From Pocillopora damicornis (lineage: Eukaryota), in contig NW_020844463.1 of the NCBI RefSeq assembly GCF_003704095.1, positions 124,001 through 188,000 of the forward strand: a stretch of DNA of 64,000 bases. Direction: 5' to 3'. This document shows positions 1-64,000 of the stretch, piece by piece; positions within the stretch are counted from its first letter, which is position 1; every line of letters starts with the position of its first letter. Under the pieces are notes generated by a model. The model was not told where the DNA came from. It worked only from the letters and a program-made list of their open reading frames with translations, and ran no database searches. The position numbers and the translations under genes were made by a program.

Positions 1-1418
1 ATGTCGGATCCTACCACTGCACCTGTGAAGCTGGCTATGTTGGTGACGGAAAGCACCTTTGTACAGGTGTGTTAGTTTTCTATGGAGCAAGTTCTGTTCT
101 CTGCTCTCAGTTGGAGTGCAGTAATTTGAGAATAACGTGAGTTACTGGGTTACATACAATCACAACAAGTAATGCGTCAAGTACGATAACCACAAATCCA
201 AATACTTTCTAATAGAGTGCGTTCAGTTTTGAACTAAGCTGAGCAAAACGCAACAGTCTTCAGCGGCTCAGCAGATCCTTCTTTTGGCAACCATGACGTT
301 TAATTAATCATTCAAAACTAGGCTGATAAATATAAACCCTTTGCGCAATGGTTGTTTAATAGTTTAAAGGAAATTTTTCAGTTTGGAAATCTTTGGTAAT
401 TAACATGAGTAGAGAGAAAGCAGTGAATGAAACAGCTTATTGTAATTGAAGACTGGGCTATTTTGAATAACCAGACTTCTTATATTTCAGTTTTTAAGGT
501 CTCTTTGCATGATTTCTTCGAGGAAGATTAAGTCTCTGTCTCTGAATATCAACAGAAATAAGAATAATCATCTTAAAACAAAGCAATCTTTCTTAGCCCC
601 CAACTTACCGAATATTAAATTTGCGAGTACTCTTGCCTTAAGTCCGTATCTTCTTTCGATATCATTATTAGAAATATCATAACCATTTATTTGTTAATCT
701 CTTGTTATTACATAAACTGCAGTGTTATACAGGGATTTGCGGCCCTGAGAAAAGTTGTAACAACACACGTGAAAAAAAATCGTATTTTTAAAAAATAAAA
801 AAATCATTATTCAACGCAATTTGCATCTTAAGAGTTAGCGCCAACGCACTGTACGATTGTTATTTGGGGATTGTTGATTCATTTATTTTCATTCATTAAA
901 GAAGTCGGCTTTTCTTCTCAGTAAGGGGCTGTTGTGGTTATATGATAAACAAAATAATACATGGTTGCCTGTAGATATGGAATTCCTCTTCTCGTGTTCA
1001 ACTCGACATCCCACTCGTTGGCTGCGCTCACTCGTGAGCTATCGAGTTAAAAACTCGAAGAGAAATTCCATATCTACGCGCACCCATGTATTAGTCTCTA
1101 TTTATCTTTTCACGATTTTTTTAAAAGAAATCCGTGTCTCTGAAGATAATCATAATAATTATTAAAACCAAACAACTGCATAATACCATTTCAATCTTAC
1201 TAGGAGGACCAAGTAACCCTTTCGTGTATTAAGCATAATACTAACCAATTAAAATATCAATTTGACTTAAGCTCTGTTGTTTGCAAATTTAGACGTGGAT
1301 GAATGTCGAATGGGTACCTACTCTTGCCACGAGTTTGCTCAATGTGTAAATGTGATTGGCTCATATGATTGTGTTTGCCAACCTGGATATACAGGAGACG
1401 GAGAACAGTCCTGCACGG
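1..1418 (+). CDS. Fragment of an inverted copy of paralog A: two Ca-binding EGF exons (<1-66, 1293-1418)
   Basis: 1-66 reads [21 protein letters not shown] then G|gtgtgt. 1293-1418 (126 nt, ag|...|gtaggt) reads [42 protein letters not shown]. Exons and introns are the diverged reverse complement of about 3150-4676. Confidence 0.85.
971..1077. repeat. Palindromic MITE-like element inside an approximately 400-bp insertion found only in the plus-strand copy
   Basis: Inverted arms GTAGATATGGAATTcCTCTTC...GAAGAGaAATTCCATATCTAC. The homologous intron near 3980 lacks the insertion. Confidence 0.7.
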
Positions 1419-1899
1419 GTAGGTTTGCTAGTTAAGAAAAATTGTAGTATTGATCTTTATGGTAATGAATATTGATAACTTGATTGAATGATTAATAATA
1501 GAAATTGAATTGAGTGAAGTGCAACTTGGTCTGAAATGATACGTGTGATTTGAAATTACGAGTATGAATTTAGACCAAAATTGCACGACACGAAGTTTAT
1601 CATTTTGTTACATCCATTTTGAAATCGCAAAATTCAATCGGACAAATACAGAATGTTTTAGTCTGTACAAATACTTTATTGATCTAGTATTGAGCTAGTT
1701 TGAAATAAGTTGCAAAAGTTGTCCTCCATTTTCCTGCGATTTGATTGGTTACTTTAAAAAAGTCTCATCGGCTGGGAAAAATGATACGATTTAGAGCAAA
1801 AAGTGGTACCATTCGTGAATAAATTGTGTTGATGAAAGCTAATCAGATTGCAAGAATACAAGAAAATTTAAAATGGACATAGTAAATTAATTGATTGAT

Positions 1900-1999
1900 N
1901 NNNNNNNNNNNNNNNNNNNNNNNNNNNNNNNNNNNNNNNNNNNNNNNNNNNNNNNNNNNNNNNNNNNNNNNNNNNNNNNNNNNNNNNNNNNNNNNNNNN
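1900..1999. other. Assembly gap (100 N, probably an unknown-size placeholder); further gaps at 2228-2237, 2411-2917 and 3058-3067
   Basis: Runs of N in the sequence. Confidence 0.98.
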
Positions 2000-2190
2000 G
2001 CTCTCTTCTGTTTTAAAGCACTAAGGAAGCAGCTGTAAGTAGAGAAAACAATCGACAAGTCTCCTGTTTCTCTCCTACGATACTTTTCTGCTTTAGCTGC
2101 TTCCAGTGTGCATTATGATAGGACAGAACGCAGTCGTAGCTTCTTTCTTCGTTGACTTTAAATTTTAATTTCCAATTACAAAGCCCTTAC

Positions 2191-3099
2191 TGTGGTAGTT
2201 CGCCACAAATCCAGACCTTGAAACTGANNNNNNNNNNGTAAAAGTGACAAAAAGCTCGTGAGAAGAACTTGAAATTCTTTGTGGCAGCAAGTCTCCATCA
2301 TAGCGCCCGATCAGGGGAGAAGAAGAAGATGAGCCATCGTAAACAGTAACAGGATCATAACCTCGTTCAGTTTGAAAACGAGTAAAGGAAAGTTCCAGAC
2401 TTAGATTTGANNNNNNNNNNNNNNNNNNNNNNNNNNNNNNNNNNNNNNNNNNNNNNNNNNNNNNNNNNNNNNNNNNNNNNNNNNNNNNNNNNNNNNNNNN
2501 NNNNNNNNNNNNNNNNNNNNNNNNNNNNNNNNNNNNNNNNNNNNNNNNNNNNNNNNNNNNNNNNNNNNNNNNNNNNNNNNNNNNNNNNNNNNNNNNNNNN
2601 NNNNNNNNNNNNNNNNNNNNNNNNNNNNNNNNNNNNNNNNNNNNNNNNNNNNNNNNNNNNNNNNNNNNNNNNNNNNNNNNNNNNNNNNNNNNNNNNNNNN
2701 NNNNNNNNNNNNNNNNNNNNNNNNNNNNNNNNNNNNNNNNNNNNNNNNNNNNNNNNNNNNNNNNNNNNNNNNNNNNNNNNNNNNNNNNNNNNNNNNNNNN
2801 NNNNNNNNNNNNNNNNNNNNNNNNNNNNNNNNNNNNNNNNNNNNNNNNNNNNNNNNNNNNNNNNNNNNNNNNNNNNNNNNNNNNNNNNNNNNNNNNNNNN
2901 NNNNNNNNNNNNNNNNNGTACTCTGTGTCAAATTTCATGAAAAACAGTTCTATGTTTTCGTTGGCAGACAGGTTCCAGATGCAGTGCATGTTGTTTAGGT
3001 AGTTTCCAGTGTTGTTTGAGTATATCAGACCGGTTGTACTTGTTTCTATCTTCATGANNNNNNNNNNAGAACTTGTGGCTGTCACGGATGGTTGTTCAA
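2191..3099 (-). CDS. Paralog A CUB domains (two partial CUBs flanking a gap)
   Basis: [35 protein letters not shown] and [37 protein letters not shown]...SGFVANY. The ELxFxxFxTE motif appears twice, so there are at least two CUB units. Confidence 0.8.
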
Positions 3100-6000
3100 C
3101 TAGAATTAAAACAAAACGATAAATCAGTCACTCCAGAATTTCTTATTCAACCATCAATCAATTAATTTATTATATCCATTTTTAAATTTCTTGTGATCCT
3201 TGCAGTCTGATTAGCTTTCATCAATGCAATGTATTCACGAATGGTACCACTTTTTGCTCTAAATCGTATCATTTTCCCGGCCAATGAGGAAGCTTTATTA
3301 AAACACAATAACCATCATATTTCGAGACTTTTTTAAAAGTAACCAATCAAATTGCAGGAAAAGGAACAACTTTTACAACTTATAACAAATTAGCTCAATA
3401 CTGGAACATCAAAGCATTCGTAAAGACTACAAAAAAAGACTATTTGTCCGACTGAATTTAGCGATTTCAAAATGGATGTAATAAAATGATACTAAACTTC
3501 GTGTCGTGCAATTTTGGTCCGAATTCATACTCGTAATTTCAAATCACACGTATTAGACCAAATTACACTCCACTCAGTTCAATTTCTTTTATTAATCATT
3601 CAATCAAGTTATAAATATTTATTACCATAAAGATCAATACCACTATTTTTCATAACCAGCAAACCTACCCGCGCAGGACTGTTCACCGTCTCCTGTATAT
3701 CCAGGTTGGCAAATACAGTCATATGAGCCAATCACATTTACACATTGAGCAAACTCGTGGCAAGAGTAAGAACCCGTTTGACATTCATCCACATCTACAT
3801 TTGCTAACAACAAATAATGACAGCTTAAGTCAAATTAAGATTTTAATTGGTCAGTATTATGCTTTATCCATCAACGTGTCACTTGGCCCTCTGAGTAAGA
3901 TTGAAATGTATTCAGTTGTTCAGTTCTAATAATTATCATGATTATCTACAGAGACACGGATTTCTTAAGAAAACATGATGAAAAAAGAATAACAAATTAA
4001 CAAATAAATGGTTATGATATTAATTATAATGATATTGAAGGAAGATACGAACTTAACGCACAAGTACCGCCGCTAATTTAATATTCGGTAAGTTCGGTGC
4101 AAAGAAAGATTGCTTTTTTCTAAGATGATTATTCCCATTTCTGTTGATATTAGGAGACATAGATTGATCTGCTTCAAAGAAGTCACGAAAAGAAAACTTA
4201 AAAAGTGAAATATAGGAAGTCTGGCTATTCAAAATAGCCCAGTCTATATCAAACAGACATTTACTACAACGAGCTGCTTTATTCACGGCTTCCTATTTAC
4301 CCATGTTAATTACTACAGATTTCCAACCTGAAGAATTGCGCCAAGGATTGATATTTGTCACCTAGTTTTAAATGATCAATTAAACATCATAGTTGCCAGA
4401 AGAAGGATCTGCTAAGCCACTGATAATAGTTGTGTTTTGTTCAGCTTAGTTCAAAACTGAATGAAGTGTATTAGAAAGGATTTTGATTAGTGGTTATCGT
4501 ACTTGACGCATTACTTTGTTATGATTGTAAATAACCCACGTTGTTCTCAAATTGCTGCATTCCAACTAAGAGCAAAGAGCAGAACTCGAACCTTAAAAAT
4601 CTGACACACCTGTGCAGAAGTGTTTTCCGTCACCAACATAGCCAGCTTGACAGGTGCAGTGGTAGGATCCGATATCATTGACACAGTTCGCTTGTGCATG
4701 GCAGGTAAATGAGCCTGACAGACACTCATCAACATCTGTTTTAATATGAAATGAATCTCGGTCACGTCAGAGACATTCATTGATGTTGAGGAAATACGGC
4801 TTTGTGGATAAACAAATGTCAAACTGAGTGACTAGTCTCCAAATAGTCATGAAAAAAACCACATATCTCAATGTTATCATTACATACATACATACACACG
4901 TACGTACGTACATACATACATACATACATAAACTTTATTTAAACACAAATTTGAGTGTAGCTAAAAAAGGCTGAAACAAAGGTCAAACTAAGTGACAAGT
5001 CTCCTAATAGTCATGAAAAAAAAAACACGTATCTCAATGTTACAATGACATGCACACATGCATACATAAACTTTATTTAAATACAAATTTGAGTGTAGCT
5101 AAAAAAGCTAATGTCTTCGTGTTGCGTGTAATAGGTACAAATTCTAATAAGAATATAAAATTTACATGCCAATCAAATAAGACATTATTCAAGTATAAAA
5201 TAAAATAAAATTGTTATCATTGTTTTTTTTTTCCGGTACCTAAGCAATCGTGCATTCCGTTTCCAGTATAACCAGGGAGGCAGCTACAATCATAGGAACC
5301 ATCTGTATTCACGCACTCAGCTTGCGCATGACAGGAAAAAGACCCGGTCTGACACTCATTGACATCTGTTACATTTGTATATGTAAGCAAAAGGGATTAA
5401 GATTACTGAGCATGGTTGCAAACGCACTTTAACGAACGTCGATAATAATAGCTGACACCTCTCGTTTTGCCATGATTATAATTAATCTAAGGCAAATCTC
5501 TGAATCTTCAGTAGAAGTGTGACTACAATCCCTAGTTAAAAAACTATTGAGAGGAACTTGAAAAATGGTTTTCCATTAATTAGCCTAGAGACATTTTCTT
5601 AAACTGAAGGAAAAATCTCAGTTTCATTGTGGTTCAAATCTTAGGCCCGGCCCGTTTAGATCGAATAATGTGCCTCAGCGCTCTCTTAGAGCCGCAGAAT
5701 TTTCTTCCATGGGGATACTACAGTTATACGGGATGATTTATGATGACGGACGTCAGCAGTGAGTCGATAGCATGATCTGCTGTTTAAAAGTAGGATAACA
5801 AACGAGATTCCATTATCAATCAAGGAAAGCTTGAAAAAAGTAAGACTAGATGCAAAATCACAGAGACTTTTTATATACCTGGACATGTTTACAGGCCGGG
5901 GAATCACTGTGTACAGAGCACGTGCACGGCATCCTGATGACCAGTCACGTTGGAAAAATGTGGCTATGGACATTATTAAACTATTCATTTTACAGTCCAT

Positions 6001-9000
6001 ACTACCGTGAAAAACTAAAATTATGTGAAATTTAGGTGTGATTACCTGAGCAAGTGTACTGACCGTCTCCTTCATATCCATTGCGACATCTACAGTCATA
6101 GGAGCCATACACGTTAACACAGTCAGCTAACGCATGGCAGGAGTATGCTGCTGACTGACACTCATCCACATCTAGAAATATAAAGGTATATATTTAAAAA
6201 GGGCAAAAAAGTCATGCGAATAAAGAGCGATATCCCTTGATGTAAAACTGTGGGAGTGGGGCATCACTAAATGTTTCCTATTGTTGACGTTCATTCACAT
6301 ACCTGAACAAGAAGTGCTTCCATCTCCAGTGTAACCATTTAAGCACGTACAATCATAAGATCCTTGCAAATTCACACACTGGCCATGCGAATGACACGAA
6401 TATGACCCTGTTTCACATTCATCAACATCTGAAATAGAGGTAAAAGCGCTAAGATTTAAGGAAGGGGAACACAGACAAAACTTTTAATATATTTTGTGAA
6501 TTGAAATCAAAATAGCGAAATGTTTTGATACCGTTGAAATTCCTCAGTTCGGTGATTCACTTAGTTGAAATCAGTTAGTGACTGGGAATAACACACTTGA
6601 GGTATATGATGGTAGGTAGTTCATGACAAATGTGTTTTTGCATTTCAGGTTTTTTTTCCTGATTTTGTTAGAAACACCTCTGCACTATTAGCATGAAAAT
6701 GCCTACTCCACAAAAGTAAATATATTGCCTCTTGGATTCCGGTAAACGTTCACAAAATTTCAATTTGATGTTAACGCTACGGTAATTATAGGTGTTTTTT
6801 AATTGAATTTATAGGCTTTTACCTGAACATGAGAGCAGGCCATCTCCTTGGTATCCAGCCACACATGTACAAGCATAAGAACCATAAGCATTTACACATT
6901 GTGCACGTGGATGGCAAGAATATGATCCCGTCAGGCACTCGTCGACATCTGTTGACATTCATGCATAAGACTTGATTCCAGAATTGCCTTGCAAATTGCG
7001 CCAAGCTCTTATTTTTTTGTTGATTTTGAGACAATTTGTACACGCTTGGAACAAAATTTATGACAGCCCCCTCGGACTCGCCCCAATTCCACCCAACTAC
7101 CTTCATAATTCTAAAAGCACCTGAGAAAGCCCTGAATAACTCTATTTATAACTTGATGAGACTAGATAAGGGGATATCCCTCGGGGAATTTTAACTGCCC
7201 ACATGCAGCGAAAAAAAAAGCAACAATAACTGAATAAAAACAGTGGTAGAAGCAAGATTGCAAACCTATTTCATTTTTTTTTTGTTTGCTTCCTTTTTGT
7301 TTATGGAACTGTGGGGTTCTTTTTATTATTATAAATTTTCATAATTGACACATGAGCATTTTCCTCTAGAGAATCTTGGCGAAAAGAGAAAGAGATGGCA
7401 AAAGAGAGAGATAAGGACATATATCTGTATCCACACTGGTACTATATACCTGAGCAAGCATGGCGACCATCTCCTGCATACCCGGGCAAACATCTGCAAT
7501 CATAGGAGCCTACAACGTTCACACACAGACCTTGCGCATGACAGACATAAGAGCCAGACTGACACTCGTCGACATCTGTTAGATATTCATATTTAAAGTT
7601 CGTCAGAAAATAACACACATTTTCCATTGTATGCAATTTAGCGCAGGACCACAGGATATAAGTTCAGCTTCAGATGGTTTCGAATTTTATATTACGGTTT
7701 AGCATGGTAGCTTGTCAACCATCTTGTTTCTCACGAGGAAAAAATTTATTTTCAGTTTATACCTTAACGAGTAGAGTCTTAGCACAGGCTCTCTTCGAGG
7801 GTTTTGCGTTTAAAAAATAGCGCGCTCCTTAAAGAATGCATGTGATTCCATGATATCTTCATATGGCACCAGGAAGGAGTTATGAGCTAACTGACTCGTC
7901 ATAGAATTCACAGAAAAGTCAAAACAATTATTTAGGTTCAATGATTGAATTAATTTGGTCAAGTATACGTACCTGAACAAATGTGAAATTCGTTCTCTGA
8001 ATAACCTGGCAAGCATTGACAGTGGTACGAACCAATCACATTGACGCAGTGGGATTGCAAATCACATGAATATGACCCTGACAGACACTCGTCAACGTCT
8101 TTCCAAAAAAGAGGAATAATAATAATTCGTTACATGTCACTCCCAAGAAGAAAATCTATGCGACAGAATCACACACGGAGTATGAAGAATGGTGATATTC
8201 AAACCTTGACACGAATGGTAGCCATCTCCATTATATCCCGCTGAACATCTACATTCGAAGGAGCCAGGCACGTTAACACAGTCAGCTTGCGCATGACATG
8301 AGTATGAGCCTGACGAACATTCATCTTCGTCTATAGGAAAAGTATATAAATCATTGAAAAGATAAATGAATGCAAAAATGAATATTTAAAAATAGCTATA
8401 AGGTAAATGTGGAATCCATGGAGCTATTAATTTGGGCCCCAGAAATGGCTGCACACAACTTTTGAATACTGGAATTTGTTAAGGAGTTTTCTCGACACGT
8501 CTGCCATCCGGCTTCTTCTTGGAATAAAAGACCTTACAAGAAAAGTCATAATTGCACACCGCCTAATGAAACCTATTATACCGTTTTCATTGTTTTTCCT
8601 CATTCCTTTGCTTTTCACCCTCTATTTTTTAAAGTCAACTGTGATTTCTTCACCAAGAAAGAGCGCGTTAACAAAAATATAAAGTGTCCATCTTTTATTT
8701 AATTGATGCCCAAAGCATGACCTGGCGAACAAACCTTCACAGACGTCTCCACTCAGGCGGTAGCCAACAGGGCATTCACAGGAATAAGATCCATAATTGT
8801 TGACACAATACGCATGCACTGGACAATAATCTGGAAAGTCCCTACACTCGTCATAGTCTAAAATAAAACAACGGAAATCAAATAAACACTAAAAACAACA
8901 GAAGAAGAAAATACATCGAACGCGAACGAAGCACATATATATTACCATGTGGTATTGATTAATCGAAAAGTTGTTGCAGTGCAAAACACACCAGAGCACT

Positions 9001-12000
9001 TCAAGAACTACAAAAACGCAAGGTTAGACAATGCAGGGCTGGTGGAAATAGATTCCACCTGCTGGACTTCTCTTTTAGTGATCAATCTTCCCTTTTTCGA
9101 AACTCTTTCACCTGGGATATCAGGGAAAGTAAGAAACAGAAGCGCAAAAGCGTAAAGGCGCAGAAACAACCTACAATCTGGCTGCATTAATACGGAGCCA
9201 AATGCAGCCAAGAACTATTTGTTGCAATGCTTTATAGACCTGGACTGAAACTAATCGAACGTAAGCACAGCACAGACGAAAGGAATAAAGAAAGTCACAC
9301 CTTTCTTGCATGTAAACCCATAACAATCTAAGCAATTTACATCGTTCCATTGGAACTTATGGAGAAAGCCAAGAGCATGAACACAGTCCTGGTTGTGAAT
9401 ATTATTCGGTTGGCCGTCAGCCCAGTGATGGAAATCTAGAGCAGTTCGATCGCTCCACACGAATGAACCTTCGTCGTTGATGTCCGAAAGGCCCAACCAC
9501 GAATGACGACTGCCATGTAGACTTTGCACAAACACATTTTCCTCATGGCTGTGGATACTTGGGAGATTGGCTGCTAACGAAGCGCATGTTCTTTGGCTAT
9601 CACTCCAAGAATCGCAAGAGGAGACTTTCCGGTAGCAATACCCATTGTTATAGATCCAGTCATCTTCGCAAATGTCTTTGAGCAAAAAAAATCATAAAAT
9701 CATAAACAGAGGTTACGAGAAAGTTTGTTGAAAAATGATGATTACATTTATCATAAAATAAAATAAAATGTCTTAAAGAAATCTTACCAGACTCGAATCT
9801 ACATATTATAATGAGATGCAAACATTCTTAATGCGCATTGTTGTGGTTCTCGGTCAAGAACAGGAGCCGTAAGAACACACAAGTTTATTACAAAGCACAC
9901 AGAACAGAACTTAGGAAACTTAATCACACCACCAGTGAATAATTATTATTAGGTGCCCATTTTCCTATACAGTGGCTTAGCTACTAGTAATGTGGTAACC
10001 GTTGGCCGTAATATTGGTAATATCACGACACGGATGATTAAACAAAGACACTCCGGTATCACCTTCGATATGCAACGGGAGTAAGCAGCAAATTATAAAT
10101 TTTTAACCTTTATTTAACGTTATTGTCAATATCTATTGGTGTAGTTTTGTTCTTTAGTAGAAACTACCGAGAATGTCTGTAAATCCAATTAATTTTCCAT
10201 TAGAAGAAATGAAATTACTTACTAGTTTAACTAACCAAAAACCTCGCAAGTAAATAAAGAAGTCATATCTGGGAAACGCTAAATCATGCTGACAAGTTGG
10301 CGTCAATATTGTTTTATTTGACGCGGATAACTTGCTTTTATGGGGAAAACTTCCATCGAGGCGAAACCACCAGTAGCCAAAAGTACATCAAAATGCAAGA
10401 ATTAAACTATGATAATAAATTCAATTACCTGTCAACACAGCATATGATACAACCAGTGGATCAAAGCCTTGAACAAACAGTTCCTTAACACAAACTCGTA
10501 TGCTTGACTCGGTAATGAACTGTATTACAGAAAAGACACGTTAAGAAATGGATGCTGAGAGGATTCTGAACGTCGCGAAAAATGTTCACGTTGTACAGCA
10601 AAGGCAAGGCGCGTGTTAAAAGAAACTACACTGGGTTGAAAAGGATTGAAAAGGTCACTTGATAAAACCAAATTATTTTGTTCATTCTTAACCTAATCTA
10701 ATACGAAACATCCCTTTCAGTAACTCACATATTTCACTCTTTTATTTGGTGCCATATGAAAATTTGACTCTTTCATTCTTTACTTTCGTATTTGCTTCAC
10801 CTTGTCACTTCTCAGATTTGTTGCCTGCGTCGTTACCGCTTTCCGTCTTCAAGTAGTTTTGGTTCAGTATTTCAACTTTTCTTTTTTACGATATATTTTG
10901 CAAAAAGCATTAGTAAGACAAGAAGACCCCGTACGTTAGAGACTATACTCAGTAAAAAGCCCTGGTTTCTATGGAAAGCTTTTTTCTTCGTTGTTTTCTT
11001 TTACCTATAGGTATGCACGATGAGAAACGGGGTTCTACAAGGATATCTCTGAGTGGAGCACAACTGAAAGCTTCGAAATGAAAAACAGTGTCATTTTTGC
11101 CTCGCGTATCTTTCCAGGGAGAATTGCGGTGATCACTCCGTTCCCTTGACTAGGAAAATCAAATGAAACGGCGGTCACACTTGCAAGCAAGTGTTATTTT
11201 AATACCTCAATCCAGTTAGCAATTCCATTGCATTCTGCGGCAGTGTCTCCTACATTTCTGGGGTGTGTTGCTGTAATCAAAACAGTCGGTGGTTTACTAT
11301 AGTTTTTAATAAGGGTTGCCTCCTGTTGATCAAAAAATCCTTTCAGGACACATTCGTTTAAAACGTACAAAGTAGGTGTGAAGTAAGTTCAATTTTTTTA
11401 GATTTTATCGTCAGCTTACGGATTTTAGCCACAAATTTGTTGCAAAAATATGATCAAAAACTGCACACATAAACATGGTGGCAAAAGCCTCTTTTTTCCT
11501 GCCTGGTAGTTATGGTTTTAGCCCCTCCCCCCCCCCCCCCCCTTAAAAAAAGGTTAGTCTCTATGATTTATCAAACCGCGTCACTAGAGTTAAAAATGAT
11601 GGGTGGGAAGGAGGGTAAAGGAGGCTCAGTAAGCCAATGATTCCTTGCCAATGTAGGTTGAGTTAGTGCCCTTTTAAGCTCTGAAGATCAGAGATTGTTG
11701 GGCTCTTCAATTCCTCCGAAGGTACAGCCACATTAGGCTTGAAAATTTTTCAGTCCGTTTGCTACTAACCTTAATTGCGGGAGATCCCCGCGGTATATAA
11801 CACTGACCTCAAAAACTTTATTAGTTATGAAAATACTTTACCATTCATATGCGTCTTATTTTTACCTGACAAAAAGCGAAGTTGTGATCTGCCGATGGTA
11901 AACCGCCATTGGGGAAGGTTATACTGCCGTGCTCCTTAAAAAATGGCTTAGGGCAATGCTGAAAGACTAGCCAATGCTGCGAAGGAGTAGTACAAATATG

Positions 12001-15000
12001 AACCTGATGTGCACCTTTTAGCAACATAAAAATGTCTTAATGCAGGACACGAAATGTCCTCTTTTTTTTGGCGTAATTTGAGCAGTTAGCTGGTTGTTTT
12101 GGTAGAGTTTGGTTTGGTTAAGTGAAAATCATCCTCTTATGCGAAAGGGCAGTGATGAAATGAAACATGTTAGCATGAATAACTCAGTCAAAACGTCCGG
12201 TACAAGAGCAAACCGCCTTCGAACGTGTGATATTGACTACTATTCGTCAAGAAGAGTTTCTAAATTTTCACATACTCAATTCTTTCCCCGCTTCCACGTG
12301 GATGTAAAACAAAAACAACGTTCAAATAGCTTTTATATAGTTTACCACTGAGATATCATCGTGAACTCCAGCAAAGTTTTGAAGCTCCGTGAGGCAAATC
12401 CTGAAAAAGCTAGTTGAAACATCTTCAAGCCAAACACTTGCAGCATCGTGCATTAATCCTGACCTGTAATGCTGAGCTGTTACAAGAACCGTTGGTGGAT
12501 CAGAATATTCTTCCTATTAAGAGTTGGAAAGAAATGTAAAGTTTTATTCTCAAGATAAGATATTTGAATGACATCGTAATCAGATAGCATTTTCACCCCT
12601 CGCTTTTAAAGCACGAATTTGAGATCCGCAGGCGTTACACAGCTCCGCTCTGGACACTCACCGCAGGAAGAGTGACTCTTTGACAAGTAGTTCTAGTCCA
12701 CCATCTGGAGAACTTCTCTTCTCCCGTTATTCCACCAGGCGGGGCACCTTGATAAGCAATCCAATCTACTGTAGCGAAACTGTTCGACGGATTGTCATTC
12801 CTACCAGCGCGAGTAACACAGGCTGTAAACTGGGTGGTATTTAAGTTCTCAACCCAAGATATAGTGGCTTCGTGAACAAACGTGTTATTAGAATAATTAA
12901 AGTGGTTAACGGTGAGTTGAATGTATATTTTGCTGTGGGGGTAAAACACAAATTGCTCAAATTTGATAATGTCACATTGATCTTCTGCCCAGGAAGGAAC
13001 ATTTTGGAACTGGTGCCTTCCTTTCTGGTACGGAAAACCTGCAATGAAACATAAAACACAACTAGCGCCTTTAAAAATTAAGATGGTTAGGGGTATTGTT
13101 TGTTTAAATCAATACTTAAGGTATTCTTGACGGGTGGATGCTCTCGCATTTCTCTTATCTACCAAATTATGCCTGCAGTGAAAACAATGCTACTTCGTAA
13201 ATGTATGTGTGTCTGCGTGTTTGTATCTTTGTCTATATTACTTTTCGTCTGCCTGTCTTTAAGCCTTTACGCTTGATGGAAACTGTGGATGAAACAGTAA
13301 TCAAACTTTAAAAGGTTGAAGCTTATTTATTTGAGATACCTGTGCAGCTCCCGGGATGATAGACAGTATAATTCGCTTTTGTTTCACATATCTCTTTTTT
13401 CAGCGTGCATAGATTCCTGAACGTCCGGCCATTAGAAGCACAGACTTGTTCTTCGTACGGTGGGCAGCTGCTGTTACAAACGCATGTAAATTGATGCGAT
13501 GACAGGGGAACACAGTGCGCGAAGTAGTCGCAGCTCTTATTTGTGCACGGGTTAATATCTACAAAAGTAAAAAAAAGCAGAACTTTTTAGCTTAGCAAGA
13601 ACAGCGTCCGCAGCGAGTACCTGAAGGTCAGAAATTCTCGAGAGCACAATGTTAATGTACTGCACAATCGGCAATGGTAAATTATTTATCTCAAAATGCA
13701 GCATTTGTGAAATTCTCTTAGAAATACCTCCTAAAGCCAAGTAGTTTACAGTAATGTTGTTTCTCTGAACGTTAAAGCCCGAGTCATCTTTGGTGCACAC
13801 TCGAAAGTGATGGTTGGTAACTTCCTTGAATGGGACAAAATATGAAAAGGTCACAATTTCATTTATTTAACGAATTATTTTGAATCCAATTGAGATAAAT
13901 AGAGCATGAAAGTAATGAAAACAAATTTTCTAGAGAAATAGTTAACAGGCGCAAAAAAATAAGAAGAAAAGAACCTTCTTGCTCAGAGAGATTACCTTGA
14001 CATTATTCTATAAAGGCAACTTTACCTCTAACCAAACAATAATCGATTTTCTCATCGAGCACATGCTGTTGTCGTCGCTTCTCTGACGCTCATTACCACA
14101 AGCAGTTGAGAGTACAACTGGTGGTGTGTAAAACGAAGTCGGAAAGCGCTCAATCTGAAAGATACAAGCAGTAGCAAACTCTTCGTTGCTTTGATTTGAA
14201 AGGTTGCCAATACAGGGAAGAAACGAAGAAAAAGCCAGATAAATGAATAGGAAACTTAACTCGCATTGATGGATAAAACAGACGAAAATATCAGTATAAA
14301 CTAGAAATGTGATGTTTTTTAAAGCCACCTCATCTCCTTATTGAAAAAATTAAGACAAAAACAGTTTAATTTATAGAAGAGCAATAAAAAAACTTAATTT
14401 GGCAAGAATACCTTGCACAGCGCGTAGTTTGTTTCTTCAGTCGGTACTTCATCCTCAAAAAACATGACTTGTGCTGACAGTTTTTCTCGCCATGACGACG
14501 GGTGATTATATTCATATGCCATCCAGTTCTAGCCAATGAGGTTAAAAATATAAGCGTCACAAAAACTTGGCTGATATCCAATATTCATTTAGATATAGGA
14601 TAATAATCGTGATAATAATCGAATAATTTTGATAATGATGACGACGATGATGATGATGATGATTTTTTTCATCATTATATTAATAATTATTAAAAAAATA
14701 ACGAGAAGGGTAATGATAAGGACACACGAATAACCCAAGTCGTAATTAGCAAAATACATGTTGCTACATTATTATGTTTAAAATAGGCTAAGAACATATT
14801 GCTCACCACCGTTAAGTTTCTATGAAGTCCTTCGAATTTCCTTGATTCCTTTAAACAGACTTCAAATTGACTCGTGGATATGCTTTCTAACCACACAATT
14901 GTTGCGTCTTTCCTTTGGTTTGGAGTATTATGAATAGCTGTCACGTGAACTTGGGGCACCAATGAAAATGCCTATATGAGGTAAATCGCATAAACATTAA

Positions 15001-17146
15001 ATTTTTTTCAAGGGAGGAAAAAAAGTCCTGTACTGAACTGTTTTTGCTTTTCTTCACCTTGTGACTGGTCTATAAAGATTGCGTCAGCTATTCGACTACC
15101 CAATAATCGCAACTTACCCCAGCGCGTTTACCCACGCCCCAAGGGGGTTGTGTTTTTAATTCAGTTACAGAAAGCTTTCATTATAACCCATACATTTCTA
15201 TCTATTTGTAATGCGCACTCAAATTTGTCCTCTGACTACAACATGGTTTATTTTGCTTGATCTCCCAATAGTTTTTATTATAATCCTTCAATTGTTTTTG
15301 CTTTTGCGCCGTTGGTCTCGACGCATCACGTCCCCAAGGGAAAGCTCATATCTCACAATTTTCCACGAGCTTTGCTCCTGGAAAATTGTTCGCATCTCAG
15401 AACAGGTAATGCCCACGTACAAACACCCGATCATATTTTCGCCCCAAGTGGAGGCTATTGATCACATATTATTATTCCAAGGTGGAGAGAGGTATCACGA
15501 GAGTAAAGATCTCGCCTGAAGTAACGCCACGTTCGCCCTTTTGTGGGAAATGATTGTGCTCTATTGGCTGGACAGCGTCAGGCATCTCGGTAACTAGTAT
15601 GCTCTATGTTTCATAGTCAAGTTGAACCAAAATACTGCAAACTGTTTTGAATTCATTTACTAGCTTACAACAACTAATACAACTAGAACGGCAGTATTTC
15701 AATCGAGTACGGTCGCAGAGTAAAATGTTCTCCGTACCAATACTGTTACCTCAACATTTCAATTTAGAATTTTAATATCTAATGTTATACTTTACCCGGG
15801 GAAATGTAACCAGGTTGCATTTTTTCTCCGTAGTAAATGGATCGATGCCAGTTTCACCATGATAAACTCCAGCCTGATGGCCCTGGAATGCAAACCAATC
15901 GATAGTCGTATTTCCCCCATAATCTTGACCACCTTGTACTAAGCAAGCCTTGAAATGGGTTGTCGTCACGTCTTCCACCCAAATAAACGCAAAATCGTGA
16001 ACGATGGATGAACTGTGGCCGTGGTTAGCAGTAACGAACACTCGAATAGGCATATGACCGGAGAATCTGCTACTAAATGGCACATATTGGCAATGAAAAC
16101 CATTTTCTCCGACCTGATGCATTTCAATTTTGCCCCTTTCGACTCCTAACCAATCAAAATTGAATTCAAAATCAAACAAGTAAATAAATAGATGAAGACA
16201 TGAAGTAAGTATTGATCATGATTGTTGTCAAATTCCATTTAGAAAATAGATGTTTCTTTTCCTGGCTTTAAATCTTAGACAGGGCCACAATGGTTTCCTT
16301 TCGGGTTACCCTTCAATTTAGTTAAGTGCCGGAGATCTTAAAACTTCCCTACGCTTTGCCTGGGCCGGTCAGATTTTTTGTTTGACCTTAGCTAACACAG
16401 GCGAGCGGAAAAGAGCGTCTCGCGCTGTTTTCAGTGCCAGGAAATTACATATTTCACAGGATTTATCGGACCATGTTGTGTCTGAGTATGTAATAATAAC
16501 AAAACAAAACCGGATTAAAGGCACAGGCGCAAGGTTTATTATTATAATATCCTAACAAATTCGTGCATCGATTTCTGATTGAATTTGCATTCCATATTGA
16601 TCTTCGTTATTATGTTAAAAGTGTATTCCGATGTTTTCACAATTGACTGAATAATAGATGACTTCCTCTCCGTCTATAAGGAAAGAGGGCAATCCCGCGG
16701 GGAAAGAGGTCATTTTTATCAAGACAATTACAAATAGAGCTTTTTTTAGGTTATTCGCAGTGATATACATATTCGTACAGCTTTCTTTTATTATATTTTT
16801 TTTGTTAATTTGTTTATTTATTTTTAAATTTTAAAGTTTTCAAAGAAAAATTTTGCCGATGTGAAATTTTAAAGTATGCCGCTCGATCGGGAAATAAAAA
16901 GAAAAATGAGCATAGTCCAAGAAAACGGTATATTTTGAAGAGGCGATTTCCGTACCCTTAATTTCCGTGCGCGCTATTTCAATCTGTTTTCAACTCATTC
17001 TTAGGAGAGGATTTCGACAGCTAAGGATGTTCTCTAAAAATTCAAGCAAATAAAATCACTTAAGAAAGCTATGTACCTCCAGAGTCTTCGATGATGAGAC
17101 AGCAGTAAACCAAAAGGAATACGCCTCTCTTTGTTAAGAAGGACAT
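2191..17146 (-). CDS. Paralog A: multi-exon lectin/scavenger-receptor-like protein (signal peptide, 3x H-lectin-like, follistatin/Kazal, 3x H-lectin-like, C-type lectin, 10x EGF-Ca, at least 2 CUB); 3' end lost in gaps
   Basis: Exons with AG/GT ends and consistent phase: 17146-17077, 16145-15796, 14971-14807, 14528-14412, 14154-14026, 13824-13728, 13558-13340, 13038-12662, 12513-12346, 11976-11866, 11322-11206, 10519-10429, 9675-9301, 8857-8735, 8330-8205, 8098-7973, 7575-7450, 6948-6823, 6428-6303, 6171-6046, 5365-5240, 4735-4610, 3794-3669, 3099-gap, gap-2191. No in-frame stops seen. Confidence 0.88.
3669..8857 (-). CDS. Paralog A: ten Ca-binding EGF exons (one of 123 nt, nine of 126 nt; all phase 1-1)
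   Basis: Each starts with D[VEY]DEC or a close variant and has six Cys plus the CxNxxGS[YF]xCxC motif, e.g. [42 protein letters not shown]. Confidence 0.92.
4820..5110. repeat. Intronic tandem duplication of about 160 bp containing (TACA)n
   Basis: caaactragtgac..agtctcc.aatagtcatgaaaaaaa...atctcaatgtta...tacataaactttatttaaa.acaaatttgagtgtagctaaaaaag occurs twice. Confidence 0.8.
9301..9675 (-). CDS. Paralog A C-type lectin domain exon
   Basis: CEDDW..NGYCY...SWLGLSD...FVWSD...WADGQPNN...DCV...WNDVNC...FTCKK. Confidence 0.93.
10429..13038 (-). CDS. Paralog A second triplet of H-type-lectin-like domains (5 exons)
   Basis: Three units of about 95 aa with pattern C-x2-[VI]-x-F...P-x-V-x-[VI]T-x2-H...W-[LIV]-E...F-x2-C...V-x-[WY]. 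The exons are well supported; the fold assignment is inferred. Confidence 0.75.
13340..13558 (-). CDS. Paralog A follistatin (FOLN + Kazal) exon
   Basis: Ten Cys: [13 protein letters not shown]...[34 protein letters not shown]...HPGSC. Confidence 0.9.
13728..16145 (-). CDS. Paralog A first triplet of H-type-lectin-like domains (5 exons)
   Basis: e.g. CNLVTFPR|[55 protein letters not shown]|NWMAY. Confidence 0.75.
17077..17146 (-). CDS. Paralog A exon 1 (signal peptide)
   Basis: ATG at 17146: [23 protein letters not shown] then G|gtacat. Phase 1 matches exon 2. Confidence 0.8.
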
Positions 17147-17187
17147 GGTTCGGTGCTTAGATGTGATCAGTACAGACCAGCGATGAA

Positions 17188-17223
17188 AACTGACTCAGAC
17201 AAATATGAGAAAAAGTCTTTATA
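17188..17223 (-). promoter_or_regulatory. TATA box and initiator of paralog A
   Basis: Minus-strand TATAAA at 17223-17218 and TCAGTT at 17193-17188. The initiator A is 32 nt from the first T of the TATA box and 45 nt upstream of the ATG. Confidence 0.65.
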
Positions 17224-18177
17224 AGAAATGTAGCTAAATATGGAATGACAGCTGACAAATCTTGGTTCCGCAAGGAAATCATTCAAGTAATTTTTTTTCA
17301 TTTATTTCTATAGTTATCATTTCCTGCCTGCCGATACTTTTGATGAACGGTTATTTTTATTTGGGTCTTATCACTACGGCAACTTTGCTCAGAAATGATC
17401 TTCGTTAAGCGATTATATGGTGATCATAAGGTTACATGGATGAACGAAGTTTCTCCGATTTTCTCTGTTCTTATGAACTCAGACATTTGAAACGTTTGGC
17501 CTGAAGTCGCACCGCTGATAGATGTCGTTTTTAAGCGAGGGCTGGTAAAATCTCAGAGATCATTTAATTATCTGTGTTGTTCCGAATTTTTATGAACGTC
17601 GCCGAGCAAGTTATGAGTATTATCGAATGGAAACGGTTGTTCGTTTTTCAGACTGAAACTAGAAATACGTTATAAGTTTGCATGTTTAATAAAATTATGA
17701 GATTAATAATAAATGATAATTGTCATGTCTGTGATTAAATAAATAAAAAATAGCGATAGAGTAGAGATAGCTACTTTTGTCAACATAAATTTAAAGTGGT
17801 TGACATAGAGACAAAGGTCACAACGAAATAACATTGCGATGGGCTGGTTATGTTATTCCGCTCCTTCTTCGTTTTCCTTTTCCTCGTAGTCTCTAATGAT
17901 GCACACGCAATGAAACGCTGATCAAATTCAGGTTATTAATAAACATATCATGCGAGAAATTTGCTTCATCACTACTATTTTTTCACAGTACATAATACCT
18001 CCTTTTAAAAAATGTGATGCGTTACCAGTCACGCCAACCTCACACCCACAAGAAACTTGTTGAAGTCGTTTTAAGAGTTTGGAAGGAGTTCGAATCGCTA
18101 ATGTTTTTTTCGGGAAATACAGGACGGATATCCTTTTTTTGTAAGAGAGTTATGTCTCTATATATGATAAAAAGGTA

Positions 18178-18290
18178 ACAACTTTTCACTGAACTAGAGG
18201 TGGCTAGTGCCGGATATTTACCGAACCGCAAAGCTGCGAGGTAAATATCGGCACCACTTTCGATCAATACTGATGTGAATATTTGTTTAA
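18178..18290. repeat. Short palindromic MITE-like repeat
   Basis: Inverted arms GTGCCgGATATTTACC...GGTAAATATCGGCAC. Confidence 0.55.
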
Positions 18291-18763
18291 GTATATACAA
18301 AAAATACAGTTCGTTCACTCAGTTTGTGAACCAAGAGCGGTTTAAAGAATATCAAAATGATGAAATGACATCGGCCGTCTAGTTATAGTAGACATAATGT
18401 GAGGCTTAAGGGGACACGCAAACGTAGTTTCTACGACCCGTCCGATATCAGCAGATCCCTTAACTGCCGACTTCCAAATGCAATGATTTCCACCGAAATT
18501 TGAAACACGGAGAACAATTAACTAGAACTCCTTCCGGTTGATTTATTTTCATGCGCAATATATTTTTTTTGTTGTCACGGTCTACATAAAACGTTCCTGA
18601 GCGACAAACTCAAAGTTTCCCCCCAAAATCAAAGCCAAGGTGAGTAAATTGGTTTGATGTAGTCATTTATGTGATGCTTATAAATTCAGTTGCGTGATGA
18701 GGTAGATAGGGACCACAAAAAGGAATAGAGAGTGAAAAAGAGTCTAAGGTAGATATCAGTATA

Positions 18764-19756
18764 GAGGGAGCACTGGGATTTTCGGTTTTGCGGTTTTAGC
18801 TATTTTTTAGATCGGTTTTTCGGTTTTTGTGCCGAAAAGCTTCGGTTTCTCGGTTTTGGTGTTCGTTGCGGTTTGCAGATTTTCCATATTTTAGCATTTG
18901 GCTTTCGGTTTTCGCGAAAAATATTGACGGGTTTTAGGATTTGATATTCGATGCGGTTTTCAGTTTTTTGTATTTGACCTAATTTGGTTCAGGTTTCTCT
19001 TTGATCTGAGCGGCAATTACGCGCCTCCAGAGATCTCGAATAGCAGCTAAACACAAATGTTATCGAGAGGAATGTGTGACAAACCAATTGAAATATCGCA
19101 GGGATCCCTAGGTAGCCTACGTGCAGGGGTGGGGGGGGTGGGGAGGGGAGGGTACGGCTACACGAAGGGTTATGCTAAGCGCGGAACATTGCTAGAGTTT
19201 CTTTATCAATGCCACCTCGAAGTTGGCGACCAAGTTACAGGCCACACGTGACTGATTGATTCAACATTCCAATACAATCTCCAAACTTATCAGGTCTTAG
19301 TTCGCAAATGGAAATGTTAGATTAGAGATTTTCGATGAAACTTTCCAGAGCTATAGCTTTTTGCGACTGCAAAATTGCAACCCTGTAGAGGACTTTTGTG
19401 CGAATTTCCTTAATTTAATTAGGCTCCATTACCAGCGGCTGAGTCCGCAAAGACCACGCCCGAGGTCCTCGAGAGAGCAGCTGTTAATTTAAGCAGATAT
19501 TAGAGGATACGAATGCCAAGTCCATGGCATTCATAAATTCTGTAATGAAATTAGTGTAGTTAATTACTCTGTATGCTCCACTTGTCATCACTGTATCAGA
19601 TCGATCAGGGTTGTAATAACTGGGATGTGAAAATGTATCGGTTTTGACAGTTTTGCACGCGGTTTTCGGTTTTGATCGAATTTTTTTTCGGTTTTTTGGT
19701 TTTGGATGATTTTTTCTACGGTTTTGTGGTTTCTAATAGGCCCCAAAGCCCCCCTC
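18764..19756. mobile_element. Non-autonomous DNA transposon/MITE with subterminal CGGTTTT arrays
   Basis: Imperfect terminal inverted repeats GAGGGAGCACTGGG / CCCAAAGCCCCCCTC. Dense CGGTTTT motifs at both ends. No transposase ORF. Confidence 0.65.
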
Positions 19757-20605
19757 AATATAAATACATACAAATAGATGATTGGGCTTTGTACGAAAGT
19801 AATTCATTTCGGAAGAGTTCAGTCTGTCAGTGTGTCTAAGCCTAAGATGAGGCTGAATTTTCAAAAACTTCCAAATAGAATGAAAGCACCGCCTCATGTT
19901 TAAAATAAAATATGCGTTTTTTTCCGATTACAACGAACGAAAGTGATATATAGAATAGAAAATTTTAATTATCTTCTATTTGTGCCTACATTTACATGGA
20001 AAACAAAGATTTCAGTGGCTGTGAGCATTTCAGGGTAGTTCAGCACTAATATCTCCTCTATTATCTCTCGCCTTGTTCGATAGTCAGTTGGCCCTTAGAA
20101 TCTATGTAGTTGTATTGCATCTTATTCTCCGAGCTATAAATTGTCAATCATAGTCTATTTTAACCTCTCACCGTTCGAAATCAGGAAGATTTACCTCTAT
20201 ATATAGTACCCAAAACTGTGCGTTTTTGCATCCCCGAATACTCAGCTACGACTGTAAATTGTATAGGGTATATATAGTATGATTTATTTCTATTGAATTC
20301 TAGGACCTACTGGTACAAAGGATAATATGCCATAGGTTATTCTCCGCAAAAAATGGATGAAATAAAATAAAATTTTCATAAGAATTCAAAAATGCCGTTA
20401 GATACTGATCTCTTTACACTCTCCAGCAAATCTTTCTTAAAGACGAAACATTTCGCACTTCAAACATTAAACATATAAATCTACCGGCAAATAAAACTTA
20501 ATTTTCGTTTTAGTTTGTTTAAGTGATGAGCCAAATCTGCAAGGGCGAATTTCAGTAGCCAATAATCTACCTAGTATCTATCTACAAGCTTTTCAGCTGT
20601 TGTTA

Positions 20606-20755
20606 TTAATTATAACGGAGACACCGTCTCAAATAAAGTTTGACTGCTGCTGCTATTATGACTAAAAATATTATTACCACGACCTGCACTACTATTACAG
20701 TTGACAAGATATCAAAATCATGAGTTTTCGAGGGTGTTTTGATATCAGTTGACGT
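20606..20755 (-). CDS. Paralog B in-frame post-stop extension (49 aa): linker, TM helix, basic tail
   Basis: TGA then TSTDIKTPSKTHDFDILSTVIVVQVVVIIFLVIIAAAVKLYLRRCLRYN then TAA. Confidence 0.7.
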   Translation of the reverse strand, partial: TSTDIKTPSKTHDFDILSTVIVVQVVVIIFLVIIAAAVKLYLRRCLRYN

Positions 20756-23700
20756 TCAAATATTACATTCAACACCTGCATCCTCAGCGTGCGAGCAATA
20801 GCGAGATGAACCGTATGGACAGTCCAGCAATGATTTTTCGTCCCCTTTGCATCTGACAAGGTTTCTATGGATAGGACCGGAACCTTGACCGTAAATTGCG
20901 CTTCCACGCGCTCTGTGTGCGCCTTTGTAACCTAGCTGACGGCAGATGACTGTTGCATCATTCATGTCCCATTTGTGATCACAGATAGTTCCCCACTGCC
21001 CTCCTATTAGAACCTCTACGCGGCCATATTTTCTACCTCCGGATATCCTTACATTGGTAGAACCAAAACTGCACTTCATGCTGGCGTCTTGTTTATGAGT
21101 ACAATCGTGGTCTCCCCATTTTCGTTTATTGCACTTGTGGAGATGAGTCTCACCCCCTGAGCAGCGCACGTCGTCAAGCCAGATTGGTCCACTTCCTTCG
21201 CCATGTGCAGCGCTCGTAAACGCCCTATCAGCAAGTTTGAAGCCAAGCTCTCTACAAACTACGTTAGCAGCGTTACGGTCCCAGTTGTCATGGCAGACGG
21301 TCCCCCATTTACCATCGTAGAAAATTTCCACTCTGCCAGTAAACTTGTTGTGCGAAGAGGTGCTATTCATACGCACACTGCCATCCGTTATTGCTATCAA
21401 TAAAATTAAATAAGATATATTTTGGATAAAAAAAAAATAATAATCGTAGAGGGAAGAAGGGCAAGCAAAAAAAAACCGGACCCCCACCCCCCTCGTTGGC
21501 TCAAGGTCTGCATCCGCCACTGATACTCTTAAAAAAACAAAGACTGTACTTGAATCACAAAAACCAATTCTTGTGCCCCTTAAGCCACTGTACATTTCTC
21601 TATTCGCTAAGAGCGAAAATTATGTTTTAAATCCACGCAGAATACACCACATAGCATGTATTTTGGTGGACAAGTTTATAACTTAGTCGAATACGGCGAA
21701 TTCTTTGAAAGGTAAATTAAAAAAAGGATGTGAGTGAACTTTCAATGATAGGGTCAACTGAGGGACAGTAACTTATTCAGCAAAATCGAAAAAAACCTTA
21801 CATGATAAAACAACAAAGCCAATATATGCATCAATTCTTTTCTAAAGGCTTGCCTATCACAAGTAAACTGGTATAATGTCCATTTAACGGCGTATCTCAA
21901 TACCCATTCCTGATTAGAAAACTTCATAAAATAACGCCCCTATATATACACACCGCGCTTGGTTAACTCACGCTGTCTCTTCTCAGATAGTGACAGTAAA
22001 CCGTACGCCTTGTTTTCGTTTATACAGGACCTCATTTAAACTAGCTTAAAGCTGAACTGGGTCAGCCAGCACAAATAATATACAATACATACGTACAACC
22101 TACCTCGATATTCTGCCAAAAATCCTCTATATTCTTTACTAGCATCAGATTCAAATCTCACAAAAAGATTATTGAATGTGCTTGTGAACGATTCCTGGGG
22201 GGTAGTGTCTCCAAACAAAGTACCAATCACAGGAGCAGAAGCTGATCCACCATCGTGCATGAAGACCTTATCTTGCTTATCCTCAGTGTCCAAACGTAAA
22301 AAGACAAGATCAATTTGTCCATTTGACGTTATATTCCATGTGCAGTTCATGTTACTTTTGTATTTAGTAGCCTTTGAATTATCAATTGGCTCGATGTACC
22401 CTGCTGAATTTGATAGCCATATTGTTGTATCGGCACAGGAAGAAGTTACCGTCGCGTAAGGTGCTGTAAAAGTAGCGAGAGTATATTTTTAAAGATGATT
22501 TTGTCCTGATAAGTCGATATGTTCTACATAGGTGTGTGAATGACGCGTGAATTTTTCAGTCTGGGATCAGATGTTCCGTCTCAGCGTTTTTTGCTATCAA
22601 AACATAGACGCTATTGATCAAGGGCAGTTTAAATAAGGTTTCAAAGGGGATAACCAACAGCCGAATTTTAACTATTATAAGAAAAAAAAAGTTACTGTAA
22701 AAACCTTCCTTTAAACCATAACGGAAAGAACTTTAAAATGGCCGTATAAACCGTCACCCCACTGAGATCCTCTTTAAGAAATGAAATAATTTGCCTCGCA
22801 TGTAAGCAAAGTGACACCAATCAGTAAAGCAGTTGCTGCAGGAATAAATTGTGAGAAAATTTGTCGATGAAATCGGTGTTTTGTGAATAAATGATTGAAA
22901 CTAGGACGTTAGAGAAAGTCACAATAGGAAAAAAAAGCGTCATGGGAAACGGAGGCATCAAACGAAAAGTTTAAACATTTTTCAGCAGGAGATTCGCAAT
23001 TAACTGTTGGAAACTTACCCCCACATTCTTTAACGATTCCTGCCAGGCCGGTTCCTGCCAGGCCAAGTTCACATCTACATCTATAGGAACCAGGAACATT
23101 CTCGCAGGTCGATTTGGCAGGGCAGGTATAAAAACTGCTTCCCAGGTCGCACTCCTTCCAGTCTGTTTCCCACGGAAAAAAAAAGGAAAAAAAAGTGTTT
23201 GCACACTTTAACTACAACATATTCATATCTCAAGATCACAATAACTTGGTTTTATTCCAAATATCAAACAGTTTGATTGGTTTTTTTTTCTAGTGTTAAA
23301 TGTTGAAATAATCTGCCATAGGGTTGAAAATATCAACTCGCTGTTGACTGAGTTATTCTGTTAGTCATAATTTAAATCAAGATACCTTCACATTTTTTGT
23401 TTGCATCCAGAAAGAATCCTTTATTGCATTGGCAGTCGTAACCGTCAGGCTCATTAACGCAATGAGAATCAGCTGGGCAGTCATAATTTTTGTCAGCACA
23501 TTCATCATAATCTGTAAAAGAAAGCAAACACAAAATGGTTATTCAGTTTCTTATTATGGTTATAGCAGGTGAAATAAATAAAAAACAGTCTATGACTGCA
23601 TGTGCCTACTGCTGTATAGCTGTGTAGTACTGCAGTGTAGTAAAGCAATGTTGTATAATTTCCTTTTCATCCTTTTTATTTTAAAAGACCGGTTGCAAAA

Positions 23701-26700
23701 GCAAAATTTTATGACAATAGGCAAAAAAATAAATTCTAGGAAGGCAGTGGGCACAAAAACGGAACTTCTTCTTAGCGATCCCAACTGAAACAAAACAAAA
23801 TTGTGGCAAAACTATTGTTTCACTGAAGCATGACAGTTACTACGCAATTTTCTAGATGTTCCATATGATATTTTCAGCTGAAGTACACTTCTATATGTTC
23901 TTTTAAGCACTAACCTCTCTTGCAAGAATATCTGTGACAATCAGAGCAGTTCACGTCATTCCATTCGTAATGATGATTTTTAAGGAAGCCAAGAGCATGA
24001 ACACAATCTTGATTGCCATAGTTGTTTGGTTGGTCCTTTGCCCAACGCCTGAATTTGGATGTGCTCTTGTCGCTCCACACAAAATTCCCTTCAGAGTTGA
24101 TATCATTGAGCCCCAACCAGGAGTGTTCTCCACCATGCAGACTTTGGACAAAAACGTTTTCTTCCTGGTTACGTATGCTGGGAAGGTCAGCTGACTTTAA
24201 GCCGCATGCTCTATTGCTGTTGTCCCAGTTATCGCATGCAGCCACTTGACTGTAGCAATAGTTATCGAAATAGTACCAGTCGTCTTTACAAATGCTGTCT
24301 GTAAGATAAACACGATTGACAGTTTTTTTTTTGTTTGTTTGTTTGTTTTTTTTTAATTGGTCGTTCTGTTTTAACTATTTAGTGCATTGTTATATTTGCA
24401 GTCGGGTAAAGAGCAAGGTGAGGCTGATTTTTGTGAAGGATTTCTTTCATTTAAAAGGTGAGAAATGACTCTAGGTTAGAAGTTATTGACTCTTGTCAGC
24501 TCTCGGGTACCTCGAGAATAGAGCCTTTATTTAAGAAATAGAGAAGCCTTGACTGTGCTCTGTTCTGTTGTAAAGTACGCAGGAAGCGGCTAGAGCACAA
24601 AAGAAGTTCCTGAGCACAGTCAAGGCTTCTTTATATGTGTTATAATAAAGAATACGTTAAATTCCCCATGCATTTCTTTCAATTTTCAAAACAAACTTTA
24701 TTTCCAAAGCGAACAATAATGTCGTCTGCATGCTTTTTACTCTCATAAAGCACACCACAATAAGCCAATCAGAATCCCTTTCAGAATGGTTCAAATAACC
24801 TATTTGGCTGTACAAGACTAAAGCTGTCAAAACTGTCAAACCATCAAAGTTCACTTTCTGCAATAGATTACAAACTTAAACAGTTCGGCGGGTCGAATTT
24901 AACATTTTTGCCTGCAGCTTTTTAGTCTCTAATACAGACTCTGAAAGTGAAATGTTCAGTGAAATTCGGCTGAATTGTGGCTCATAAAAACTAGCAAGTT
25001 CCTTCACATGACAAGTAGAAAACAAACTGTTCAAGGCGAGCGTTTTATGAATGAATGACAGCCGAATTCACCGGAACATGAAGATTGCTCGGGATGACAG
25101 CACCGTAAAACTCGGCTGCAGTGGCTGATGTGGCCTTCCAATCAACGCATTAAAAAGGATATCAGAGCAAGCTCTTATGTTTTTTTCACTCGAAGGGAGG
25201 TCGATGTAGTTACTGAGGCCTGCTTCACTAGAATGGCCAATGATCGCCATGATTAGCTAGCCGCAATGGACCTCAGCATGATCGCAGTCGCTCTGATACC
25301 GTCATGTTTAGTATGAATTGTAACGTGCAGTTAAGCCAGTTTGGTAATATTTTCATCGTTCCTGTTTTGTTTTCTTTTGTTCTTGAGCACGAAACTTATA
25401 TATTATACGAGTGTTAGCTGTGTTTGTTTTTAATTACCGTACGTAAGCTTGCAATCTAACTGAGCTTGAAATCCTTTAAAACTAAGACTGTTCATTTCGT
25501 TTTCTCTTTGAAGAATTTCGTCTCTGTTCACGTTATAATAACGTAAATTACGGCGCCTGGCATGTTTACTAACCTTTCTTTGGTTCTTCTGTTGTTACTT
25601 GCCAGCTTGCTTGTTCCGAAATTTCACTTTCAGTAAACGAAAACGAGCTAAAGAGAATTCCCGGAAAAGGCCGGCCATAGTACAATTCGGCAGATAACAT
25701 GAAAGCTTTAGCTCATCTCTATACTCTATACTCTCATAGAGCACGCTCTTTTAACCAATGACAGCACGTGTTATATCCCAACTTTATGAAATTATTATCA
25801 CTACCCTTTCTTTTATTCTTAATTTACTGGTAAACGTATGTGATTTCTTTTTTCTTTTGAATGTAATCTGTTTCACTATAAGGAACACCAAGTGTTCAAT
25901 TGTATTGCTAAGTGAGGACTTTAAATACGCTAGAGGTTGTCATTAATAAAGGCCGGCTCTCCGCCTATTAGATTATTCGTACCTCCCAACACCGCATATG
26001 AAACGTTCAGTGGGTCAAAGCGTTGCACTTCCAATTCTTTCACACAGATTCGGAATGCCTTCTCTGTGATATACTTTAAAAAAATAAAACAAAATTTCTT
26101 TTTTATTATAGAGCTAGGCGTATCTAATTATTTGACACCATCGAAACGAAACATTGTCTAGGTATATATAGTTGAGTGTTGATGACACAACTCTGTAAAT
26201 GCTACGACAACAAAGTTGACAACAACAACAAACATGCAAACAGAAACAAAAAAACAAACACTTTGAAAATGCAATGGTTTATTTTGGTAGGTAAAAATCA
26301 TATTTGTAATTACAGTCCCCTGATCCTCGACAAAACTGAACCATTGAAGTACGGAAGCAAACGAAGGCCCAAAGAAAAATATGCATGGTAACATACTGTA
26401 AAAGCATAAAAGAAGCTTGCTATCTAAACCTCATGCCATGATAATGGAGAAGTTATAATTTGACACACCTCAATCCAGCTTACGATTCCATTGCACTCTG
26501 CTGGAGCGTTGCCTCCACTGGTAGAATGACTGGCGCTTATAAATACTTTTGGGGGCTTTTTGTAAGCCGATCTAGTGTAACTCACATCCTTTTGATGAAA
26601 TGAGGAAAATTCTCGATTGCTTGATATATAAGTCATTCAACCAATTAGATGAAATCAACAATTATAAAATCAAGAAAATACGATTATTGCATAATGCATT

Positions 26701-28225
26701 CGAACTAAATAAAAACCTAAAAAAAGCAGATTTAACCGGTTTGTCAGGTTTGTCTAAAAAATCAGATCAAAATGAAGAACGACGCTCGCAGAATAAAAAG
26801 AACTAAATAAAAACCTACAAAGCAGATTTAACTGGTTTGTCTGGTTTGTCTAAAAAATCAGATCAAAATGAAGAACGACGCTCGCAGCATAAAACAGCCT
26901 GTGTAGTTAACACGTTAGACTGGCTTTATTATATATCTAATTAGTTTATTGGATGACGGGAATTTTCTTGACCAATAGCCTAAAGCCAAAGTAAGAAAAA
27001 TTAGTCAAATATAAGATATCTTTAAGGTAAAACTTTCAAATTGGTCTACCAGTGCACTACATGCACGCACCCACACCCACGCAAACCACTTTTGTCAAGG
27101 GACACAACACTTACCTTACAGAAAGCGTAGTTGTACTCTTCTAACGGCGAACCAGTATTCGGAAAGCTTACGAGGCCGTGCTCTTTAAACCATGGTCTGG
27201 GTGTTTTTTCGAAAAACAGCCAGCTCTGAGAGAAAAACAGAAGACTTAATTCATGAAGGTAAGTACATAGACGCAGCCTTGGTAGAAATTGAACCAAGAA
27301 ATATGATGTTTGGCGATTAGGTCATACACGAAGCCAAGAGTTCCTGCCGCTATCAGAGAAACGTCTGCTATCCAGCCGAGCATTCTCTTTTCCTTGCACA
27401 ATACTGGAAGTCTATTCAGGATCGAGTGCTGCTGTTCATTACGACAATGCCTACTATTAGTGACAGCTCGAACTTTAGTACCTGGTTGGGATCCCATGTT
27501 TTAGAATTCCAAAGGCTAAGGAAACCAGATGAATTAGAGTCAGCACCAGCGAGTAACAAACCTAAGCACAAAACTTACCACTGTAATTTTATCATGAGCT
27601 CCTGCGAAGTTTTGGAATTCTCTAAGACAGATCTGGAAAGAACTCGTTGAAACATCTTCGAGCCATAAAGAGGTAGCATCATGCCTGAGACCTGTTCTGT
27701 GGTGCACTGCTGTTGCAAAGACAGACGGTGGCTCAGAACGCTAAAGTTGAAAAAATGAGGAAACTAATTTGACTTGGAAGTTATACTAAAAGATACACGA
27801 CAAGAACCAGTACATCTCATCATCATTAAGTCATGAAATGGCATCATAACACAAATAAATCAAGTAATGATAAGTTTATTCTCCAAAGTCGGGTTGTTCA
27901 AAGCTAGGTAAGATGACCAAAGGTTAGTGTGAAATCTGATCTCAGATCTGTGAGCTTTAACAGAAAATTCGGTGTAATTCTCTTTGTCTATAATTTAATG
28001 CTTGGATGATCTATAATAAATGGAGAGAATTATCCCAAAAAGGCTATTGAACAAAGGAATATAGGAACCCAGATTAAAACTTGAACCTTGGTGAGCGCTA
28101 ACAGCCTTCGAGCGACATGGCCCTTAAACCAAAGCAGTGTGAAGTCTCGCACTAAATTACTGGTGTTAAATAGGAGTATTCAGTTGCATAGTTTGGAAGG
28201 TGGTTTGCCTAGTCAAGCCAAGTGC

Positions 28226-28259
<34 letters not shown>

Positions 28260-31200
28260 TTACCTATTTATACTCCAAGGTGTAGAGAGGCACAATGAGA
28301 GTAAAGTGATCTGCTCAAGAATACGACGCATTGACTCGGCCAGGTCTCGAACGGAGCGAACTGACCATAATGGCACCGCGTCTCCCGCAAGTTGAAATAG
28401 GAATAACACAATCCTTGTTTGACAACAAAAGAGTTAAAAAGTGCAAGTTTCTAGAGCACTTTTCAAAGCAGCATAAAAAATTAATACGATGTATATCACA
28501 AAAAATGTCCAAATCTCCTTACTCTTAAATTACAGAGGAATACATACCTTTGGAGATAAAGGGACTGTTACGCAGCTAGTTCCAGTCGACCATGTTGTGA
28601 AATTCGCTTCCCCTGCTACTCCTCCAGGTGGATTTCCCTGATAGGCCATCCAGTCTATTGAAGGGAAGCTGTCTGCAAGGTATTTGTTCTTTCCAGTTCG
28701 AGTAACACAGGCCGTAAACTGAGTAATGTTAACGCTTTCGACCCAAGGTGTAGCAGCTTCATGTACCCAATCGGCATACGAGTAGTTGAAGTGGTTCACA
28801 GTGAGTTGCACATGAACTTCCTTAAGAGGATAGAATATGAAAGGTTTGAACTTGATCACAACACACTGATCCTCTATCCCGGGAGGAGGATTTGGAAACT
28901 CGTATCTTCCTTTCTGCATAGGGAAACCTACAGTTGGACGGAAATAACAACAACGAAAACGATTTCAAAAATTCACGTTTTGACTATAGGGAAAGGAGTC
29001 AGAATAGGCTCAGCCATATCGAATGGACTGTTAATCATCTGATTGCCCCAAGATAACATATTTATCATATCATGTTATAGGTGAGGTCGCCTTAATTTTT
29101 TTCATACTCTTCCAAATTTTGGTGTATTAAGCTACATGAAATTTTAAGGTTGCTACAATATGCAATACGGCGCCAAAACTTTGTCTCCGGCCTGTCTTGT
29201 ACAAGGTGGACATATTGAAATGAGTTAATTTTTGCTGATGAGTTCCTCTATTCTTTGGAAGGAGTTCATTTATACCTCAAAAGTCTGCTGGAAAGTTTGG
29301 TTTGCTCCCTAAGTTTTCAAAGGCCCAAAACGAAATGCGTGGGTATTTTCTGCAGGATGACGGGCATTTTCAGGGAAGGAAGGCGAGCTGTTTTGCGAGA
29401 TGACCGTTTTGCAATTTTTAAAAACTCAGAATTCAAAATAATTTTGGCTATTGTGAATCGAGCCAGAAAGATTTTTTCGCCCATTTGCACCTTTTGAAAA
29501 TCAAGTTCTTGTGCTATGTTGACACTCAAGCTTATCCATGTGCTCGAGAAGAAATATAATCGATATTAACACTTCGAGAATTTGCGATTTTATGATCAAA
29601 CCAAAAAGTTATTATTTTTTCCCCATTCCACGTCTCATTGGAAATCGCGATCTCTCAAGCTACGATAGCTCCAGATGAAAAGAAGGTAACTGCGAAGTCT
29701 TAAAATTAACTTTAGAAAAATTTTAAAAACCAATATATCGTGCCACTCAGTAAAGCTTTTTAACCTTTCTACGCCTCTTTTCTGACATATTCTTTCTCGA
29801 ACCAGTCATGGGACTCCAACGGCAACCTCAATGAACACAAAACATTTCGACTTACTCCCCTTATTTTGCAAACTCAAGATTTCTCTAGGGGTTGTCGTCC
29901 AAGCAAAACAAGAAACTCACTTAAGACTTCGTTAACATTAAAATTACATATTTTCACGCCCTTATTACACGCGCCAAGCAAGCCACAATCTCTGGAACCC
30001 CGTCATCATTCAAAATTCTAAAATTATCGCTCCGAAGTTGCCGCTTTAGCAAAACGTTATTTGTCATCCATCATTTTCGCCAGGTAATATTTACAAACAC
30101 AAGCCGTCAAAGGTAACAACTTGAAGGATATAAACTGTGAATACACACAAAAATTCACTCCATGATGCCGGAGAAGGCTTCGAAATAATCTTCGGTGAAC
30201 TCTATTTCATGTAAATATAGCTTATTTCATGGTTACGGAGCGCGTGCGATTCTTTTTTACGAGTTTTGACAAATAAAACGAAACAACGGGGAACTAACGA
30301 GTGAGCTTCCTTTTTCATAGCGAGTTTATAAAAACTGAACGAGCAGAGAAGAGCAAAACAAAACAAATAAACAAATAAATAAACAAAAGGAACAAAAACA
30401 ACAAAAGAAAACAATAAAACAAGCCAAAAACATTGCACTCTGCAAATTGCGAGAAAATTGAAAAGGAATATAGGACTAACGTTCGAAACGTCAGATTTAG
30501 AAATCCTTTGAGAAGGGTAATCTACATTATCAACTCAATTAATAAAACCAAATTATCTTTTCAGATCTCTCAGTCTCGAAGTAAAAATAAAATTCAAGTA
30601 GTTAAGAGGAATGTAAGGGTACTTTTGGCGAAGTTAAATAAACAAAAAGACAATATTTTATACCATTGCATCTTCCAGGATGATAGTTTGTATAATTGCC
30701 GCGTTCTTCACAAATCGTTTGTTTGAAGTCACACATATTCCTGAAAGTTCGACCGTTGGAACCACAGACATGTTCCTCGTACGATGGGCAGTTACTTCGG
30801 CAGCGACATTCATACGTCCACTCATCACGAGCACGGCAGAAGCTTTCGTAAGTGCAGTTAATATTTCTACACGGGTCGAGGTCTATAATAGAATAAGAAA
30901 TCACACATTTAGTGAATGGAAGGCATGAAAGTTTTAGGCGGTCTAAACCGAGTGAGCAAGGGAATAAAAAGAACAAAAAAAACAACAATTTTAACAACAA
31001 AACAAGATGAAGATTTATTACCCCACAACGGCAAAAGAACAAGAGAAATCATGGAGTGATTGACTCACTCACTTTTAACATTTTGCTGTGCTTAAGTGAC
31101 AAATATCTCATGAAATTGAATAATACATAGACAATTTAACCATATCTAACGTACAATGCTAGTACAAACGGGGTTTGACTTCAAATGGGTACAAAATATT

Positions 31201-34200
31201 TGTAAATCATATATATGAGCATGAAAGAAAAATAAGTAAATGAATCAATAATTAAAAAACCTATGATAAAATAGGGTCCCAATGCAATTGCACACGGTAC
31301 TTCATGTAAAAACCAAAGAGCTCAACGATCAACTTCTGTTTGCTGATCATCAAGGCACACTAGAACACCAAGAACACTTGCCCATCATGGAATTTCCTCT
31401 GTACACAAACCAAAATAAATGAAAACTGTCGTTTATTTAAGGACAAATTTGAATTGTTTCTAAAACAAGGCACGGATTTTCAGCCTCACCTCCAATAATT
31501 AAGTAGTCTATAACCACGTCGCTTCTTTGGTTACCGTATCCTGCGTGGTCTATTATGCAAATTTGAAATTTTTTCTTGGTCACTCCCTTGAAGGATAAAA
31601 GAAAGAAAAGCAAGCAATAAAATGACAAATTAAGGAATTTTGAGTACATGGAACTTTGGTGAAAAATCAGGAGCAAAGTTCTCGTAGTTAACTGAGAGAG
31701 GAGAAAGGAGAAGAAAAGAGAGAAACACAAACAAGAAGATAAAAACAAAGGACTTATGATAAAAAGAAAGGAAAGAAAAGAATAGGTCAGGAAACAAAGC
31801 AACGAACAAATAAGCAAACTAAAAAAAAAGGAAATGATACAAAGGGAAAATAAAGGGAAAGCTAACAGGGCTATTTTGTCACATATTTGGTTGATTTAGG
31901 TTCAATTCAAAACTGTACTTCATTTCTCTTTTAAATTTCATCTAAATCTAGCATGATCGGCGAGTTAATAAGTCATAGGCAAAACTCAGGGGGTCAGTTT
32001 TAACGTTACTCTTACCTCCATCCAGGTTAGCAAAGGCTCTTTTTGTTTCGGACCACATCCATTGTTCGATTTGTTACCTTGAGCAGCATTGAAGACAGTT
32101 GTCAGGACGATGGGTGGGTTAAAAAACGGCTCGTCGTATTTGATCGTCTGTTAAAATAGAAAAAAAAACAGGAATCAAACAATAGGGATCACAAAAAACG
32201 AAATAAAAAATTAAAATAAAAAACGTTTAAAACTGGCTAAACTTGGATCCACACGCGTGACCCAAACTTTTCTTTCCTTTTATTTTTTCTTTCCTTGTTT
32301 TTATTTTCACACTGACAACGGTCCTTTACCGAACAAGGAAATCCTCGTTGGACACTATCGTTAAACATGCAGAATGCTTTTATGACATAGGTCGGTAGAT
32401 TTTCACAAATCATAGACCAATTTCTTTAAGGAAGACATCAAAGGCAGACTTACAGTACCTTACACAGTGCATACTTGTTTTCGGCTGAGGGTAACTCCTT
32501 TCCGGAAAACAGGATGGTTTTGGACTCCTTAGCTCTCCAATTTTGAGGATAGTTCTCGTATGCCATCCAGTTCTTGAGTAAAGAGCACGCAGAAAAGAAC
32601 ATTTCATATTTGCTTATGAGCTGAATAACATTTACACATAATCCACAAATAATAATATCCTTAAGTTTGCTTTAGCGATCTCATTGAGAAATAAAACGAG
32701 TTAGGAACTTATTTCAAGCTAAATATACTTTGTTTAGGACACAGGAGAAACCATGACCGACAGAAGGAAGAAAAAACACAAGATGAGGCATTTTTTACGA
32801 GCAAAACATGTGACTAGCAATATCAATTAATCTTGATAAAATATTGATCTATATAGAACAGGAAACACAAATAATAAGAAATACAAGTACATCAAAACAC
32901 TATGTAAGGACAAAAGAAAGCAAGCCATTACTAAAGAAAACATTTTGGTTAAAATCTAAAGGAAAATAAATTAATCAGTGAAAAACGCAAAACAACCTAT
33001 TAAGCAGCACATAGACAGAATAACGGCTCACCACTATAAGTCCCTCGTGGAGCCCATCGAATACCCTTGACTCTTGCAAACAAACTTCAAATTCACTTGG
33101 CGAGATGTTTTCAATCCAAACCAGCATTGCATCGTATTTCCGGTCTTTTTTAGTGTGCTGCACAGTGACGTGAACTGTAGGAGTTTTCTTAAAACCCTGA
33201 ATGCAACAAAGGGAAACATGAAAATAATAACTAAGCTATAAGCTATATTCTAAGAGTAGACCCAGTAGTACGCTACCAACCTTTCCACCACGTCGATGCT
33301 AAGCAAAATTCAATTCAAATGAATGAACCTGTCATAACTTCATCTTAGGATTTTCAGCAGGCGCCCAGTACCTCGGCACTAATTGTGAAAGGCACATTAG
33401 CCAGCAATAAACCGCTCAGCCCTCGAAGAACGAGGATTGATGGCAAAGCAGATGGCTTCTTACAAGGCGTAGTAGCGGCTTACCCACAAGAAAATTCAAT
33501 TGAGTGCAAGTACTGTGAGTTAATGCAAAGTCATATCAGACCCAGCACTCTTAACAACTCAGTCACGCAGCCTTTGAAAGTTCAAAGAATCTTACCTTTT
33601 TAAATGTCACCCGGTTGCACTGTGATCCTGTGGTGAATTTGCTAAACGGTGTTTTACCATGTTCAGCTCCTGTCTGTGGACCTTGAACTGCAAACCAGTC
33701 GATAGTGAAATTATCCCCAGCTCCTTGGCCCCCTTCAACGACACAAGCCTTGAAGCGATCGTATTTTACATATTCTACCCAAAGAAAGAATCGTAGACAT
33801 AGGACGATCCATTTCCTCGGTTGACTGAGGCAAATACGCTCACAGGTGTTCCCCTGATGAAACGGTTTTTAAATGTCTCATGCCGGCAAATGTAATCATC
33901 ATCTACTTGGCTGAGGCGAATGTGTCCGTTTTGTGGTTTAACACCTGAGAAGAAATTTGTATATTAACCTGAGTAAAACTCGAGCAACAAATGTAGTAAA
34001 ATAATGCGCCCGTTATTGCAATGCATCCTGGGCAACGACCTAGGCAAACCCAAGGCATGCGATCACGATGGCTGGTCAGACCGATAGAAAACATCTCCGA
34101 AAAAAACGAACCATAAAAAAAAACAGAGAGACTGGTTAAAACTCTAGTGATGGCCTGTTAACAAGTAAAGATTAGTTTTTGATATGTTATCACGACTGAT

Positions 34201-34957
34201 AAGATGGCACGAATCTTCTAGACCAATCACTCAATGCAGCGCAACAAAACAACCCTATCTCGGATTACCCTCGAGTTTCCATTAAAGACGTCTTTGTTTT
34301 GTTAGGTTGGGTGTGACTTAAAACAGGGGATCCAAAATATAGAAATACGAAATAAAAAATAGGAGGAAAAAGTAAGGTGCCGTTAACATATACGCCTCAC
34401 CTATTCCCTAGGTGGAGTTAATGAACTATAGAAAAAGGTTGAAATATTGAATATCGCGCTCGCATAAGTGAAGTGCCGATCAATTGCTTGGAGAAACGCT
34501 CTACCCTGTGACTGTTTTCAACAATATTCATTTATTCTTTAAAAAGCTTAAAAATTTGCGAGGGATTGAATAAAAAGATCTTGTTTATGCCTGTTATGTC
34601 ATAAATATCCTATGTATATCGATCTTGGTTTTGATGCGTGAGTTTTTGTCTTGACACATGTGTATTACTTATAAATTCAATCAACGGAGATGTTAGAAGT
34701 GTCCAGTCATAAAATTGAATGATAATTTCACCAAAGAAAGGAAGTAAAATTACTGAAGGAGAGTGATTCAGCACTTCCAGTTTCGACACGAATACGACAA
34801 CTTTAGACTATTTGCTCTAGGTGAGATAACGTATGTTTTGCCTGGAATAAACTGCACGGTAAAAGCAAAAATTAAAAAAGAACTTTCTATCACCTTCGAC
34901 ACTGCTGGACATGAGGAAAGTAACCAGCAAAAGCGATACTTGCCCGGCAGACAACAG
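20606..34957 (-). CDS. Paralog B: same architecture with 2x EGF, CUB, 2x SRCR, then TGA and an in-frame TM extension; probable recent pseudogene or null allele (ATG to CTG, frameshift in exon 2)
   Basis: Exons: 34957-34894, 33944-33596 (349 nt, out of phase), 33196-33032, 32572-32459, 32147-32016, 31586-31490, 30882-30664, 28927-28548, 27740-27579, 27225-27115, 26588-26469, 26073-25983, 24298-23915, 23511-23386, 23162-23019, 22463-22104, 21393-20756 (TGA), extension to 20606. Confidence 0.85.
20708..20746 (-). promoter_or_regulatory. Candidate readthrough-stimulating RNA stem-loop (B)
   Basis: Perfect 10-bp stem GAUAUCAAAA / UUUUGAUAUC starting 9 nt after UGA. Confidence 0.65.
20756..21393 (-). 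CDS. Paralog B exon with two SRCR domains
   Basis: [33 protein letters not shown]...[16 protein letters not shown]...DCTHKQDASMKC, then a second unit GRVEV...HAEDAGVEC. Confidence 0.93.
22104..22463 (-). CDS. Paralog B CUB exon
   Basis: YKSNMNCTWNITSNGQIDLVFLRLDTE...LFVRFESDASKEYRGFLAEY; 360 nt, phase 1-1. Confidence 0.9.
23019..23511 (-). CDS. Paralog B two EGF exons (23511-23386, 23162-23019)
   Basis: DYDECADKNYDCPADSHCVN...CE and DWKECDLGSSFYTCPAKSTCENVPGSYRCRC...ECG. Confidence 0.88.
23915..24298 (-). CDS. Paralog B C-type lectin exon
   Basis: SWLGLND...WAKDQPNNYGNQDCV...WNDVNC; 384 nt. Confidence 0.92.
24537..24805. repeat. Interspersed hairpin repeat (related fragment at 2000-2150)
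   Basis: Inverted arms AGAAGCCTTGACTGTGCTC...GAGCACAGTCAAGGCTTCT. Confidence 0.6.
26703..26897. repeat. Tandem duplication of about 98 bp (intron)
   Basis: aactaaataaaaaccta...gtctaaaaaatcagatcaaaatgaagaacgacgctcgcag occurs twice. Confidence 0.9.
27890..28123. mobile_element. Degenerate MITE-like element
   Basis: Ends gggttgttcaaag ... cttcgagcgacatggccc are imperfectly inverted; non-coding. Confidence 0.4.
28259..28387 (-). mobile_element. tRNA-derived SINE fragment (a shorter piece lies at about 15470-15530)
   Basis: The minus strand has an A-box-like GGTGCCATTATGGTCAG and a B-box GTTCGAGACC, then CACTTTACTCTCATTGTGCCTCTCTACACC, shared with 15477-15510. Confidence 0.6.
30664..30882 (-). 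CDS. Paralog B follistatin/Kazal exon
   Basis: DPCRNINCTYESFC...[28 protein letters not shown]...HPGRC; 219 nt. Confidence 0.9.
34894..34957 (-). CDS. Paralog B exon 1 (signal-peptide-like) starting at CTG rather than ATG
   Basis: aaa CTG TTG TCT GCC...: (L)LSAGQVSLLLVTFLMSSSVE then G|gtgata. Phase 1. An in-frame TGA lies six codons upstream. Confidence 0.55.
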
Positions 34958-35469
34958 TTTCCTTGTACAACTTCAACTAAACTCCACTCCTTTGGAATGG
35001 AGAGCTATTCGCGAGGCAGGTAAGTTTTCACGGATAACAAGTTGAGAACGTGACTTAAATATCGAGTGTGCGAGTGCGCACGCACCTAAAAAATACTCAA
35101 GGGATCATTTGTTTGAAAGCATTTTGGTTCACTTGCGCTTAGACGAGGTCAGCAGAACAATAACAATAGCGCCTTAGGAAGACCTTCTTATCTCGATTAA
35201 CTTATATAAGGAGAAGTGCGATTTTTGCTCAACATCAATTTTTTGGTTTACCAATCATAGCTTTTGTAGTTTGCCCAACCATACTGGGGAACATCTATTT
35301 TATTTCTTTCAAATAGGAATTCGTTTTGAGAAAAATGGGGACAGCTATTGACTACTCCTATCAAAACATCAACTCTCCATTCTCTGGCGCCAGAGAGTCT
35401 TCAATTGAAGTTTGTTCTGAGATACCAATCTTACATCAGACCATACCTTAAAGAATGAAACTCGTACAA

Positions 35470-35548
35470 TTCTCCGGAAGAGCTGTAATAGGCTTTGATA
35501 ATAAATCTCCGGAAGAGCTGTTATAGGCTTTGATAATAAATCGTTCGA
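35470..35548. repeat. 36-bp tandem duplication
   Basis: tctccggaagagctgt[a/t]ataggctttgataataaa occurs twice. Confidence 0.85.
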
Positions 35549-36349
35549 TCGTTGCAACGAGGCAATGTATCATGCCTTAGTGCTATTTTCACACCACAGC
35601 ATTTTGCAAGAATTTCTGCAGTCGCACCCAAGATAGGTCAAGAATGTTTAACCTAACAACAGTATTTCAAGTCATGCGGTGCAGCTTTGTAAACCAAAAG
35701 AAAAATAGATAAAATATAGATAAATGAATGGAATGACTTTGTCTAGCTTTATTGCAATCAATTCGAAAAATGTTTGTTTAAATAACTACGGCTGCTCAGC
35801 AATCAAAATGTTCACAATAGCAAGAAACGTGAATTCAAATAGAGAATGGCAACCAAGTGGAAATCTGACTCTTAAAATTCTTTTGTTCATGATGAAGACT
35901 CAGAAAAGAATTGGAGGACCTTCAGATTTAAACTTATGTAACCGGGTTCGATAATAATCAATAACAGACCAATGCATTGGCGGTTGAGCGAGGTCACATT
36001 TTTCATTAGTTTCTTTAGCTTTTAAGAAGTTTGATCTTTTATCAATTACAAATGCACATTCCATAAATTAATAACAAAAGGACATTCTTCCCATTCTTGT
36101 ATCGACAAGGTAGTAATGAATAGAGGGATGAGTGCAAGTAGAAATAACAGAAAGTTCCGCCGTTGTATGGACACATGTCGAGAGAAACCCGGTGACGCTC
36201 AAATCAGTCAAAGGATTTAATCAGAGTTGACTCGGCGTTGCTCTTAAACCTTGATCCTTTAACTAAATGGAATCAACAGATGAGAGAATAACATTAAAAG
36301 TTTTCCGTTGGCACTAATCTGGTGAATACAGGTTATTTAACATCTAAGA

Positions 36350-36585
36350 TAGGGGATAAGGTTTTAAAGAAACTGTGGTCCTGCGTCGGTGGGAGAGTAG
36401 AATAGGGTAACTAAGTATTATCAACTAAGTTGATAGCGTTAATTTGCCACCGTGAAGATTTTTAAAGCTGGCGTTTCGAGCTTTGGCCCTTCGTTAGTAG
36501 CGAATAACGAAGGACTAGCCCTCGAAACGTCAGCTTTGTAATTCTCTACGGTGGCCAGCCATTTAATAATACCAAATTACCCTAA
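36350..36585. repeat. Palindromic repeat carrying two degenerate hammerhead-ribozyme-like motifs (Penelope/retrozyme type)
   Basis: Inverted arms 36464-36537: aaagctggcgtttcgagctttggcccttcgtta / taacgaaggactagccctcgaaacgtcagcttt. A partial copy is at about 30470-30560. Confidence 0.5.
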
Positions 36586-38519
36586 TACCATCTAAGGATC
36601 TTTCCGCAACAACGGACAAAACTAGAATTCTCCCTAAAAAAAATCAAAGGACAAAATTTTTTCACGAAAAATTTTTGTTTCGTCTATTGCATCCGCGCCA
36701 AAAATTTCAAAGCTGTCAAATTCCGTCAGCGCCTGATCTGTTCATGAGACTGGCCAGCATGACAAATCATTCCGCCTCCAGTTTCCAGGATTTATCCTAA
36801 GTCGTTTTAAAATTTCAAAATTTCCCAAGTTTTTCAAAAAAATATCATTTCTTCTTACAGTTCAATTACAATCGTAAAATCGTAGCTTTAACGTCAATTC
36901 ATCTCCAAGCTTATCACGGTTTTGTCTATTTAGTTGTTATTATTTTCCAGTGTTCACAAGACCTAAGCGCAGTGGAGGTCAAAACTCTTGATCGATTGAA
37001 AACTGATAGCATTAGGATTTATTCAAACATAGCGAGGAAGAATCTGCTTTTGCAGTCAAATGGTATTTTAAAATAGTCATCGATGTACATCACTGACAAG
37101 AAAATATAATACAAGAATATCCAGATTGTTTCGCAGGGCGGTTCTATAGCCTTAATCGTCGCACGGTGTTCCCAGTGTCCAAGGTCGTAGGAGGCTATTT
37201 ATGTGACTGTATACCGCTTTATAATTCTAGCCATACAGTTTCATCCATTAGCCATATCTCTCCCATATCATGCAAGAAACGATAAGCATGTAAAATTAAA
37301 TCGTGACTACCTGTCGGGGGCTGAGCAATTTTCCCAGAATTTCTACTAGAACGTTGTGTGGAACTTCTCGTGAACATTCAAAGTCTGAATAGAACATCAA
37401 ATGTCTGTTAACAAAGCTGTGTTGTTTTTCTAGTCAGTGAATTAACTGAACTTCGGCAAACTGTAAATTCGTAGTGTTATCGCAAGTCTGCCCTTCCTCA
37501 TAGTCAGCAAAATTTGCCAAATTCCTATAAAGAAAACTTCATGAAAATCAAATGCGGATATCCCATGTTCGAATCGACACAACTTTCTGGAGTCGCTCGA
37601 ACTTTCCCAGTAACCATCTGGTACTCCCAAGAAATGTGAAAGAGTCTTTCATTGCCCAAACGCAAGAATTGTAAATTTACGGAAGAATGAGGGCCCCGAG
37701 TTCAGCTCCTCTCAGTGGACCTTAAATCCAATCCAATTATCGATGGTGAAGTAAACCCTTTCTTCTTGGCCTTCTTCAACGAAACAGGCCTTGAAAAACC
37801 ATGTTTTACATCTTACCACCCAAACTGAGATAGAATCGTAAATATTGGAGGATCCATCTCCAAAGCTGATTAAACTGAATGCGCACTCTGATAAACGCTG
37901 CTACAAACTGCCAGAGGTAATTGTTATCCGCTTGACTAAAGCGAATTTTCTTCCTTTGATCGCCGTAAAAGAAAATATAATCTCCAACTGGGTAAACTTC
38001 ATGATTCCAAAGAGCTTTTCTGAAAACCCAAGGAATACATTCACAATGGCTAATCAAAAGAAAAAGCAGAATAGCATACAAAGAAAGTCAGAAATCAAAT
38101 AAAAAAACACCATGTGCAGATCAGCTTTATTTTTTAATATGCAATTCAATAGCTAATGAGGTGGGACGAGTTTACCAAGACCAGTTTCACTACGAAGTCC
38201 CGGATAACTTTCAACACCATAAATAATTTTCCAAATATTCATAGGCGGATAGACCAAGAATAAGACCTTTGGAGATCAAAATTCACATTTTTATTATGGT
38301 AAATTTCCTTTGGTCATTGAACAATAAATACGCTGCTCTTGACTAATGGGGGCACCCATTGAGCAAGCAAAGAAAACGTAAAACCTAGTTGCTGCCAATT
38401 TACAAAATCAAATTTGGGCATGGTTAAGAAATCAGCAAGGTCAGAGTACGATAAATATTTCAACGAAAACCAAAACTCTCCATTTCAAAATGTTATTATG
38501 TACGTTATTTGGCTAGGCA

Positions 38520-38910
38520 TTATGGACCTTATGTAATCCACGACGACGACGGTAATCGGCGATGACATGGCAAAAACAAAATATATATATATATATATAT
38601 ATATTTAGAGGACAGAACAATAGCTCAGCGCGTGCATTTTAAAAATTGCACATTTCTTAGTGGCGGTCTTCTGCAAAACAGCAACGTGAAATCACCAAAA
38701 TTTGCGGGGTCTGAAAACGGAAACCCTAAGGGCAAATTAGTTAAATTTCCATTTGGAACTCAACGCTGCTCACGTACGTTACACTGTGGCGCCCAGAGAG
38801 ACGGTTAACACATTCAGCCTTTCGGGCAATTCTATTAAATTGATATTAATTCATTTCTTAATCGAAGTCTTCCTCAGCCTTGCCGCTCTAACCGCTTAAA
38901 GTCCCTAATT
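38520..38910. mobile_element. MITE-like element containing (TA)n
   Basis: Imperfect inverted termini ttatggacctta ... taaagtccctaa. Confidence 0.45.
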
Positions 38911-39659
38911 CTTGTGAAGACGACGGTAATTACTGCGTTAGGAATTAATCTTATTTAAAAGTCATGACGTGTCACCTAGCCCTAACCTTAAGGGATGGGT
39001 GCCTTACAGAACCAACAGTGGAGGAGGGAGGAGGTTTGCGACTTGCCACTGATTTCAGAAATTATGTTTCATTGCGTTTTTTTTCTCTGAAACGCATGAG
39101 CCCTTGTTTTATTAAATTTTCTCACTCAAAAACGCCTCAGATAACACGTTATTTTCGAAATACAACATACTTAATTATGAAACATAATCATTCAATTTTG
39201 GTAGAAAAAGTACATGAAACAAGTTCAGCTCAGAGGTCGCTCTAGACAAAATTCAAAATGTATCAAAGGGTTTGCAAAACTACAAAGTTGGTCTCGTATT
39301 TTACTCAATACACATTTCTCAGGCTAAACTCCTGAATCCGTATTCACTGAAAATGACTCCGCATTTTCTGCCTCGACACGATTTAAGAAACGTTCGATCA
39401 TCAAACAGTATAATTAAGCTTTCCCAAGTTTACTGAGAACAAAGCTTGTGGTGATAACAACTAGAAAAACTCATCCTATAACAAAACACCGCTTAGCAAT
39501 TAGAAGCAAAGATACTTGCCTTGTAGAAGCATCATTGCTTCACTGTATGAAGTCACAAATACGCAACGCCAAGTCGGAAATGACACTGCTTTCGGTGGCA
39601 CAGACTCAGACGAAAAGAGGTCTACCATCCTACGATGGAGCTCGTAGGCTTAAATCAAG

Positions 39660-40300
39660 AAAGGGTCAGTAAGATCGAAGTTGAGCGGATTTTTATGGAA
39701 GGGTTGATTATCTTCAGGGGCACTGTTCCATCCTCAGCGACTAACAAGCACCGAGGCTCAAAATATATAAAAGCGGTGAGGGAGATCCACCCTTTCATTC
39801 CATTCGCTCCTAACCCAGTCGGTGGCAACTTAAGCTTTCCTCATACTAAGACTTCTAATTGAGACGTACAACAAAGGTATGCGTCGCATATACTGACGAA
39901 ACTAAAGCTGCATCGAGACTCACATCAACTAACGCATTGCCAAAAGGAAAAGGATCTGCACTAGAGGTAAAATTTATAACTCCATTCTCAAAACGATTTT
40001 AAAGCAACATTTCAGAGAAAAATTTCTCCTAACAATCACATCGTAAGCTAAATCTTTTATAACATGACCTTCAAAGGGAAATATTTGAAAATCAATAACA
40101 AATTCGAATAACGTTTTTCCCAAGGTAGTCAATAACGTACCATCCACCGAAGTCACACTTTCTTACTCAGGACTACTTAAATTTGGGTAAGCGCGACTCA
40201 GATATGTTTGCCAAACTTCTGGGTTCACTGCGGTGACAGCCGCTCCTGAATCCGAGAAACTACAAAACTCATGACCATTTTATACCAATCATCATCGAAG
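39660..40300 (-). mobile_element. Degenerate LTR-retrotransposon (Ty3/Gypsy-like) aspartic protease remnant
   Basis: FSDSGAAVTAVNPEVW...*...VTSVDGT...HVIKDLAYDVIVRRNF matches the D[ST]GA and ILGRDFL motifs of retropepsins. Contains stop codons. Confidence 0.65.
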
Positions 40301-42638
40301 AACTACCAGCTTTAAAAGGAAAGCGAACATTTTTATTATTATTATCTAGTTCTTTTCGGGCCTGAAGGCGTGATGTCTGTTGATCGACTGTACTCAAAGT
40401 TGAATTACTTTGACATCCAGATTCTTTCTTAAACACTTTTCTAGAATCATTACTCACGTCAATCAAAAGTAGGACATCAACAGATTCATGACCCTCATTC
40501 ATATCACTAAAGTTCGAACATCGCAGCTGTCTGACATATTGATAAGTCAGCGTTGACCTTTACTGACGCTAATTCATTTGGCAACAACTCACTCAAAATT
40601 CTGGGGTTTCTCTTCTCTTGGGGCCCCAAAAAAATAGACAGAAGATTTATTATCAACAGACGAGACGGAAAAAACTGGAGAACGTAAACTTAAAGACTAC
40701 CTTTCTCCTTAACTTGAAGATGACTGATTCACGAAGCGAACAGCATTCGACAAAATTCCGTCATCAATTTAATAACTATAGCAAAAGAAATAAATGATCA
40801 TAACCAAACTGTGCTTTGTTCTCTATTAATTTAGTGCTATATTATCTTAGCGATGCAGTGATGCAAGCCAAAAAAAAGTAATACAAATAAACAGACATCA
40901 ATGAGTCGAGTTGCCCATCTCCGAAAATATTTTGTTTTGAAGAACTGCACCTCTTCGGTGTAAACAACTCATGGAAGGTTATATTCTAAACTAGAGCAGC
41001 GTAGAAACCTCACGTTAAGATAAAAGAACAGAAATAAACTAAAACAAACAAACAAAGAATAAAAACTAAATCATATTATGTGACAGATGCATGCTCCGGA
41101 AACGTAAACAGGGTTCATTTCTAATATTGAGGTCATTGTGGTCGCTTTTTTTCACAAACATTAAACCTGCTGCTACGATTCAAGAATCGAAGTGGTGCTT
41201 TTCCCTGAGGGTCCGAGGTGGAAATAAAAATAGCACCTCTTATCTCCGCTATGTGTAACAAAGGCTGATAGCGTGATCGATAAAAGGCAGAAGCTGTGGC
41301 GCTCAAGTGAGGCCAGATTCTGTATTCGAATCATTCAATTGCACGGTAATTTGATCAGGGCAAAGAGCACCCAGGTATAATCATATGCAGATCCTAAATG
41401 GATTCCCTCTTTTATATTTTGTCACACCCCTTTATTCTTACGCAAGATTGACTTGTTCTCTTACAAGGAGACTTTTTATGTTATCAGGATCCTTCATATA
41501 CACCTATTTCTTCAAATGTTTCAACATAGCACCTATAAATTAGAAAATGTATGCAATAAAAATATTAGCATCCGGTTTAACTTGAAATCAGGGAAAGTCC
41601 CGCTACAAAGGGTTCAAAGGCCACAGGGAAATATCATGTTTGCTCACCCATATACACTCTCAAACGAGTTCTAGGTTTTAGTTGAATTTTATTTTGTAAC
41701 ATTTTGAACAATTTTTAATGATACCAATTTATGAAATATCCATTTAACTCATGACATCAAAGCTGTCTTAGATTAGATTCAAACATACAGAAGACATCAC
41801 TCTAAGACCAGACGAGGTAAAACCTCTCAAAAGGAGATTAAACTGATAAGAGCGTGGAATATTATCTCAGAAAGAGAGTGATCAATTTTATAATCGTTAG
41901 AATTGGTAAGGGCTATCTACGTCTTTATTTCACTTAGAAATACATGTAAGATGCCATAAGAGAGCCTACATGAGAAAAACAGGCGGTAACAGGCAGAGGG
42001 TGATAACGCTAAACAACTGATCTGAGTCAACCCTGGTGCATTTTTAAATATTACTTACTTAAAGAGGTCAAGGATTAGTCGTTGGTTTTCATGGCCAAAA
42101 TGGGTTAGGATTGCACCTATAACAACATCTAATAAACAAATAAAATAGAAATGAAATTACTATCGACGCCTTTATGAATTTCAAAACATTATAAGCCTGC
42201 GGCTCATCATCAAGATACATCACTCCAGCGAAACGTTGTTGCGGAAGTTAGTCGAAGAGCCTGGGATCCGACATCACATTTGATGAGAAATGCAAAGCGA
42301 GCTCATACGAAGTTTCTAACATTTAATTTGTCTGTGTACTTGCTGATTGCGTCTTGATATTTAAAGCAACATACAGCGTGGTGAGATCGAGTATTTGAGT
42401 CACAAAGGGAAACTTTTATTTGTTGCAACCGTCGACAAGACCGCTCTAAGCGTCTCCTATGACTCCGGTCATAAAGTTGGATATAAGAGACACAGGATAG
42501 AAATAAGAGGAAGGGAGGCTGGGAGGGGGAGCAATGGTTATGATGGAAATCTGGGATGTTCTGCTGATGGGAGTTAGGCCGAACAACATAAGTAAAGACC
42601 CTCTCATGCTCTATATATCTCATTCATTTTTTTTTTTG

Positions 42639-42659
42639 TTTATTTTCAAAGTGAACTGA
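42639..42659 (-). terminator. Candidate polyadenylation signal of paralog C with a conserved upstream 16-mer
   Basis: TCAGTTCACTTTGAAA followed by AATAAA; the same 16-mer precedes AATAAA in D. Confidence 0.5.
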
Positions 42660-43150
42660 GGTTAGAAGTACCCATTTTCATACCAACTAGCCTGTCTCTG
42701 GCTCATAAGTAAATACCTATTATAATTCGCTCAGTTGAGAATTTCACTTCCTCGTACTTATTCGGTCAGTAATTAACTGCGATATAGATATATGTACTAT
42801 GCAACATGTAACTGCACGGACTTATACGATCGGTTGTGTAGACTGACTTGTCTGTTTCACGCTCTTATTTGATTGTTCTAAACATAACATCCTGTCAATT
42901 GTCAATTGCACGCACTTATTCAGTCCGTCCTACCACTTGGTACTAAACATACGTTTGTTATTGCGTAATTGATATTTAAATTGGTAAAACAGACTTTTTT
43001 AGAGCGAGATCATCTCGAACATATGTATATATAAACAGTATCCTTACAACGTAAGTTTACTATTTCATCAAAAGTAATAATCTATTGTTGGTTAGTTTTA
43101 GTTTAACTGCTGCGTTTTCAGTAAGCTTAGTAATTAACTATAAATTTCCT

Positions 43151-46100
43151 TTAACTTGAACGGAAACACCGAGTCAAATATAGATTTATTGCAACCGCTA
43201 TTATCACTCACACTATAATTACTGTGATTTGCGTTACTATTACAAGCAACAAGACATCAGAGACATCAGTGTTTGAGGGTTTTCTGATGTCAGTAAACAG
43301 TCGTGTGCTGCACACCACACTTGCATACTCAAAGTGATAACAATGGTGATAGGTACCATAAGGACAGTCAAGCACATCTTTCTCGCTTCCCTCGCAGTAA
43401 ACATGATCTCTATGGAAAGTACCGGAGCTTCGCCCGTATTGCTCGCCACGCTGCGCGTGTTTTGCACCTTTTATGAAGCCTAACTGATGGCAGACGACAT
43501 TTGCATCCAAGATGTCCCACGTGTGGTCACATATAATTCCCCATTGGCCCCCTACTAAAACTTCAACACGGCCATAGTTGTGTGAACCTCCCGCCAACCG
43601 AAAAATATTGGAACCATGGGTGCACCGCACGCTAACGTCTCGTTTATAAGTGCAGTCGTGTTTTCCCCATTCGTCATGAGTGCATTCGTGGAGATATTTT
43701 TCATCAGGGGAGCAAGGCCGATGCCGACGTGTTTTGCAGACAGCTTGGCTTCAAAGAAGAAGCCGCACAACCTTGTAAGGACGCTACTCATGGCGAAGGA
43801 AGCGGACCTATTTGGCTTGACCACTTGGTTTGTTCAGGAAATTTTCCACCAATGTTTCTGGATCTTGCTATTTATTGCTCTTCCTTTTACTACACAGAAA
43901 TTTGAACTTGGGAACAATTCCTGCAGGGGGTATCGTTTATGGTGATGTATTCCGCTCTGTTTGTTCTCCTATGGCCATTTCACTCGAAATGTGCGTTTTT
44001 CGACAAATCTGATGGCATCTTCAGTGATAGAAAACCGTCTTGTAAAGGCCATCGTTTGACAGTGAGGTCTTAAGCAGGTCTTTGTTGGACTCAAAGGTGT
44101 GCAATAATTGCTATAATCGCTACATATATTACTGTGGCGTTCGGTGCTGTGAAATCAAAGAAAGTTAGGTTCAGAAATAAGGCTTTCGCTGATATGTCAA
44201 CACGTCATAAACCCCACATACCTTGATCATTGTGTAAATAAAAGTTAATAAAGCATAAGTAGCTGGAAGAAAATCAAGGATAAGAGTGTCTCGAATATTT
44301 ACTTCGAGAGCTTCATCAATGAGATCTGTTTGAGATTCATACTTCGACGACAAAGGAAACAAAAAGTGAAACTCTGGTTAGCTTAAAAAAAGCCTGTGAG
44401 TCTAAACGCTAGATCGCAAGAAGGCAAAAGAGGAAAACATTGTAATGCAGGCGTATTAAACAAATGTCAAAGACCTACCTCCACAGGTTATATCGGTTCC
44501 TGCTAAGCCTGGATCACATCTTCATCCATAGGTACCAAGAATATTCTTGCAGGTGGCATTGACATGTCAAGTTGACGCAATCTCTTTGCTCTTGCATTCG
44601 TTCACATCTGTTTTGCATTGAAAAAGAAAAAAAAAGACTTTGCAAACCATTCCTACAGCATATTCATATCTCAAGGACGTAGTCGACTTTGTCCGCCGAT
44701 GTTGCTTTCTGTTGTATTCAAGTCATACATATCAAATACACTCAATCTGACTCGATTCGTCTACGGTAATTGACAAATCGACTCACCGGAAATCGAATCA
44801 TGGGTCTTAGGGGTCGAATCGTCCGATTTAAGTGAAATCGAGTCAATTCGATAACAGTTTAGCCCTCTCTCGTAGTAAGCTGTAGAACATTTGTAAGTGA
44901 CTTCCGGTATGACATTTCTATCTCAAGAGGAACTCTTTTATTCAGATGACCGTAATAAGCTCGATTCGAAGCTTGACTTAAACGAATCGTATCAATTTGG
45001 GTATATTGGACAACCTTCTTCCAAGTGACGAGAGATTAATTTTCTTTCTGACATCAAATGTTGAAATAACCTACCTAGGTGTTGAAAATCGCGACGCACC
45101 ATAGAATAAGTTTTAGATAAAATCTAGATACCTGTACGGTAGTTAATGATTTTATCCAAATTGAATCCTTTGTTACAAATGCATTTGTAGTGGCCAATAA
45201 CATTTACGCAATGAGAATAGGGTGGACAGTGATAATTTTGGTCAGCTCATTCATCATAATCTGCAAAAGAAAACAAAAACAAAATGGTGATTCCGTTTCT
45301 TTTTAAGGTGATGGCAGGCGAAATAAAAATTATGGCAAAACTTAATTTTTCAATGAAGCATAACAGTTACTGCACAATTCCCTCGATGTCCCGTGAGATA
45401 AAAATTAGCTATACTGTACTTCATGTTCTTTAAGGCACTAACCTCTCTTGCAGGTAAATCGGTGACAATCAGTACAGTTTACGTCATTCCATCCGTAATG
45501 ATGATTTTTGAGGAAGCCAAGAGTATGAACACAATCTTCATTGCCATAGTTGTTTGGTTGGCCCTCTGCCCAACGCCTAAATTTGGATTTGCTCTTATCG
45601 CTCCACGCAAAATTCCCTTCAGAGCTGATATCATTGAGCCCCAACCAGGAATGCTCTCCACCATGCAGACTTTGAACAAAAACGTTTTCTTCTTGGTTAC
45701 GTATGCTGGGAAGGTCAGCTTGCTTACGGCGACAAGCTCTATCGCTGTTGTCCCAGTTATCGCATGCAGCCACTTCATTGTAGCAATAGTTATCGAAATA
45801 GTGCCAGTCGTCTTTGCAACTGCTGTCTGTAAGATAAACACGAGTTACGGTCTTTTTTTCTTTTTTGAATTAATTATAGTCATACTCTTACAACTATTTA
45901 GTTCTTAGGTCGTGGAAAGAACGATGAAGGGCTTATTTTCTTAGAGTTTTTTTTCCCTATAAAATGTGAAGAATGATTCTTCAGCTGTAAGTCTAGTGTT
46001 ATCTTTCCTACTCTTTATGTTATCCTTTATTTGCAGGTATACTTATGTAATTTTTTTCCTTCTGAATGTGATGCGTTCCATGTATAATGAGAAACGCTCG

Positions 46101-46277
46101 AGATGTTCAAATATATTGCTAATTGAAGACCTTGCATGCGCTGCAAGTTGTTAAGCTGATAGGATCTGAGATTAGGTTATTCATACCTCCCAGCACCGCA
46201 TATGAAATGTTCAGTGGGTCAAAGCGTTCCGCATACAGTTCTTTAACTCAAATGCGGAATGCCTTTTCTGTGATAGA
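43151..46277 (-). pseudogene. Paralog C: 5'-truncated pseudogene (last H-lectin-like exon, C-type lectin, 2x EGF, CUB stub, broken SRCR1, SRCR2, TM)
   Basis: Exons: 46277-46187 (TGA at 46250-46248), 45826-45443 (intact), 45260-45132 (TGA at 45249-45247), 44607-44479 (TGA at 44569-44567 and 44524-44522), CUB stub from 44146, inversion at 43720-43821, TGA in the TM at 43210-43208. Exons 1-11 not found. Confidence 0.9.
43253..43291 (-). promoter_or_regulatory. Homologous stem-loop (C)
   Basis: Perfect 9-bp stem GACAUCAGA / UCUGAUGUC starting 9 nt after the CGA that aligns with the TGA of B and D. Confidence 0.6.
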
Positions 46278-49200
46278 CTGAAACAAAAATATATTTTTTT
46301 ATGATAGAATTAAGAGCGTGTCCACGAGAGTACCAGGCAGTCGTACTACATGCCATTACACCGATTTCAATGAAACTTTGCCAGTTTAAAGGGTCTACCC
46401 CAAAGCTCAAAAAGACAAACTGGTTTCTGTTTTGGTTTTTTTTCCGGGGGGAGATAGACCACCCCCGGTTTTTCTTGGTTTTCACCGAGGATATCAATTC
46501 AGAATAGGTAAAATGTATGAAGCTCTCACTGCGATGGTACTTAACCAATTACTATGAGGGTTGGCACACATATTTTTACATCCTTAGTTAATATCCGCCG
46601 CAAGTATTGGTCAATTTGAATGACGGCTTGTTAATCAACAGAGGCAAATAAACGACTGTGTTTTTAGACTTTTCGATTCATCCAAATATTTGACAACTTT
46701 GAGATCAAATATCTCCCTTTACCAGAAAGCTACAACAATAATCTTGATTCCTCTTAATAACCCATCATTTCATCTCTGAAAATCATCAAAAAATCTTTGG
46801 GCACTACAGTATATTTGTCTTGGATGCCTTTTAAAATCTGCAACTGTGACAAGTTTCTCTCAACTACACCTGTCACGCAATTCTAGCTGCAGGCGGTCAC
46901 TTGAACAAATAAACCAAAACTTTTTTAGCTCTTTATACAAGATGATTGATGAAGAAAGATAAAAAATGTGTAAAACTATCGAGATTTTTTGTAGGAATGG
47001 AAAATTTCGCGTTTAGAGAGATGCATGTAGGCGAAAAATCTATGGGAAAATCGAAGCGTTTCTCTCTTCTGTCGTTTATTACCTCGAAGATTTGCTAAAA
47101 TCAGGAAATAGGGCTCTTGTACAGAACAAAACATTCATTAGTCTATAATTTGATTGTCTATTATCATTATCGCACAGTTCACAATAAGGAAACTGTAACA
47201 GGAGAGGAGATTTTAAAGTCGCATGTTGCATACTTGTTTAAGTAAAAGCTTTTGTGTGTAACAACTTCGGCTCTTCCAAACCGTGGATGACAGGAAACTC
47301 TGCCCCCCCTAATTTGATAGGAATTCCACGCGGAAATAGTATTCGTAGCCTGTCTGCGTGACCTTTCATGAGAAGTAAAAATTGCCGATCTCTTTTTTTT
47401 CAAGAAGACACTTCTGAAAAGTTCTTAATCCTTCTCTTATCTTATTTGCCAGTTTTTTGACTGCAAATATCATCTGTATTTGCTATTATTTCTGCTGATT
47501 GTCATGGCCTTTCCTGCGTGCACGTGCGAGCCAGTTCATATACAGCACTCTTTCGAGTTTCTTTGCGTGGTGTCGGGCTTAAGTGTGTAGGTCTGGCTCA
47601 AAAGATATCTGCACGCTGCAGCACGGGTTCCAATGTTTTCTCTTTTTTCTTTATTTGTATTTTTATTCTCTTCCTTGCATTATCACACATGTATCTTTTT
47701 TTTATTCCCTCAGCGCGTTCTCTTAGATTTGAAAGTAGGCTATGAAAAGTCAACATTGAGCAGAACTGAAACCTTTTCTATCACTATTTGTTTCAAAGAA
47801 CTCCTGTTTTTCATAACTCTATGTCTCAAGAGAACGTGTTTTTATTTGCTATTTATTTCCATTAGAACATGAAACTAGGTCCTGATAAGTTTTTTGTTTC
47901 GTGACTCCCACAAACTGTGTTTGCGACAACATCAATTGAGAAATCAAAGGCAATTACGCCTGAGAAATTCGCTTTTAGCCTTCTACCCACAGAAGGCAAA
48001 TCCATGTAATGAAGCGTTTTAAAACCTCTGTAAACTAGAGACATTAAGTGATGTTGAAGAGTCAAATATTTACACTAAATCCGTGACCCTCAAACGGATC
48101 ACGTACTCGTACATGTAACGTCCGAAAAATGTCACGCATGTATAACACCGTAGGCGAATTCTATCCACTGGCTGCAATGGTAAAGAGACAACTGCAACTT
48201 ATTTACTATTTGTATATAAGCAAGCTAATTTATCCTACTTGTAAAACTCTTTGATGAAGTCTACTATTGTTAGACGAAACGCGTGGGAGATAATTACAAG
48301 TTTTTACTTTCTCAGTTCGCGCAGTGATGCTCACTAGTTTGTTCCGTCAAAAATGCTTTTAATGGCGAAAACTTGAGCACTTGGTAAAACACCTTGACTT
48401 GGCAGCTCTGGTGATTACAGTTTGCTGAGGTAAGTGAGATGTTAGTCTCCACACAGGAATCTTCCACATGACCTGTAAAGTCGTATGCTATGAGATAACT
48501 TTAGAAAAATTTATTTTTTTGGAGACAAAAATTAATAATTTCCTGTTAGCATGAATGTTTGGGAGAAGTTATGGTGGTAATTGACCCTTTTTTTTTCTAG
48601 GATGCATAGTGTCTGATGATTGCAATGTCTATCATTTAGCTTTAAAAACTTTCAACTTTGTATTAATTGAAACTTTTTACCATATCTATTTCTCTTTACC
48701 TTAAGCCCTAAAAAAGTTGAAACAGGTGAGTCAATAACCTGACTTCCTCTGTTTCGGATTGTGTGATCATATAATTTTGCTGTGTAAGCTGCCACATTGT
48801 AATATGTAATATTATTATTTAACTTGCATTAAACACTCTTGTTCAAGTTTTCTTTAATGCATGGCGTTCCTTACTACCCAACTACTACCCAACTAAACAT
48901 TGATATAAGGAATTACAAGATATGTGAGTTTTAAACGGTGGAAATCTGGAAAAACATGGATCCTCCTTTAATAAAGTCTGAAATTAATGGAGGGCCCTCC
49001 TATTTTAATTCATGTTTTAACCATGACCTGCCTCCACCCCTGTGATGTTCAGAGTACATAGATGAAGAAAACATTTCTTTGTATTTTCGACGCATGAAAG
49101 TTAAAGTAATTGGCGTCCACTTAATGCGCAAAGCAAGAATATAAATGCCTTAGCTTTAAGATTTTAAAAATTAAAATAAGAGAATTGTGCTGACCATATC

Positions 49201-49713
49201 TTACTTTTTATCCTCCTCTGGATATTTATTGAAATAACGTAGTCACTATCAGTCTCATTCACTCTCACTTTCCACTGAGCTTGTGGAAAGATGATAACCT
49301 TAGTATTTTTTTAAATGAAGAAAGGAAAGCCTTCCCCTTTTACCACAGATAGTTCTTTTGGGCATCATCAGTACAAACCTGGTCTAATTTGTACAAGAAG
49401 GTGATTTTTCCAGGAAGGCTAACCTTAAAAATTAGTTGTAAACATTTCTTGAACCTGTCGTTGTATGTTTTGAATGTTTGACTCAATTTTACCGTACTAA
49501 CCTACACTGCATAAATAGAACCTAGTATCAGTTAATATTCATGTAACTAAAACATTTACATGAAATTTTGCAGATGTATGGCACATTTCTTCCTCTGATC
49601 CACCTAACATTTTAATATGTGAAAGGACTGGTATTGGCTATAAACGTTTAGTCAAATTAAAGTTTTGTACATAGCCAATGCATCAGATTTATGCGATAAA
49701 ATATTGTATCCTT

Positions 49714-50345
49714 CTTAAAACTAGTTTATCAGAATAAGAATGAGTTATCAGGCATCAGTGAATGAGATATCATCAGTTATGGCTTCACAATGATAGTTTC
49801 CAAGTTCGAAAAGAGTCATTGCCCACTAAAATCCTCAGTTCCTTTACCCTGACAGCCGAACCTCATCAAACCATTGCCAACAGGAGCGATTAGCAGATTA
49901 ATGATACAGAAAAGAGAGCCTGTTCCCACATACACCCTCCTCAATCCGTGGCAAGTTAGCCAATAAATTGGACATGGCATTTCAAACATGGCACAAACAC
50001 GCCACAAGTTTTCTATTCCCCTGAATAATTATTTTGTAATAGTGTTTATAAGTTGTGGAAAATGGTTGGGTTGAAATGTAATATAAAGACTTGTCAGTAG
50101 ATAGTCAAATGAAAACGTTTTACATATCAATAAAATTTATTGTTGCATTTCATGTTAATATGTTGCAACAACTCCACTTTCCAGTAAATTCAATTATTTT
50201 CAAACATGAGAAAAACCATCTAAAACTTTTCAACCTATTTAATGTAGCCAATAACACATCAACTCAACTTTTAAATTAAAAAGAAAACTTGATTGATGTT
50301 TGGAACCGTAAAAATGAAATCCGGATGTTATCTCAAGTTTTCTTA
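49714..50345. repeat. Dispersed duplication, copy 1 (copy 2 at about 52276-52820)
   Basis: Colinear shared blocks such as ttaaaactagtttatcaga, ccctgacagc, cccacatacaccctcctca and acatcaactcaacttttaaa. Confidence 0.8.
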
Positions 50346-53068
50346 AAGACACCCACATTATATGCAGTTATGGTAGAGGTTACAGAATAAAATAACAGAA
50401 ATAATCTCAAAAATACGTCGTGTATTTCCAGCCAAAGGACAATTATGAAATTAGAATAGGGAAAAAGTTCAAAAAAATTACAGGTTCAAACACGAGTTGA
50501 GAGTTACTTTTCTTTTTAATTTTCTAGGCTAAACAGAGGAGGTTAAAACGTTAGGGAAAAACGGTGGGGAAAGCATTCATACCTGGCGACTTTAAGAGAT
50601 TATATAAGAGAAGCCCATGCGATTCTGGCGTATTGTTTTACTGACTGACTGTGCTCACGTATATACACTTCAATCGACCAGTGATGTCTTGACACAAAGT
50701 AGTTTACCGTTCTTTCTTTCAATTTTGGCTCATTTTCCCAAACCGAAATTGTAAGTCACGCGCAAATGAATATAATGTCAACTGATACTGACATCATACA
50801 CTTCATCTGAAGGAGGAAACATTCCCTATTCCCTATTTTCTCAAACCATTACGAACAACAACGAAGGTCCCAAGCTGTTTAAAGATACCGCTGACTAGCA
50901 TGCGTGTTGATTGCTTTGTATCCTTCTTAACTGAAGGCTACAAGGTCACTTTTCCGTAATATCGTCCAAATGCCTCAGGTAACGCATTGAAACAGATACA
51001 AGGAGCCTCGAATGCCTCTTTGTGCCTTTTTTCGCTGGAAAAACTGTCCTAAATGAAGCTTCGTGAGTCATCCGCCGTAAACGCTTCGATTTTGATCATG
51101 TGACCTTTACGTCACACGTGTGTACATGATGCAAAGTTTTTAATACAAGGTGTCAGTGTGAAAACTTCCAAACAATGTGGAGGGAGAAAGTAAACATCTT
51201 TTGCAGGGAAGTAGATGTGGTCAAAATAAAAATTTGGAGGATGTTACAGTGGAACAGTTGCGGGCAGAAGCCAGATGTATTGTTTAGCATCCAGGGTTTG
51301 AGGAAACTGGTGAAGGCTGACTCCTTCGCCATTTTTTTGTTTTTGGATGCAAAACATCTCTACACAGCGCTTCCCTGGTTTTCGTTTTCTTTGTTTTACA
51401 TCCTATTGTTTTCCGTCCATATCGACAATGCCAACGCGGCTAAGAGTGGTACAGTTTTGGTTAACTTGAGCGTGAACGTATATATAAATAACTATATATA
51501 TATATATGATCGCGTAAGCGTGAAATTCTGAGTCACAAAAGAGTTATGTCTTATTGATTTGTCCAACTTTTATGATATACCACGCATTATACCGCAAGGA
51601 TAGACTGTGATCAAGATTTATTTATTTATATACATACATATATATATATTTTCTTTTTTTAAGGGTCGTAATTTGAGAAACATTACGTGCTTGTTATTTC
51701 CATAGCACGAGTTTGTCGCTGACTTGGTTCCTTCTTTTTACCAAAGCACTGCGTTTTAAACGGTGGAAGCTAGGTAGTCCCATGACATTTGCTTTAATGG
51801 TTTCCTCTCTCAGGTTGTCGGTTTGTTTTATTTGCGATAAACGAGCGTGAGTAATTTATTGTTCACTCAGCTGACAGTGGTACATTTTTGAAACGAGTAA
51901 CCTTTCGTACAGGATTTATTTCATCATGTTTCCGGTCGCAAATGAGAAACAACTATATAGGTGGCCTATATCAGAATGGAACAAATCTTATTTTTTTTTC
52001 CGCTCGTAAATTTTGGCTGTGGCTGAACAGCGAGGGCGAAGTTGTTACTTTAAGGCCTTGATATGACGCTTTTTACTGCCTTACACACGTGTGACGTATC
52101 ATATCACGTTACCTGATCGGAACGTTTTCAAAATGGGCGTCGATTAAGCGTCAAGAAAAATTGTAGGAAATTTCGTTTTGCATAATATATCGTTTATTTG
52201 CTCAGTCAGGATTCTTCAACCGAAGAGAAATGTATTGGGACATAAAAAAGGGGAAAATTTGGCGTCAGTTACCCATTAAAACTAGTTTATCAGAGTAAGA
52301 ATATGTTACCAGGAACAAGTATGGCTTTTTCACGATGATAGTTTCCAGGTTTAAAAAAAGTCACTTCCTACTTACATACTCAGTTCCTTTGCCCTGACAG
52401 CTCAACCTCATCAAAACATTGGTAACAGGAGCAATTAGCAGATTAACGATACAGACAAGAGAGCCTATTCCCACATACACCCTCCTCAGTCCTGTTAGCT
52501 TATTCTGGACATGGCATTTCAAGAATGACTTATATGCCACAAATTTTCCATTTCCATGACTAATTATTTTGTAATGGTGTTTACAAGTTTGGAAAATGGT
52601 TAGATCGAAATATGATACAAAGACTTGCCAGTTGATGGTTAACTTTCAACATATCTATAAAATTTATCAATTGTTGTGTACCATCTAAAAATTTTCAACC
52701 TTTTTAATATAGCCAATAACGACATCAACTCAACTTTTAAAGTAAAGAGAAAACTTGATCGATATTGGGAATTGATTTCTGTGATGTAAAAATGAAATCC
52801 AGGTATTATCTTGAGCCTTCTACAAATGGTCGAATCCTAGGTCTCTCTTCGTGATAGAGTTTTAATTACGATATTCTAGTTCTAGCTTATCTTCCTTTAA
52901 AATAAAACTTTCGCAGTGTCAGACAAATTTCTTATTTCAGTAGCTAGAGTTGCAAAATCATGGACAGTTGACTTCCATAAGATATAGATTTTTCTAAAAA
53001 CAAAATAAGAGTTTGTGGGCAGCTAAGAGTGATCGACTAGCGATTTTTTTTTTAATTGGTTTCCAATT

Positions 53069-53092
53069 TTTATTCATTTCAAAGTGAACTGA
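53069..53092 (-). terminator. Candidate polyadenylation signal of paralog D
   Basis: TCAGTTCACTTTGAAA-TG-AATAAA, about 70 nt downstream of the extension stop codon. Confidence 0.55.
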
Positions 53093-53145
53093 ATCCCCAG
53101 AAACGTCACGAGTGGCACGTGTCAAGGCTCGTTTTGTTCTCGTTT

Positions 53146-53403
53146 TTAGCTATTATCCATATGCTGATTGCAAGCTTCCCACACAGTTGTGCTCTCATTA
53201 TCGAGGAGAGCTGCAGTGTTTTCAGTAATGTTTGTATTAACTATGAAATTCTTTCTACCCGAACGGAAACGACGAATCACATATAGTTTTACCACTACAG
53301 CTATTATAACTAATACTACTATTAGTCCGACCTGAATCACTATTACAGGTAAAAGGACATCCATGACCTCAGTGTTAGAAGGTGTCTTAATATCAGTTAA
53401 CGT
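53146..53403 (-). CDS. Paralog D in-frame post-stop extension (85 aa): linker, TM helix, cytoplasmic tail
   Basis: TGA then TLTDIKTPSNTEVMDVLLPVIVIQVGLIVVLVIIAVVVKLYVIRRFRSGRKNF...HMDNS then TAA. The ORF-track entry 53146..53364 is in the same frame as 53404..54042. Confidence 0.75.
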   Translation of the reverse strand, partial: TLTDIKTPSNTEVMDVLLPVIVIQVGLIVVLVIIAVVVKLYVIRRFRSGRKNFIVNTNITENTAALLDNESTTVWEACNQHMDNS

Positions 53404-56400
53404 TCAATTATGACAAACAACACTTGCATCTTCAGAGTGCCAGCAATGATGAGATGGACAGTGTGGGCAGTCCAGCAAAGATTCTTCGTTCCCCTCGCAA
53501 TAGACATGGCTTCTTTGGATGGGACCGGAGCCTTGTCCGTATGCTGCGCCTCGAGGTGCAGAGGTCGCACCTTTGAAACCGAGCTGACGGCAGACGACTT
53601 TTGCATCATTGATGTCCCAGGTGTGATCACAGATAGTGCCCCATTGGCCTCCAACTAAAACTTCAACGCGGCCATAATTGTGGGATCCACCCGCTAGCCG
53701 AATGATGGAAGAGCCATATGTACACTTCACGCTGGCGTCTCGTCCATGCGTGCAGTCATGCTTTCCCCATCCTCGATGCCTGCAGTCGTGGAGATTTTTC
53801 TCACTCCCTGAGCAAGCCAAATCGTCAAGCCAAATTGGTCCGCTTCCTTGGCCATGATAAGCGCTTCTGTAAGCTTGCAAGGCTTGTTTGAAGCCAAGCT
53901 GTCTGCATATCACGTGAGCATCGTTCAGGTCCCAAGCATCATCGCAGATGGTCCCCCATTTGCCATCATAGAAAACCTCTACTCTTCCAGTTGATGGGCT
54001 GGTGCTATTTATACGTACGCTGCCATCAGTAATTGCTGGCAAAAAAAATTAAATTTTTTTTTGAGGTGAATACAGACTAAATAAACTTAAAATATTAACT
54101 GTCTCCTTTTCTGGCTGTCTTTTTATTATCATTACAATTATTGTATTATTTAATTTTTTACACCTTTTCCCCAAGGGGACATCATTTGCAATAATGTGAG
54201 AACTTTCCCTATGGCCATTTTACGCGTAATTTATCTTTTTTTGACAAATTTAATGGCATTGCACCAGTCGATAAAGTCCGGGTATTAAATTTGGATGTAA
54301 AAGAGTATCATAGAATGGGGTGATAACGCTATCAGTTCGATTGCACAAAAAAAGAAGTTCCTGAGTACACAAAACTTTGATTCATTACCGAGATCCGAAA
54401 TGAAATTCCTCTAAATAGTATCCATAAATTTTTGCTATTATAACAATCTTGTCTTTCTGGCAACAAAATATTTCCTGATGAAGCTTGGTTTGTGAGTCAA
54501 AGAAAATTTGCGATTGACTTTCTGATTAAACAAGAAATTGTTGTGTGGAAATAACAACATAGTCTACATAATGAGGCGCTGAGGTCTTTCTGAAGGGTCT
54601 CCTTCTAAGTCAATCCCATGAAATTACTTAGTTACTGCGAAGGAAATAGTATAATTGAGAGTAAAAAAAGAGTAAAAGAAATCATAACTTTTGCTTACCT
54701 CGATAACGAGCCCGAAATCCTGCAAATTCTTTCGAGATATCTGACGTAAACCTCACATAAAGGTTGTTGGACGTGCTTGTCAAAGATTGCTTGGGCAAAG
54801 TGTTTCCAAATAAAGTACCAATCAAAGGAGAAGAACGTGATACACCATCGTACACAGTGACGATATCGACCTTATCCTCAGTTTTTAAGCGAATAAAAAC
54901 AAGTTCAATATGTCCATTTGAGGTTATATTCCATGTACAGTCCATGTCACTTTTGTAGGTTTCCACATGACCAGGCACAGGGGCATCATTGGACTCGATA
55001 TAGCCAGTTGAATCTGACTGCCATACAGTTAAATTGGTACAAGAAGATATTACGGTGGCGTTCGGTGCTGTGGAGTTAATAAATGAAAACAAGTTTAGGA
55101 TATAAGGCTTCGCCGCTTACATTTCAATATATTCAATACAAAAATTAAGTTTATCAGTGTGAGAATAGTTCAATCTTTCTATCAGTAAAGAGTAACTGTA
55201 AAAGTTTTACTGTTTATGCCGATGACACGCAACTAATCTGCTGAGAAACAGAGACCAAACTCGTCGATAACAAAAGTGTGAAAGTTAAGTTTGAAAAAAA
55301 CAACAACAACAGCAAACAAAAAAAAAACAAAAGGTAGTAGAGGCGTTTAATTACTTTGCAGAAACTTACCACCACAGGTTTTACCGGTTCCTGCTAAGCC
55401 TGGAGCACATCGACATCTATAGGTACCAGGAATATTCTCGCAGCGAGCTTTGACATGACATGTGTAGGTTCCCAAGCGGCATTCATCCATATCTGTTTCG
55501 TATTAAAAGAATAAGAAAACGGCCTTTCACTGAGATATACAGACATAGACATGAGTTTTCTGATTTATTCCAAAGATCAGTCACTTCGATTCTATCGCTA
55601 TATGTCAAACACTGAAGTTAACTTTCGAGGGGGTAAGAAAGGTTAATGAAATGAACGTACTCTTTTAAAAATTTGAAATTCTAAGACAGCATATTTTATA
55701 ATTTATTATCAGCTAATGTATCTATTTATTGTTAAAATTAACAAACCTTCGCACTCCTTGTTACATCCAAACGGTATGAAAGGTGAATGAAACAAACGTA
55801 CTCTCTTTTTAAATATGAAATTCTAAGACAGCATATTTTATGAGTACTTATTAATTATTATATCTGTTTATTGTTAAAATTAACAAACCTTGACAGTCCT
55901 TGTTGGCATCCAAACGGAAACCCTTATTACACTTGCAGGTGTATGAGCCATCATTGTTAATGCAATGAGAATCTGCTGGACAGTGATAATTATAGTCGAT
56001 ACATTCATCATAATCTGAAAAAAAGATTTTTAAAAAGATTGTTAAAAAGCATATAGGTGGTTATTTGGTAGGTTATTTTGCTGATCACATCTGGTGAAAT
56101 TTTATGTACTCGAAATTGTTTTTATAGCTATTCAAAACGAAACAAAGCATCTAGCCTAACTGTCTCCCCGCTCTTTTGTTAACTACTACGATACACCATA
56201 CCATCCAATCTTCATTTGAACGTTCATATAAAACCGCCAGATCTGCCACATGCACACTCATTTTACTAACCTTTCTTGCAGGTAAATCTGTGACAATCAG
56301 TGCAGTTCACGTCATTCCACTCGTAGTGATGGTTTTTAAGGAAGCCAAGAGTATGAACACAGTCTTCATTGCCATAGTTGTTTGGTTGGTCCTTCGCCCA

Positions 56401-59400
56401 GTCCTTAAATTTAAATGTGCTCCCATCGCTCCACACGAACTTCCCTTCTGAGTTGATATCGGTGAGCCCTAGCCAAGAGTGCTCTCCGCCATGCAGACTC
56501 TGGACATAAACGTTTTCTTCCTGGCTGTGTATGCTTGGAAGGTTAGCTCCCTGCGTGGCGCATTTTCCTTGGCTGCTGCCCCACGAATCACATGCAGCCA
56601 CTTGTCTATAGCAATACCCTCTGAAATAATTCCAGTCGTCGTCACAAATGCTGTCTGTGAAATAAACACAATGGGCTAGTTTTTTCGTTTATTCATTTAC
56701 TTTTTTAACTTTGTAAAGTTTTATTGCTCGGAACACCCGAAACTTCAATCAGCACGGGGGGAGCAACTCACGAGAAGTTCAAAGCAGGTAAGAAATCTCA
56801 CCTCCCATCACAGCATATGAGACGTTCAAAGGGTCAAACCGTTGCACGTAGAGCTCTTTGACACAAATTCGAAATCCAGACGTTGTGATAGACTTGGAAG
56901 CAAAAAGGAAACAAACTGTCTGGTTAGCGAATTTATGTAATTACTCTAAAGATTCGTGACCCTAATCAAGATTAAGAATTATAAATAAAAAATGTTCCTA
57001 GTAAATGCAAGATTAACGCTACAAAACCTTCGCAAACGTTTAGACAAAGCATCATCTGGTTTTCTAAAAGAATATCAGATTATATCGGGACTAGGAAAGT
57101 AAACCATGCCGACGCGTTAATATCTGCTTTCCTATTGTGGAAGATAATGATGATGGAAAAAGCCGCGGCTTAACGAGGTAGTTCAGAAGCAACTTACTAC
57201 ACAAACCGTTTTCCAAGAAATGTTGTTACCTCAATCCAGCTTACGATTCCATTGCATTCCGCAGCAGCATTTCCTCCACCAGTAGAATGCTTGGGAGTGA
57301 CCAGCACCGTTGGTGGGTAGGTATAAGCCGATCGAGAGTAGGTCACATCCTTTATATGGATCAGTGTAAGTAAATATGATCAGTCAATAAGTTAATCAAG
57401 AGATTAACCAACCATTCACCAATGGAATATTTTAATTACCAAGGTAATCACTGACATAGCTTTAACTGATGTAAATTTAATGAAATCAAAACAATTAGTC
57501 AAAGGCGAATTTGTGTGTCTTGTCTAGTCAAGAAAATCGCGGCTCTTTTCATATATCATGGCCCTCATGTGGATCATGTCTATACATCACAGGTGCATAT
57601 CATAAAAGTGCTTCGTTGAATGTCGCAAAAACTGAACAGCTCCTAGTCTGGTAAAAAACCCTGAGGAGCTTATAAAATGTCCAAACAACATCCTGCGAAA
57701 AGTCAAGAGTACTGGATAACTCATTAGCTCATCAGAAAGGGGTAAATTTGTTAATAAATTACTTGTAAAAAAAGAAAAAGAAAAGTGAGAAGAAGAAGAA
57801 CAAAAACTGCAACTGGGGATTACTATAGTTGAAACTTGATACAATTTTTTTCTATCAGTGCTACACTCATCCAAAAACAAACTACATTGTTCCTCTTTTG
57901 AAGAGACGCAACACCTACCTTACAGAAAGCGTAGTTGTATTTTATTGATGGCAAGCCAGAGTTGGGAAAGCTGACAACGCTGCTCTCTTTGAACACTGGC
58001 CTTGGTGTTTTGCCAAATGCCAACCAATTCTAAGACAAATATATAATTAATAAGTTGCGAGAAAAGAGAATGGTGTTCAGCAGCTAAATCATGTCAAACT
58101 AAATTTTTTAAATAGGCTGGTCTTAAACTGGTGTCGGACTTGCAGGGGAATGGCAGGTTGCGTTATTTCATAAATTGTTCTCTCTAAGTTTTGCATTGCC
58201 AAGTATGAACAAGAAATTCAAAATTCAAATTCATTCACCGATAAAAAATTTTTTTAGTCTAAATTTTTTTTACTTCCCATTGCAAAGTGCCATGATTGCA
58301 TGGAAATGATATCCTTTCGTTATTATTATCTCTCCTTGTCATTACGTGTGATGTTAGTAAGAGTCATACTTATGGGCGGTAGGTGGATGAGGGTTTCAAT
58401 TTCCGTAAATTTTGCAAAATTCACGGGAACTTGACAAAACCTACCACTGAAATATCATCATGAACTCCTGCAAAGTTTTGAAGCTCCCTGAGGCAGATCT
58501 TAAAAGAATTTGTAGAAACATCCTCAAGCCACACAGAGGTAGCATCGTGCATGAGACTTGATCTGTAATGGACAGCTGTTGCAAAGATCGACGGTGGCTC
58601 AGAATACTTCCCCTAAATTTATAGAAAAGAATACGTTTTTGAATTAGAGGGAAAACCAATAATGTACAATATAAACTCGTTCACTCGACCTCCTTGAGGC
58701 CAATTTCTGTCATCGTAATATATGGTTTCTTGGATTAACGAAGTGAATGGAGACTATGAAAAGCTTATTCTTTAGGAAGTGCAGTAAACTAGTCGACATC
58801 ACGCGCTTGAAATCTATAAAAATGTGTCCTCCACTTGTTTTTATTGAAAATATTGCTTCCAAGATGTGCTGAGTGCCTATCAGATAATCCAATAGCTTGA
58901 GGTAGAATTCTTTTTTTTTTTTGTCAATATTGAACTGAAAAAAAAAATGAGATAGTGAATCATCACAAGGAAAGACTGTTTGAAACCGGACATTTTTGTC
59001 CATCAGTAAGACATAAGGAGAGTCTTATGCGACTCCATATAATCTCATACAAAAATTACAGAGTAGCGCATACATTTGGAAAAGTGACTGTTCTGCAGCT
59101 AGTTCCAGTCCACCAAGTTAAGAACATCTCCTCTCCTGCTATTCCTCCAGGTGGCGCTCCCTGATAGGCCACCCAGTCTATTAAAGCGAAGCTGTCTGCG
59201 GGGTAGTCATTCCTTCCAGCTCGCGTAACGCAGGCTGTGAACTGAGTGGTGTTAATGCTCTCGACCCAAGGCGTGGTAGCTTCGTGTACCAACGTGTCAT
59301 CAGAATAGTTGAAGTGGTTAACAGTGAGTTGTACGTATATTTTCATATGAGGATAGAATATGAACGGTTTAAACTTGATTACATCACACTGATCTTCGGC

Positions 59401-62400
59401 CCACGAAGGTGTATTTTGGAATTCGTGTCTTCCTTTCTGCATTGGGAAACCTAAAATGGAATTTTGATGGATCTGCTAAGTTTAAGAAGTGAAGCATGTC
59501 ACAGCAGCATGTTTGTTTGCAGTTCTAAGTAACGGACTTTTTTGTTTGTTCATCATGATAGAAAAATTAGGTCATCAAACAAACAAAATGTACAACAAAA
59601 GTACAAAACAAAACAACAACAGACTCGAAAACAACAACGGGGCAACCTTGCAAACGGAGATGGAATTTACTCTCTACGAATGGGGTAAATTTAAACTGTG
59701 ATAACAAAAAATTAACCCTATGACGTTCTTATAGTCTTGCCCTTAGTGCCATTTTAGCACAAAATTGCATTACACACAGCAAATTCTGTTTGGTTTTTAG
59801 GTCGTTATGAAAGAAACTTCCAATTCAAACAGAAATTAGTTGTTTAGTGTGAAGTGGTGGAAATTTCACATGGGAAGAAAACTGATATTTACACAAAAAG
59901 CATGTAAAGAAATATGTCGGGAAGAACATGGTATATTTCGGATGACTTCAACTAACAGACGAACAGGTAACCTTAGTAATGCTCATTACCTCTGCAGCTC
60001 CCAGGATGATAGTTCGTGTAATTTCCACGTGTTTCACAAATTTTTTTCTTGAGGAAACACATGTTCTTGAAAGTTCGACCATTTGAAGCACAGACCTGTT
60101 CCTCGTATGATGGGCAATCATCTTTGCAGATGCAAGCATACTTCCAGGGAGTATAAGCGTAACAAAAGCTTTCGTATGTGCAGTTAATATCTCTACATGG
60201 ATCAAGATCTGAAAATAGAGAATAATGAAAAATTAACTCATATATTTTCAAGCATAAAGGGATATAAATAGAAAACAAGAAAAATTACAGGGTAACAATA
60301 TGAGGCAGTCAAGAATTGTGGATAAAAGGGTGTGTGGAATGCAGAGTTTGACTACACGATCGAAAAAAGGGAAGAACAATTGCAAGAGCAGATAAATAGA
60401 AAGAAATTTTAAAGGTAAAACAAAACTAACAATACTTATGATTGACAAAATAATTTCAGGTACAAAAAAATTGAAAATAATATAAAATCAATGGTATTTC
60501 ATGCAACAGAAATGCTTGTCCTCTCCGATAACGAGGCACATGATAATACTAAGATCCTGCATTCAGATGAATTTTTTGTTAGACATAAACTGACAACTGA
60601 GAACTACAGAGTAGGCCCTTGCATCTCACTATTTGCACCTTAAAAAAAATGAATAAATGAATATCGTTCGGAAAATAATTGGTTGCTCATCAAGAAACCG
60701 TTTTTCTTTATTACCTCCAATAACGAAGTAGTCTATTTCCACATCGCTTCTTTGGCGACCATATGCTGTGTGGTCTTTCATACAAATTCGGAAGTGAGTC
60801 TTAGTCACCTCCTAAGACAGAGGAAAATAAAATGAACGCAAATGATGAAGCACATTCGTTGAAAACTACAGAAGAGTTTTAAAATGTCAACAATTATTAG
60901 TTACAGTCGAAAGTTCGAGAGAGAGGAAAATAATTTTGACAACTGAAAAAAAAAGAAACAAAAGGAAGTTTGATGAAAGGAAAGAGGGGGAAGGAAAAGA
61001 AAGCAAAAAACGATGGAAACAACCAAACGAACAGACCAAACAATTAAAAATGCAACCAAACGAACAGACCAAACAATTAAAAATGAAACAAAAAAGGCAA
61101 GTGCACCATTATGAGGAAGCAAATTCCTCGTTAACATCAATTCGGTGTAGCTAACCATATATTAACAAGCTGTATTGTAGAAATTGTTAACCATAACTCT
61201 TGCATTCTGTCGGAATTTCATTTACATCTGTGATAATCAGTAGATAAATAAGTGATTCAAACCCTACCTCCATCCAGGTAAGTAGAGGTTCTTTGTCACA
61301 TCCGTCATTCGACTTGTTACCTTTGGCAGCATTGTAGACAGTTGCAAGCACAACAGGTGGTTTAAAGAATGGCTCGTCATATTTGATCGTCTGTTGAATT
61401 TAGATCAAAGAATGAAATAATTATAACCTATCAAATGAGATTCTCGCAAGCGTTATAAAACTTGTAGATGTGACATTTTGCTGTAGAGTCAATTGAAACA
61501 AAGCTGGTTTTATTTCAGTTGGAGTTTCAGGCCCGATAGTAAAAAACTAATAACCTCGGCTTTGTTTAATTGTCATTCAAAACAATATTTCGAGAAAAAA
61601 AAAACAAAACTTGGAACCGGTTCAGTTTAAATCCTCACGAATGACACTGACTTTTTTCTTCTTTACGCTGACATACATGTAGAACCTTTATCTGAACCTG
61701 ATCTCCGCGAAGAACCTTCTCTTTACTTGTTATCATATTTTTAAATATGAATAAACCCAGCCGTAAGCTCACAATAAATCATAAACATAATAAATACAAA
61801 CCTTGCATAGGGCATATTTGTTTTGGGCTGAGGGCAACTCCTTTGCGGAAAATAGGATGCTCTTTGATTCTTTACCTTTCCAAGTTGAAGGATATTTCTC
61901 GTATGCCATCCAGTTCTTAACATGACAAAAATGAAATGAGTAAAAAAAAAAGTAAGGTGAGAGTCTGAACCTTTTAACATTTACACTAATTTGTCAAGAT
62001 GAAATAATATTTCCAAACTTTGTAGGTGACTACACAAGAGAATACAAAGGATGGAGGACGTACTTTGAACTGAGCATTTTTTATTTGAGGACGAGACGGT
62101 TTAAGTCGGCAAACGGAAAAAAAAAAAAAGGAAAAGCATAACAAGCCAAAACAAATCTGTTCAAAGGAGGGAAAAACCTGACGCTTCATAGATAAGAATT
62201 ATAAACACATCGTCACTTAAGTGCCGCTCTCGCTAAGAGCGGTCCTCTCGACTTCCCTTCGGAGAAAGCTTTTCTTTTATTTTTAATAACTGTTTTATTT
62301 TTTCCAAATTAGGGCTGAAAAACCCAAAGCCACTCCAATATTTGCTTACCATGAATTAAGTAAACATTTTAAAAGCTAGAATTCTCGTTAAAATGAAAAA

Positions 62401-64000
62401 TTCTTCAGTCCATTGTAATCACTTTCGATTCTAATTCGTTACATTAACTAATTTTGGTTCCAACGCGAAACAGGTAGTATGACAAAACGAAAAGTTTGCA
62501 CAATCACGTCACGCAATCCATCAAGCCGGGTTTGTCCAATTGATTTTGATGGTCGCAGGGAAATGTCGAGTTTGTCGTTCAAAACCGTTGTGGTCCATAA
62601 GAGCGTGACATCATTAATGACGGAAACAAATTTTTAGAAAGGAGGGCGAGTTCATCGGGTTGCGCGTACTAAATCTCGGGAGAAACTGCAGGAATTGTTT
62701 TAGAGTGTATGCGTTTTGTTTTGTAAATATAAACTCTGACCTATTTTAACTTGTTTTTGTGTCCTTTTAAGCAACGCGATATGTCTGTTATGACCAGAGT
62801 GCCAAAGTTTGTTCTTTAATTTTGATCTTCTCCACACTGTGCGTAATTCATGACCTGATATTTCAACGTAAATTATCGGAAAGGCGCCTTTTGATTACTT
62901 TTGTTTACTTTGAAAGTCACGCAAACGCGCAAGCGTTACGACCGATAACGTTTACGCAACGTTTTAGGACAACTCGGCATCTATTCTCCATTCAGCTGCT
63001 ATGAAAACCTAAAATCCTCAACGTAGAAGATAAACGAACGAAGTTTGAACGGTCAAAAGGAGATCTTGGTCAATTTTCAGAATCATGCAAATAATCTTTG
63101 ACACGAATGCAATTGAGCAAACACATCGTTTTGCGTTGTTTGTAAGAAGTTGGTGGATGGAAGCTACAGATATACCCGCAGGTTTGAGGCAATCCGTGAC
63201 CTCATTGATGTATAAACTATGCACTGATATGTTTTTTTCAGCCCGATTATCGCCTGTGTTATGAGAATTCTTTCGTACAAAGTAGTGAATTTTTAAAATG
63301 CAAATTAAGGTCGCAGAGAAGGGTCTCCTCTGATCCCGCTGGTAAGAAAAATATTTCAGATGAAGTTTCCATATTTTGTCTGTGAACTAACTGAATACAT
63401 CTTGTAACTTGTAGCGAGATAGAATTCTGTGAGCTACATTGTTGCAGTCGCTGCGCGCTGGACAAAATCTTTGAAATTTACACTTTTGATCGTTGTCCAC
63501 AGGAGTGGTCTTGCCAAAAATCATTTTTGGCTTGTACGACGCAAGAAAAAGAGAATTGGAGAACAACTAAGCTATTTTTGAAACATGTGTCCTTAACCCT
63601 TTTCATGGGCAAAAAATAAAAAAAAAGTTTTCTCCGACGGGAAATCGAGAGGACCGCTCTTAGCGAGAGCGGCACAAATTTATAAAATGCAGTTCATTTC
63701 GAGAAATAAAATATCAAAAATAAAGTGAACTAAGAAAAAAGAGTAAATAACAGCGACATCACCAAGACACCGGAGCAAACAAACAAAATGAAGACACAAG
63801 GACTGGAGCATCTAACGAATTTGTGGCTAACCTCAAATATGAATATAAAATCAAAGTGTGACAATTATTAAAAATAGAAAAAATTAAAAAAGGCTATATT
63901 ACGAAACAAAGTCCAAAACGACCACATAGAAAGAATAACGGCTCACCACTTTGAGTCCCTCATGAAGTCCATCGAATACCCTTGACTCTTGCAAACAAAC
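53146..64000 (-). CDS. Paralog D: apparently intact member (5' end beyond the window): H-lectin-like triplets, follistatin/Kazal, C-type lectin, 2x EGF, CUB, 2x SRCR, TGA, in-frame TM extension
   Basis: Exons: >64000-63947, 61915-61802, 61390-61268, 60811-60715, 60208-59990, 59450-59074, 58612-58445, 58029-57919, 57349-57230, 56892-56802, 56654-56271, 56014-55889, 55492-55370, 55067-54699, 54035-53404 (TGA), extension to 53146. Lengths and phases match A and B. Confidence 0.9.
53356..53394 (-). promoter_or_regulatory. Homologous stem-loop (D)
   Basis: GAUAUU / GAUGUC (4 Watson-Crick and 2 G-U pairs) plus an inner ACCU/AGGU or GAC/GUC pairing, starting 9 nt after UGA. Confidence 0.5.
53404..54035 (-). 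CDS. Paralog D exon with two SRCR domains
   Basis: [33 protein letters not shown]...[14 protein letters not shown]..., with a second unit ending HSEDASVVC. Confidence 0.93.
54699..55067 (-). CDS. Paralog D CUB exon
   Basis: YKSDMDCTWNITSNGHIELVFIRLKTE...VTVYDG...LYVRFTSD...GFRARY. Confidence 0.9.
55637..55918. repeat. Tandem duplication of about 140 bp spanning the EGF1 exon end and donor site of D
   Basis: aacgtactct...gaaattctaagacagcatatttta...tattgttaaaattaacaaacctt...tccttgtt..catccaaacgg occurs twice. Confidence 0.8.
56271..56654 (-). CDS. Paralog D C-type lectin exon
   Basis: SWLGLTD...WAKDQPNNYGNEDCV...WNDVNC. Confidence 0.92.
59990..60208 (-). CDS. Paralog D follistatin/Kazal exon
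   Basis: DPCRDINCTYESFC...[20 protein letters not shown]...HPGSC. Confidence 0.9.
62221..63675. mobile_element. 1.45-kb non-autonomous DNA transposon with approximately 60-bp terminal inverted repeats, in an intron of D
   Basis: Left end GTGCCGCTCTCGCTAAGAGCGGTCCTCTCGAcTTCCC.TCGGAGAAA is the reverse complement of the right end ...TTTCTCCGAcGGGAAaTCGAGAGGACCGCTCTTAGCGAGAGCGGCAC. No transposase ORF. Confidence 0.85.

Follow-up and report, generated by a model that had tools for sequence, protein, structure and literature searches.

The portions of the literature available to us describe H-type lectins as trimers with the ligand pocket placed between adjacent protomers, and give varied ligands for them, including GalNAc, galactosides and methylated rhamnose. 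The snail lectin HPA (Helix pomatia agglutinin, 2ccv), SLL-2 of a soft coral (3wmp) and discoidin I (2w94) assemble from identical chains, as homotrimers or hexamers, HPA being described as a pair of homotrimers that three disulfide bridges hold together. CofB, a minor pilin, has an H-type lectin domain that also forms a homotrimer, in this case bacterial; in the part of that report available, the expected sugar pocket binds a CofJ peptide and GalNAc is not bound (PMC6048534).

In anthozoans, LePin of the soft coral Xenia and LePin-like proteins unite a signal peptide, H_lectin, Kazal, C-type lectin and EGF parts in one secreted chain. The available text of the preprint reports alga binding by Xenia LePin and a role in uptake, a spread of LePin-like proteins over symbiotic anthozoans, selected there by requiring that homology cover 60% or more of Xenia LePin, and Nematostella relatives without the C-type lectin and EGF parts (bioRxiv 10.1101/2022.12.13.520278). 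A Palythoa preprint, as far as its available text goes, agrees with this domain set. Six units, triplets or a pseudo-trimer are absent from the available text of the LePin preprint, which also does not report the algae-binding domain (bioRxiv 10.1101/2022.12.13.520278).

An expressed LePin-like gene

Within the window, a 64,000-nucleotide stretch of Pocillopora damicornis DNA (contig NW_020844463.1, positions 124,001 to 188,000), the coding strand is the minus strand, and eleven exons lie at 10429-16145, every one bordered by AG on the acceptor side and GT on the donor side. A sequence-only reading of this range had proposed two five-exon groups of 350/165/117/129/97 and 377/168/111/117/91 nt, with introns inside domains and phase-1 introns at the triplet ends alone; the exact sizes were found again, and both layout and phases are borne out by the exon borders and RNA joints. 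The gene extends past this range, from a putative signal-peptide exon (17077-17146) to beyond 2189:

17077..17146, minus: coding part of exon 1 in the printed sequence; Met at 17146, hydrophobic signal-peptide-like stretch, phase-1 end
15796..16145, minus: exon A, 350 nt; unit 1 whole and the first third of unit 2, triplet 1; phase-1 start
14807..14971, minus: exon B, 165 nt; unit 2 core
14412..14528, minus: exon C, 117 nt; final strand of unit 2, then the beginning of unit 3
14026..14154, minus: exon D, 129 nt; central part of unit 3
13728..13824, minus: exon E, 97 nt; remainder of unit 3; phase-1 end; RNA joints 13558/13728 and 13823(+1)/14025
13340..13558, minus: exon F, 219 nt; follistatin-type (FS) Kazal; phase 1 to phase 1; RNA joints
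12662..13038, minus: exon G, 377 nt; unit 4 whole and the first third of unit 5, triplet 2; phase-1 start
12346..12513, minus: exon H, 168 nt; unit 5 core
11866..11976, minus: exon I, 111 nt; final strand of unit 5, then the beginning of unit 6
11206..11322, minus: exon J, 117 nt; central part of unit 6
10429..10519, minus: exon K, 91 nt; remainder of unit 6; phase-1 end; RNA joint 10519/11206
9301..9675, minus: C-type lectin exon, 375 nt; phase 1 at both ends; Lectin_C E 3.4e-18; QPN...WND motif; start taken from the RNA loose end before 10429, donor 9300/9299 from sequence only
2189..8861, minus: downstream exons of the same gene, from tblastn with the relatives P0007 and P0180; approximate extents, not exon borders

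All ten introns appear as joints in each of four poly-A RNA runs from two studies, and every joint reads CT..AC on the plus strand, equivalent to GT..AG when read on the minus strand. RNA contigs were 5,313-5,342 letters long in three runs, and in four of four runs their loose end past 16147 runs into the stretch at 17077..17146. In eight RNA runs, the share of sampled words present was 0.30-0.37, compared with an exon share of 0.33. These data establish the exon structure, splicing and expression of the gene. Among the eleven exons, phase 1 occurs solely at the start of exon A, at the E/F and F/G junctions and at the end of exon K; the eight intra-triplet introns are all phase 0 and fall within units 2 and 3 of the triplet, none of them at a unit border.

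Beyond the C-type lectin exon, a run of calcium-binding EGF-like exons extends from about 8861 to 4620, followed by matches to the part of P0180, the closest relative among the proteins compared, that lies past its EGF repeats; CUB and SRCR families are listed for that protein. Runs of N interrupt this downstream part at 1900-1999, 2228-2237, 2411-2917 and 3058-3067. In a fold search, the C-type lectin domain of a relative matched ASGPR with Z 19.8. Such an EGF stalk and tail would connect binding with the cell surface or with partners downstream.

One transcript with a hydrophobic N-terminal exon carries the LePin-like domain set of H_lectin, Kazal, C-type lectin and EGF. At E<=1e-10 there are 140 homologous proteins; the 120 listed with names all come from anthozoans and bring H_lectin, Kazal, Lectin_C and EGF together. 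The gene belongs to the published anthozoan LePin-like family and is not new in kind, being an ordinary member of a large and already annotated family. It differs from Xenia LePin as a paralogue from a hexacoral whose EGF array is long and followed by a further tail, and it stands in a tandem array of paralogues; the Pocillopora damicornis genome holds at least 46 exon-A-like matches, with varied tails. One protein, P0015, is a relative of the Nematostella type, without the C-type lectin and EGF parts. Read by eye, the LePin antigen peptides in the available text of the preprint carry the N-Y-A-x-C motif of units 3 and 6.

A duplicated triplet around a Kazal spacer

The sequence-only reading had divided the head into six units of about 95 aa, in two groups of three around a follistatin/Kazal spacer, and had likened the units to H-type lectins. 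Six units of about 90-100 aa do align mutually in the relative P0001, where they abut without spacer sequence, and 92 six-unit proteins share the pattern C..F..P.V..T..H..DA..W.E..F..C..V.W.A, with two conserved Cys per unit. Against Pfam H_lectin (PF09458, curated cut-off 24 bits), exons A (E 0.012, 16.2 bits) and H (E 0.043, 14.4 bits), each searched singly, fall under the cut-off, and no H_lectin match was found in six of the eight unit-coding pieces of this single-exon scan, which covered exons A to E, G, H and J. By contrast, all ten homologues scanned exceed the cut-off (28.4-78 bits), and the precomputed families of the closest relatives, P0180, P0167 and P0190, include PF09458. Exons A and G are 66% and 78% identical to P0180, and exon A is 33-39% identical to P0001 and to the Exaiptasia protein P0009. 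Because Pfam, at its own thresholds, finds just one or two H_lectin stretches per homologue, the units are taken to be quite divergent. A profile of free-standing triplets searched against the PDB placed HPA and HAA on top, but with E 0.45-0.5.

Structural comparison used an AF2 model of triplet 1 and the Kazal domain of P0009 (393 aa, 120-row alignment), which represents a relative and not the window protein. In VIA-align, unit 2 of this model matched discoidin I (2w94_A; Z 5.1, rmsd 2.6, 83 aligned) and HPA (2ccv_A; Z 5.0, rmsd 2.8, 83/99 aligned), and unit 1 matched SLL-2 (3wmp_A; Z 4.6, 90/94 aligned), so the relative's model reproduces the beta-sandwich fold of these lectins at modest Z (4.6-5.1). 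Profile and model evidence together support the assignment of the six units as H-type lectin domains, having in common with HPA, SLL-2 and discoidin I a length of about 95-100 aa and, in relatives, a beta-sandwich and PF09458.

The claim that the triplet rather than the single domain is the duplicated module stands. In a unit tree of 225 tips, units 1 and 4 group together in 64/66 cases with no intruders (support 0.75), units 2 and 5 in 64/66 (0.87) and units 3 and 6 in 64/66 (0.60). The conserved loop signature differs by unit class in the consensus of the 92 six-unit proteins, giving three unit types; the loop after the second Cys is strongly conserved for each position, for example as RE..FDG.H in units 2 and 5. 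Introns are placed identically in both triplets. Taken together, these results show that the whole triplet, and not the unit, was duplicated. Among 263 proteins with at least one unit, collected by similarity to the LePin-like family and including fragments, 28 have three units and 93 have six, compared with 12 with two and 10 with four. Free-standing three-unit proteins of 259-329 aa exist, one of them named from the bacterium Enhygromyxa salina.

Between the triplets, exon F of the window matches Kazal_2 in Pfam (E 8.5e-11), and the best solved relatives of the spacer are the FS domains of agrin, FSTL1 and follistatin. For the relative's Kazal domain, agrin (E 8e-13) and FSTL1 (E 8.1e-07) were matched by sequence and FSTL1 by Foldseek (E 3.8e-4). 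In both sequence and fold the spacer exon resembles the FS-type Kazal modules found in agrin, FSTL1, follistatin and SPARC; unlike them, it is a single FS module wedged between two lectin triplets. The window spacer, read by eye, has Pro at the presumed P1 inhibitor position, and protease inhibition by it is therefore doubtful.

Predicted packing of a triplet

The sequence-only reading had named AlphaFold of a triplet followed by a fold search as one of its checks. Carried out on P0009, this gave the matches to HPA, discoidin I and SLL-2 described above and a mean pLDDT of 87.1 with pTM 0.82, predicting that triplet 1 and the Kazal domain of the relative form one rigid body. AlphaFold may pack repeated domains too tightly. 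Seven of the 50 matches listed by VIA-align span approximately residues 3-294, the whole triplet: herpesvirus dUTPase-type proteins (7byf_C, Z 6.3; 2we1_A, 5.4; 8zwq_A, 5.0), a single-chain C1q head (5hzf_A, 4.0), a Cbln1 C1q trimer construct (5kca_A, 3.9), a single-chain adiponectin trimer (4dou_A, 3.3) and the PCSK9 C-terminal domain (7anq_A, 2.9). Three of the seven titles name a single chain or a trimer, and the dUTPase-type proteins and PCSK9 among them are presumably pseudo-three-fold chains; PCSK9 and dUTPases are built as one chain with three sandwich modules about a (pseudo) three-fold axis. These whole-triplet matches are weak (Z 2.9-6.3, rmsd 4.2-6.3 Å), below the tool's level for possibly 'only a common arrangement'. 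The PCSK9 domain, the dUTPase-type proteins and the engineered C1q and adiponectin heads align with the model over the full triplet, but they have unrelated folds and belong to unrelated families, and the likeness is one of arrangement only. The model evidence supports the view that each triplet may fold as a pseudo-trimer.

We consider the best explanation, at a probability of about 0.7, to be that this region encodes a LePin-like recognition head of two fused H-type lectin pseudo-trimers. It would form the N-terminal part of the expressed coral protein, in the order putative signal peptide, triplet 1, follistatin-type Kazal, triplet 2, C-type lectin, EGF repeats and further tail. Whereas HPA, SLL-2 and discoidin I assemble from identical chains, the coral gene fuses three different units and does so twice; judging from the relative's predicted model, the three non-identical units would occupy the places of the three identical chains, making the chain a built-in hetero-'trimer'. 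Because the ligand pocket of H-type lectins lies between neighbouring protomers, one triplet could hold as many as three distinct pockets between its units, which would make up to six for the head, beside one C-type lectin site. As Xenia LePin is reported to do, the head would probably bind glycans or other molecules on the surface of algae or microbes.

The fused pseudo-trimer reading was not found in the literature searched. If true, it would describe the first H-type lectin with an obligatory trimer encoded in one chain, each triplet being a phase-1-bounded module with up to three sites, which could all differ where homotrimers have three identical ones. A head of two fused pseudo-trimers would define residues to mutate, fragments to express and an expected stoichiometry. 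LePin is, to our knowledge, so far the sole lectin with knock-down evidence of aiding a coral's algal uptake, and the fused-triplet model would give a testable picture of how LePin-like proteins might recognise symbionts or microbes.

Ligand sites and alternative readings

As to the sites, we take the GalNAc contacts of HPA to be Asp26, Arg63, Trp83/His84 and Tyr89; W235/Y241 are given as contact residues of discoidin in the available part of the source. In the sole alignment to HPA obtained, which at E 0.45 is not significant and therefore leaves the residue mapping uncertain, Arg63 of HPA falls opposite the Ala in the conserved 'DA' of the units, and the Trp83/His84 region opposite non-aromatic consensus positions. 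Because Arg63 aligns with this Ala, the HPA-type GalNAc contact residues appear not to be conserved in the units, a weak negative. Of the pseudo-trimer with three non-identical sites put forward in the sequence-only reading, the one packed body (pTM 0.82), the three-fold-type whole-triplet matches and the three unit types speak for the packing and the non-identity, whereas sugar binding is putative.

A tentative extension of the main reading, which we hold at rather less than even odds, is that the triplets are single-chain hetero-trimers with diverged pockets and that the tandem family provides a combinatorial repertoire telling symbiont strains or microbes apart. Fusion would then have let the three inter-unit pockets diverge, so that each chain might present up to six different pockets and a C-type lectin site; we regard this part as equally tentative.

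It is rather unlikely, in our estimate, that the fold has been repurposed, with triplets that retain H-type lectin architecture yet bind protein or peptide instead of sugar, or that do no more than give the C-type lectin a rigid support. The Arg63-Ala pairing fits such a role, the C-type lectin retains QPN...WND and could alone carry sugar binding, and CofB, which takes a peptide in its sugar pocket, may serve as a precedent that H-type lectin pockets need not bind sugar (PMC6048534). Against this, position-specific loop conservation (RE..FDG.H in units 2 and 5) speaks for units that have functional sites, the alignment behind the pairing is not significant, and known H-type lectins, in the accounts available, already differ in their ligands.

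The two fused pseudo-trimers of the preferred reading might also stack on a common axis, with the Kazal domain as a clamp, to form the HPA-like pseudo-hexamer that the sequence-only reading had gone on to propose, HPA itself being described as two disulfide-joined homotrimers. A whole relative of 815 aa, with signal peptide and both triplets along with the Kazal and C-type lectin domains, was modelled with pTM 0.68 and mean pLDDT 83, which exceeds expectation for freely jointed modules but fits any other fixed side-by-side arrangement too; the fold search with this model was filled by C-type lectin matches. Since a 73-aa domain separates the triplets, whereas the trimers of HPA touch directly, we think stacking improbable.

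Six independent domains, beads on a string that each trimerise with other chains into cross-linked multimers, would agree with the homo-oligomeric, single-domain nature of the chains or domains in all solved H-type lectins matched and with the divergence of the units, but are decidedly improbable, given a pTM of 0.82 that independent domains would not give, units that follow one another without spacer in P0001, conservation by position that makes them not interchangeable, and the dominance of three- and six-unit proteins over those with two or four. As a separate observation, the same fused module is also found alone in bacteria and in metagenome proteins.

Gene structure and expression

The LePin-like gene lies on the minus strand of an intron-rich, eukaryotic stretch (GC content about 0.38), in which all four runs of N fall below position 3067. 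Exons were defined by scanning the three minus frames for stretches without stop codons and by inspecting splice sites, which gave eleven exons, A to K, with AG/GT at every border.

Features of the window, all on the minus strand (window positions)
17077-17146, minus: first coding exon, Met at 17146, hydrophobic signal-peptide-like stretch, phase-1 end; RNA contigs connect it to exon A
15796-16145, minus: exon A, 350 nt, triplet 1
14807-14971, minus: exon B, 165 nt, triplet 1
14412-14528, minus: exon C, 117 nt, triplet 1
14026-14154, minus: exon D, 129 nt, triplet 1
13728-13824, minus: exon E, 97 nt, triplet 1
13340-13558, minus: exon F, 219 nt, Kazal spacer
12662-13038, minus: exon G, 377 nt, triplet 2
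12346-12513, minus: exon H, 168 nt, triplet 2
11866-11976, minus: exon I, 111 nt, triplet 2
11206-11322, minus: exon J, 117 nt, triplet 2
10429-10519, minus: exon K, 91 nt, triplet 2
9301-9675, minus: C-type lectin exon, 375 nt, phase 1 to phase 1, reached by an RNA loose end before 10429
about 33784-23381, minus: further paralogue, in the order triplet, Kazal, triplet, C-type lectin, EGF
about 60811-55371, minus: further paralogue, in the same domain order
about 46274-45441, minus: extra C-type lectin match

Stop-free stretches, splice sites and RNA joints together reproduce, without a change, the exon sizes given in the sequence-only reading. A stretch at 11100-11190, considered as the end of triplet 2, does not keep the reading frame of exon J and was rejected in favour of exon K. 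Introns are in phase 1 at both ends of triplet 1, the Kazal spacer and triplet 2; the four within each triplet are in phase 0 and interrupt units 2 and 3, with none at unit borders. Two simple-sequence tracts are intronic, a (GAT)n-plus-T-run repeat inside intron B/C (14626-14702) and a run of about 19 C (11527-11545). The gene extends beyond the range first noticed: the first coding exon lies about 930 bases upstream of it, and downstream of the C-type lectin exon there follow many calcium-binding EGF-like exons and then more matches to about position 2189. The C-type lectin exon retains a QPN...WND motif, which we take to occupy the customary position for calcium and sugar binding and to be a rare form of the motifs EPN/QPD.

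The gene is expressed. Eight poly-A RNA runs contain 0.30-0.37 of the words sampled from 10300-16250, an interval in which exons make up 1,941 of 5,951 bases (0.33). Each of the ten introns between exons A and K was recovered as an RNA joint in all four poly-A runs searched for them (two studies); every joint reads CT..AC on the plus strand, hence GT..AG in the direction of the gene, and in three runs all ten lie on single contigs of 5,313-5,342 letters. An RNA contig end past 16147 continues into the first coding exon. Low-depth contigs (depth 2-4) in or across introns H/I (12003-12331) and G/F (13012-13353) resemble precursor RNA before splicing, or carried-over DNA. A public protein of 175 aa, P0006, shares 98% identity with exon A, after which its sequence is translated intron; it looks like a mis-prediction in which the donor of exon A was read through.

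At least two more paralogues in the window, on the same strand, form a tandem array with this gene. Genome-wide, at least 46 exon-A-like matches were found at E<=0.001, grouped on few contigs.

Probable H-type lectin units in a LePin-like gene

Scanned one at a time against Pfam, the window exons gave clear matches for exon F (Kazal_2, E 8.5e-11) and the C-type lectin exon (Lectin_C, E 3.4e-18). Exons A and H reached 16.2 and 14.4 bits for H_lectin, below its cut-off of 24 bits, and six of the eight unit-coding pieces scanned singly had no Pfam match. A single-exon scan is too weak for placing the units, and those divided between exons were analysed in complete proteins of public relatives. 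A phmmer search with exon A returned 237 proteins at E<=0.001, and all ten multi-unit matches scanned passed the H_lectin cut-off (28.4-78 bits). The shared core pattern is kept in the exon translations of all six window units, with the usual His ahead of the 'DA' region missing from unit 3. By eye, exon F carries Pro at the presumed Kazal-inhibitor P1 position, where the family consensus is Ser; the spacer may have a structural role instead of inhibiting proteases.

With the 805-aa relative P0001 as query, 140 proteins were found at E<=1e-10, and among the 120 matches listed those with names are anthozoan without exception (Oculina, Pocillopora, Stylophora, Acropora, Montipora, Porites, Orbicella, Actinia, Actinostola and Nematostella). 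These relatives join H_lectin, Kazal, Lectin_C and EGF domains, with tails that vary among fibrinogen C, D8C, TLD, CUB, SRCR, collagen C and F5/8-C. Of the proteins compared, two from Oculina, P0180 and P0167, stand nearest to the window gene, with identities of 64-66% across exon A and 77-78% across exon G.

The same architecture appears in a preprint on LePin of Xenia, a secreted lectin reported there to bind algae and to aid their uptake; LePin-like proteins of symbiotic anthozoans are described as combining the domains H_lectin, Kazal, CLECT and EGF, and Nematostella relatives as having neither the C-lectin nor the EGF parts (10.1101/2022.12.13.520278). A 2026 Palythoa preprint gives the same account of LePin-like proteins. 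Among our matches, the Nematostella protein P0015 has six units and no C-type lectin domain. The window gene is thus a member of a known, named family, and the novelty is the architectural reading. In the main text of the open-access papers searched, the LePin preprint alone used wording for multiple or repeated H-type lectin domains, and its Extended Data Fig. 1 may already draw several H_lectin boxes. The same body of text contained no paper combining 'pseudo-trimer' with H-type lectin and none with the architectural reading proposed here.

The triplet as the duplicated module

In P0001 all six units can be aligned over their full length, and they pair by position: U1 with U4, U2 with U5 and U3 with U6. 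A tree of 225 units, drawn from 33 six-unit and 9 three-unit proteins, contains three bipartitions without intruders, each uniting 64 of 66 units of one positional class: U1+U4 (support 0.75), U2+U5 (0.87) and U3+U6 (0.60). No bipartition in this tree splits triplet 1 from triplet 2. Consensus sequences of 92 six-unit proteins carry class signatures, namely G.G..N with W.A[FY]Q in U1/U4, RE..FDG.H after the second Cys in U2/U5, and N.AFC and K[DE]L...DP in U3/U6. The proposal that the triplet, rather than the single domain, was duplicated is therefore borne out by positional pairing in the tree, by the class signatures and by matching introns. Because intron positions are unlike among the three units of one triplet but identical between the two triplets, the data fit an order of triplication, intron gain and then triplet duplication.

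By sequence, the fused triplet is found beyond anthozoans. Free-standing three-unit proteins of 259-329 aa include P0083, from the marine myxobacterium Enhygromyxa salina, and metagenome proteins; P0042, P0057, P0061 and P0128 are likewise free-standing proteins of three units. By position, such proteins resemble U1-U6 weakly and with a saturated signal: first units lean towards U1/U4 and the others group together. Another candidate, P0120, proved to be a triplet-2 fragment of the LePin-like family. One protein, P0019, has six units and no Kazal domain.

Predicted fold and putative binding sites

Two public relatives were modelled with family alignments. Model 1, of the Exaiptasia protein P0009 (393 aa; 120 alignment rows), comprises triplet 1, the Kazal domain and a 28-residue disordered tail, and has a mean pLDDT of 87.1. 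Its pTM of 0.82 means that triplet 1 and the Kazal domain are predicted as one confidently placed body rather than as loose beads. A phmmer search of P0009 against the PDB returned Kazal/FS chains only; likewise, FS/Kazal chains head the Foldseek matches of model 1 (FSTL1, E 3.8e-4), and no H-type lectin is among those listed. In VIA-align, unit 2 of the model matched discoidin I (2w94_A, Z 5.1) and HPA (2ccv_A, Z 5.0, 83/99 residues, rmsd 2.8), and unit 1 matched SLL-2 (3wmp_A, Z 4.6, 90/94). These matches and the passing of PF09458 by ten of ten relatives support the H-type lectin assignment. C-terminal domains of phage tailspikes (4ru4_A, the best at Z 6.3, 4y9v_A and 4ru5_A) and of R-type pyocin fibres (6cxb_A and 6cl6_A) also match the model units; the proteins concerned are presumably homotrimers.

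Seven of 50 VIA-align rows cover nearly the whole triplet (about residues 3-294 of model 1), at low Z (2.9-6.3) and high rmsd (4.2-6.3 Å): three herpesvirus dUTPase-type proteins, a single-chain C1q head, a Cbln1 C1q trimer construct, a single-chain adiponectin trimer and PCSK9's C-terminal domain. We take all seven to be chains with sandwich modules arranged about a real or pseudo three-fold axis; for the three other than the dUTPase-type proteins and PCSK9, the entry titles say as much. The model thus supports, without proving, a three-fold-like arrangement of the triplet. For the sequence-only reading, in which each triplet folds as a single-chain pseudo-trimer, pTM and whole-triplet matches to three-fold chains are favourable, as support by prediction only.

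Model 2, of the Pocillopora verrucosa protein P0178 (815 aa; 118 alignment rows), runs from the signal peptide through the C-type lectin domain. It has a pLDDT of 83.0 and a pTM of 0.68 and hints that the two triplets may stand in some fixed relation. The sequence-only reading goes a step further, to a putative arrangement in which the two triplets would mimic a hexamer. C-type lectin chains fill the VIA-align list of model 2 (ASGPR, Z 19.8), which holds no match bearing on triplet 2 or on stacking.

Published accounts describe H-type lectins as trimers with a ligand pocket between adjacent protomers, and HPA as a pair of homotrimers connected through three disulfide bridges, each trimer bearing its sites on top. 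When a profile of nine free-standing triplets was compared with the PDB, HPA and HAA came first, at non-significant E values of 0.45-0.5; in this same alignment, HPA Arg63, which we take to be a GalNAc contact, falls opposite the Ala of the conserved 'DA' of the units. Because of this pairing, an HPA-type GalNAc pocket is not evident in the unit sequences. The H-type lectin pocket of CofB is able to take a peptide (PMC6048534). Conserved loops specific to each class speak for selection on all six units, and for three putative pockets that would differ within a triplet; three non-identical sites per triplet, as originally proposed, are a reasonable prediction.

What the first reader, a model, noticed from the sequence alone, without database searches (positions are those of the whole stretch)
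20606..20770. Second instance of stop followed by a TM helix, in paralog B
Seen: VECNI-TGA (20758-20756) is followed by TSTDIKTPSKTHDFDILSTVIVVQVVVIIFLVIIAAAVKLYLRRCLRYN-TAA. The peptide aligns with D without gaps (TDIKTPS, VIVxQV, LVIIA, VKLY, RR), even though flanking introns of B and D are barely alignable by eye. No AG acceptor lies between the TGA and the start of the hydrophobic segment in B, which argues against splicing around the stop. Inference: the extension stayed under protein-level selection while sitting behind a stop codon.
Basis: partly seen in the sequence, partly recalled or inferred. Interest (0 to 1): 0.8.

Follow-up and report, generated by a model that had tools for sequence, protein, structure and literature searches.

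The report
Conserved stop before a membrane anchor
In two neighbouring coral immune-type (SRCR) genes a TGA stop codon sits between the secreted part and an intact membrane-anchor coding tail, and the tail has evolved like coding sequence, so the stop may be leaky, but a recent truncation is not excluded.

Summary
In paralog B on the minus strand, VECNI is followed by TGA (20758-20756), a 49-codon open frame holding a 23-residue hydrophobic helix, and TAA (20608-20606).

For a translated tail:
- Paralog D has TGA at the same codon. So does every B- and D-type sequence recovered from Tara Pacific coral metagenomes, including three deep B lineages.
- Paralog C has CGA there.
- Across the TGA-bearing sequences the tail has omega 0.43 (omega=1 rejected, p=0.006), matching the SRCR exon, with no indel over dS about 0.7. 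Introns of B and D do not align.
- Within the B lineages the tail diverges 9.5-12% with no indels; the adjacent 3'UTR diverges 15-20% with 7-9 indel events.
- Where the junction stop is TAA or TAG (paralog E, C', L031), the tail has decayed.
- CpG hypermutability here is weak (1.4x), so parallel CGA>TGA is less easily excused.

Against it:
- The context is UGA-AC, not the known leaky UGA-CU.
- No stable RNA structure and no SECIS were found.
- B lineages alone give omega 0.73, not different from 1.
- The cytoplasmic ends vary.
- No RNA or ribosome data could be obtained.

Odds: readthrough-type recoding giving secreted plus anchored forms about 0.5; relic tail after late or parallel nonsense mutations about 0.35.

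The parts
20759..21393 (-). Paralog B, coding part of the last exon: two SRCR domains ending ...VECNI. The exon starts after a phase-1 acceptor near 21393.
   Evidence: Pfam SRCR E=2e-60, two stretches. Translation. Exon boundary read and from the cDNA contig L032, where CUB joins ...AITDGSV. B-O pN/pS is 0.52, p=0.002, so the gene is under purifying selection.
20756..20758 (-). In-frame TGA at the junction between ectodomain and tail (context UGA-ACG).
   Evidence: The same TGA is in a 99.5% identical Tara contig (L018), in the deep B lineages O (L006, L007, L015, L016, L017) and B2 (L033-L037), and at the homologous codon of D, D_L029 and L008.
20711..20755 (-). Tail, linker TSTDIKTPSKTHDFD (15 codons).
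   Evidence: B and D differ here mostly at third codon positions. The first 35 nt or so after the TGA are identical in B, O and B2.
20642..20710 (-). Tail, hydrophobic helix ILSTVIVVQVVVIIFLVIIAAAV (23 codons).
   Evidence: Best 19-residue Kyte-Doolittle mean 3.4. No charged residue or stop in the helix in B, O, B2, D, D_L029 or L008.
20609..20641 (-). Tail, short cytoplasmic end KLYLRRCLRYN. It is shortened by a 17-nt deletion relative to C and D, shared by the whole B clade.
   Evidence: Alignments.
20606..20608 (-). TAA ending the tail frame. Indels between B lineages begin right after it.
   Evidence: a 27-29-nt indel starts about 12 nt after the tail frame's terminal stop.
22036..22350 (-). 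Paralog B, CUB-domain exon.
   Evidence: Pfam CUB E=1e-11.
23910..24245 (-). Paralog B, C-type lectin exon.
   Evidence: Pfam Lectin_C E=8e-19.
53404..53406 (-). Paralog D, junction TGA after ...VVCHN.
53146..53403 (-). Paralog D, tail frame (85 codons plus TAA). The part after about codon 57 is a recent frame extension caused by a 1-nt deletion.
53407..54027 (-). Paralog D, two SRCR domains of the last exon.
   Evidence: Pfam SRCR E=1e-64.
43301..43303 (-). Paralog C, CGA (Arg) at the codon homologous to the TGA of B and D.
43208..43210 (-). Paralog C, TGA inside the hydrophobic helix (TTA in B, D and most C alleles). The site is polymorphic in Tara samples.
   Evidence: 159-aa intact forms versus 140-aa truncated forms.

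Best explanation
B, like D, is a mosaic C-type lectin-CUB-SRCR-SRCR gene of a coral. Its main product is a secreted protein that ends at the TGA. The TGA is proposed to be decoded as a sense codon at low frequency, most likely by near-cognate readthrough and less likely by A-to-I editing to UGG. That would add a linker, a single-pass membrane helix and a short basic cytoplasmic stub. One mRNA would then give a major soluble form and a minor membrane-anchored form, and selection on the minor form would have kept the tail open and hydrophobic.

Shown:
- the anatomy;
- the stop shared by all B- and D-type sequences;
- the coding-type evolution and absence of indels in the tail.

Inferred:
- that the stop predates the B-D split;
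- that the tail is translated at all;
- the decoding mechanism.
For: 1. All seven distinct B- and D-clade sequences carry TGA at the junction, and the frame behind it is open with a clean helix.
2. No allele with a sense codon turned up. The tail searches returned only gene calls made with TGA=Trp for B and D, and the listed B-type clusters of 44-126 members are 214-279 aa; the five whose sequences were read all end at the junction.
3. The codon model on these six TGA-bearing sequences gives omega 0.43, and omega=1 is rejected at p=0.006.
4. B-D tail dN/dS and dS equal those of the SRCR exon. There are 0 indels in 46 codons, while the introns are unalignable.
5. By dS, B and D are sisters and C is the outgroup, so one origin of the TGA is the parsimonious reading.
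6. The CpG transition rate here is only 1.4x the non-CpG rate and CpG o/e is 0.85-0.93. My rough estimate therefore favours a single origin over parallel origins by about 4:1.
7. After the TGA was in place in the B clade, the tail diverged 9.5-12% with 0 indels. The adjacent 3'UTR diverged 15-20% with 7-9 indel events per about 580 nt.
8. Internal control: in paralog E (junction TAG) the first 150 nt after the stop differ by 24% with 2 indels from its ortholog, while its coding part differs by 8%.
9. Every lineage with TAA or TAG at the junction has a decayed or absent tail: E/L032, C' (L009) and L031.
10. The two tail polymorphisms within lineage O are both synonymous.
11. Splicing cannot explain the linker, because there is no AG before the helix in B and O.
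Against: 1. The context UGA-AC is not the leaky UGA-CU(AG) context described for fungi and animals (PMC4207609).
2. No stable RNA structure lies round or after the stop. Z-scores run from -0.7 to +1.6 in B, O, B2 and D.
3. On branches taken to be post-TGA (assuming a single origin of the stop in each clade) there is no frame-specific signal: B clade omega 0.73, p=0.50; N:S 15.5:8.5; my tally by codon position's substitution list is 8, 7 and 9.
4. The number of amino-acid changes between B and O (12) equals the neutral expectation from simulation.
5. The cytoplasmic end is not conserved: a 17-nt deletion in the B clade and a 1-nt deletion in the window's D.
6. The family clearly tolerates anchor loss: a helix-internal stop in the window's C, the TAA in C', and a frameshifted D allele in L008.
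7. Divergence along the B locus is patchy, 3 to 17 mismatches per 60 nt, so the 3'UTR may overstate the local neutral rate.
Confidence: 0.48

Rival explanations
1. Relic tail. The ancestor was an ordinary type I membrane protein with CGA (Arg) at the junction, as C still is. B and D each became secreted proteins through a CGA>TGA nonsense mutation, late and separately or helped by exchange between copies. The tail is now untranslated 3'UTR that has not yet had time to decay. The coding signature dates from before the stops.
For: - C proper keeps CGA with an intact tail in most of 115 cluster members.
- The same codon became a stop in C' (TAA). That tail then gained a second stop and a Glu in the helix.
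- Other anchor-breaking changes exist: a helix-internal TGA in the window's C and a frameshifted D allele.
- Paralog E and L031 end at the same position with a decayed tail or none.
- The pN/pS ratio is low on the B and D stems (0.36-0.46) but about 0.8-1 on terminal branches.
- B clade omega is 0.73, not different from 1.
- The UGA-AC context is poor for readthrough, and there is no structure.
Against: - It needs at least two hits on the same codon in B and D. It needs four or five across the family if CGA was ancestral. Yet the CpG rate is only 1.4x the non-CpG rate.
- The TGA predates the split of B, O and B2 (pairwise dS 0.26-0.29 against 0.71 for B-D). The B tail would therefore have been neutral for at least 40% of its history.
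- Even so it has no indel, stop or charged helix residue in three lineages. It also diverges about half as fast as the 3'UTR and the dead E tail.
- At the 3'UTR indel rate about 3 events are expected on the B-clade tree, which gives P(0) of about 0.05 (my arithmetic).
- No sense-codon allele of B or D was seen.
Confidence: 0.35
2. The TGA is recoded at the RNA level by A-to-I editing (UGA to UGG, Trp), so edited transcripts encode the anchored form.
For: It would explain a conserved genomic stop with a translated tail without needing a leaky context. From my own knowledge, A-to-I editing exists in corals.
Against: ADAR needs double-stranded RNA. The 150 nt round the stop fold no better than shuffled sequence in B, O, B2 and D.
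Confidence: 0.05
3. Nucleotide-level constraint. The 150 nt after the stop is a conserved 3'UTR or termination-context element, or a patch of younger shared ancestry between haplotypes. Its slow recent evolution would then have nothing to do with translation.
For: A block from about -120 to +45 round the stop is nearly identical in B, O and B2, synonymous sites included. Changes in the B clade show no codon periodicity.
Against: - It does not explain third-position-biased differences between B and D ([12, 7, 20]).
- It does not explain an omega of 0.43.
- It does not explain the preserved hydrophobic helix and open frame.
- No Rfam family or stable fold was found.
Confidence: 0.07
4. Selenocysteine insertion at the UGA.
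For: UGA is the Sec codon.
Against: No SECIS match even at E<=10 in 3 kb round B's 3' end or 2.7 kb round D's. Paralog C has Arg, not Cys, at the site.
Confidence: 0.01
5. Splicing removes the stop. A donor before the TGA joins to an acceptor in the tail.
For: GT dinucleotides occur in the Cys codon just before the stop in B, O and D.
Against: - There is no AG between the TGA and the helix in B and O, so the conserved linker could not be encoded.
- The GT is not present in C (TGC).
- The cDNA contig of paralog E is unspliced across the junction.
Confidence: 0.02

Closest known systems
Programmed stop-codon readthrough that adds a targeting signal (MDH1 and LDHB peroxisomal forms; Drosophila readthrough extensions)
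   Same: A conserved UGA is followed by an open frame that evolves like coding sequence, and the extension would change where the protein ends up. Dunn et al. list eight Drosophila readthrough extensions with predicted transmembrane domains (PMC3840789).
   Different: The context here is UGA-AC, not UGA-CU (PMC4207609). No translation evidence exists. Conservation is shown only among paralogs and close lineages of one coral genus. The extension would switch a secreted receptor-like protein to a type I membrane protein.
Engineered leaky stop between a secreted protein and a transmembrane domain, used for cell-surface display
   Same: Identical design: ectodomain, leaky stop, TM helix. [quoted passage not shown]
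   Different: That is a man-made construct with a chosen leaky context. Here it would be a natural gene.
Secreted versus membrane immunoglobulin made by alternative polyadenylation and splicing
   Same: One gene gives a soluble recognition molecule and a membrane-anchored one (my own knowledge; also sketched in PMC6973322).
   Different: That mechanism is RNA processing, not decoding of a stop. No splice option exists here.
Ordinary nonsense truncation that turns a membrane receptor paralog into a soluble one
   Same: A stop at the domain boundary removes the anchor. The cluster is tandem, fast-evolving and immune-type, with other broken copies (C', L008, the window's C, E).
   Different: The tail behind the stop has stayed open, hydrophobic and free of indels in five or more lineages, unlike the tails of E and C'.
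SRCR-domain mosaic proteins of invertebrates (DMBT1-like, SSC5D-like, sea-urchin SRCR families)
   Same: Pfam SRCR domains at E about 1e-60. The best named database relatives are DMBT1-like and SSC5D-like proteins at 45-55% identity. The copies are tandemly duplicated.
   Different: The domain order is C-type lectin-CUB-SRCR-SRCR with this particular tail. The tail was found only in this coral genus's sequences.

Membership tests
Programmed stop-codon readthrough gene | Stop codon conserved across the lineages in which the downstream frame is conserved | tested here: met
   TGA in B, L018, O (5 contigs), B2 (5 contigs), D, D_L029, L008 and P0070.
Programmed stop-codon readthrough gene | Protein-coding evolutionary signature downstream of the stop | tested here: inconclusive
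   Omega is 0.43, p=0.006 over all TGA-bearing sequences. It is 0.73, p=0.50 within the B clade, where the stop was in place if it arose once. Absence of indels and a reduced rate support constraint.
Programmed stop-codon readthrough gene | Leaky stop context (UGA followed by C/CU/CUAG) or a stimulatory 3' RNA structure | tested here: not met
   The context is UGA-ACG, against UGA-CU in PMC4207609. Fold z-scores run from -0.7 to +1.6.
Programmed stop-codon readthrough gene | Ribosome footprints or peptides beyond the stop | not testable with these tools
No ribosome-profiling or proteome tool was available.
Selenoprotein | SECIS element in the 3'UTR | tested here: not met
   No SECIS match at E<=10 in 19000-22000 or 51500-54200.
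SRCR superfamily | SRCR domain with conserved cysteines | tested here: met
   PF00530 E=2e-60 (B) and 1e-64 (D), two domains each.
Type I single-pass membrane protein (for the extended form) | Helix of about 20 hydrophobic residues followed by basic residues | tested here: met
   Kyte-Doolittle 19-residue mean is 3.4 (B) and 3.46 (D), followed by KLYLRR / KLYVIRR.
Type I single-pass membrane protein (for the extended form) | N-terminal signal peptide | not tested
   The first exon of B was not identified. Joined exon models were not built.
Processed or decaying pseudogene (whole gene) | Relaxed constraint on the main coding part | tested here: not met
   B-O SRCR pN/pS is 0.52, p=0.002. B-D is 0.32-0.36. 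All cysteines are kept.

The most novel reading that the evidence does not exclude
A coral pattern-recognition-type gene family has used a leaky UGA, in a context not known to be leaky, since before its paralogs split. It makes a soluble and a membrane-anchored form from one mRNA. Individual copies have since become secreted-only (TAA or TAG, tail decayed: E, C') or anchored-only (CGA: C). That would be a natural evolutionary series of readthrough gain, fixation and loss within one tandem cluster.
Probability: 0.3. Interest if true: 0.8.

Novelty: new variant of a known kind. Interest (0 to 1): 0.55.

Why it matters
If the tail is translated, this would be the first readthrough candidate in a cnidarian that I could find; the literature searches found none. 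It would also be a natural counterpart of the engineered "leaky stop before a TM domain" display trick, setting the ratio of soluble to cell-bound recognition protein at the ribosome.

The cluster offers its own controls. It holds copies with TGA, with a sense codon, and with tight stops plus dead tails. That makes the question directly testable with reporters and mass spectrometry.

If the tail is only a relic, the locus is still a clean example of repeated conversion of membrane receptors into secreted ones at a domain boundary. It is also a warning that metagenome gene callers using TGA=Trp create apparent readthrough proteins from eukaryotic DNA.

Tried and rejected
- **Selenocysteine:** no SECIS.
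- **Stem-loop after the stop** (the scan's note s1-763555): the GAUAUC palindrome pairs, but the folds are no better than shuffles in B and D (z -0.7 and +0.6) and only modestly better in C (z -2.1). The 150-nt folds gave z from +0.3 to +1.6. I do not count it as support.
- **Splicing round the stop:** no acceptor is available, and the related cDNA is unspliced there.
- **Assembly or sequencing error:** excluded, because the TGA is in many independent assemblies.
- **A Trp codon in relatives:** the proteins P0002, P0004, P0005 and P0070 show W at the stop, but the fetched DNA behind P0002 and P0005 has TGA (the contigs encoding P0004 and P0070 were not fetched). P0002 and P0004 also show W at out-of-frame TGAs of the window sequence, so they are gene calls with TGA=Trp (my reading).
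- **Recent gene conversion between B and D round the stop:** I saw no local rise in identity by eye in the alignment.
- **Search for B-type tails at 90% clustering:** it found only P0005.
- **DNA search of the window's own genome with D's tail:** it found only D itself. The protein search found B, C and D only.
- **Paralog A** at the window start: it has lectin and CUB exons, but I found no SRCR-tail exon in the 10 kb before the window.
- **Tree of the SRCR exon:** it could not place E/L032 and L031 firmly; different codon positions give different groupings. The ancestral state of the junction codon therefore stays open.
- **Not attempted:** The pieces were searched apart.
Full report
**1. What is there**

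The window is G000:C1098:124001-188000 of a 234-Mb, 4393-contig assembly. Close relatives of these genes turned up almost only in Tara Pacific coral metagenome assemblies, with a few other Logan/ENA contigs (L014, L031, L032, L035-L037). From memory, the assembly size and contig number fit the published Pocillopora damicornis assembly. I take it as a pocilloporid coral but did not verify the name.

On the minus strand lies a tandem cluster of mosaic genes with C-type lectin, CUB and two SRCR domains. The last exon of paralog B encodes the two SRCR domains (21393-20759). After them come TGA at 20758-20756, 49 sense codons and TAA at 20608-20606. The 49 codons comprise:
- a 15-residue linker;
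- a 23-residue hydrophobic helix (Kyte-Doolittle mean 3.4);
- a short basic end.

**2. The paralogs**

- D has TGA at the homologous codon (53406-53404) and a tail that aligns to B's over 46 codons without a gap.
- C has CGA (43303-43301) and, in this genome, a TGA inside the helix (43210-43208).
- BLAST aligns B and D only in exons.
- By synonymous distance, B and D are sisters (dS 0.6-0.7) and C is outside them (1.2-1.5).
- A protein search of the whole genome with D's tail finds only B, C and D.
- A fifth paralog, E, lies 5 kb beyond the window end (L041). It ends ...AVCHN-TAG, and only the first 50 nt or so behind the stop still resemble the tail.

**3. Is the tail constrained?**

For B against D, the tail has dN/dS 0.35-0.42 at dS 0.65-0.83. 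The SRCR exon has 0.32-0.36 at dS 0.66-0.72. Differences by codon position are 12, 7 and 20.

A codon model on the six TGA-bearing sequences (B, O, B2, D, D_L029, L008) gives omega 0.43 and rejects omega=1 at p=0.006.

So the tail has a coding history. The question is whether that history overlaps with the stop.

**4. Relatives from other samples**

Searching every protein representative with D's tail gave five hits. Several show Trp at the stop. The fetched DNA (L006-L008) has TGA there, and two of the calls (P0002, P0004) also show Trp at out-of-frame TGAs of the window sequence, so they are gene calls made with TGA=Trp.

The sequences obtained were:
- L018, 99.5% identical to B.
- O (L006, L007, L015, L016, L017), syntenic with B at 78-91% identity. 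Junction TGA and an open tail.
- B2 (L033-L037), recovered as the 77%-identical protein P0030. Junction TGA and an open tail.
- D alleles L029 and L008, plus P0070, known only as a protein called with W at the junction. All keep the junction stop and an open tail.
- Many C alleles, most with CGA and an intact 159-aa frame.
- C' (L009-L014), with TAA at the junction, a second stop and a Glu in the helix, and a lost SRCR cysteine.
- L031, a distant relative that ends ...VVCYN-TAA with no tail.
- L032, a spliced cDNA contig of an E ortholog that ends with TAG.

No B- or D-type sequence with a sense codon at the junction was found.

**5. Evolution after the stop was in place**

B, O and B2 all have TGA, so the stop predates their split. 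Their pairwise dS is 0.26-0.29, against 0.71 for B-D.

| Region (B, O and B2, pairwise) | Mismatch | Indel events |
|---|---|---|
| Tail | 9.5-12% | 0 |
| Adjacent 3'UTR | 15-20% | 7-9 per about 580 nt |
| SRCR coding part | 14-16% | 0-1 |

Indels start just after the tail's own stop.

As a control, E against its ortholog L032 differs by 8.0% in the coding part. It differs by 24% with two indels in the first 150 nt after its TAG. The B tail therefore evolves about half as fast as dead sequence of the same origin.

Against this:
- Changes within the B clade number 15.5 nonsynonymous to 8.5 synonymous (pN/pS 0.61), compatible with both omega 0.4 and omega 1.
- The codon model gives omega 0.73, p=0.50.
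- Changes are spread evenly over codon positions.
- Random placement of 18 substitutions keeps the frame open and the helix uncharged 30% of the time.
- Divergence along the locus is patchy, so the 3'UTR comparison may overstate the case.
- By parsimony, pN/pS is 0.36-0.46 on the B and D stems and about 0.8-1 on terminal branches. The difference is not significant (Fisher p=0.17).

**6. One origin of the TGA or two?**

The parallel-origin reading rests on CGA>TGA being a CpG transition. At this locus CpG o/e is 0.85-0.93. CpG sites changed by transition only 1.4 times as often as other C/G sites in the B/O/B2 alignment.

With that rate and the dS-based branch lengths, my rough estimate favours a single origin on the B-D stem over two separate origins by about 4:1.

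If the origin was single and the tail has been neutral since, the data are very unlikely. About 7 indel events would be expected in 138 nt over the B-D path at the 3'UTR rate, and none is seen.

If the origins were separate and late, the data are possible but need some luck, at roughly the 0.01-0.05 level by my estimate.

The junction codon is a stop in every lineage except C proper: TGA, TAA or TAG. That counts fewer nucleotide changes if a stop was ancestral. However, the tree cannot place E and L031 firmly. Selection for clean truncation at the domain boundary could also focus independent stops on this codon.

**7. Mechanism**

- Selenocysteine is out, because there is no SECIS.
- Splicing cannot encode the conserved linker.
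- No RNA structure stands out. That weakens both a structure-stimulated readthrough and ADAR editing.
- The context UGA-AC is not the described leaky context UGA-CU (PMC4207609).

If the tail is translated, it is by low-level readthrough in an unremarkable context or through an unrecognised signal. The 35 nt or so after the stop are identical in B, O and B2. That could be such a signal, or it could be shared ancestry.

Transmembrane helices in readthrough extensions have been predicted in Drosophila (PMC3840789). A leaky stop before a TM domain is used on purpose in display vectors (PMC6973322).

**8. Verdict**

| Reading | My odds |
|---|---|
| Readthrough-type recoding that keeps a minor anchored form | 0.48 |
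| Relic tail after late or parallel nonsense mutations | 0.35 |
| Nucleotide-level constraint | 0.07 |
| A-to-I editing | 0.05 |
| Splicing | 0.02 |
| Selenocysteine | 0.01 |

The decisive data would be reads, ribosome footprints, peptides and a reporter assay.

Pieces on either side were searched apart.

Noticed in passing
window 43151-43704 (paralog C): The window's C copy looks damaged. Similarity to the two-SRCR last exon starts only at the second SRCR (43704), so the first domain is missing. A TGA interrupts the helix at 43208-43210. Most Tara alleles have TTA there and a 159-aa open frame, and a few share the 140-aa truncation, so the stop is polymorphic.
   Followed up: partly
window 53230-53240 (paralog D cytoplasmic tail): The window's D lacks one A (TTAAT-AC) that B, C, D_L029 and L008 all have. 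The deletion extends the frame from about 64 to 85 codons. The long ORF is also called as a separate 72-aa protein (P0001) on 12 contigs.
   Followed up: yes
L008:1511-2083 (D allele, Tara sample): This D allele has a 1-nt deletion inside the last SRCR domain (GGCTCCGG to GGC-CTGG), a frameshift, yet keeps the TGA and an open tail. P0004, a C allele, appears to be shifted at the homologous spot.
   Followed up: partly
L041 (G000:C1098:191405-194677), about 5 kb beyond the window end: Paralog E has CUB-SRCR-SRCR with a run of seven or eight tyrosines and Trp/Arg-rich residues inserted in the last SRCR domain, a junction TAG and a decayed tail. Its ortholog L032 is a spliced cDNA contig, so the gene is expressed.
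   Followed up: partly
L006-L008 and proteins P0002, P0004, P0005, P0070: Metagenome gene callers translated these coral contigs with TGA=Trp, including out-of-frame TGAs. This creates apparent readthrough proteins in protein databases. It was useful here for finding the tails, but it is a trap for annotation.
   Followed up: yes
window 17200-24400 versus L006 and L034: The B locus exists as three deep lineages (B, O, B2), 10-20% apart in non-coding DNA, all found in Tara samples. D alleles differ by only 1.4-3.5%. This may be old haplotypes kept across species, or faster evolution of B.
   Followed up: no
window 30602-31042, 59973-60278, 9251-9685, 2165-3085: Kazal-type exons lie upstream of the lectin-CUB-SRCR units, at 30602-31042 and 59973-60278. 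A further unit ('A') with lectin (9251-9685) and CUB (2165-3085) exons sits at the window start. Its SRCR-tail exon was not found.
   Followed up: partly
L009:2501-3300 (C'): C' has TAA at the junction, TAG and Glu in the helix, and Cys>Tyr in a conserved SRCR position. It looks like a dying copy and shows what decay of this tail looks like.
   Followed up: yes

Follow-up and report, generated by a model that had tools for sequence, protein, structure and literature searches.

Does a coral gene whose last coding exon ends at a TGA, and whose reading frame continues directly behind that TGA into a transmembrane (TM) helix, make a secreted protein, a membrane receptor, or both? The question is raised by gene D, a member of a tandem array in the window, that is, the whole 64,000-nucleotide stretch of Pocillopora damicornis DNA analysed here. 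A sequence-only reading had proposed that programmed readthrough of the TGA yields a mostly secreted protein plus a minority membrane form. The original observation is real, with two corrections, and the TM segment is more likely to be a relic of a membrane-bound ancestor than to be reached by stop-codon readthrough.

Gene D and its in-frame TGA

The genes of the array are spaced 10–25 kb apart, and its members show the domain order Kazal, lectin-like, C-type lectin (CTLD), CUB, and two SRCR domains. The exons were profile-searched singly; the exon of gene D at 54035–53407 matched PF00530 (SRCR) twice, with E = 1.3e-64 and 215 bits against a cut-off of 26.1, and belongs to the SRCR superfamily. 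The adjoining intron (54036–54698) was spliced out in all four RNA runs, leaving the joint 54035/54699. The nearest annotated homologs are publicly named 'DMBT1-like'. DMBT1/SSC5D-like SRCR proteins and coral CUB-SRCR secreted proteins likewise carry tandem Pfam SRCR domains after CUB and C-type lectin domains, whereas the domain order from Kazal to the second SRCR, together with the stranded TM segment, is peculiar to this coral sub-family.

53407–54035, minus strand: last coding exon of gene D, two SRCR domains (Pfam SRCR), ending in ...VVCHN
53404–53406, minus strand: in-frame TGA of gene D, context AAT TGA ACG (read directly and in RNA contigs; kept in the D-type copies L007–L009 and L051)
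53069–53074, minus strand: candidate AATAAA 3′ of the extension of gene D (read directly; RNA contigs extend beyond it, to ~52782)

Direct reading bore out that the second SRCR of gene D ends in VVCHN followed by TGA (53406–53404). The TGA and the TM segment were covered unspliced by RNA contigs from four runs in four studies (spans 52782–53589 in X1, 52783–53971 in X5, and 53327–53971 in X12), and no alternative was listed for the letters at 53404–53406. The expectation that the TM segment would be present in the mRNA also held, since the contigs reach past the extension; polyadenylation upstream of the TM is ruled out by the same contigs, which run on to ~52782. Splicing that excises the TGA is likewise ruled out, the sole joints in the four RNA runs being those of three upstream introns; the AG 3′ of the stop of gene D is not kept in paralog B. 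Nor is the TGA an assembly error, as the RNA contigs agree with it and independent metagenome scaffolds also carry TGA. Genome-wide reassignment of TGA is ruled out by the long SRCR, CUB, and CTLD exons that contain no in-frame TGA. Public ORF calls for these genes disagree, some ending at the TGA and others giving Trp under the wrong genetic code, and the W in the public proteins P0004, P0121, P0124, and P0125 is TGA at the DNA level.

The extension and its counterparts in the paralogs

53225–53403, minus strand: extension of gene D in transcripts, 60 codons (linker, TM helix, basic stop-transfer segment, and short tail), then TGA at 53224–53222
53146–53224, minus strand: 25 more codons, open in this assembly only and out of frame in all transcripts and other copies
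53290–53358, minus strand: predicted TM helix (Kyte–Doolittle), extension codons 16–38, with a conserved internal Gln

The open frame behind the TGA had been read as 85 codons, a length that proved to be specific to the assembly. One extra base behind plus-strand position 53234 was present in four of four RNA runs and in all fetched D-type copies (L007–L009 and L051), and the real extension of gene D therefore has 60 codons and ends at the TGA at 53224–53222. The 1-nt deletion in the extension tail is carried by the assembly or by the sequenced individual. The arrangement of a linker, a hydrophobic stretch, and a basic stop-transfer segment in frame after the TGA was confirmed. The hydrophobic helix of gene D has a Kyte–Doolittle 19-aa mean of 3.46; values of 3.1–3.5 were obtained across D, B, B′, B″, and the ortholog of C, versus ≤1.5 in the outgroups. 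Segments of the K-x-Y-x-x-R-R/K type follow the helix in D, B, B′, B″, and the C-type sequence L047. As judged from the predicted features, the D and B extensions fit the pattern of a type-I single-pass anchor, with a predicted helix of ~20 residues followed by a basic cluster. A search of 1.84 billion representatives for the extension recovered sequences of the D, B, and C types and no others.

20756–20758, minus strand: in-frame TGA of paralog B, context ATT TGA ACG (identical in L013/L014; kept in B′, L046/L054, and B″, L052/L053)
20609–20755, minus strand: extension of paralog B, 49 codons (linker, TM, and basic tail), then TAA at 20608–20606
43301–43303, minus strand: junction codon of paralog C, CGA (Arg), where B and D have TGA (also CGA in the ortholog L047)
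43208–43210, minus strand: TGA within the TM frame of the window copy of C (TTA in the ortholog)
43631–44000, minus strand: degenerate first SRCR of paralog C, with stops in all three frames (same stops in L047)

Paralog B was correctly described as having TGA at the aligned codon (20758–20756) and as sharing the ACG-TYA-ACT-GAT context with D. It had also been stated that B and D differ by synonymous or conservative changes and have no indels up to the end of the TM. There are indeed no indels over the 49 aligned codons, but the changes are not just synonymous or conservative: 43 nucleotides and 21 of the 49 residues differ (omega 0.38–0.48). A TGA followed by an intact TM frame was found in six lineages, three of the D type and three of the B type. 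The stop is conserved in both position and identity, being TGA in D, L007–L009, L051, B, L013/L014, B′, and B″, and every D-type and B-type sequence sampled, in four RNA runs and in Tara scaffolds from several samples, has TGA. Frame-breaking changes in orthologs had been named in advance as evidence against readthrough; in these six lineages, the TGA and the open TM frame are kept instead.

The C-type sequence L047 combines the CGA sense codon with an intact TM frame. Paralog C, taken earlier as a comparison, has a first SRCR that is broken by stops in every frame, likewise in its ortholog, and the search turned up no sense codon at this position in any intact gene. The extensions of B, C, and D are ~30% different from one another, so a recent transfer of the TM segment is not visible. 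Along the exon, D shows a mosaic of similarities to the other paralogs, such as gene conversion within the array would be expected to produce. Together, the sense-codon lineage C and this mosaic similarity suggest that the TM could have been maintained during sense-codon translation.

Outgroup relatives and selection on the extension

A stop occupies the junction codon in five outgroup relatives as well: TAG in E, a member of this array, in its transcript L012, and in L010, TGA in L015, and TAA in L011. The downstream region has decayed in all five, with early in-frame stops or frameshifts, and the TM core of E is deleted. Homologs in Oculina, Acropora, and Porites terminate 1–3 residues past the last SRCR cysteine. 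The junction ...CAT AAT T-- A.. is common to D and all the outgroups, and C at the first base occurs only in the broken copy C; by parsimony, the stop at the junction codon is probably ancestral to the clade.

In a codon model, the omega of the extension was 0.39 on the deep branches (p = 0.0047) and 0.34 on the stem branches of D and B (p = 0.019), showing that protein-level selection acted on the extension in the past. With an ancestral stop, such a low value on the two stems would be difficult to account for unless ribosomes had read past it. On branches with TGA at both ends, omega was 0.73–0.79 (p = 0.38–0.56 against 1). The extension changes on these branches comprised 18 nonsynonymous and nine synonymous, a nonsynonymous share of 0.67 versus a neutral expectation of 0.70, and the differences between B and B′ were spread 6/6/6 over the three codon positions. 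Between D and its orthologs, divergence was 3.3–4.9% in the extension, 3.8–4.5% in the 3′UTR, and 1.9–4.9% in the SRCR exon. The B group had no gap events in the extension, where ~4 were expected (P ~0.02), whereas each pair showed 5–6 in the 300 nt of 3′UTR that follow. Special nucleotide conservation after the B-group stop was rejected, the 37-nt invariant run there being equalled by runs of 34 and 29 nt upstream. Stop creation and loss of hydrophobicity are powerless tests on the post-TGA branches, where 2–3% of mutations produce stops and 9–11% polar residues.

Ordinary termination or functional readthrough

Ordinary termination, with a TM relic that has yet to decay, has in our estimate an even chance of being the correct account. 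D and B would be expressed members of a tandem multi-domain array in which translation stops at the UGA directly after the second SRCR, an ending shared by relatives in other corals. With translation ending at the UGA, the predominant product would be secreted, and any other would probably be of no relevance. The linker, TM helix, and basic tail would be the remnant of a membrane-anchored form in the sub-family, one in which the junction was presumably read as a sense codon, like the CGA (Arg) of lineage C, during paralog divergence. The junction codon may have changed between stop and sense in multiple events, or by gene conversion between neighbouring paralogs, and the time since stranding would have been too short in D and B for the segment to decay. 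Basal leakage, by a few per thousand ribosomes at most, might give trace amounts of anchored protein. The anatomy, the content of the mRNA, the past selection on the extension, and the decay in relatives are shown by the data; the sequence in which the junction codon changed, and the lack of any meaningful readthrough, are what we infer.

The relic account is consistent with the neutral appearance of the extension where TGA stands at both branch ends, with the five outgroups that combine a same-codon stop and decayed downstream sequence, and with the early ends of the Oculina, Acropora, and Porites homologs. The sense-codon lineage with its intact TM frame, the mosaic similarity of D, and the 1-nt deletion in the extension tail of the assembly or the sequenced individual point the same way. 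The stop context also agrees with it. In mammalian cells, a purine at +4 favours termination and UGA-A is an efficient terminator, UGA is read through at a median of 0.19%, and C at +4 is required for high values (PMC5829715). All the TGA lineages have UGA-ACG, and none of the leaky contexts (UGA-C, UGA-CUAG, or a known 3′ hexanucleotide) is present. Against the relic account stand the probable ancestry of the stop, the frame that six TGA lineages keep open across the TM and basic tail, without gaps in the B group, and the failure to find an intact gene in which the junction codon is a sense codon. CGA as a CpG hotspot for recurrent TGA was also unsupported: the CpG observed/expected ratio stands at 0.85, and divergence at CpG sites does not exceed that at the remaining C/G positions, so repeated CGA-to-TGA hits would have had to occur without hotspot help.

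Functional readthrough is a possible but doubtful alternative. A near-cognate tRNA would decode the UGA, and a minority of ribosomes would add 49–60 codons that form a type-I anchor, one mRNA thereby giving mostly secreted protein and a small pool of membrane receptor. A predicted hairpin downstream may help.

53356–53394, minus strand: AU-rich predicted hairpin, 9 nt past the stop, in which nt 10–18 pair with nt 40–48

The hairpin has 5–10 contiguous bp in eight of eight sequences, and 89% of its cells are paired, versus 31–48% when the partners are slid. Viral readthrough stimulators typically have a 3′ RNA structure ~8 nt past the stop, and the spacing here is typical of them. However, the hairpin is weak (−6 to −13 kcal/mol) and is interrupted in B′ by two mismatches that leave 5 contiguous bp, and its covariation was not above that of shuffles (203/500; eight sequences). 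The part of the earlier proposal that fared well is the coding signature on the deep branches and on the D and B stems; the findings named in advance as refuting it did not appear, and the mRNA holds the entire segment unspliced. The six lineages with TGA and an open TM and basic-tail frame, the probable ancestry of the stop, and the indel-free B-group extension beside an indel-rich 3′UTR also argue for readthrough, and engineered constructs with a leaky stop followed by a TM show the principle to work in animal cells (PMC6973322). What speaks against it is the UGA-A context, which favours termination, and a post-TGA omega no different from 1. Furthermore, the divergence of the D extension matches that of its 3′UTR, the low-divergence block at the B-group stop has equals upstream, and the extension has decayed in relatives with the same stop.

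Possible exchange or recoding of the junction codon

The junction codon might instead be polymorphic or exchanged between paralogs, with coexisting sense and TGA alleles and with recombination or gene conversion preserving the TM, no readthrough being needed; we consider this improbable. The mosaic similarity between D and its paralogs, low-divergence blocks in the B group that suggest conversion tracts, the tandem arrangement at 10–25 kb, and the CGA of the C-type copies would fit such exchange, whereas the uniform TGA of the D- and B-type sequences sampled and the ~30% difference among the three extensions argue against it. Recoding of the UGA as selenocysteine, or its conversion to UGG by A-to-I editing, is very improbable: the C-x-x-TGA spacing from the last SRCR cysteine to the stop is kept in D, B, B′, and B″, and low-level editing is compatible with the contigs, but no SECIS or other Rfam element was found in the window at the gathering score or in the 3′UTR (52400–53450) at E up to 10, the TAG and TAA at the same codon in outgroups cannot encode selenocysteine, the genomic A is read in the RNA contigs of all four runs, and the TGA lies outside the predicted helix.

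Relationship to known systems and implications

Functional readthrough genes of animals, such as the Drosophila candidates and mammalian AQP4, MDH1, LDHB, VEGFA, and OPRK1, were recognised by signs of coding past a conserved stop. The coral genes resemble them in a UGA that is kept across lineages and followed by an open frame with omega <1 on deep branches, and in an extension that would supply a targeting or topology signal. They differ in their UGA-A context (not UGA-C or UGA-CUAG), in a coding signature that is not demonstrable where the stop is certain, in the existence of a sense-codon paralog, and in that the extension would append a whole TM anchor. To our knowledge, no natural readthrough appends a whole TM anchor, and a literature search found none. 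The architecture is that of engineered leaky-stop surface display, in which a secreted ectodomain, a stop, a linker, and a TM anchor are arranged in the same way and a small fixed fraction reaches the cell surface; these designs, cited in PMC6973322, are artificial and use deliberately leaky contexts or drugs, whereas the coral context is not leaky and its readthrough function is putative. As at immunoglobulin heavy-chain loci, where splicing and polyadenylation isoforms are used, one locus could yield a soluble and an anchored recognition protein, but no alternative splicing or early poly(A) was seen here and the RNA contigs are collinear from the SRCR exon through the TM.

Should low-level readthrough of the conserved UGA append a TM anchor in D- and B-type genes, so that one mRNA gives both a secreted lectin/SRCR protein and a receptor, which we regard as unlikely, the genes would be a naturally occurring analogue of the engineered leaky-stop displays. 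Readthrough that alters membrane topology would be without precedent, as would a described case in a cnidarian, and animals would have a new route to soluble and membrane forms of an immune-type receptor that needs one transcript and no alternative splicing. The host would be a reef-building coral and the gene family one that plausibly recognises microbes or symbionts, with receptor forms that escape annotation pipelines. If the segment is a relic, the array would offer a clean natural series in which a single codon toggles a family of recognition genes from anchored to secreted or back, and which shows the rate at which a stranded TM segment decays.

An in-frame TGA between the SRCR domains and a transmembrane segment

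The window (G000:C1098:124001-188000; assembly of 234 Mb in 4393 contigs) carries tandem multi-exon paralogs on the minus strand whose exons, searched singly by reference, code for Kazal, lectin-like, C-type lectin, CUB, and two SRCR domains. The features around the codon directly after the second SRCR domain (SRCR2), hereafter the junction codon, were as follows.

Features at the junction codon
54035-53407, minus strand: last coding exon of gene D, C-terminal ...VVCHN
53406-53404, minus strand: in-frame stop TGA of gene D, directly read, after ...VVCHN
beyond 53404, minus strand: extension of gene D, with linker, 23-residue hydrophobic helix (Kyte-Doolittle mean 3.46), and basic segment, all in the same frame
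20758-20756, minus strand: TGA of paralog B, aligned with the D stop codon and followed by a homologous 49-codon extension
43303-43301, minus strand: junction codon CGA of paralog C, aligned with the TGA of B and D
43210-43208, minus strand: TGA within the helix, in the transmembrane (TM) frame of the window copy of C

The claim of the sequence-only reading that B shares the TGA and a homologous TM peptide was thus borne out. In paralog A, the first of the array, the CUB exon (2165-3085) is broken up by a masked N stretch (masked N lies near 2400-2940), and its SRCR/TM end, expected before the window start, had no match when its own genome was searched with the extension.

Transcripts of gene D

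Logan contigs from four RNA runs of four studies were mapped to 52500-56700; such contigs are blind to rare isoforms and low-level editing. The introns at 54036-54698, 55068-55369, and 55493-55888 were spliced out in all four runs. Contigs X1 (52782-53589), X5 (52783-53971), and X12 (53327-53971) were collinear with the genome through the TGA and the TM segment, with neither a splice joint nor an alternative letter at 53404-53406 in the contigs of the four runs. Unspliced coverage across the TGA was one of the checks proposed for readthrough, and these contigs provide it. Gene D is therefore expressed and spliced, and the TGA is genuine and retained in the mRNA along with the TM segment. The 85 codons first proposed for the extension did not hold: all four runs and every D-type copy from elsewhere have an extra base behind plus-strand position 53234, so the extension in real transcripts is 60 codons, closing at a TGA at 53224-53222. 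The base absent from the assembly at 53234-53235, whether through misassembly or as a private allele, is the source of the spurious longer frame. Well past the AATAAA, at 52500-52950, contig depth stays high (>1000 in X7), and several contigs end loosely around 52551, 52736, and 52811; a long 3'UTR, a repeat, or a separate transcript might explain it.

Relatives and the history of the stop

Relatives were collected by a protein search with the D SRCR exon, a search of the extension against 1.84 billion representatives, and a B exon search, and their DNA was then fetched. The nearest copies lie on Tara metagenome scaffolds, and the sequencing runs containing the stretch are labeled coral or marine metagenome.

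Junction codon and downstream frame in relatives
D-type L007-9 (94% aa) and L051: TGA; 60 codons, open
B-type L013/14 (identical to B): TGA; TM frame open
B-type B' (L046/L054) and B'' (L052/53), each 76-78% aa identical to B: TGA; TM frame open
C-type ortholog L047: CGA; TM frame intact; first SRCR broken by the stops that window copy C also has
Outgroup E (L017), next array gene, C1098 about 192.9 kb: TAG; downstream decayed
Outgroup L012, transcript of E: TAG; downstream decayed
Outgroup L015: TGA; downstream decayed
Outgroup L010: TAG; downstream decayed
Outgroup L011: TAA; downstream decayed

The decay consists of early in-frame stops or frameshifts, with the helix core deleted in E; in E, L012, and L015, the downstream DNA is still recognizably homologous to the extension. 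In more distant coral homologs (Oculina, Acropora, Porites), the protein stops 1-3 residues past the last cysteine. E, just outside the window (C1098 about 192.9-193.2 kb), is transcribed, L012 being a spliced transcript contig, and E, L012, and L015 have a Tyr/Trp/Arg-rich low-complexity insert of ~20 residues in the last SRCR2 loop that differs in sequence between copies. The stops breaking the first SRCR domain of C (43631-44000; L047:1500-2500) are common to two species or strains; in SRCR2, C and L047 show seven differences, all nonsynonymous, and SRCR2 and the TM frame are open in L047. The D-type L051 has a 1-nt deletion within SRCR2 (1511-1880), a frameshifted allele or assembly error on its Tara scaffold.

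Public proteins P0004, P0121, P0124, and P0125 (loci L007, L051, and L046) have W where the DNA has TGA; the gene caller therefore used a wrong genetic code, apparently code 4, on Tara metagenome scaffolds. Such calls put read-through coral proteins into databases, and table 11 does not reproduce them.

In the SRCR2 nucleotide tree, whose base is not resolved, the B group clusters with C and D (support 95/98), and E, L015, and L010/11 fall outside this clade. Given these stop-bearing outgroups, parsimony suggests that the stop is probably ancestral and the CGA of C derived. A caveat is that D resembles its fellow paralogs in a mosaic pattern over the length of the exon, which is suggestive of gene conversion within the array. 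Maintenance of the junction codon and TM segment by conversion or polymorphism seems unlikely. CGA-to-TGA is no special mutation hotspot, because CpG is not depleted (observed/expected 0.85) and CpG sites show no faster divergence than the remaining C/G sites.

Selection on the extension

In our own GY94-type codon model (49 codons, eight sequences), omega was 0.39 on the deep stem branches, where omega = 1 was rejected (p=0.0047), and 0.34 when only the D and B stems were considered (p=0.019). In the past, the extension was clearly translated and under selection. On the tip branches within the D and B groups, where the TGA is certain, omega was 0.73 (p=0.38 versus omega = 1; p=0.20 versus the same omega as on the deep branches), a pattern compatible with neutrality. 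A coding signature is thus seen on the deep branches; on the tips, omega did not differ from 1. Differences by codon position were 13/9/21 between B and D and 6/6/6 between B and B'. Between D and its orthologs, divergence was 3.3-4.9% in the extension, 3.8-4.5% in the 3'UTR, and 1.9-4.9% in the SRCR exon; tests from new stops or polar substitutions had no power on the extension.

Substitutions and gap events per pair in the B group
Extension, 150 nt: 15-20 substitutions, 0 gap events
Next 300 nt of 3'UTR: 40-57 substitutions, 5-6 gap events
SRCR exon, 600 nt: 82-95 substitutions, 0-2 gap events

Some 4 gaps would be expected in the extension and none was found (P about 0.02); on these alignments, this absence of indels from the B group is all that points to constraint after the TGA became certain.

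Termination or readthrough

Ordinary termination at the UGA, with the downstream TM anchor a stranded leftover not yet decayed, is in our judgment about evenly balanced between right and wrong. It fits the neutral-looking recent branches, the decayed downstream sequence of five relatives, the non-leaky stop context, the sense-codon lineage, and the mosaic array. Its cost is two or more changes at the junction codon, or gene conversion, and some luck in that the frame is still open in six lineages.

Functional readthrough in the D and B types, giving secreted and membrane forms, is possible but on present evidence doubtful. It would account for the probably ancestral stop with a single change (in C), for the small omega values of the D and B stems, and for the indel-free B group; however, no known recoding signal was found at the locus. 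The context is UGA-ACG in all TGA lineages; in mammalian cells, a +4 purine at UGA gives efficient termination (median readthrough 0.19%), and several per cent is reached with +4 C only (PMC5829715). An AU-rich hairpin pairing nt 10-18 with nt 40-48 after the stop occurs in all eight sequences (5-10 contiguous pairs; region -6 to -13 kcal/mol), with 89% of cells paired versus 31-48% with the partners slid. Its covariation was not above shuffles (203/500), and part of the helix arises because two Asp-Ile/Val dipeptides have self-complementary codons. The 37 invariant bases around the B-group stop have their match upstream, in two runs of 34 and 29 bases that are likewise invariant. Within a 119-nt block spanning -87 to +31 relative to that stop, variable sites are sparse except in the four pre-stop codons (20759-20770; L046 and L052 aligned), which carry 4 of the 7 and encode ECNI, DCDV, or DCAI. 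An Rfam search found no SECIS or other family, and editing or selenocysteine at the UGA is very improbable.

A literature search found neither a natural leaky stop before a TM domain nor any readthrough in these corals. An engineered leaky stop ahead of a TM domain places a small fixed share of an otherwise secreted protein at the cell surface (PMC6973322), and the coral locus resembles it in having a stop ahead of a TM domain after a secreted protein. The locus is a good candidate for a test of readthrough and not yet a finding.
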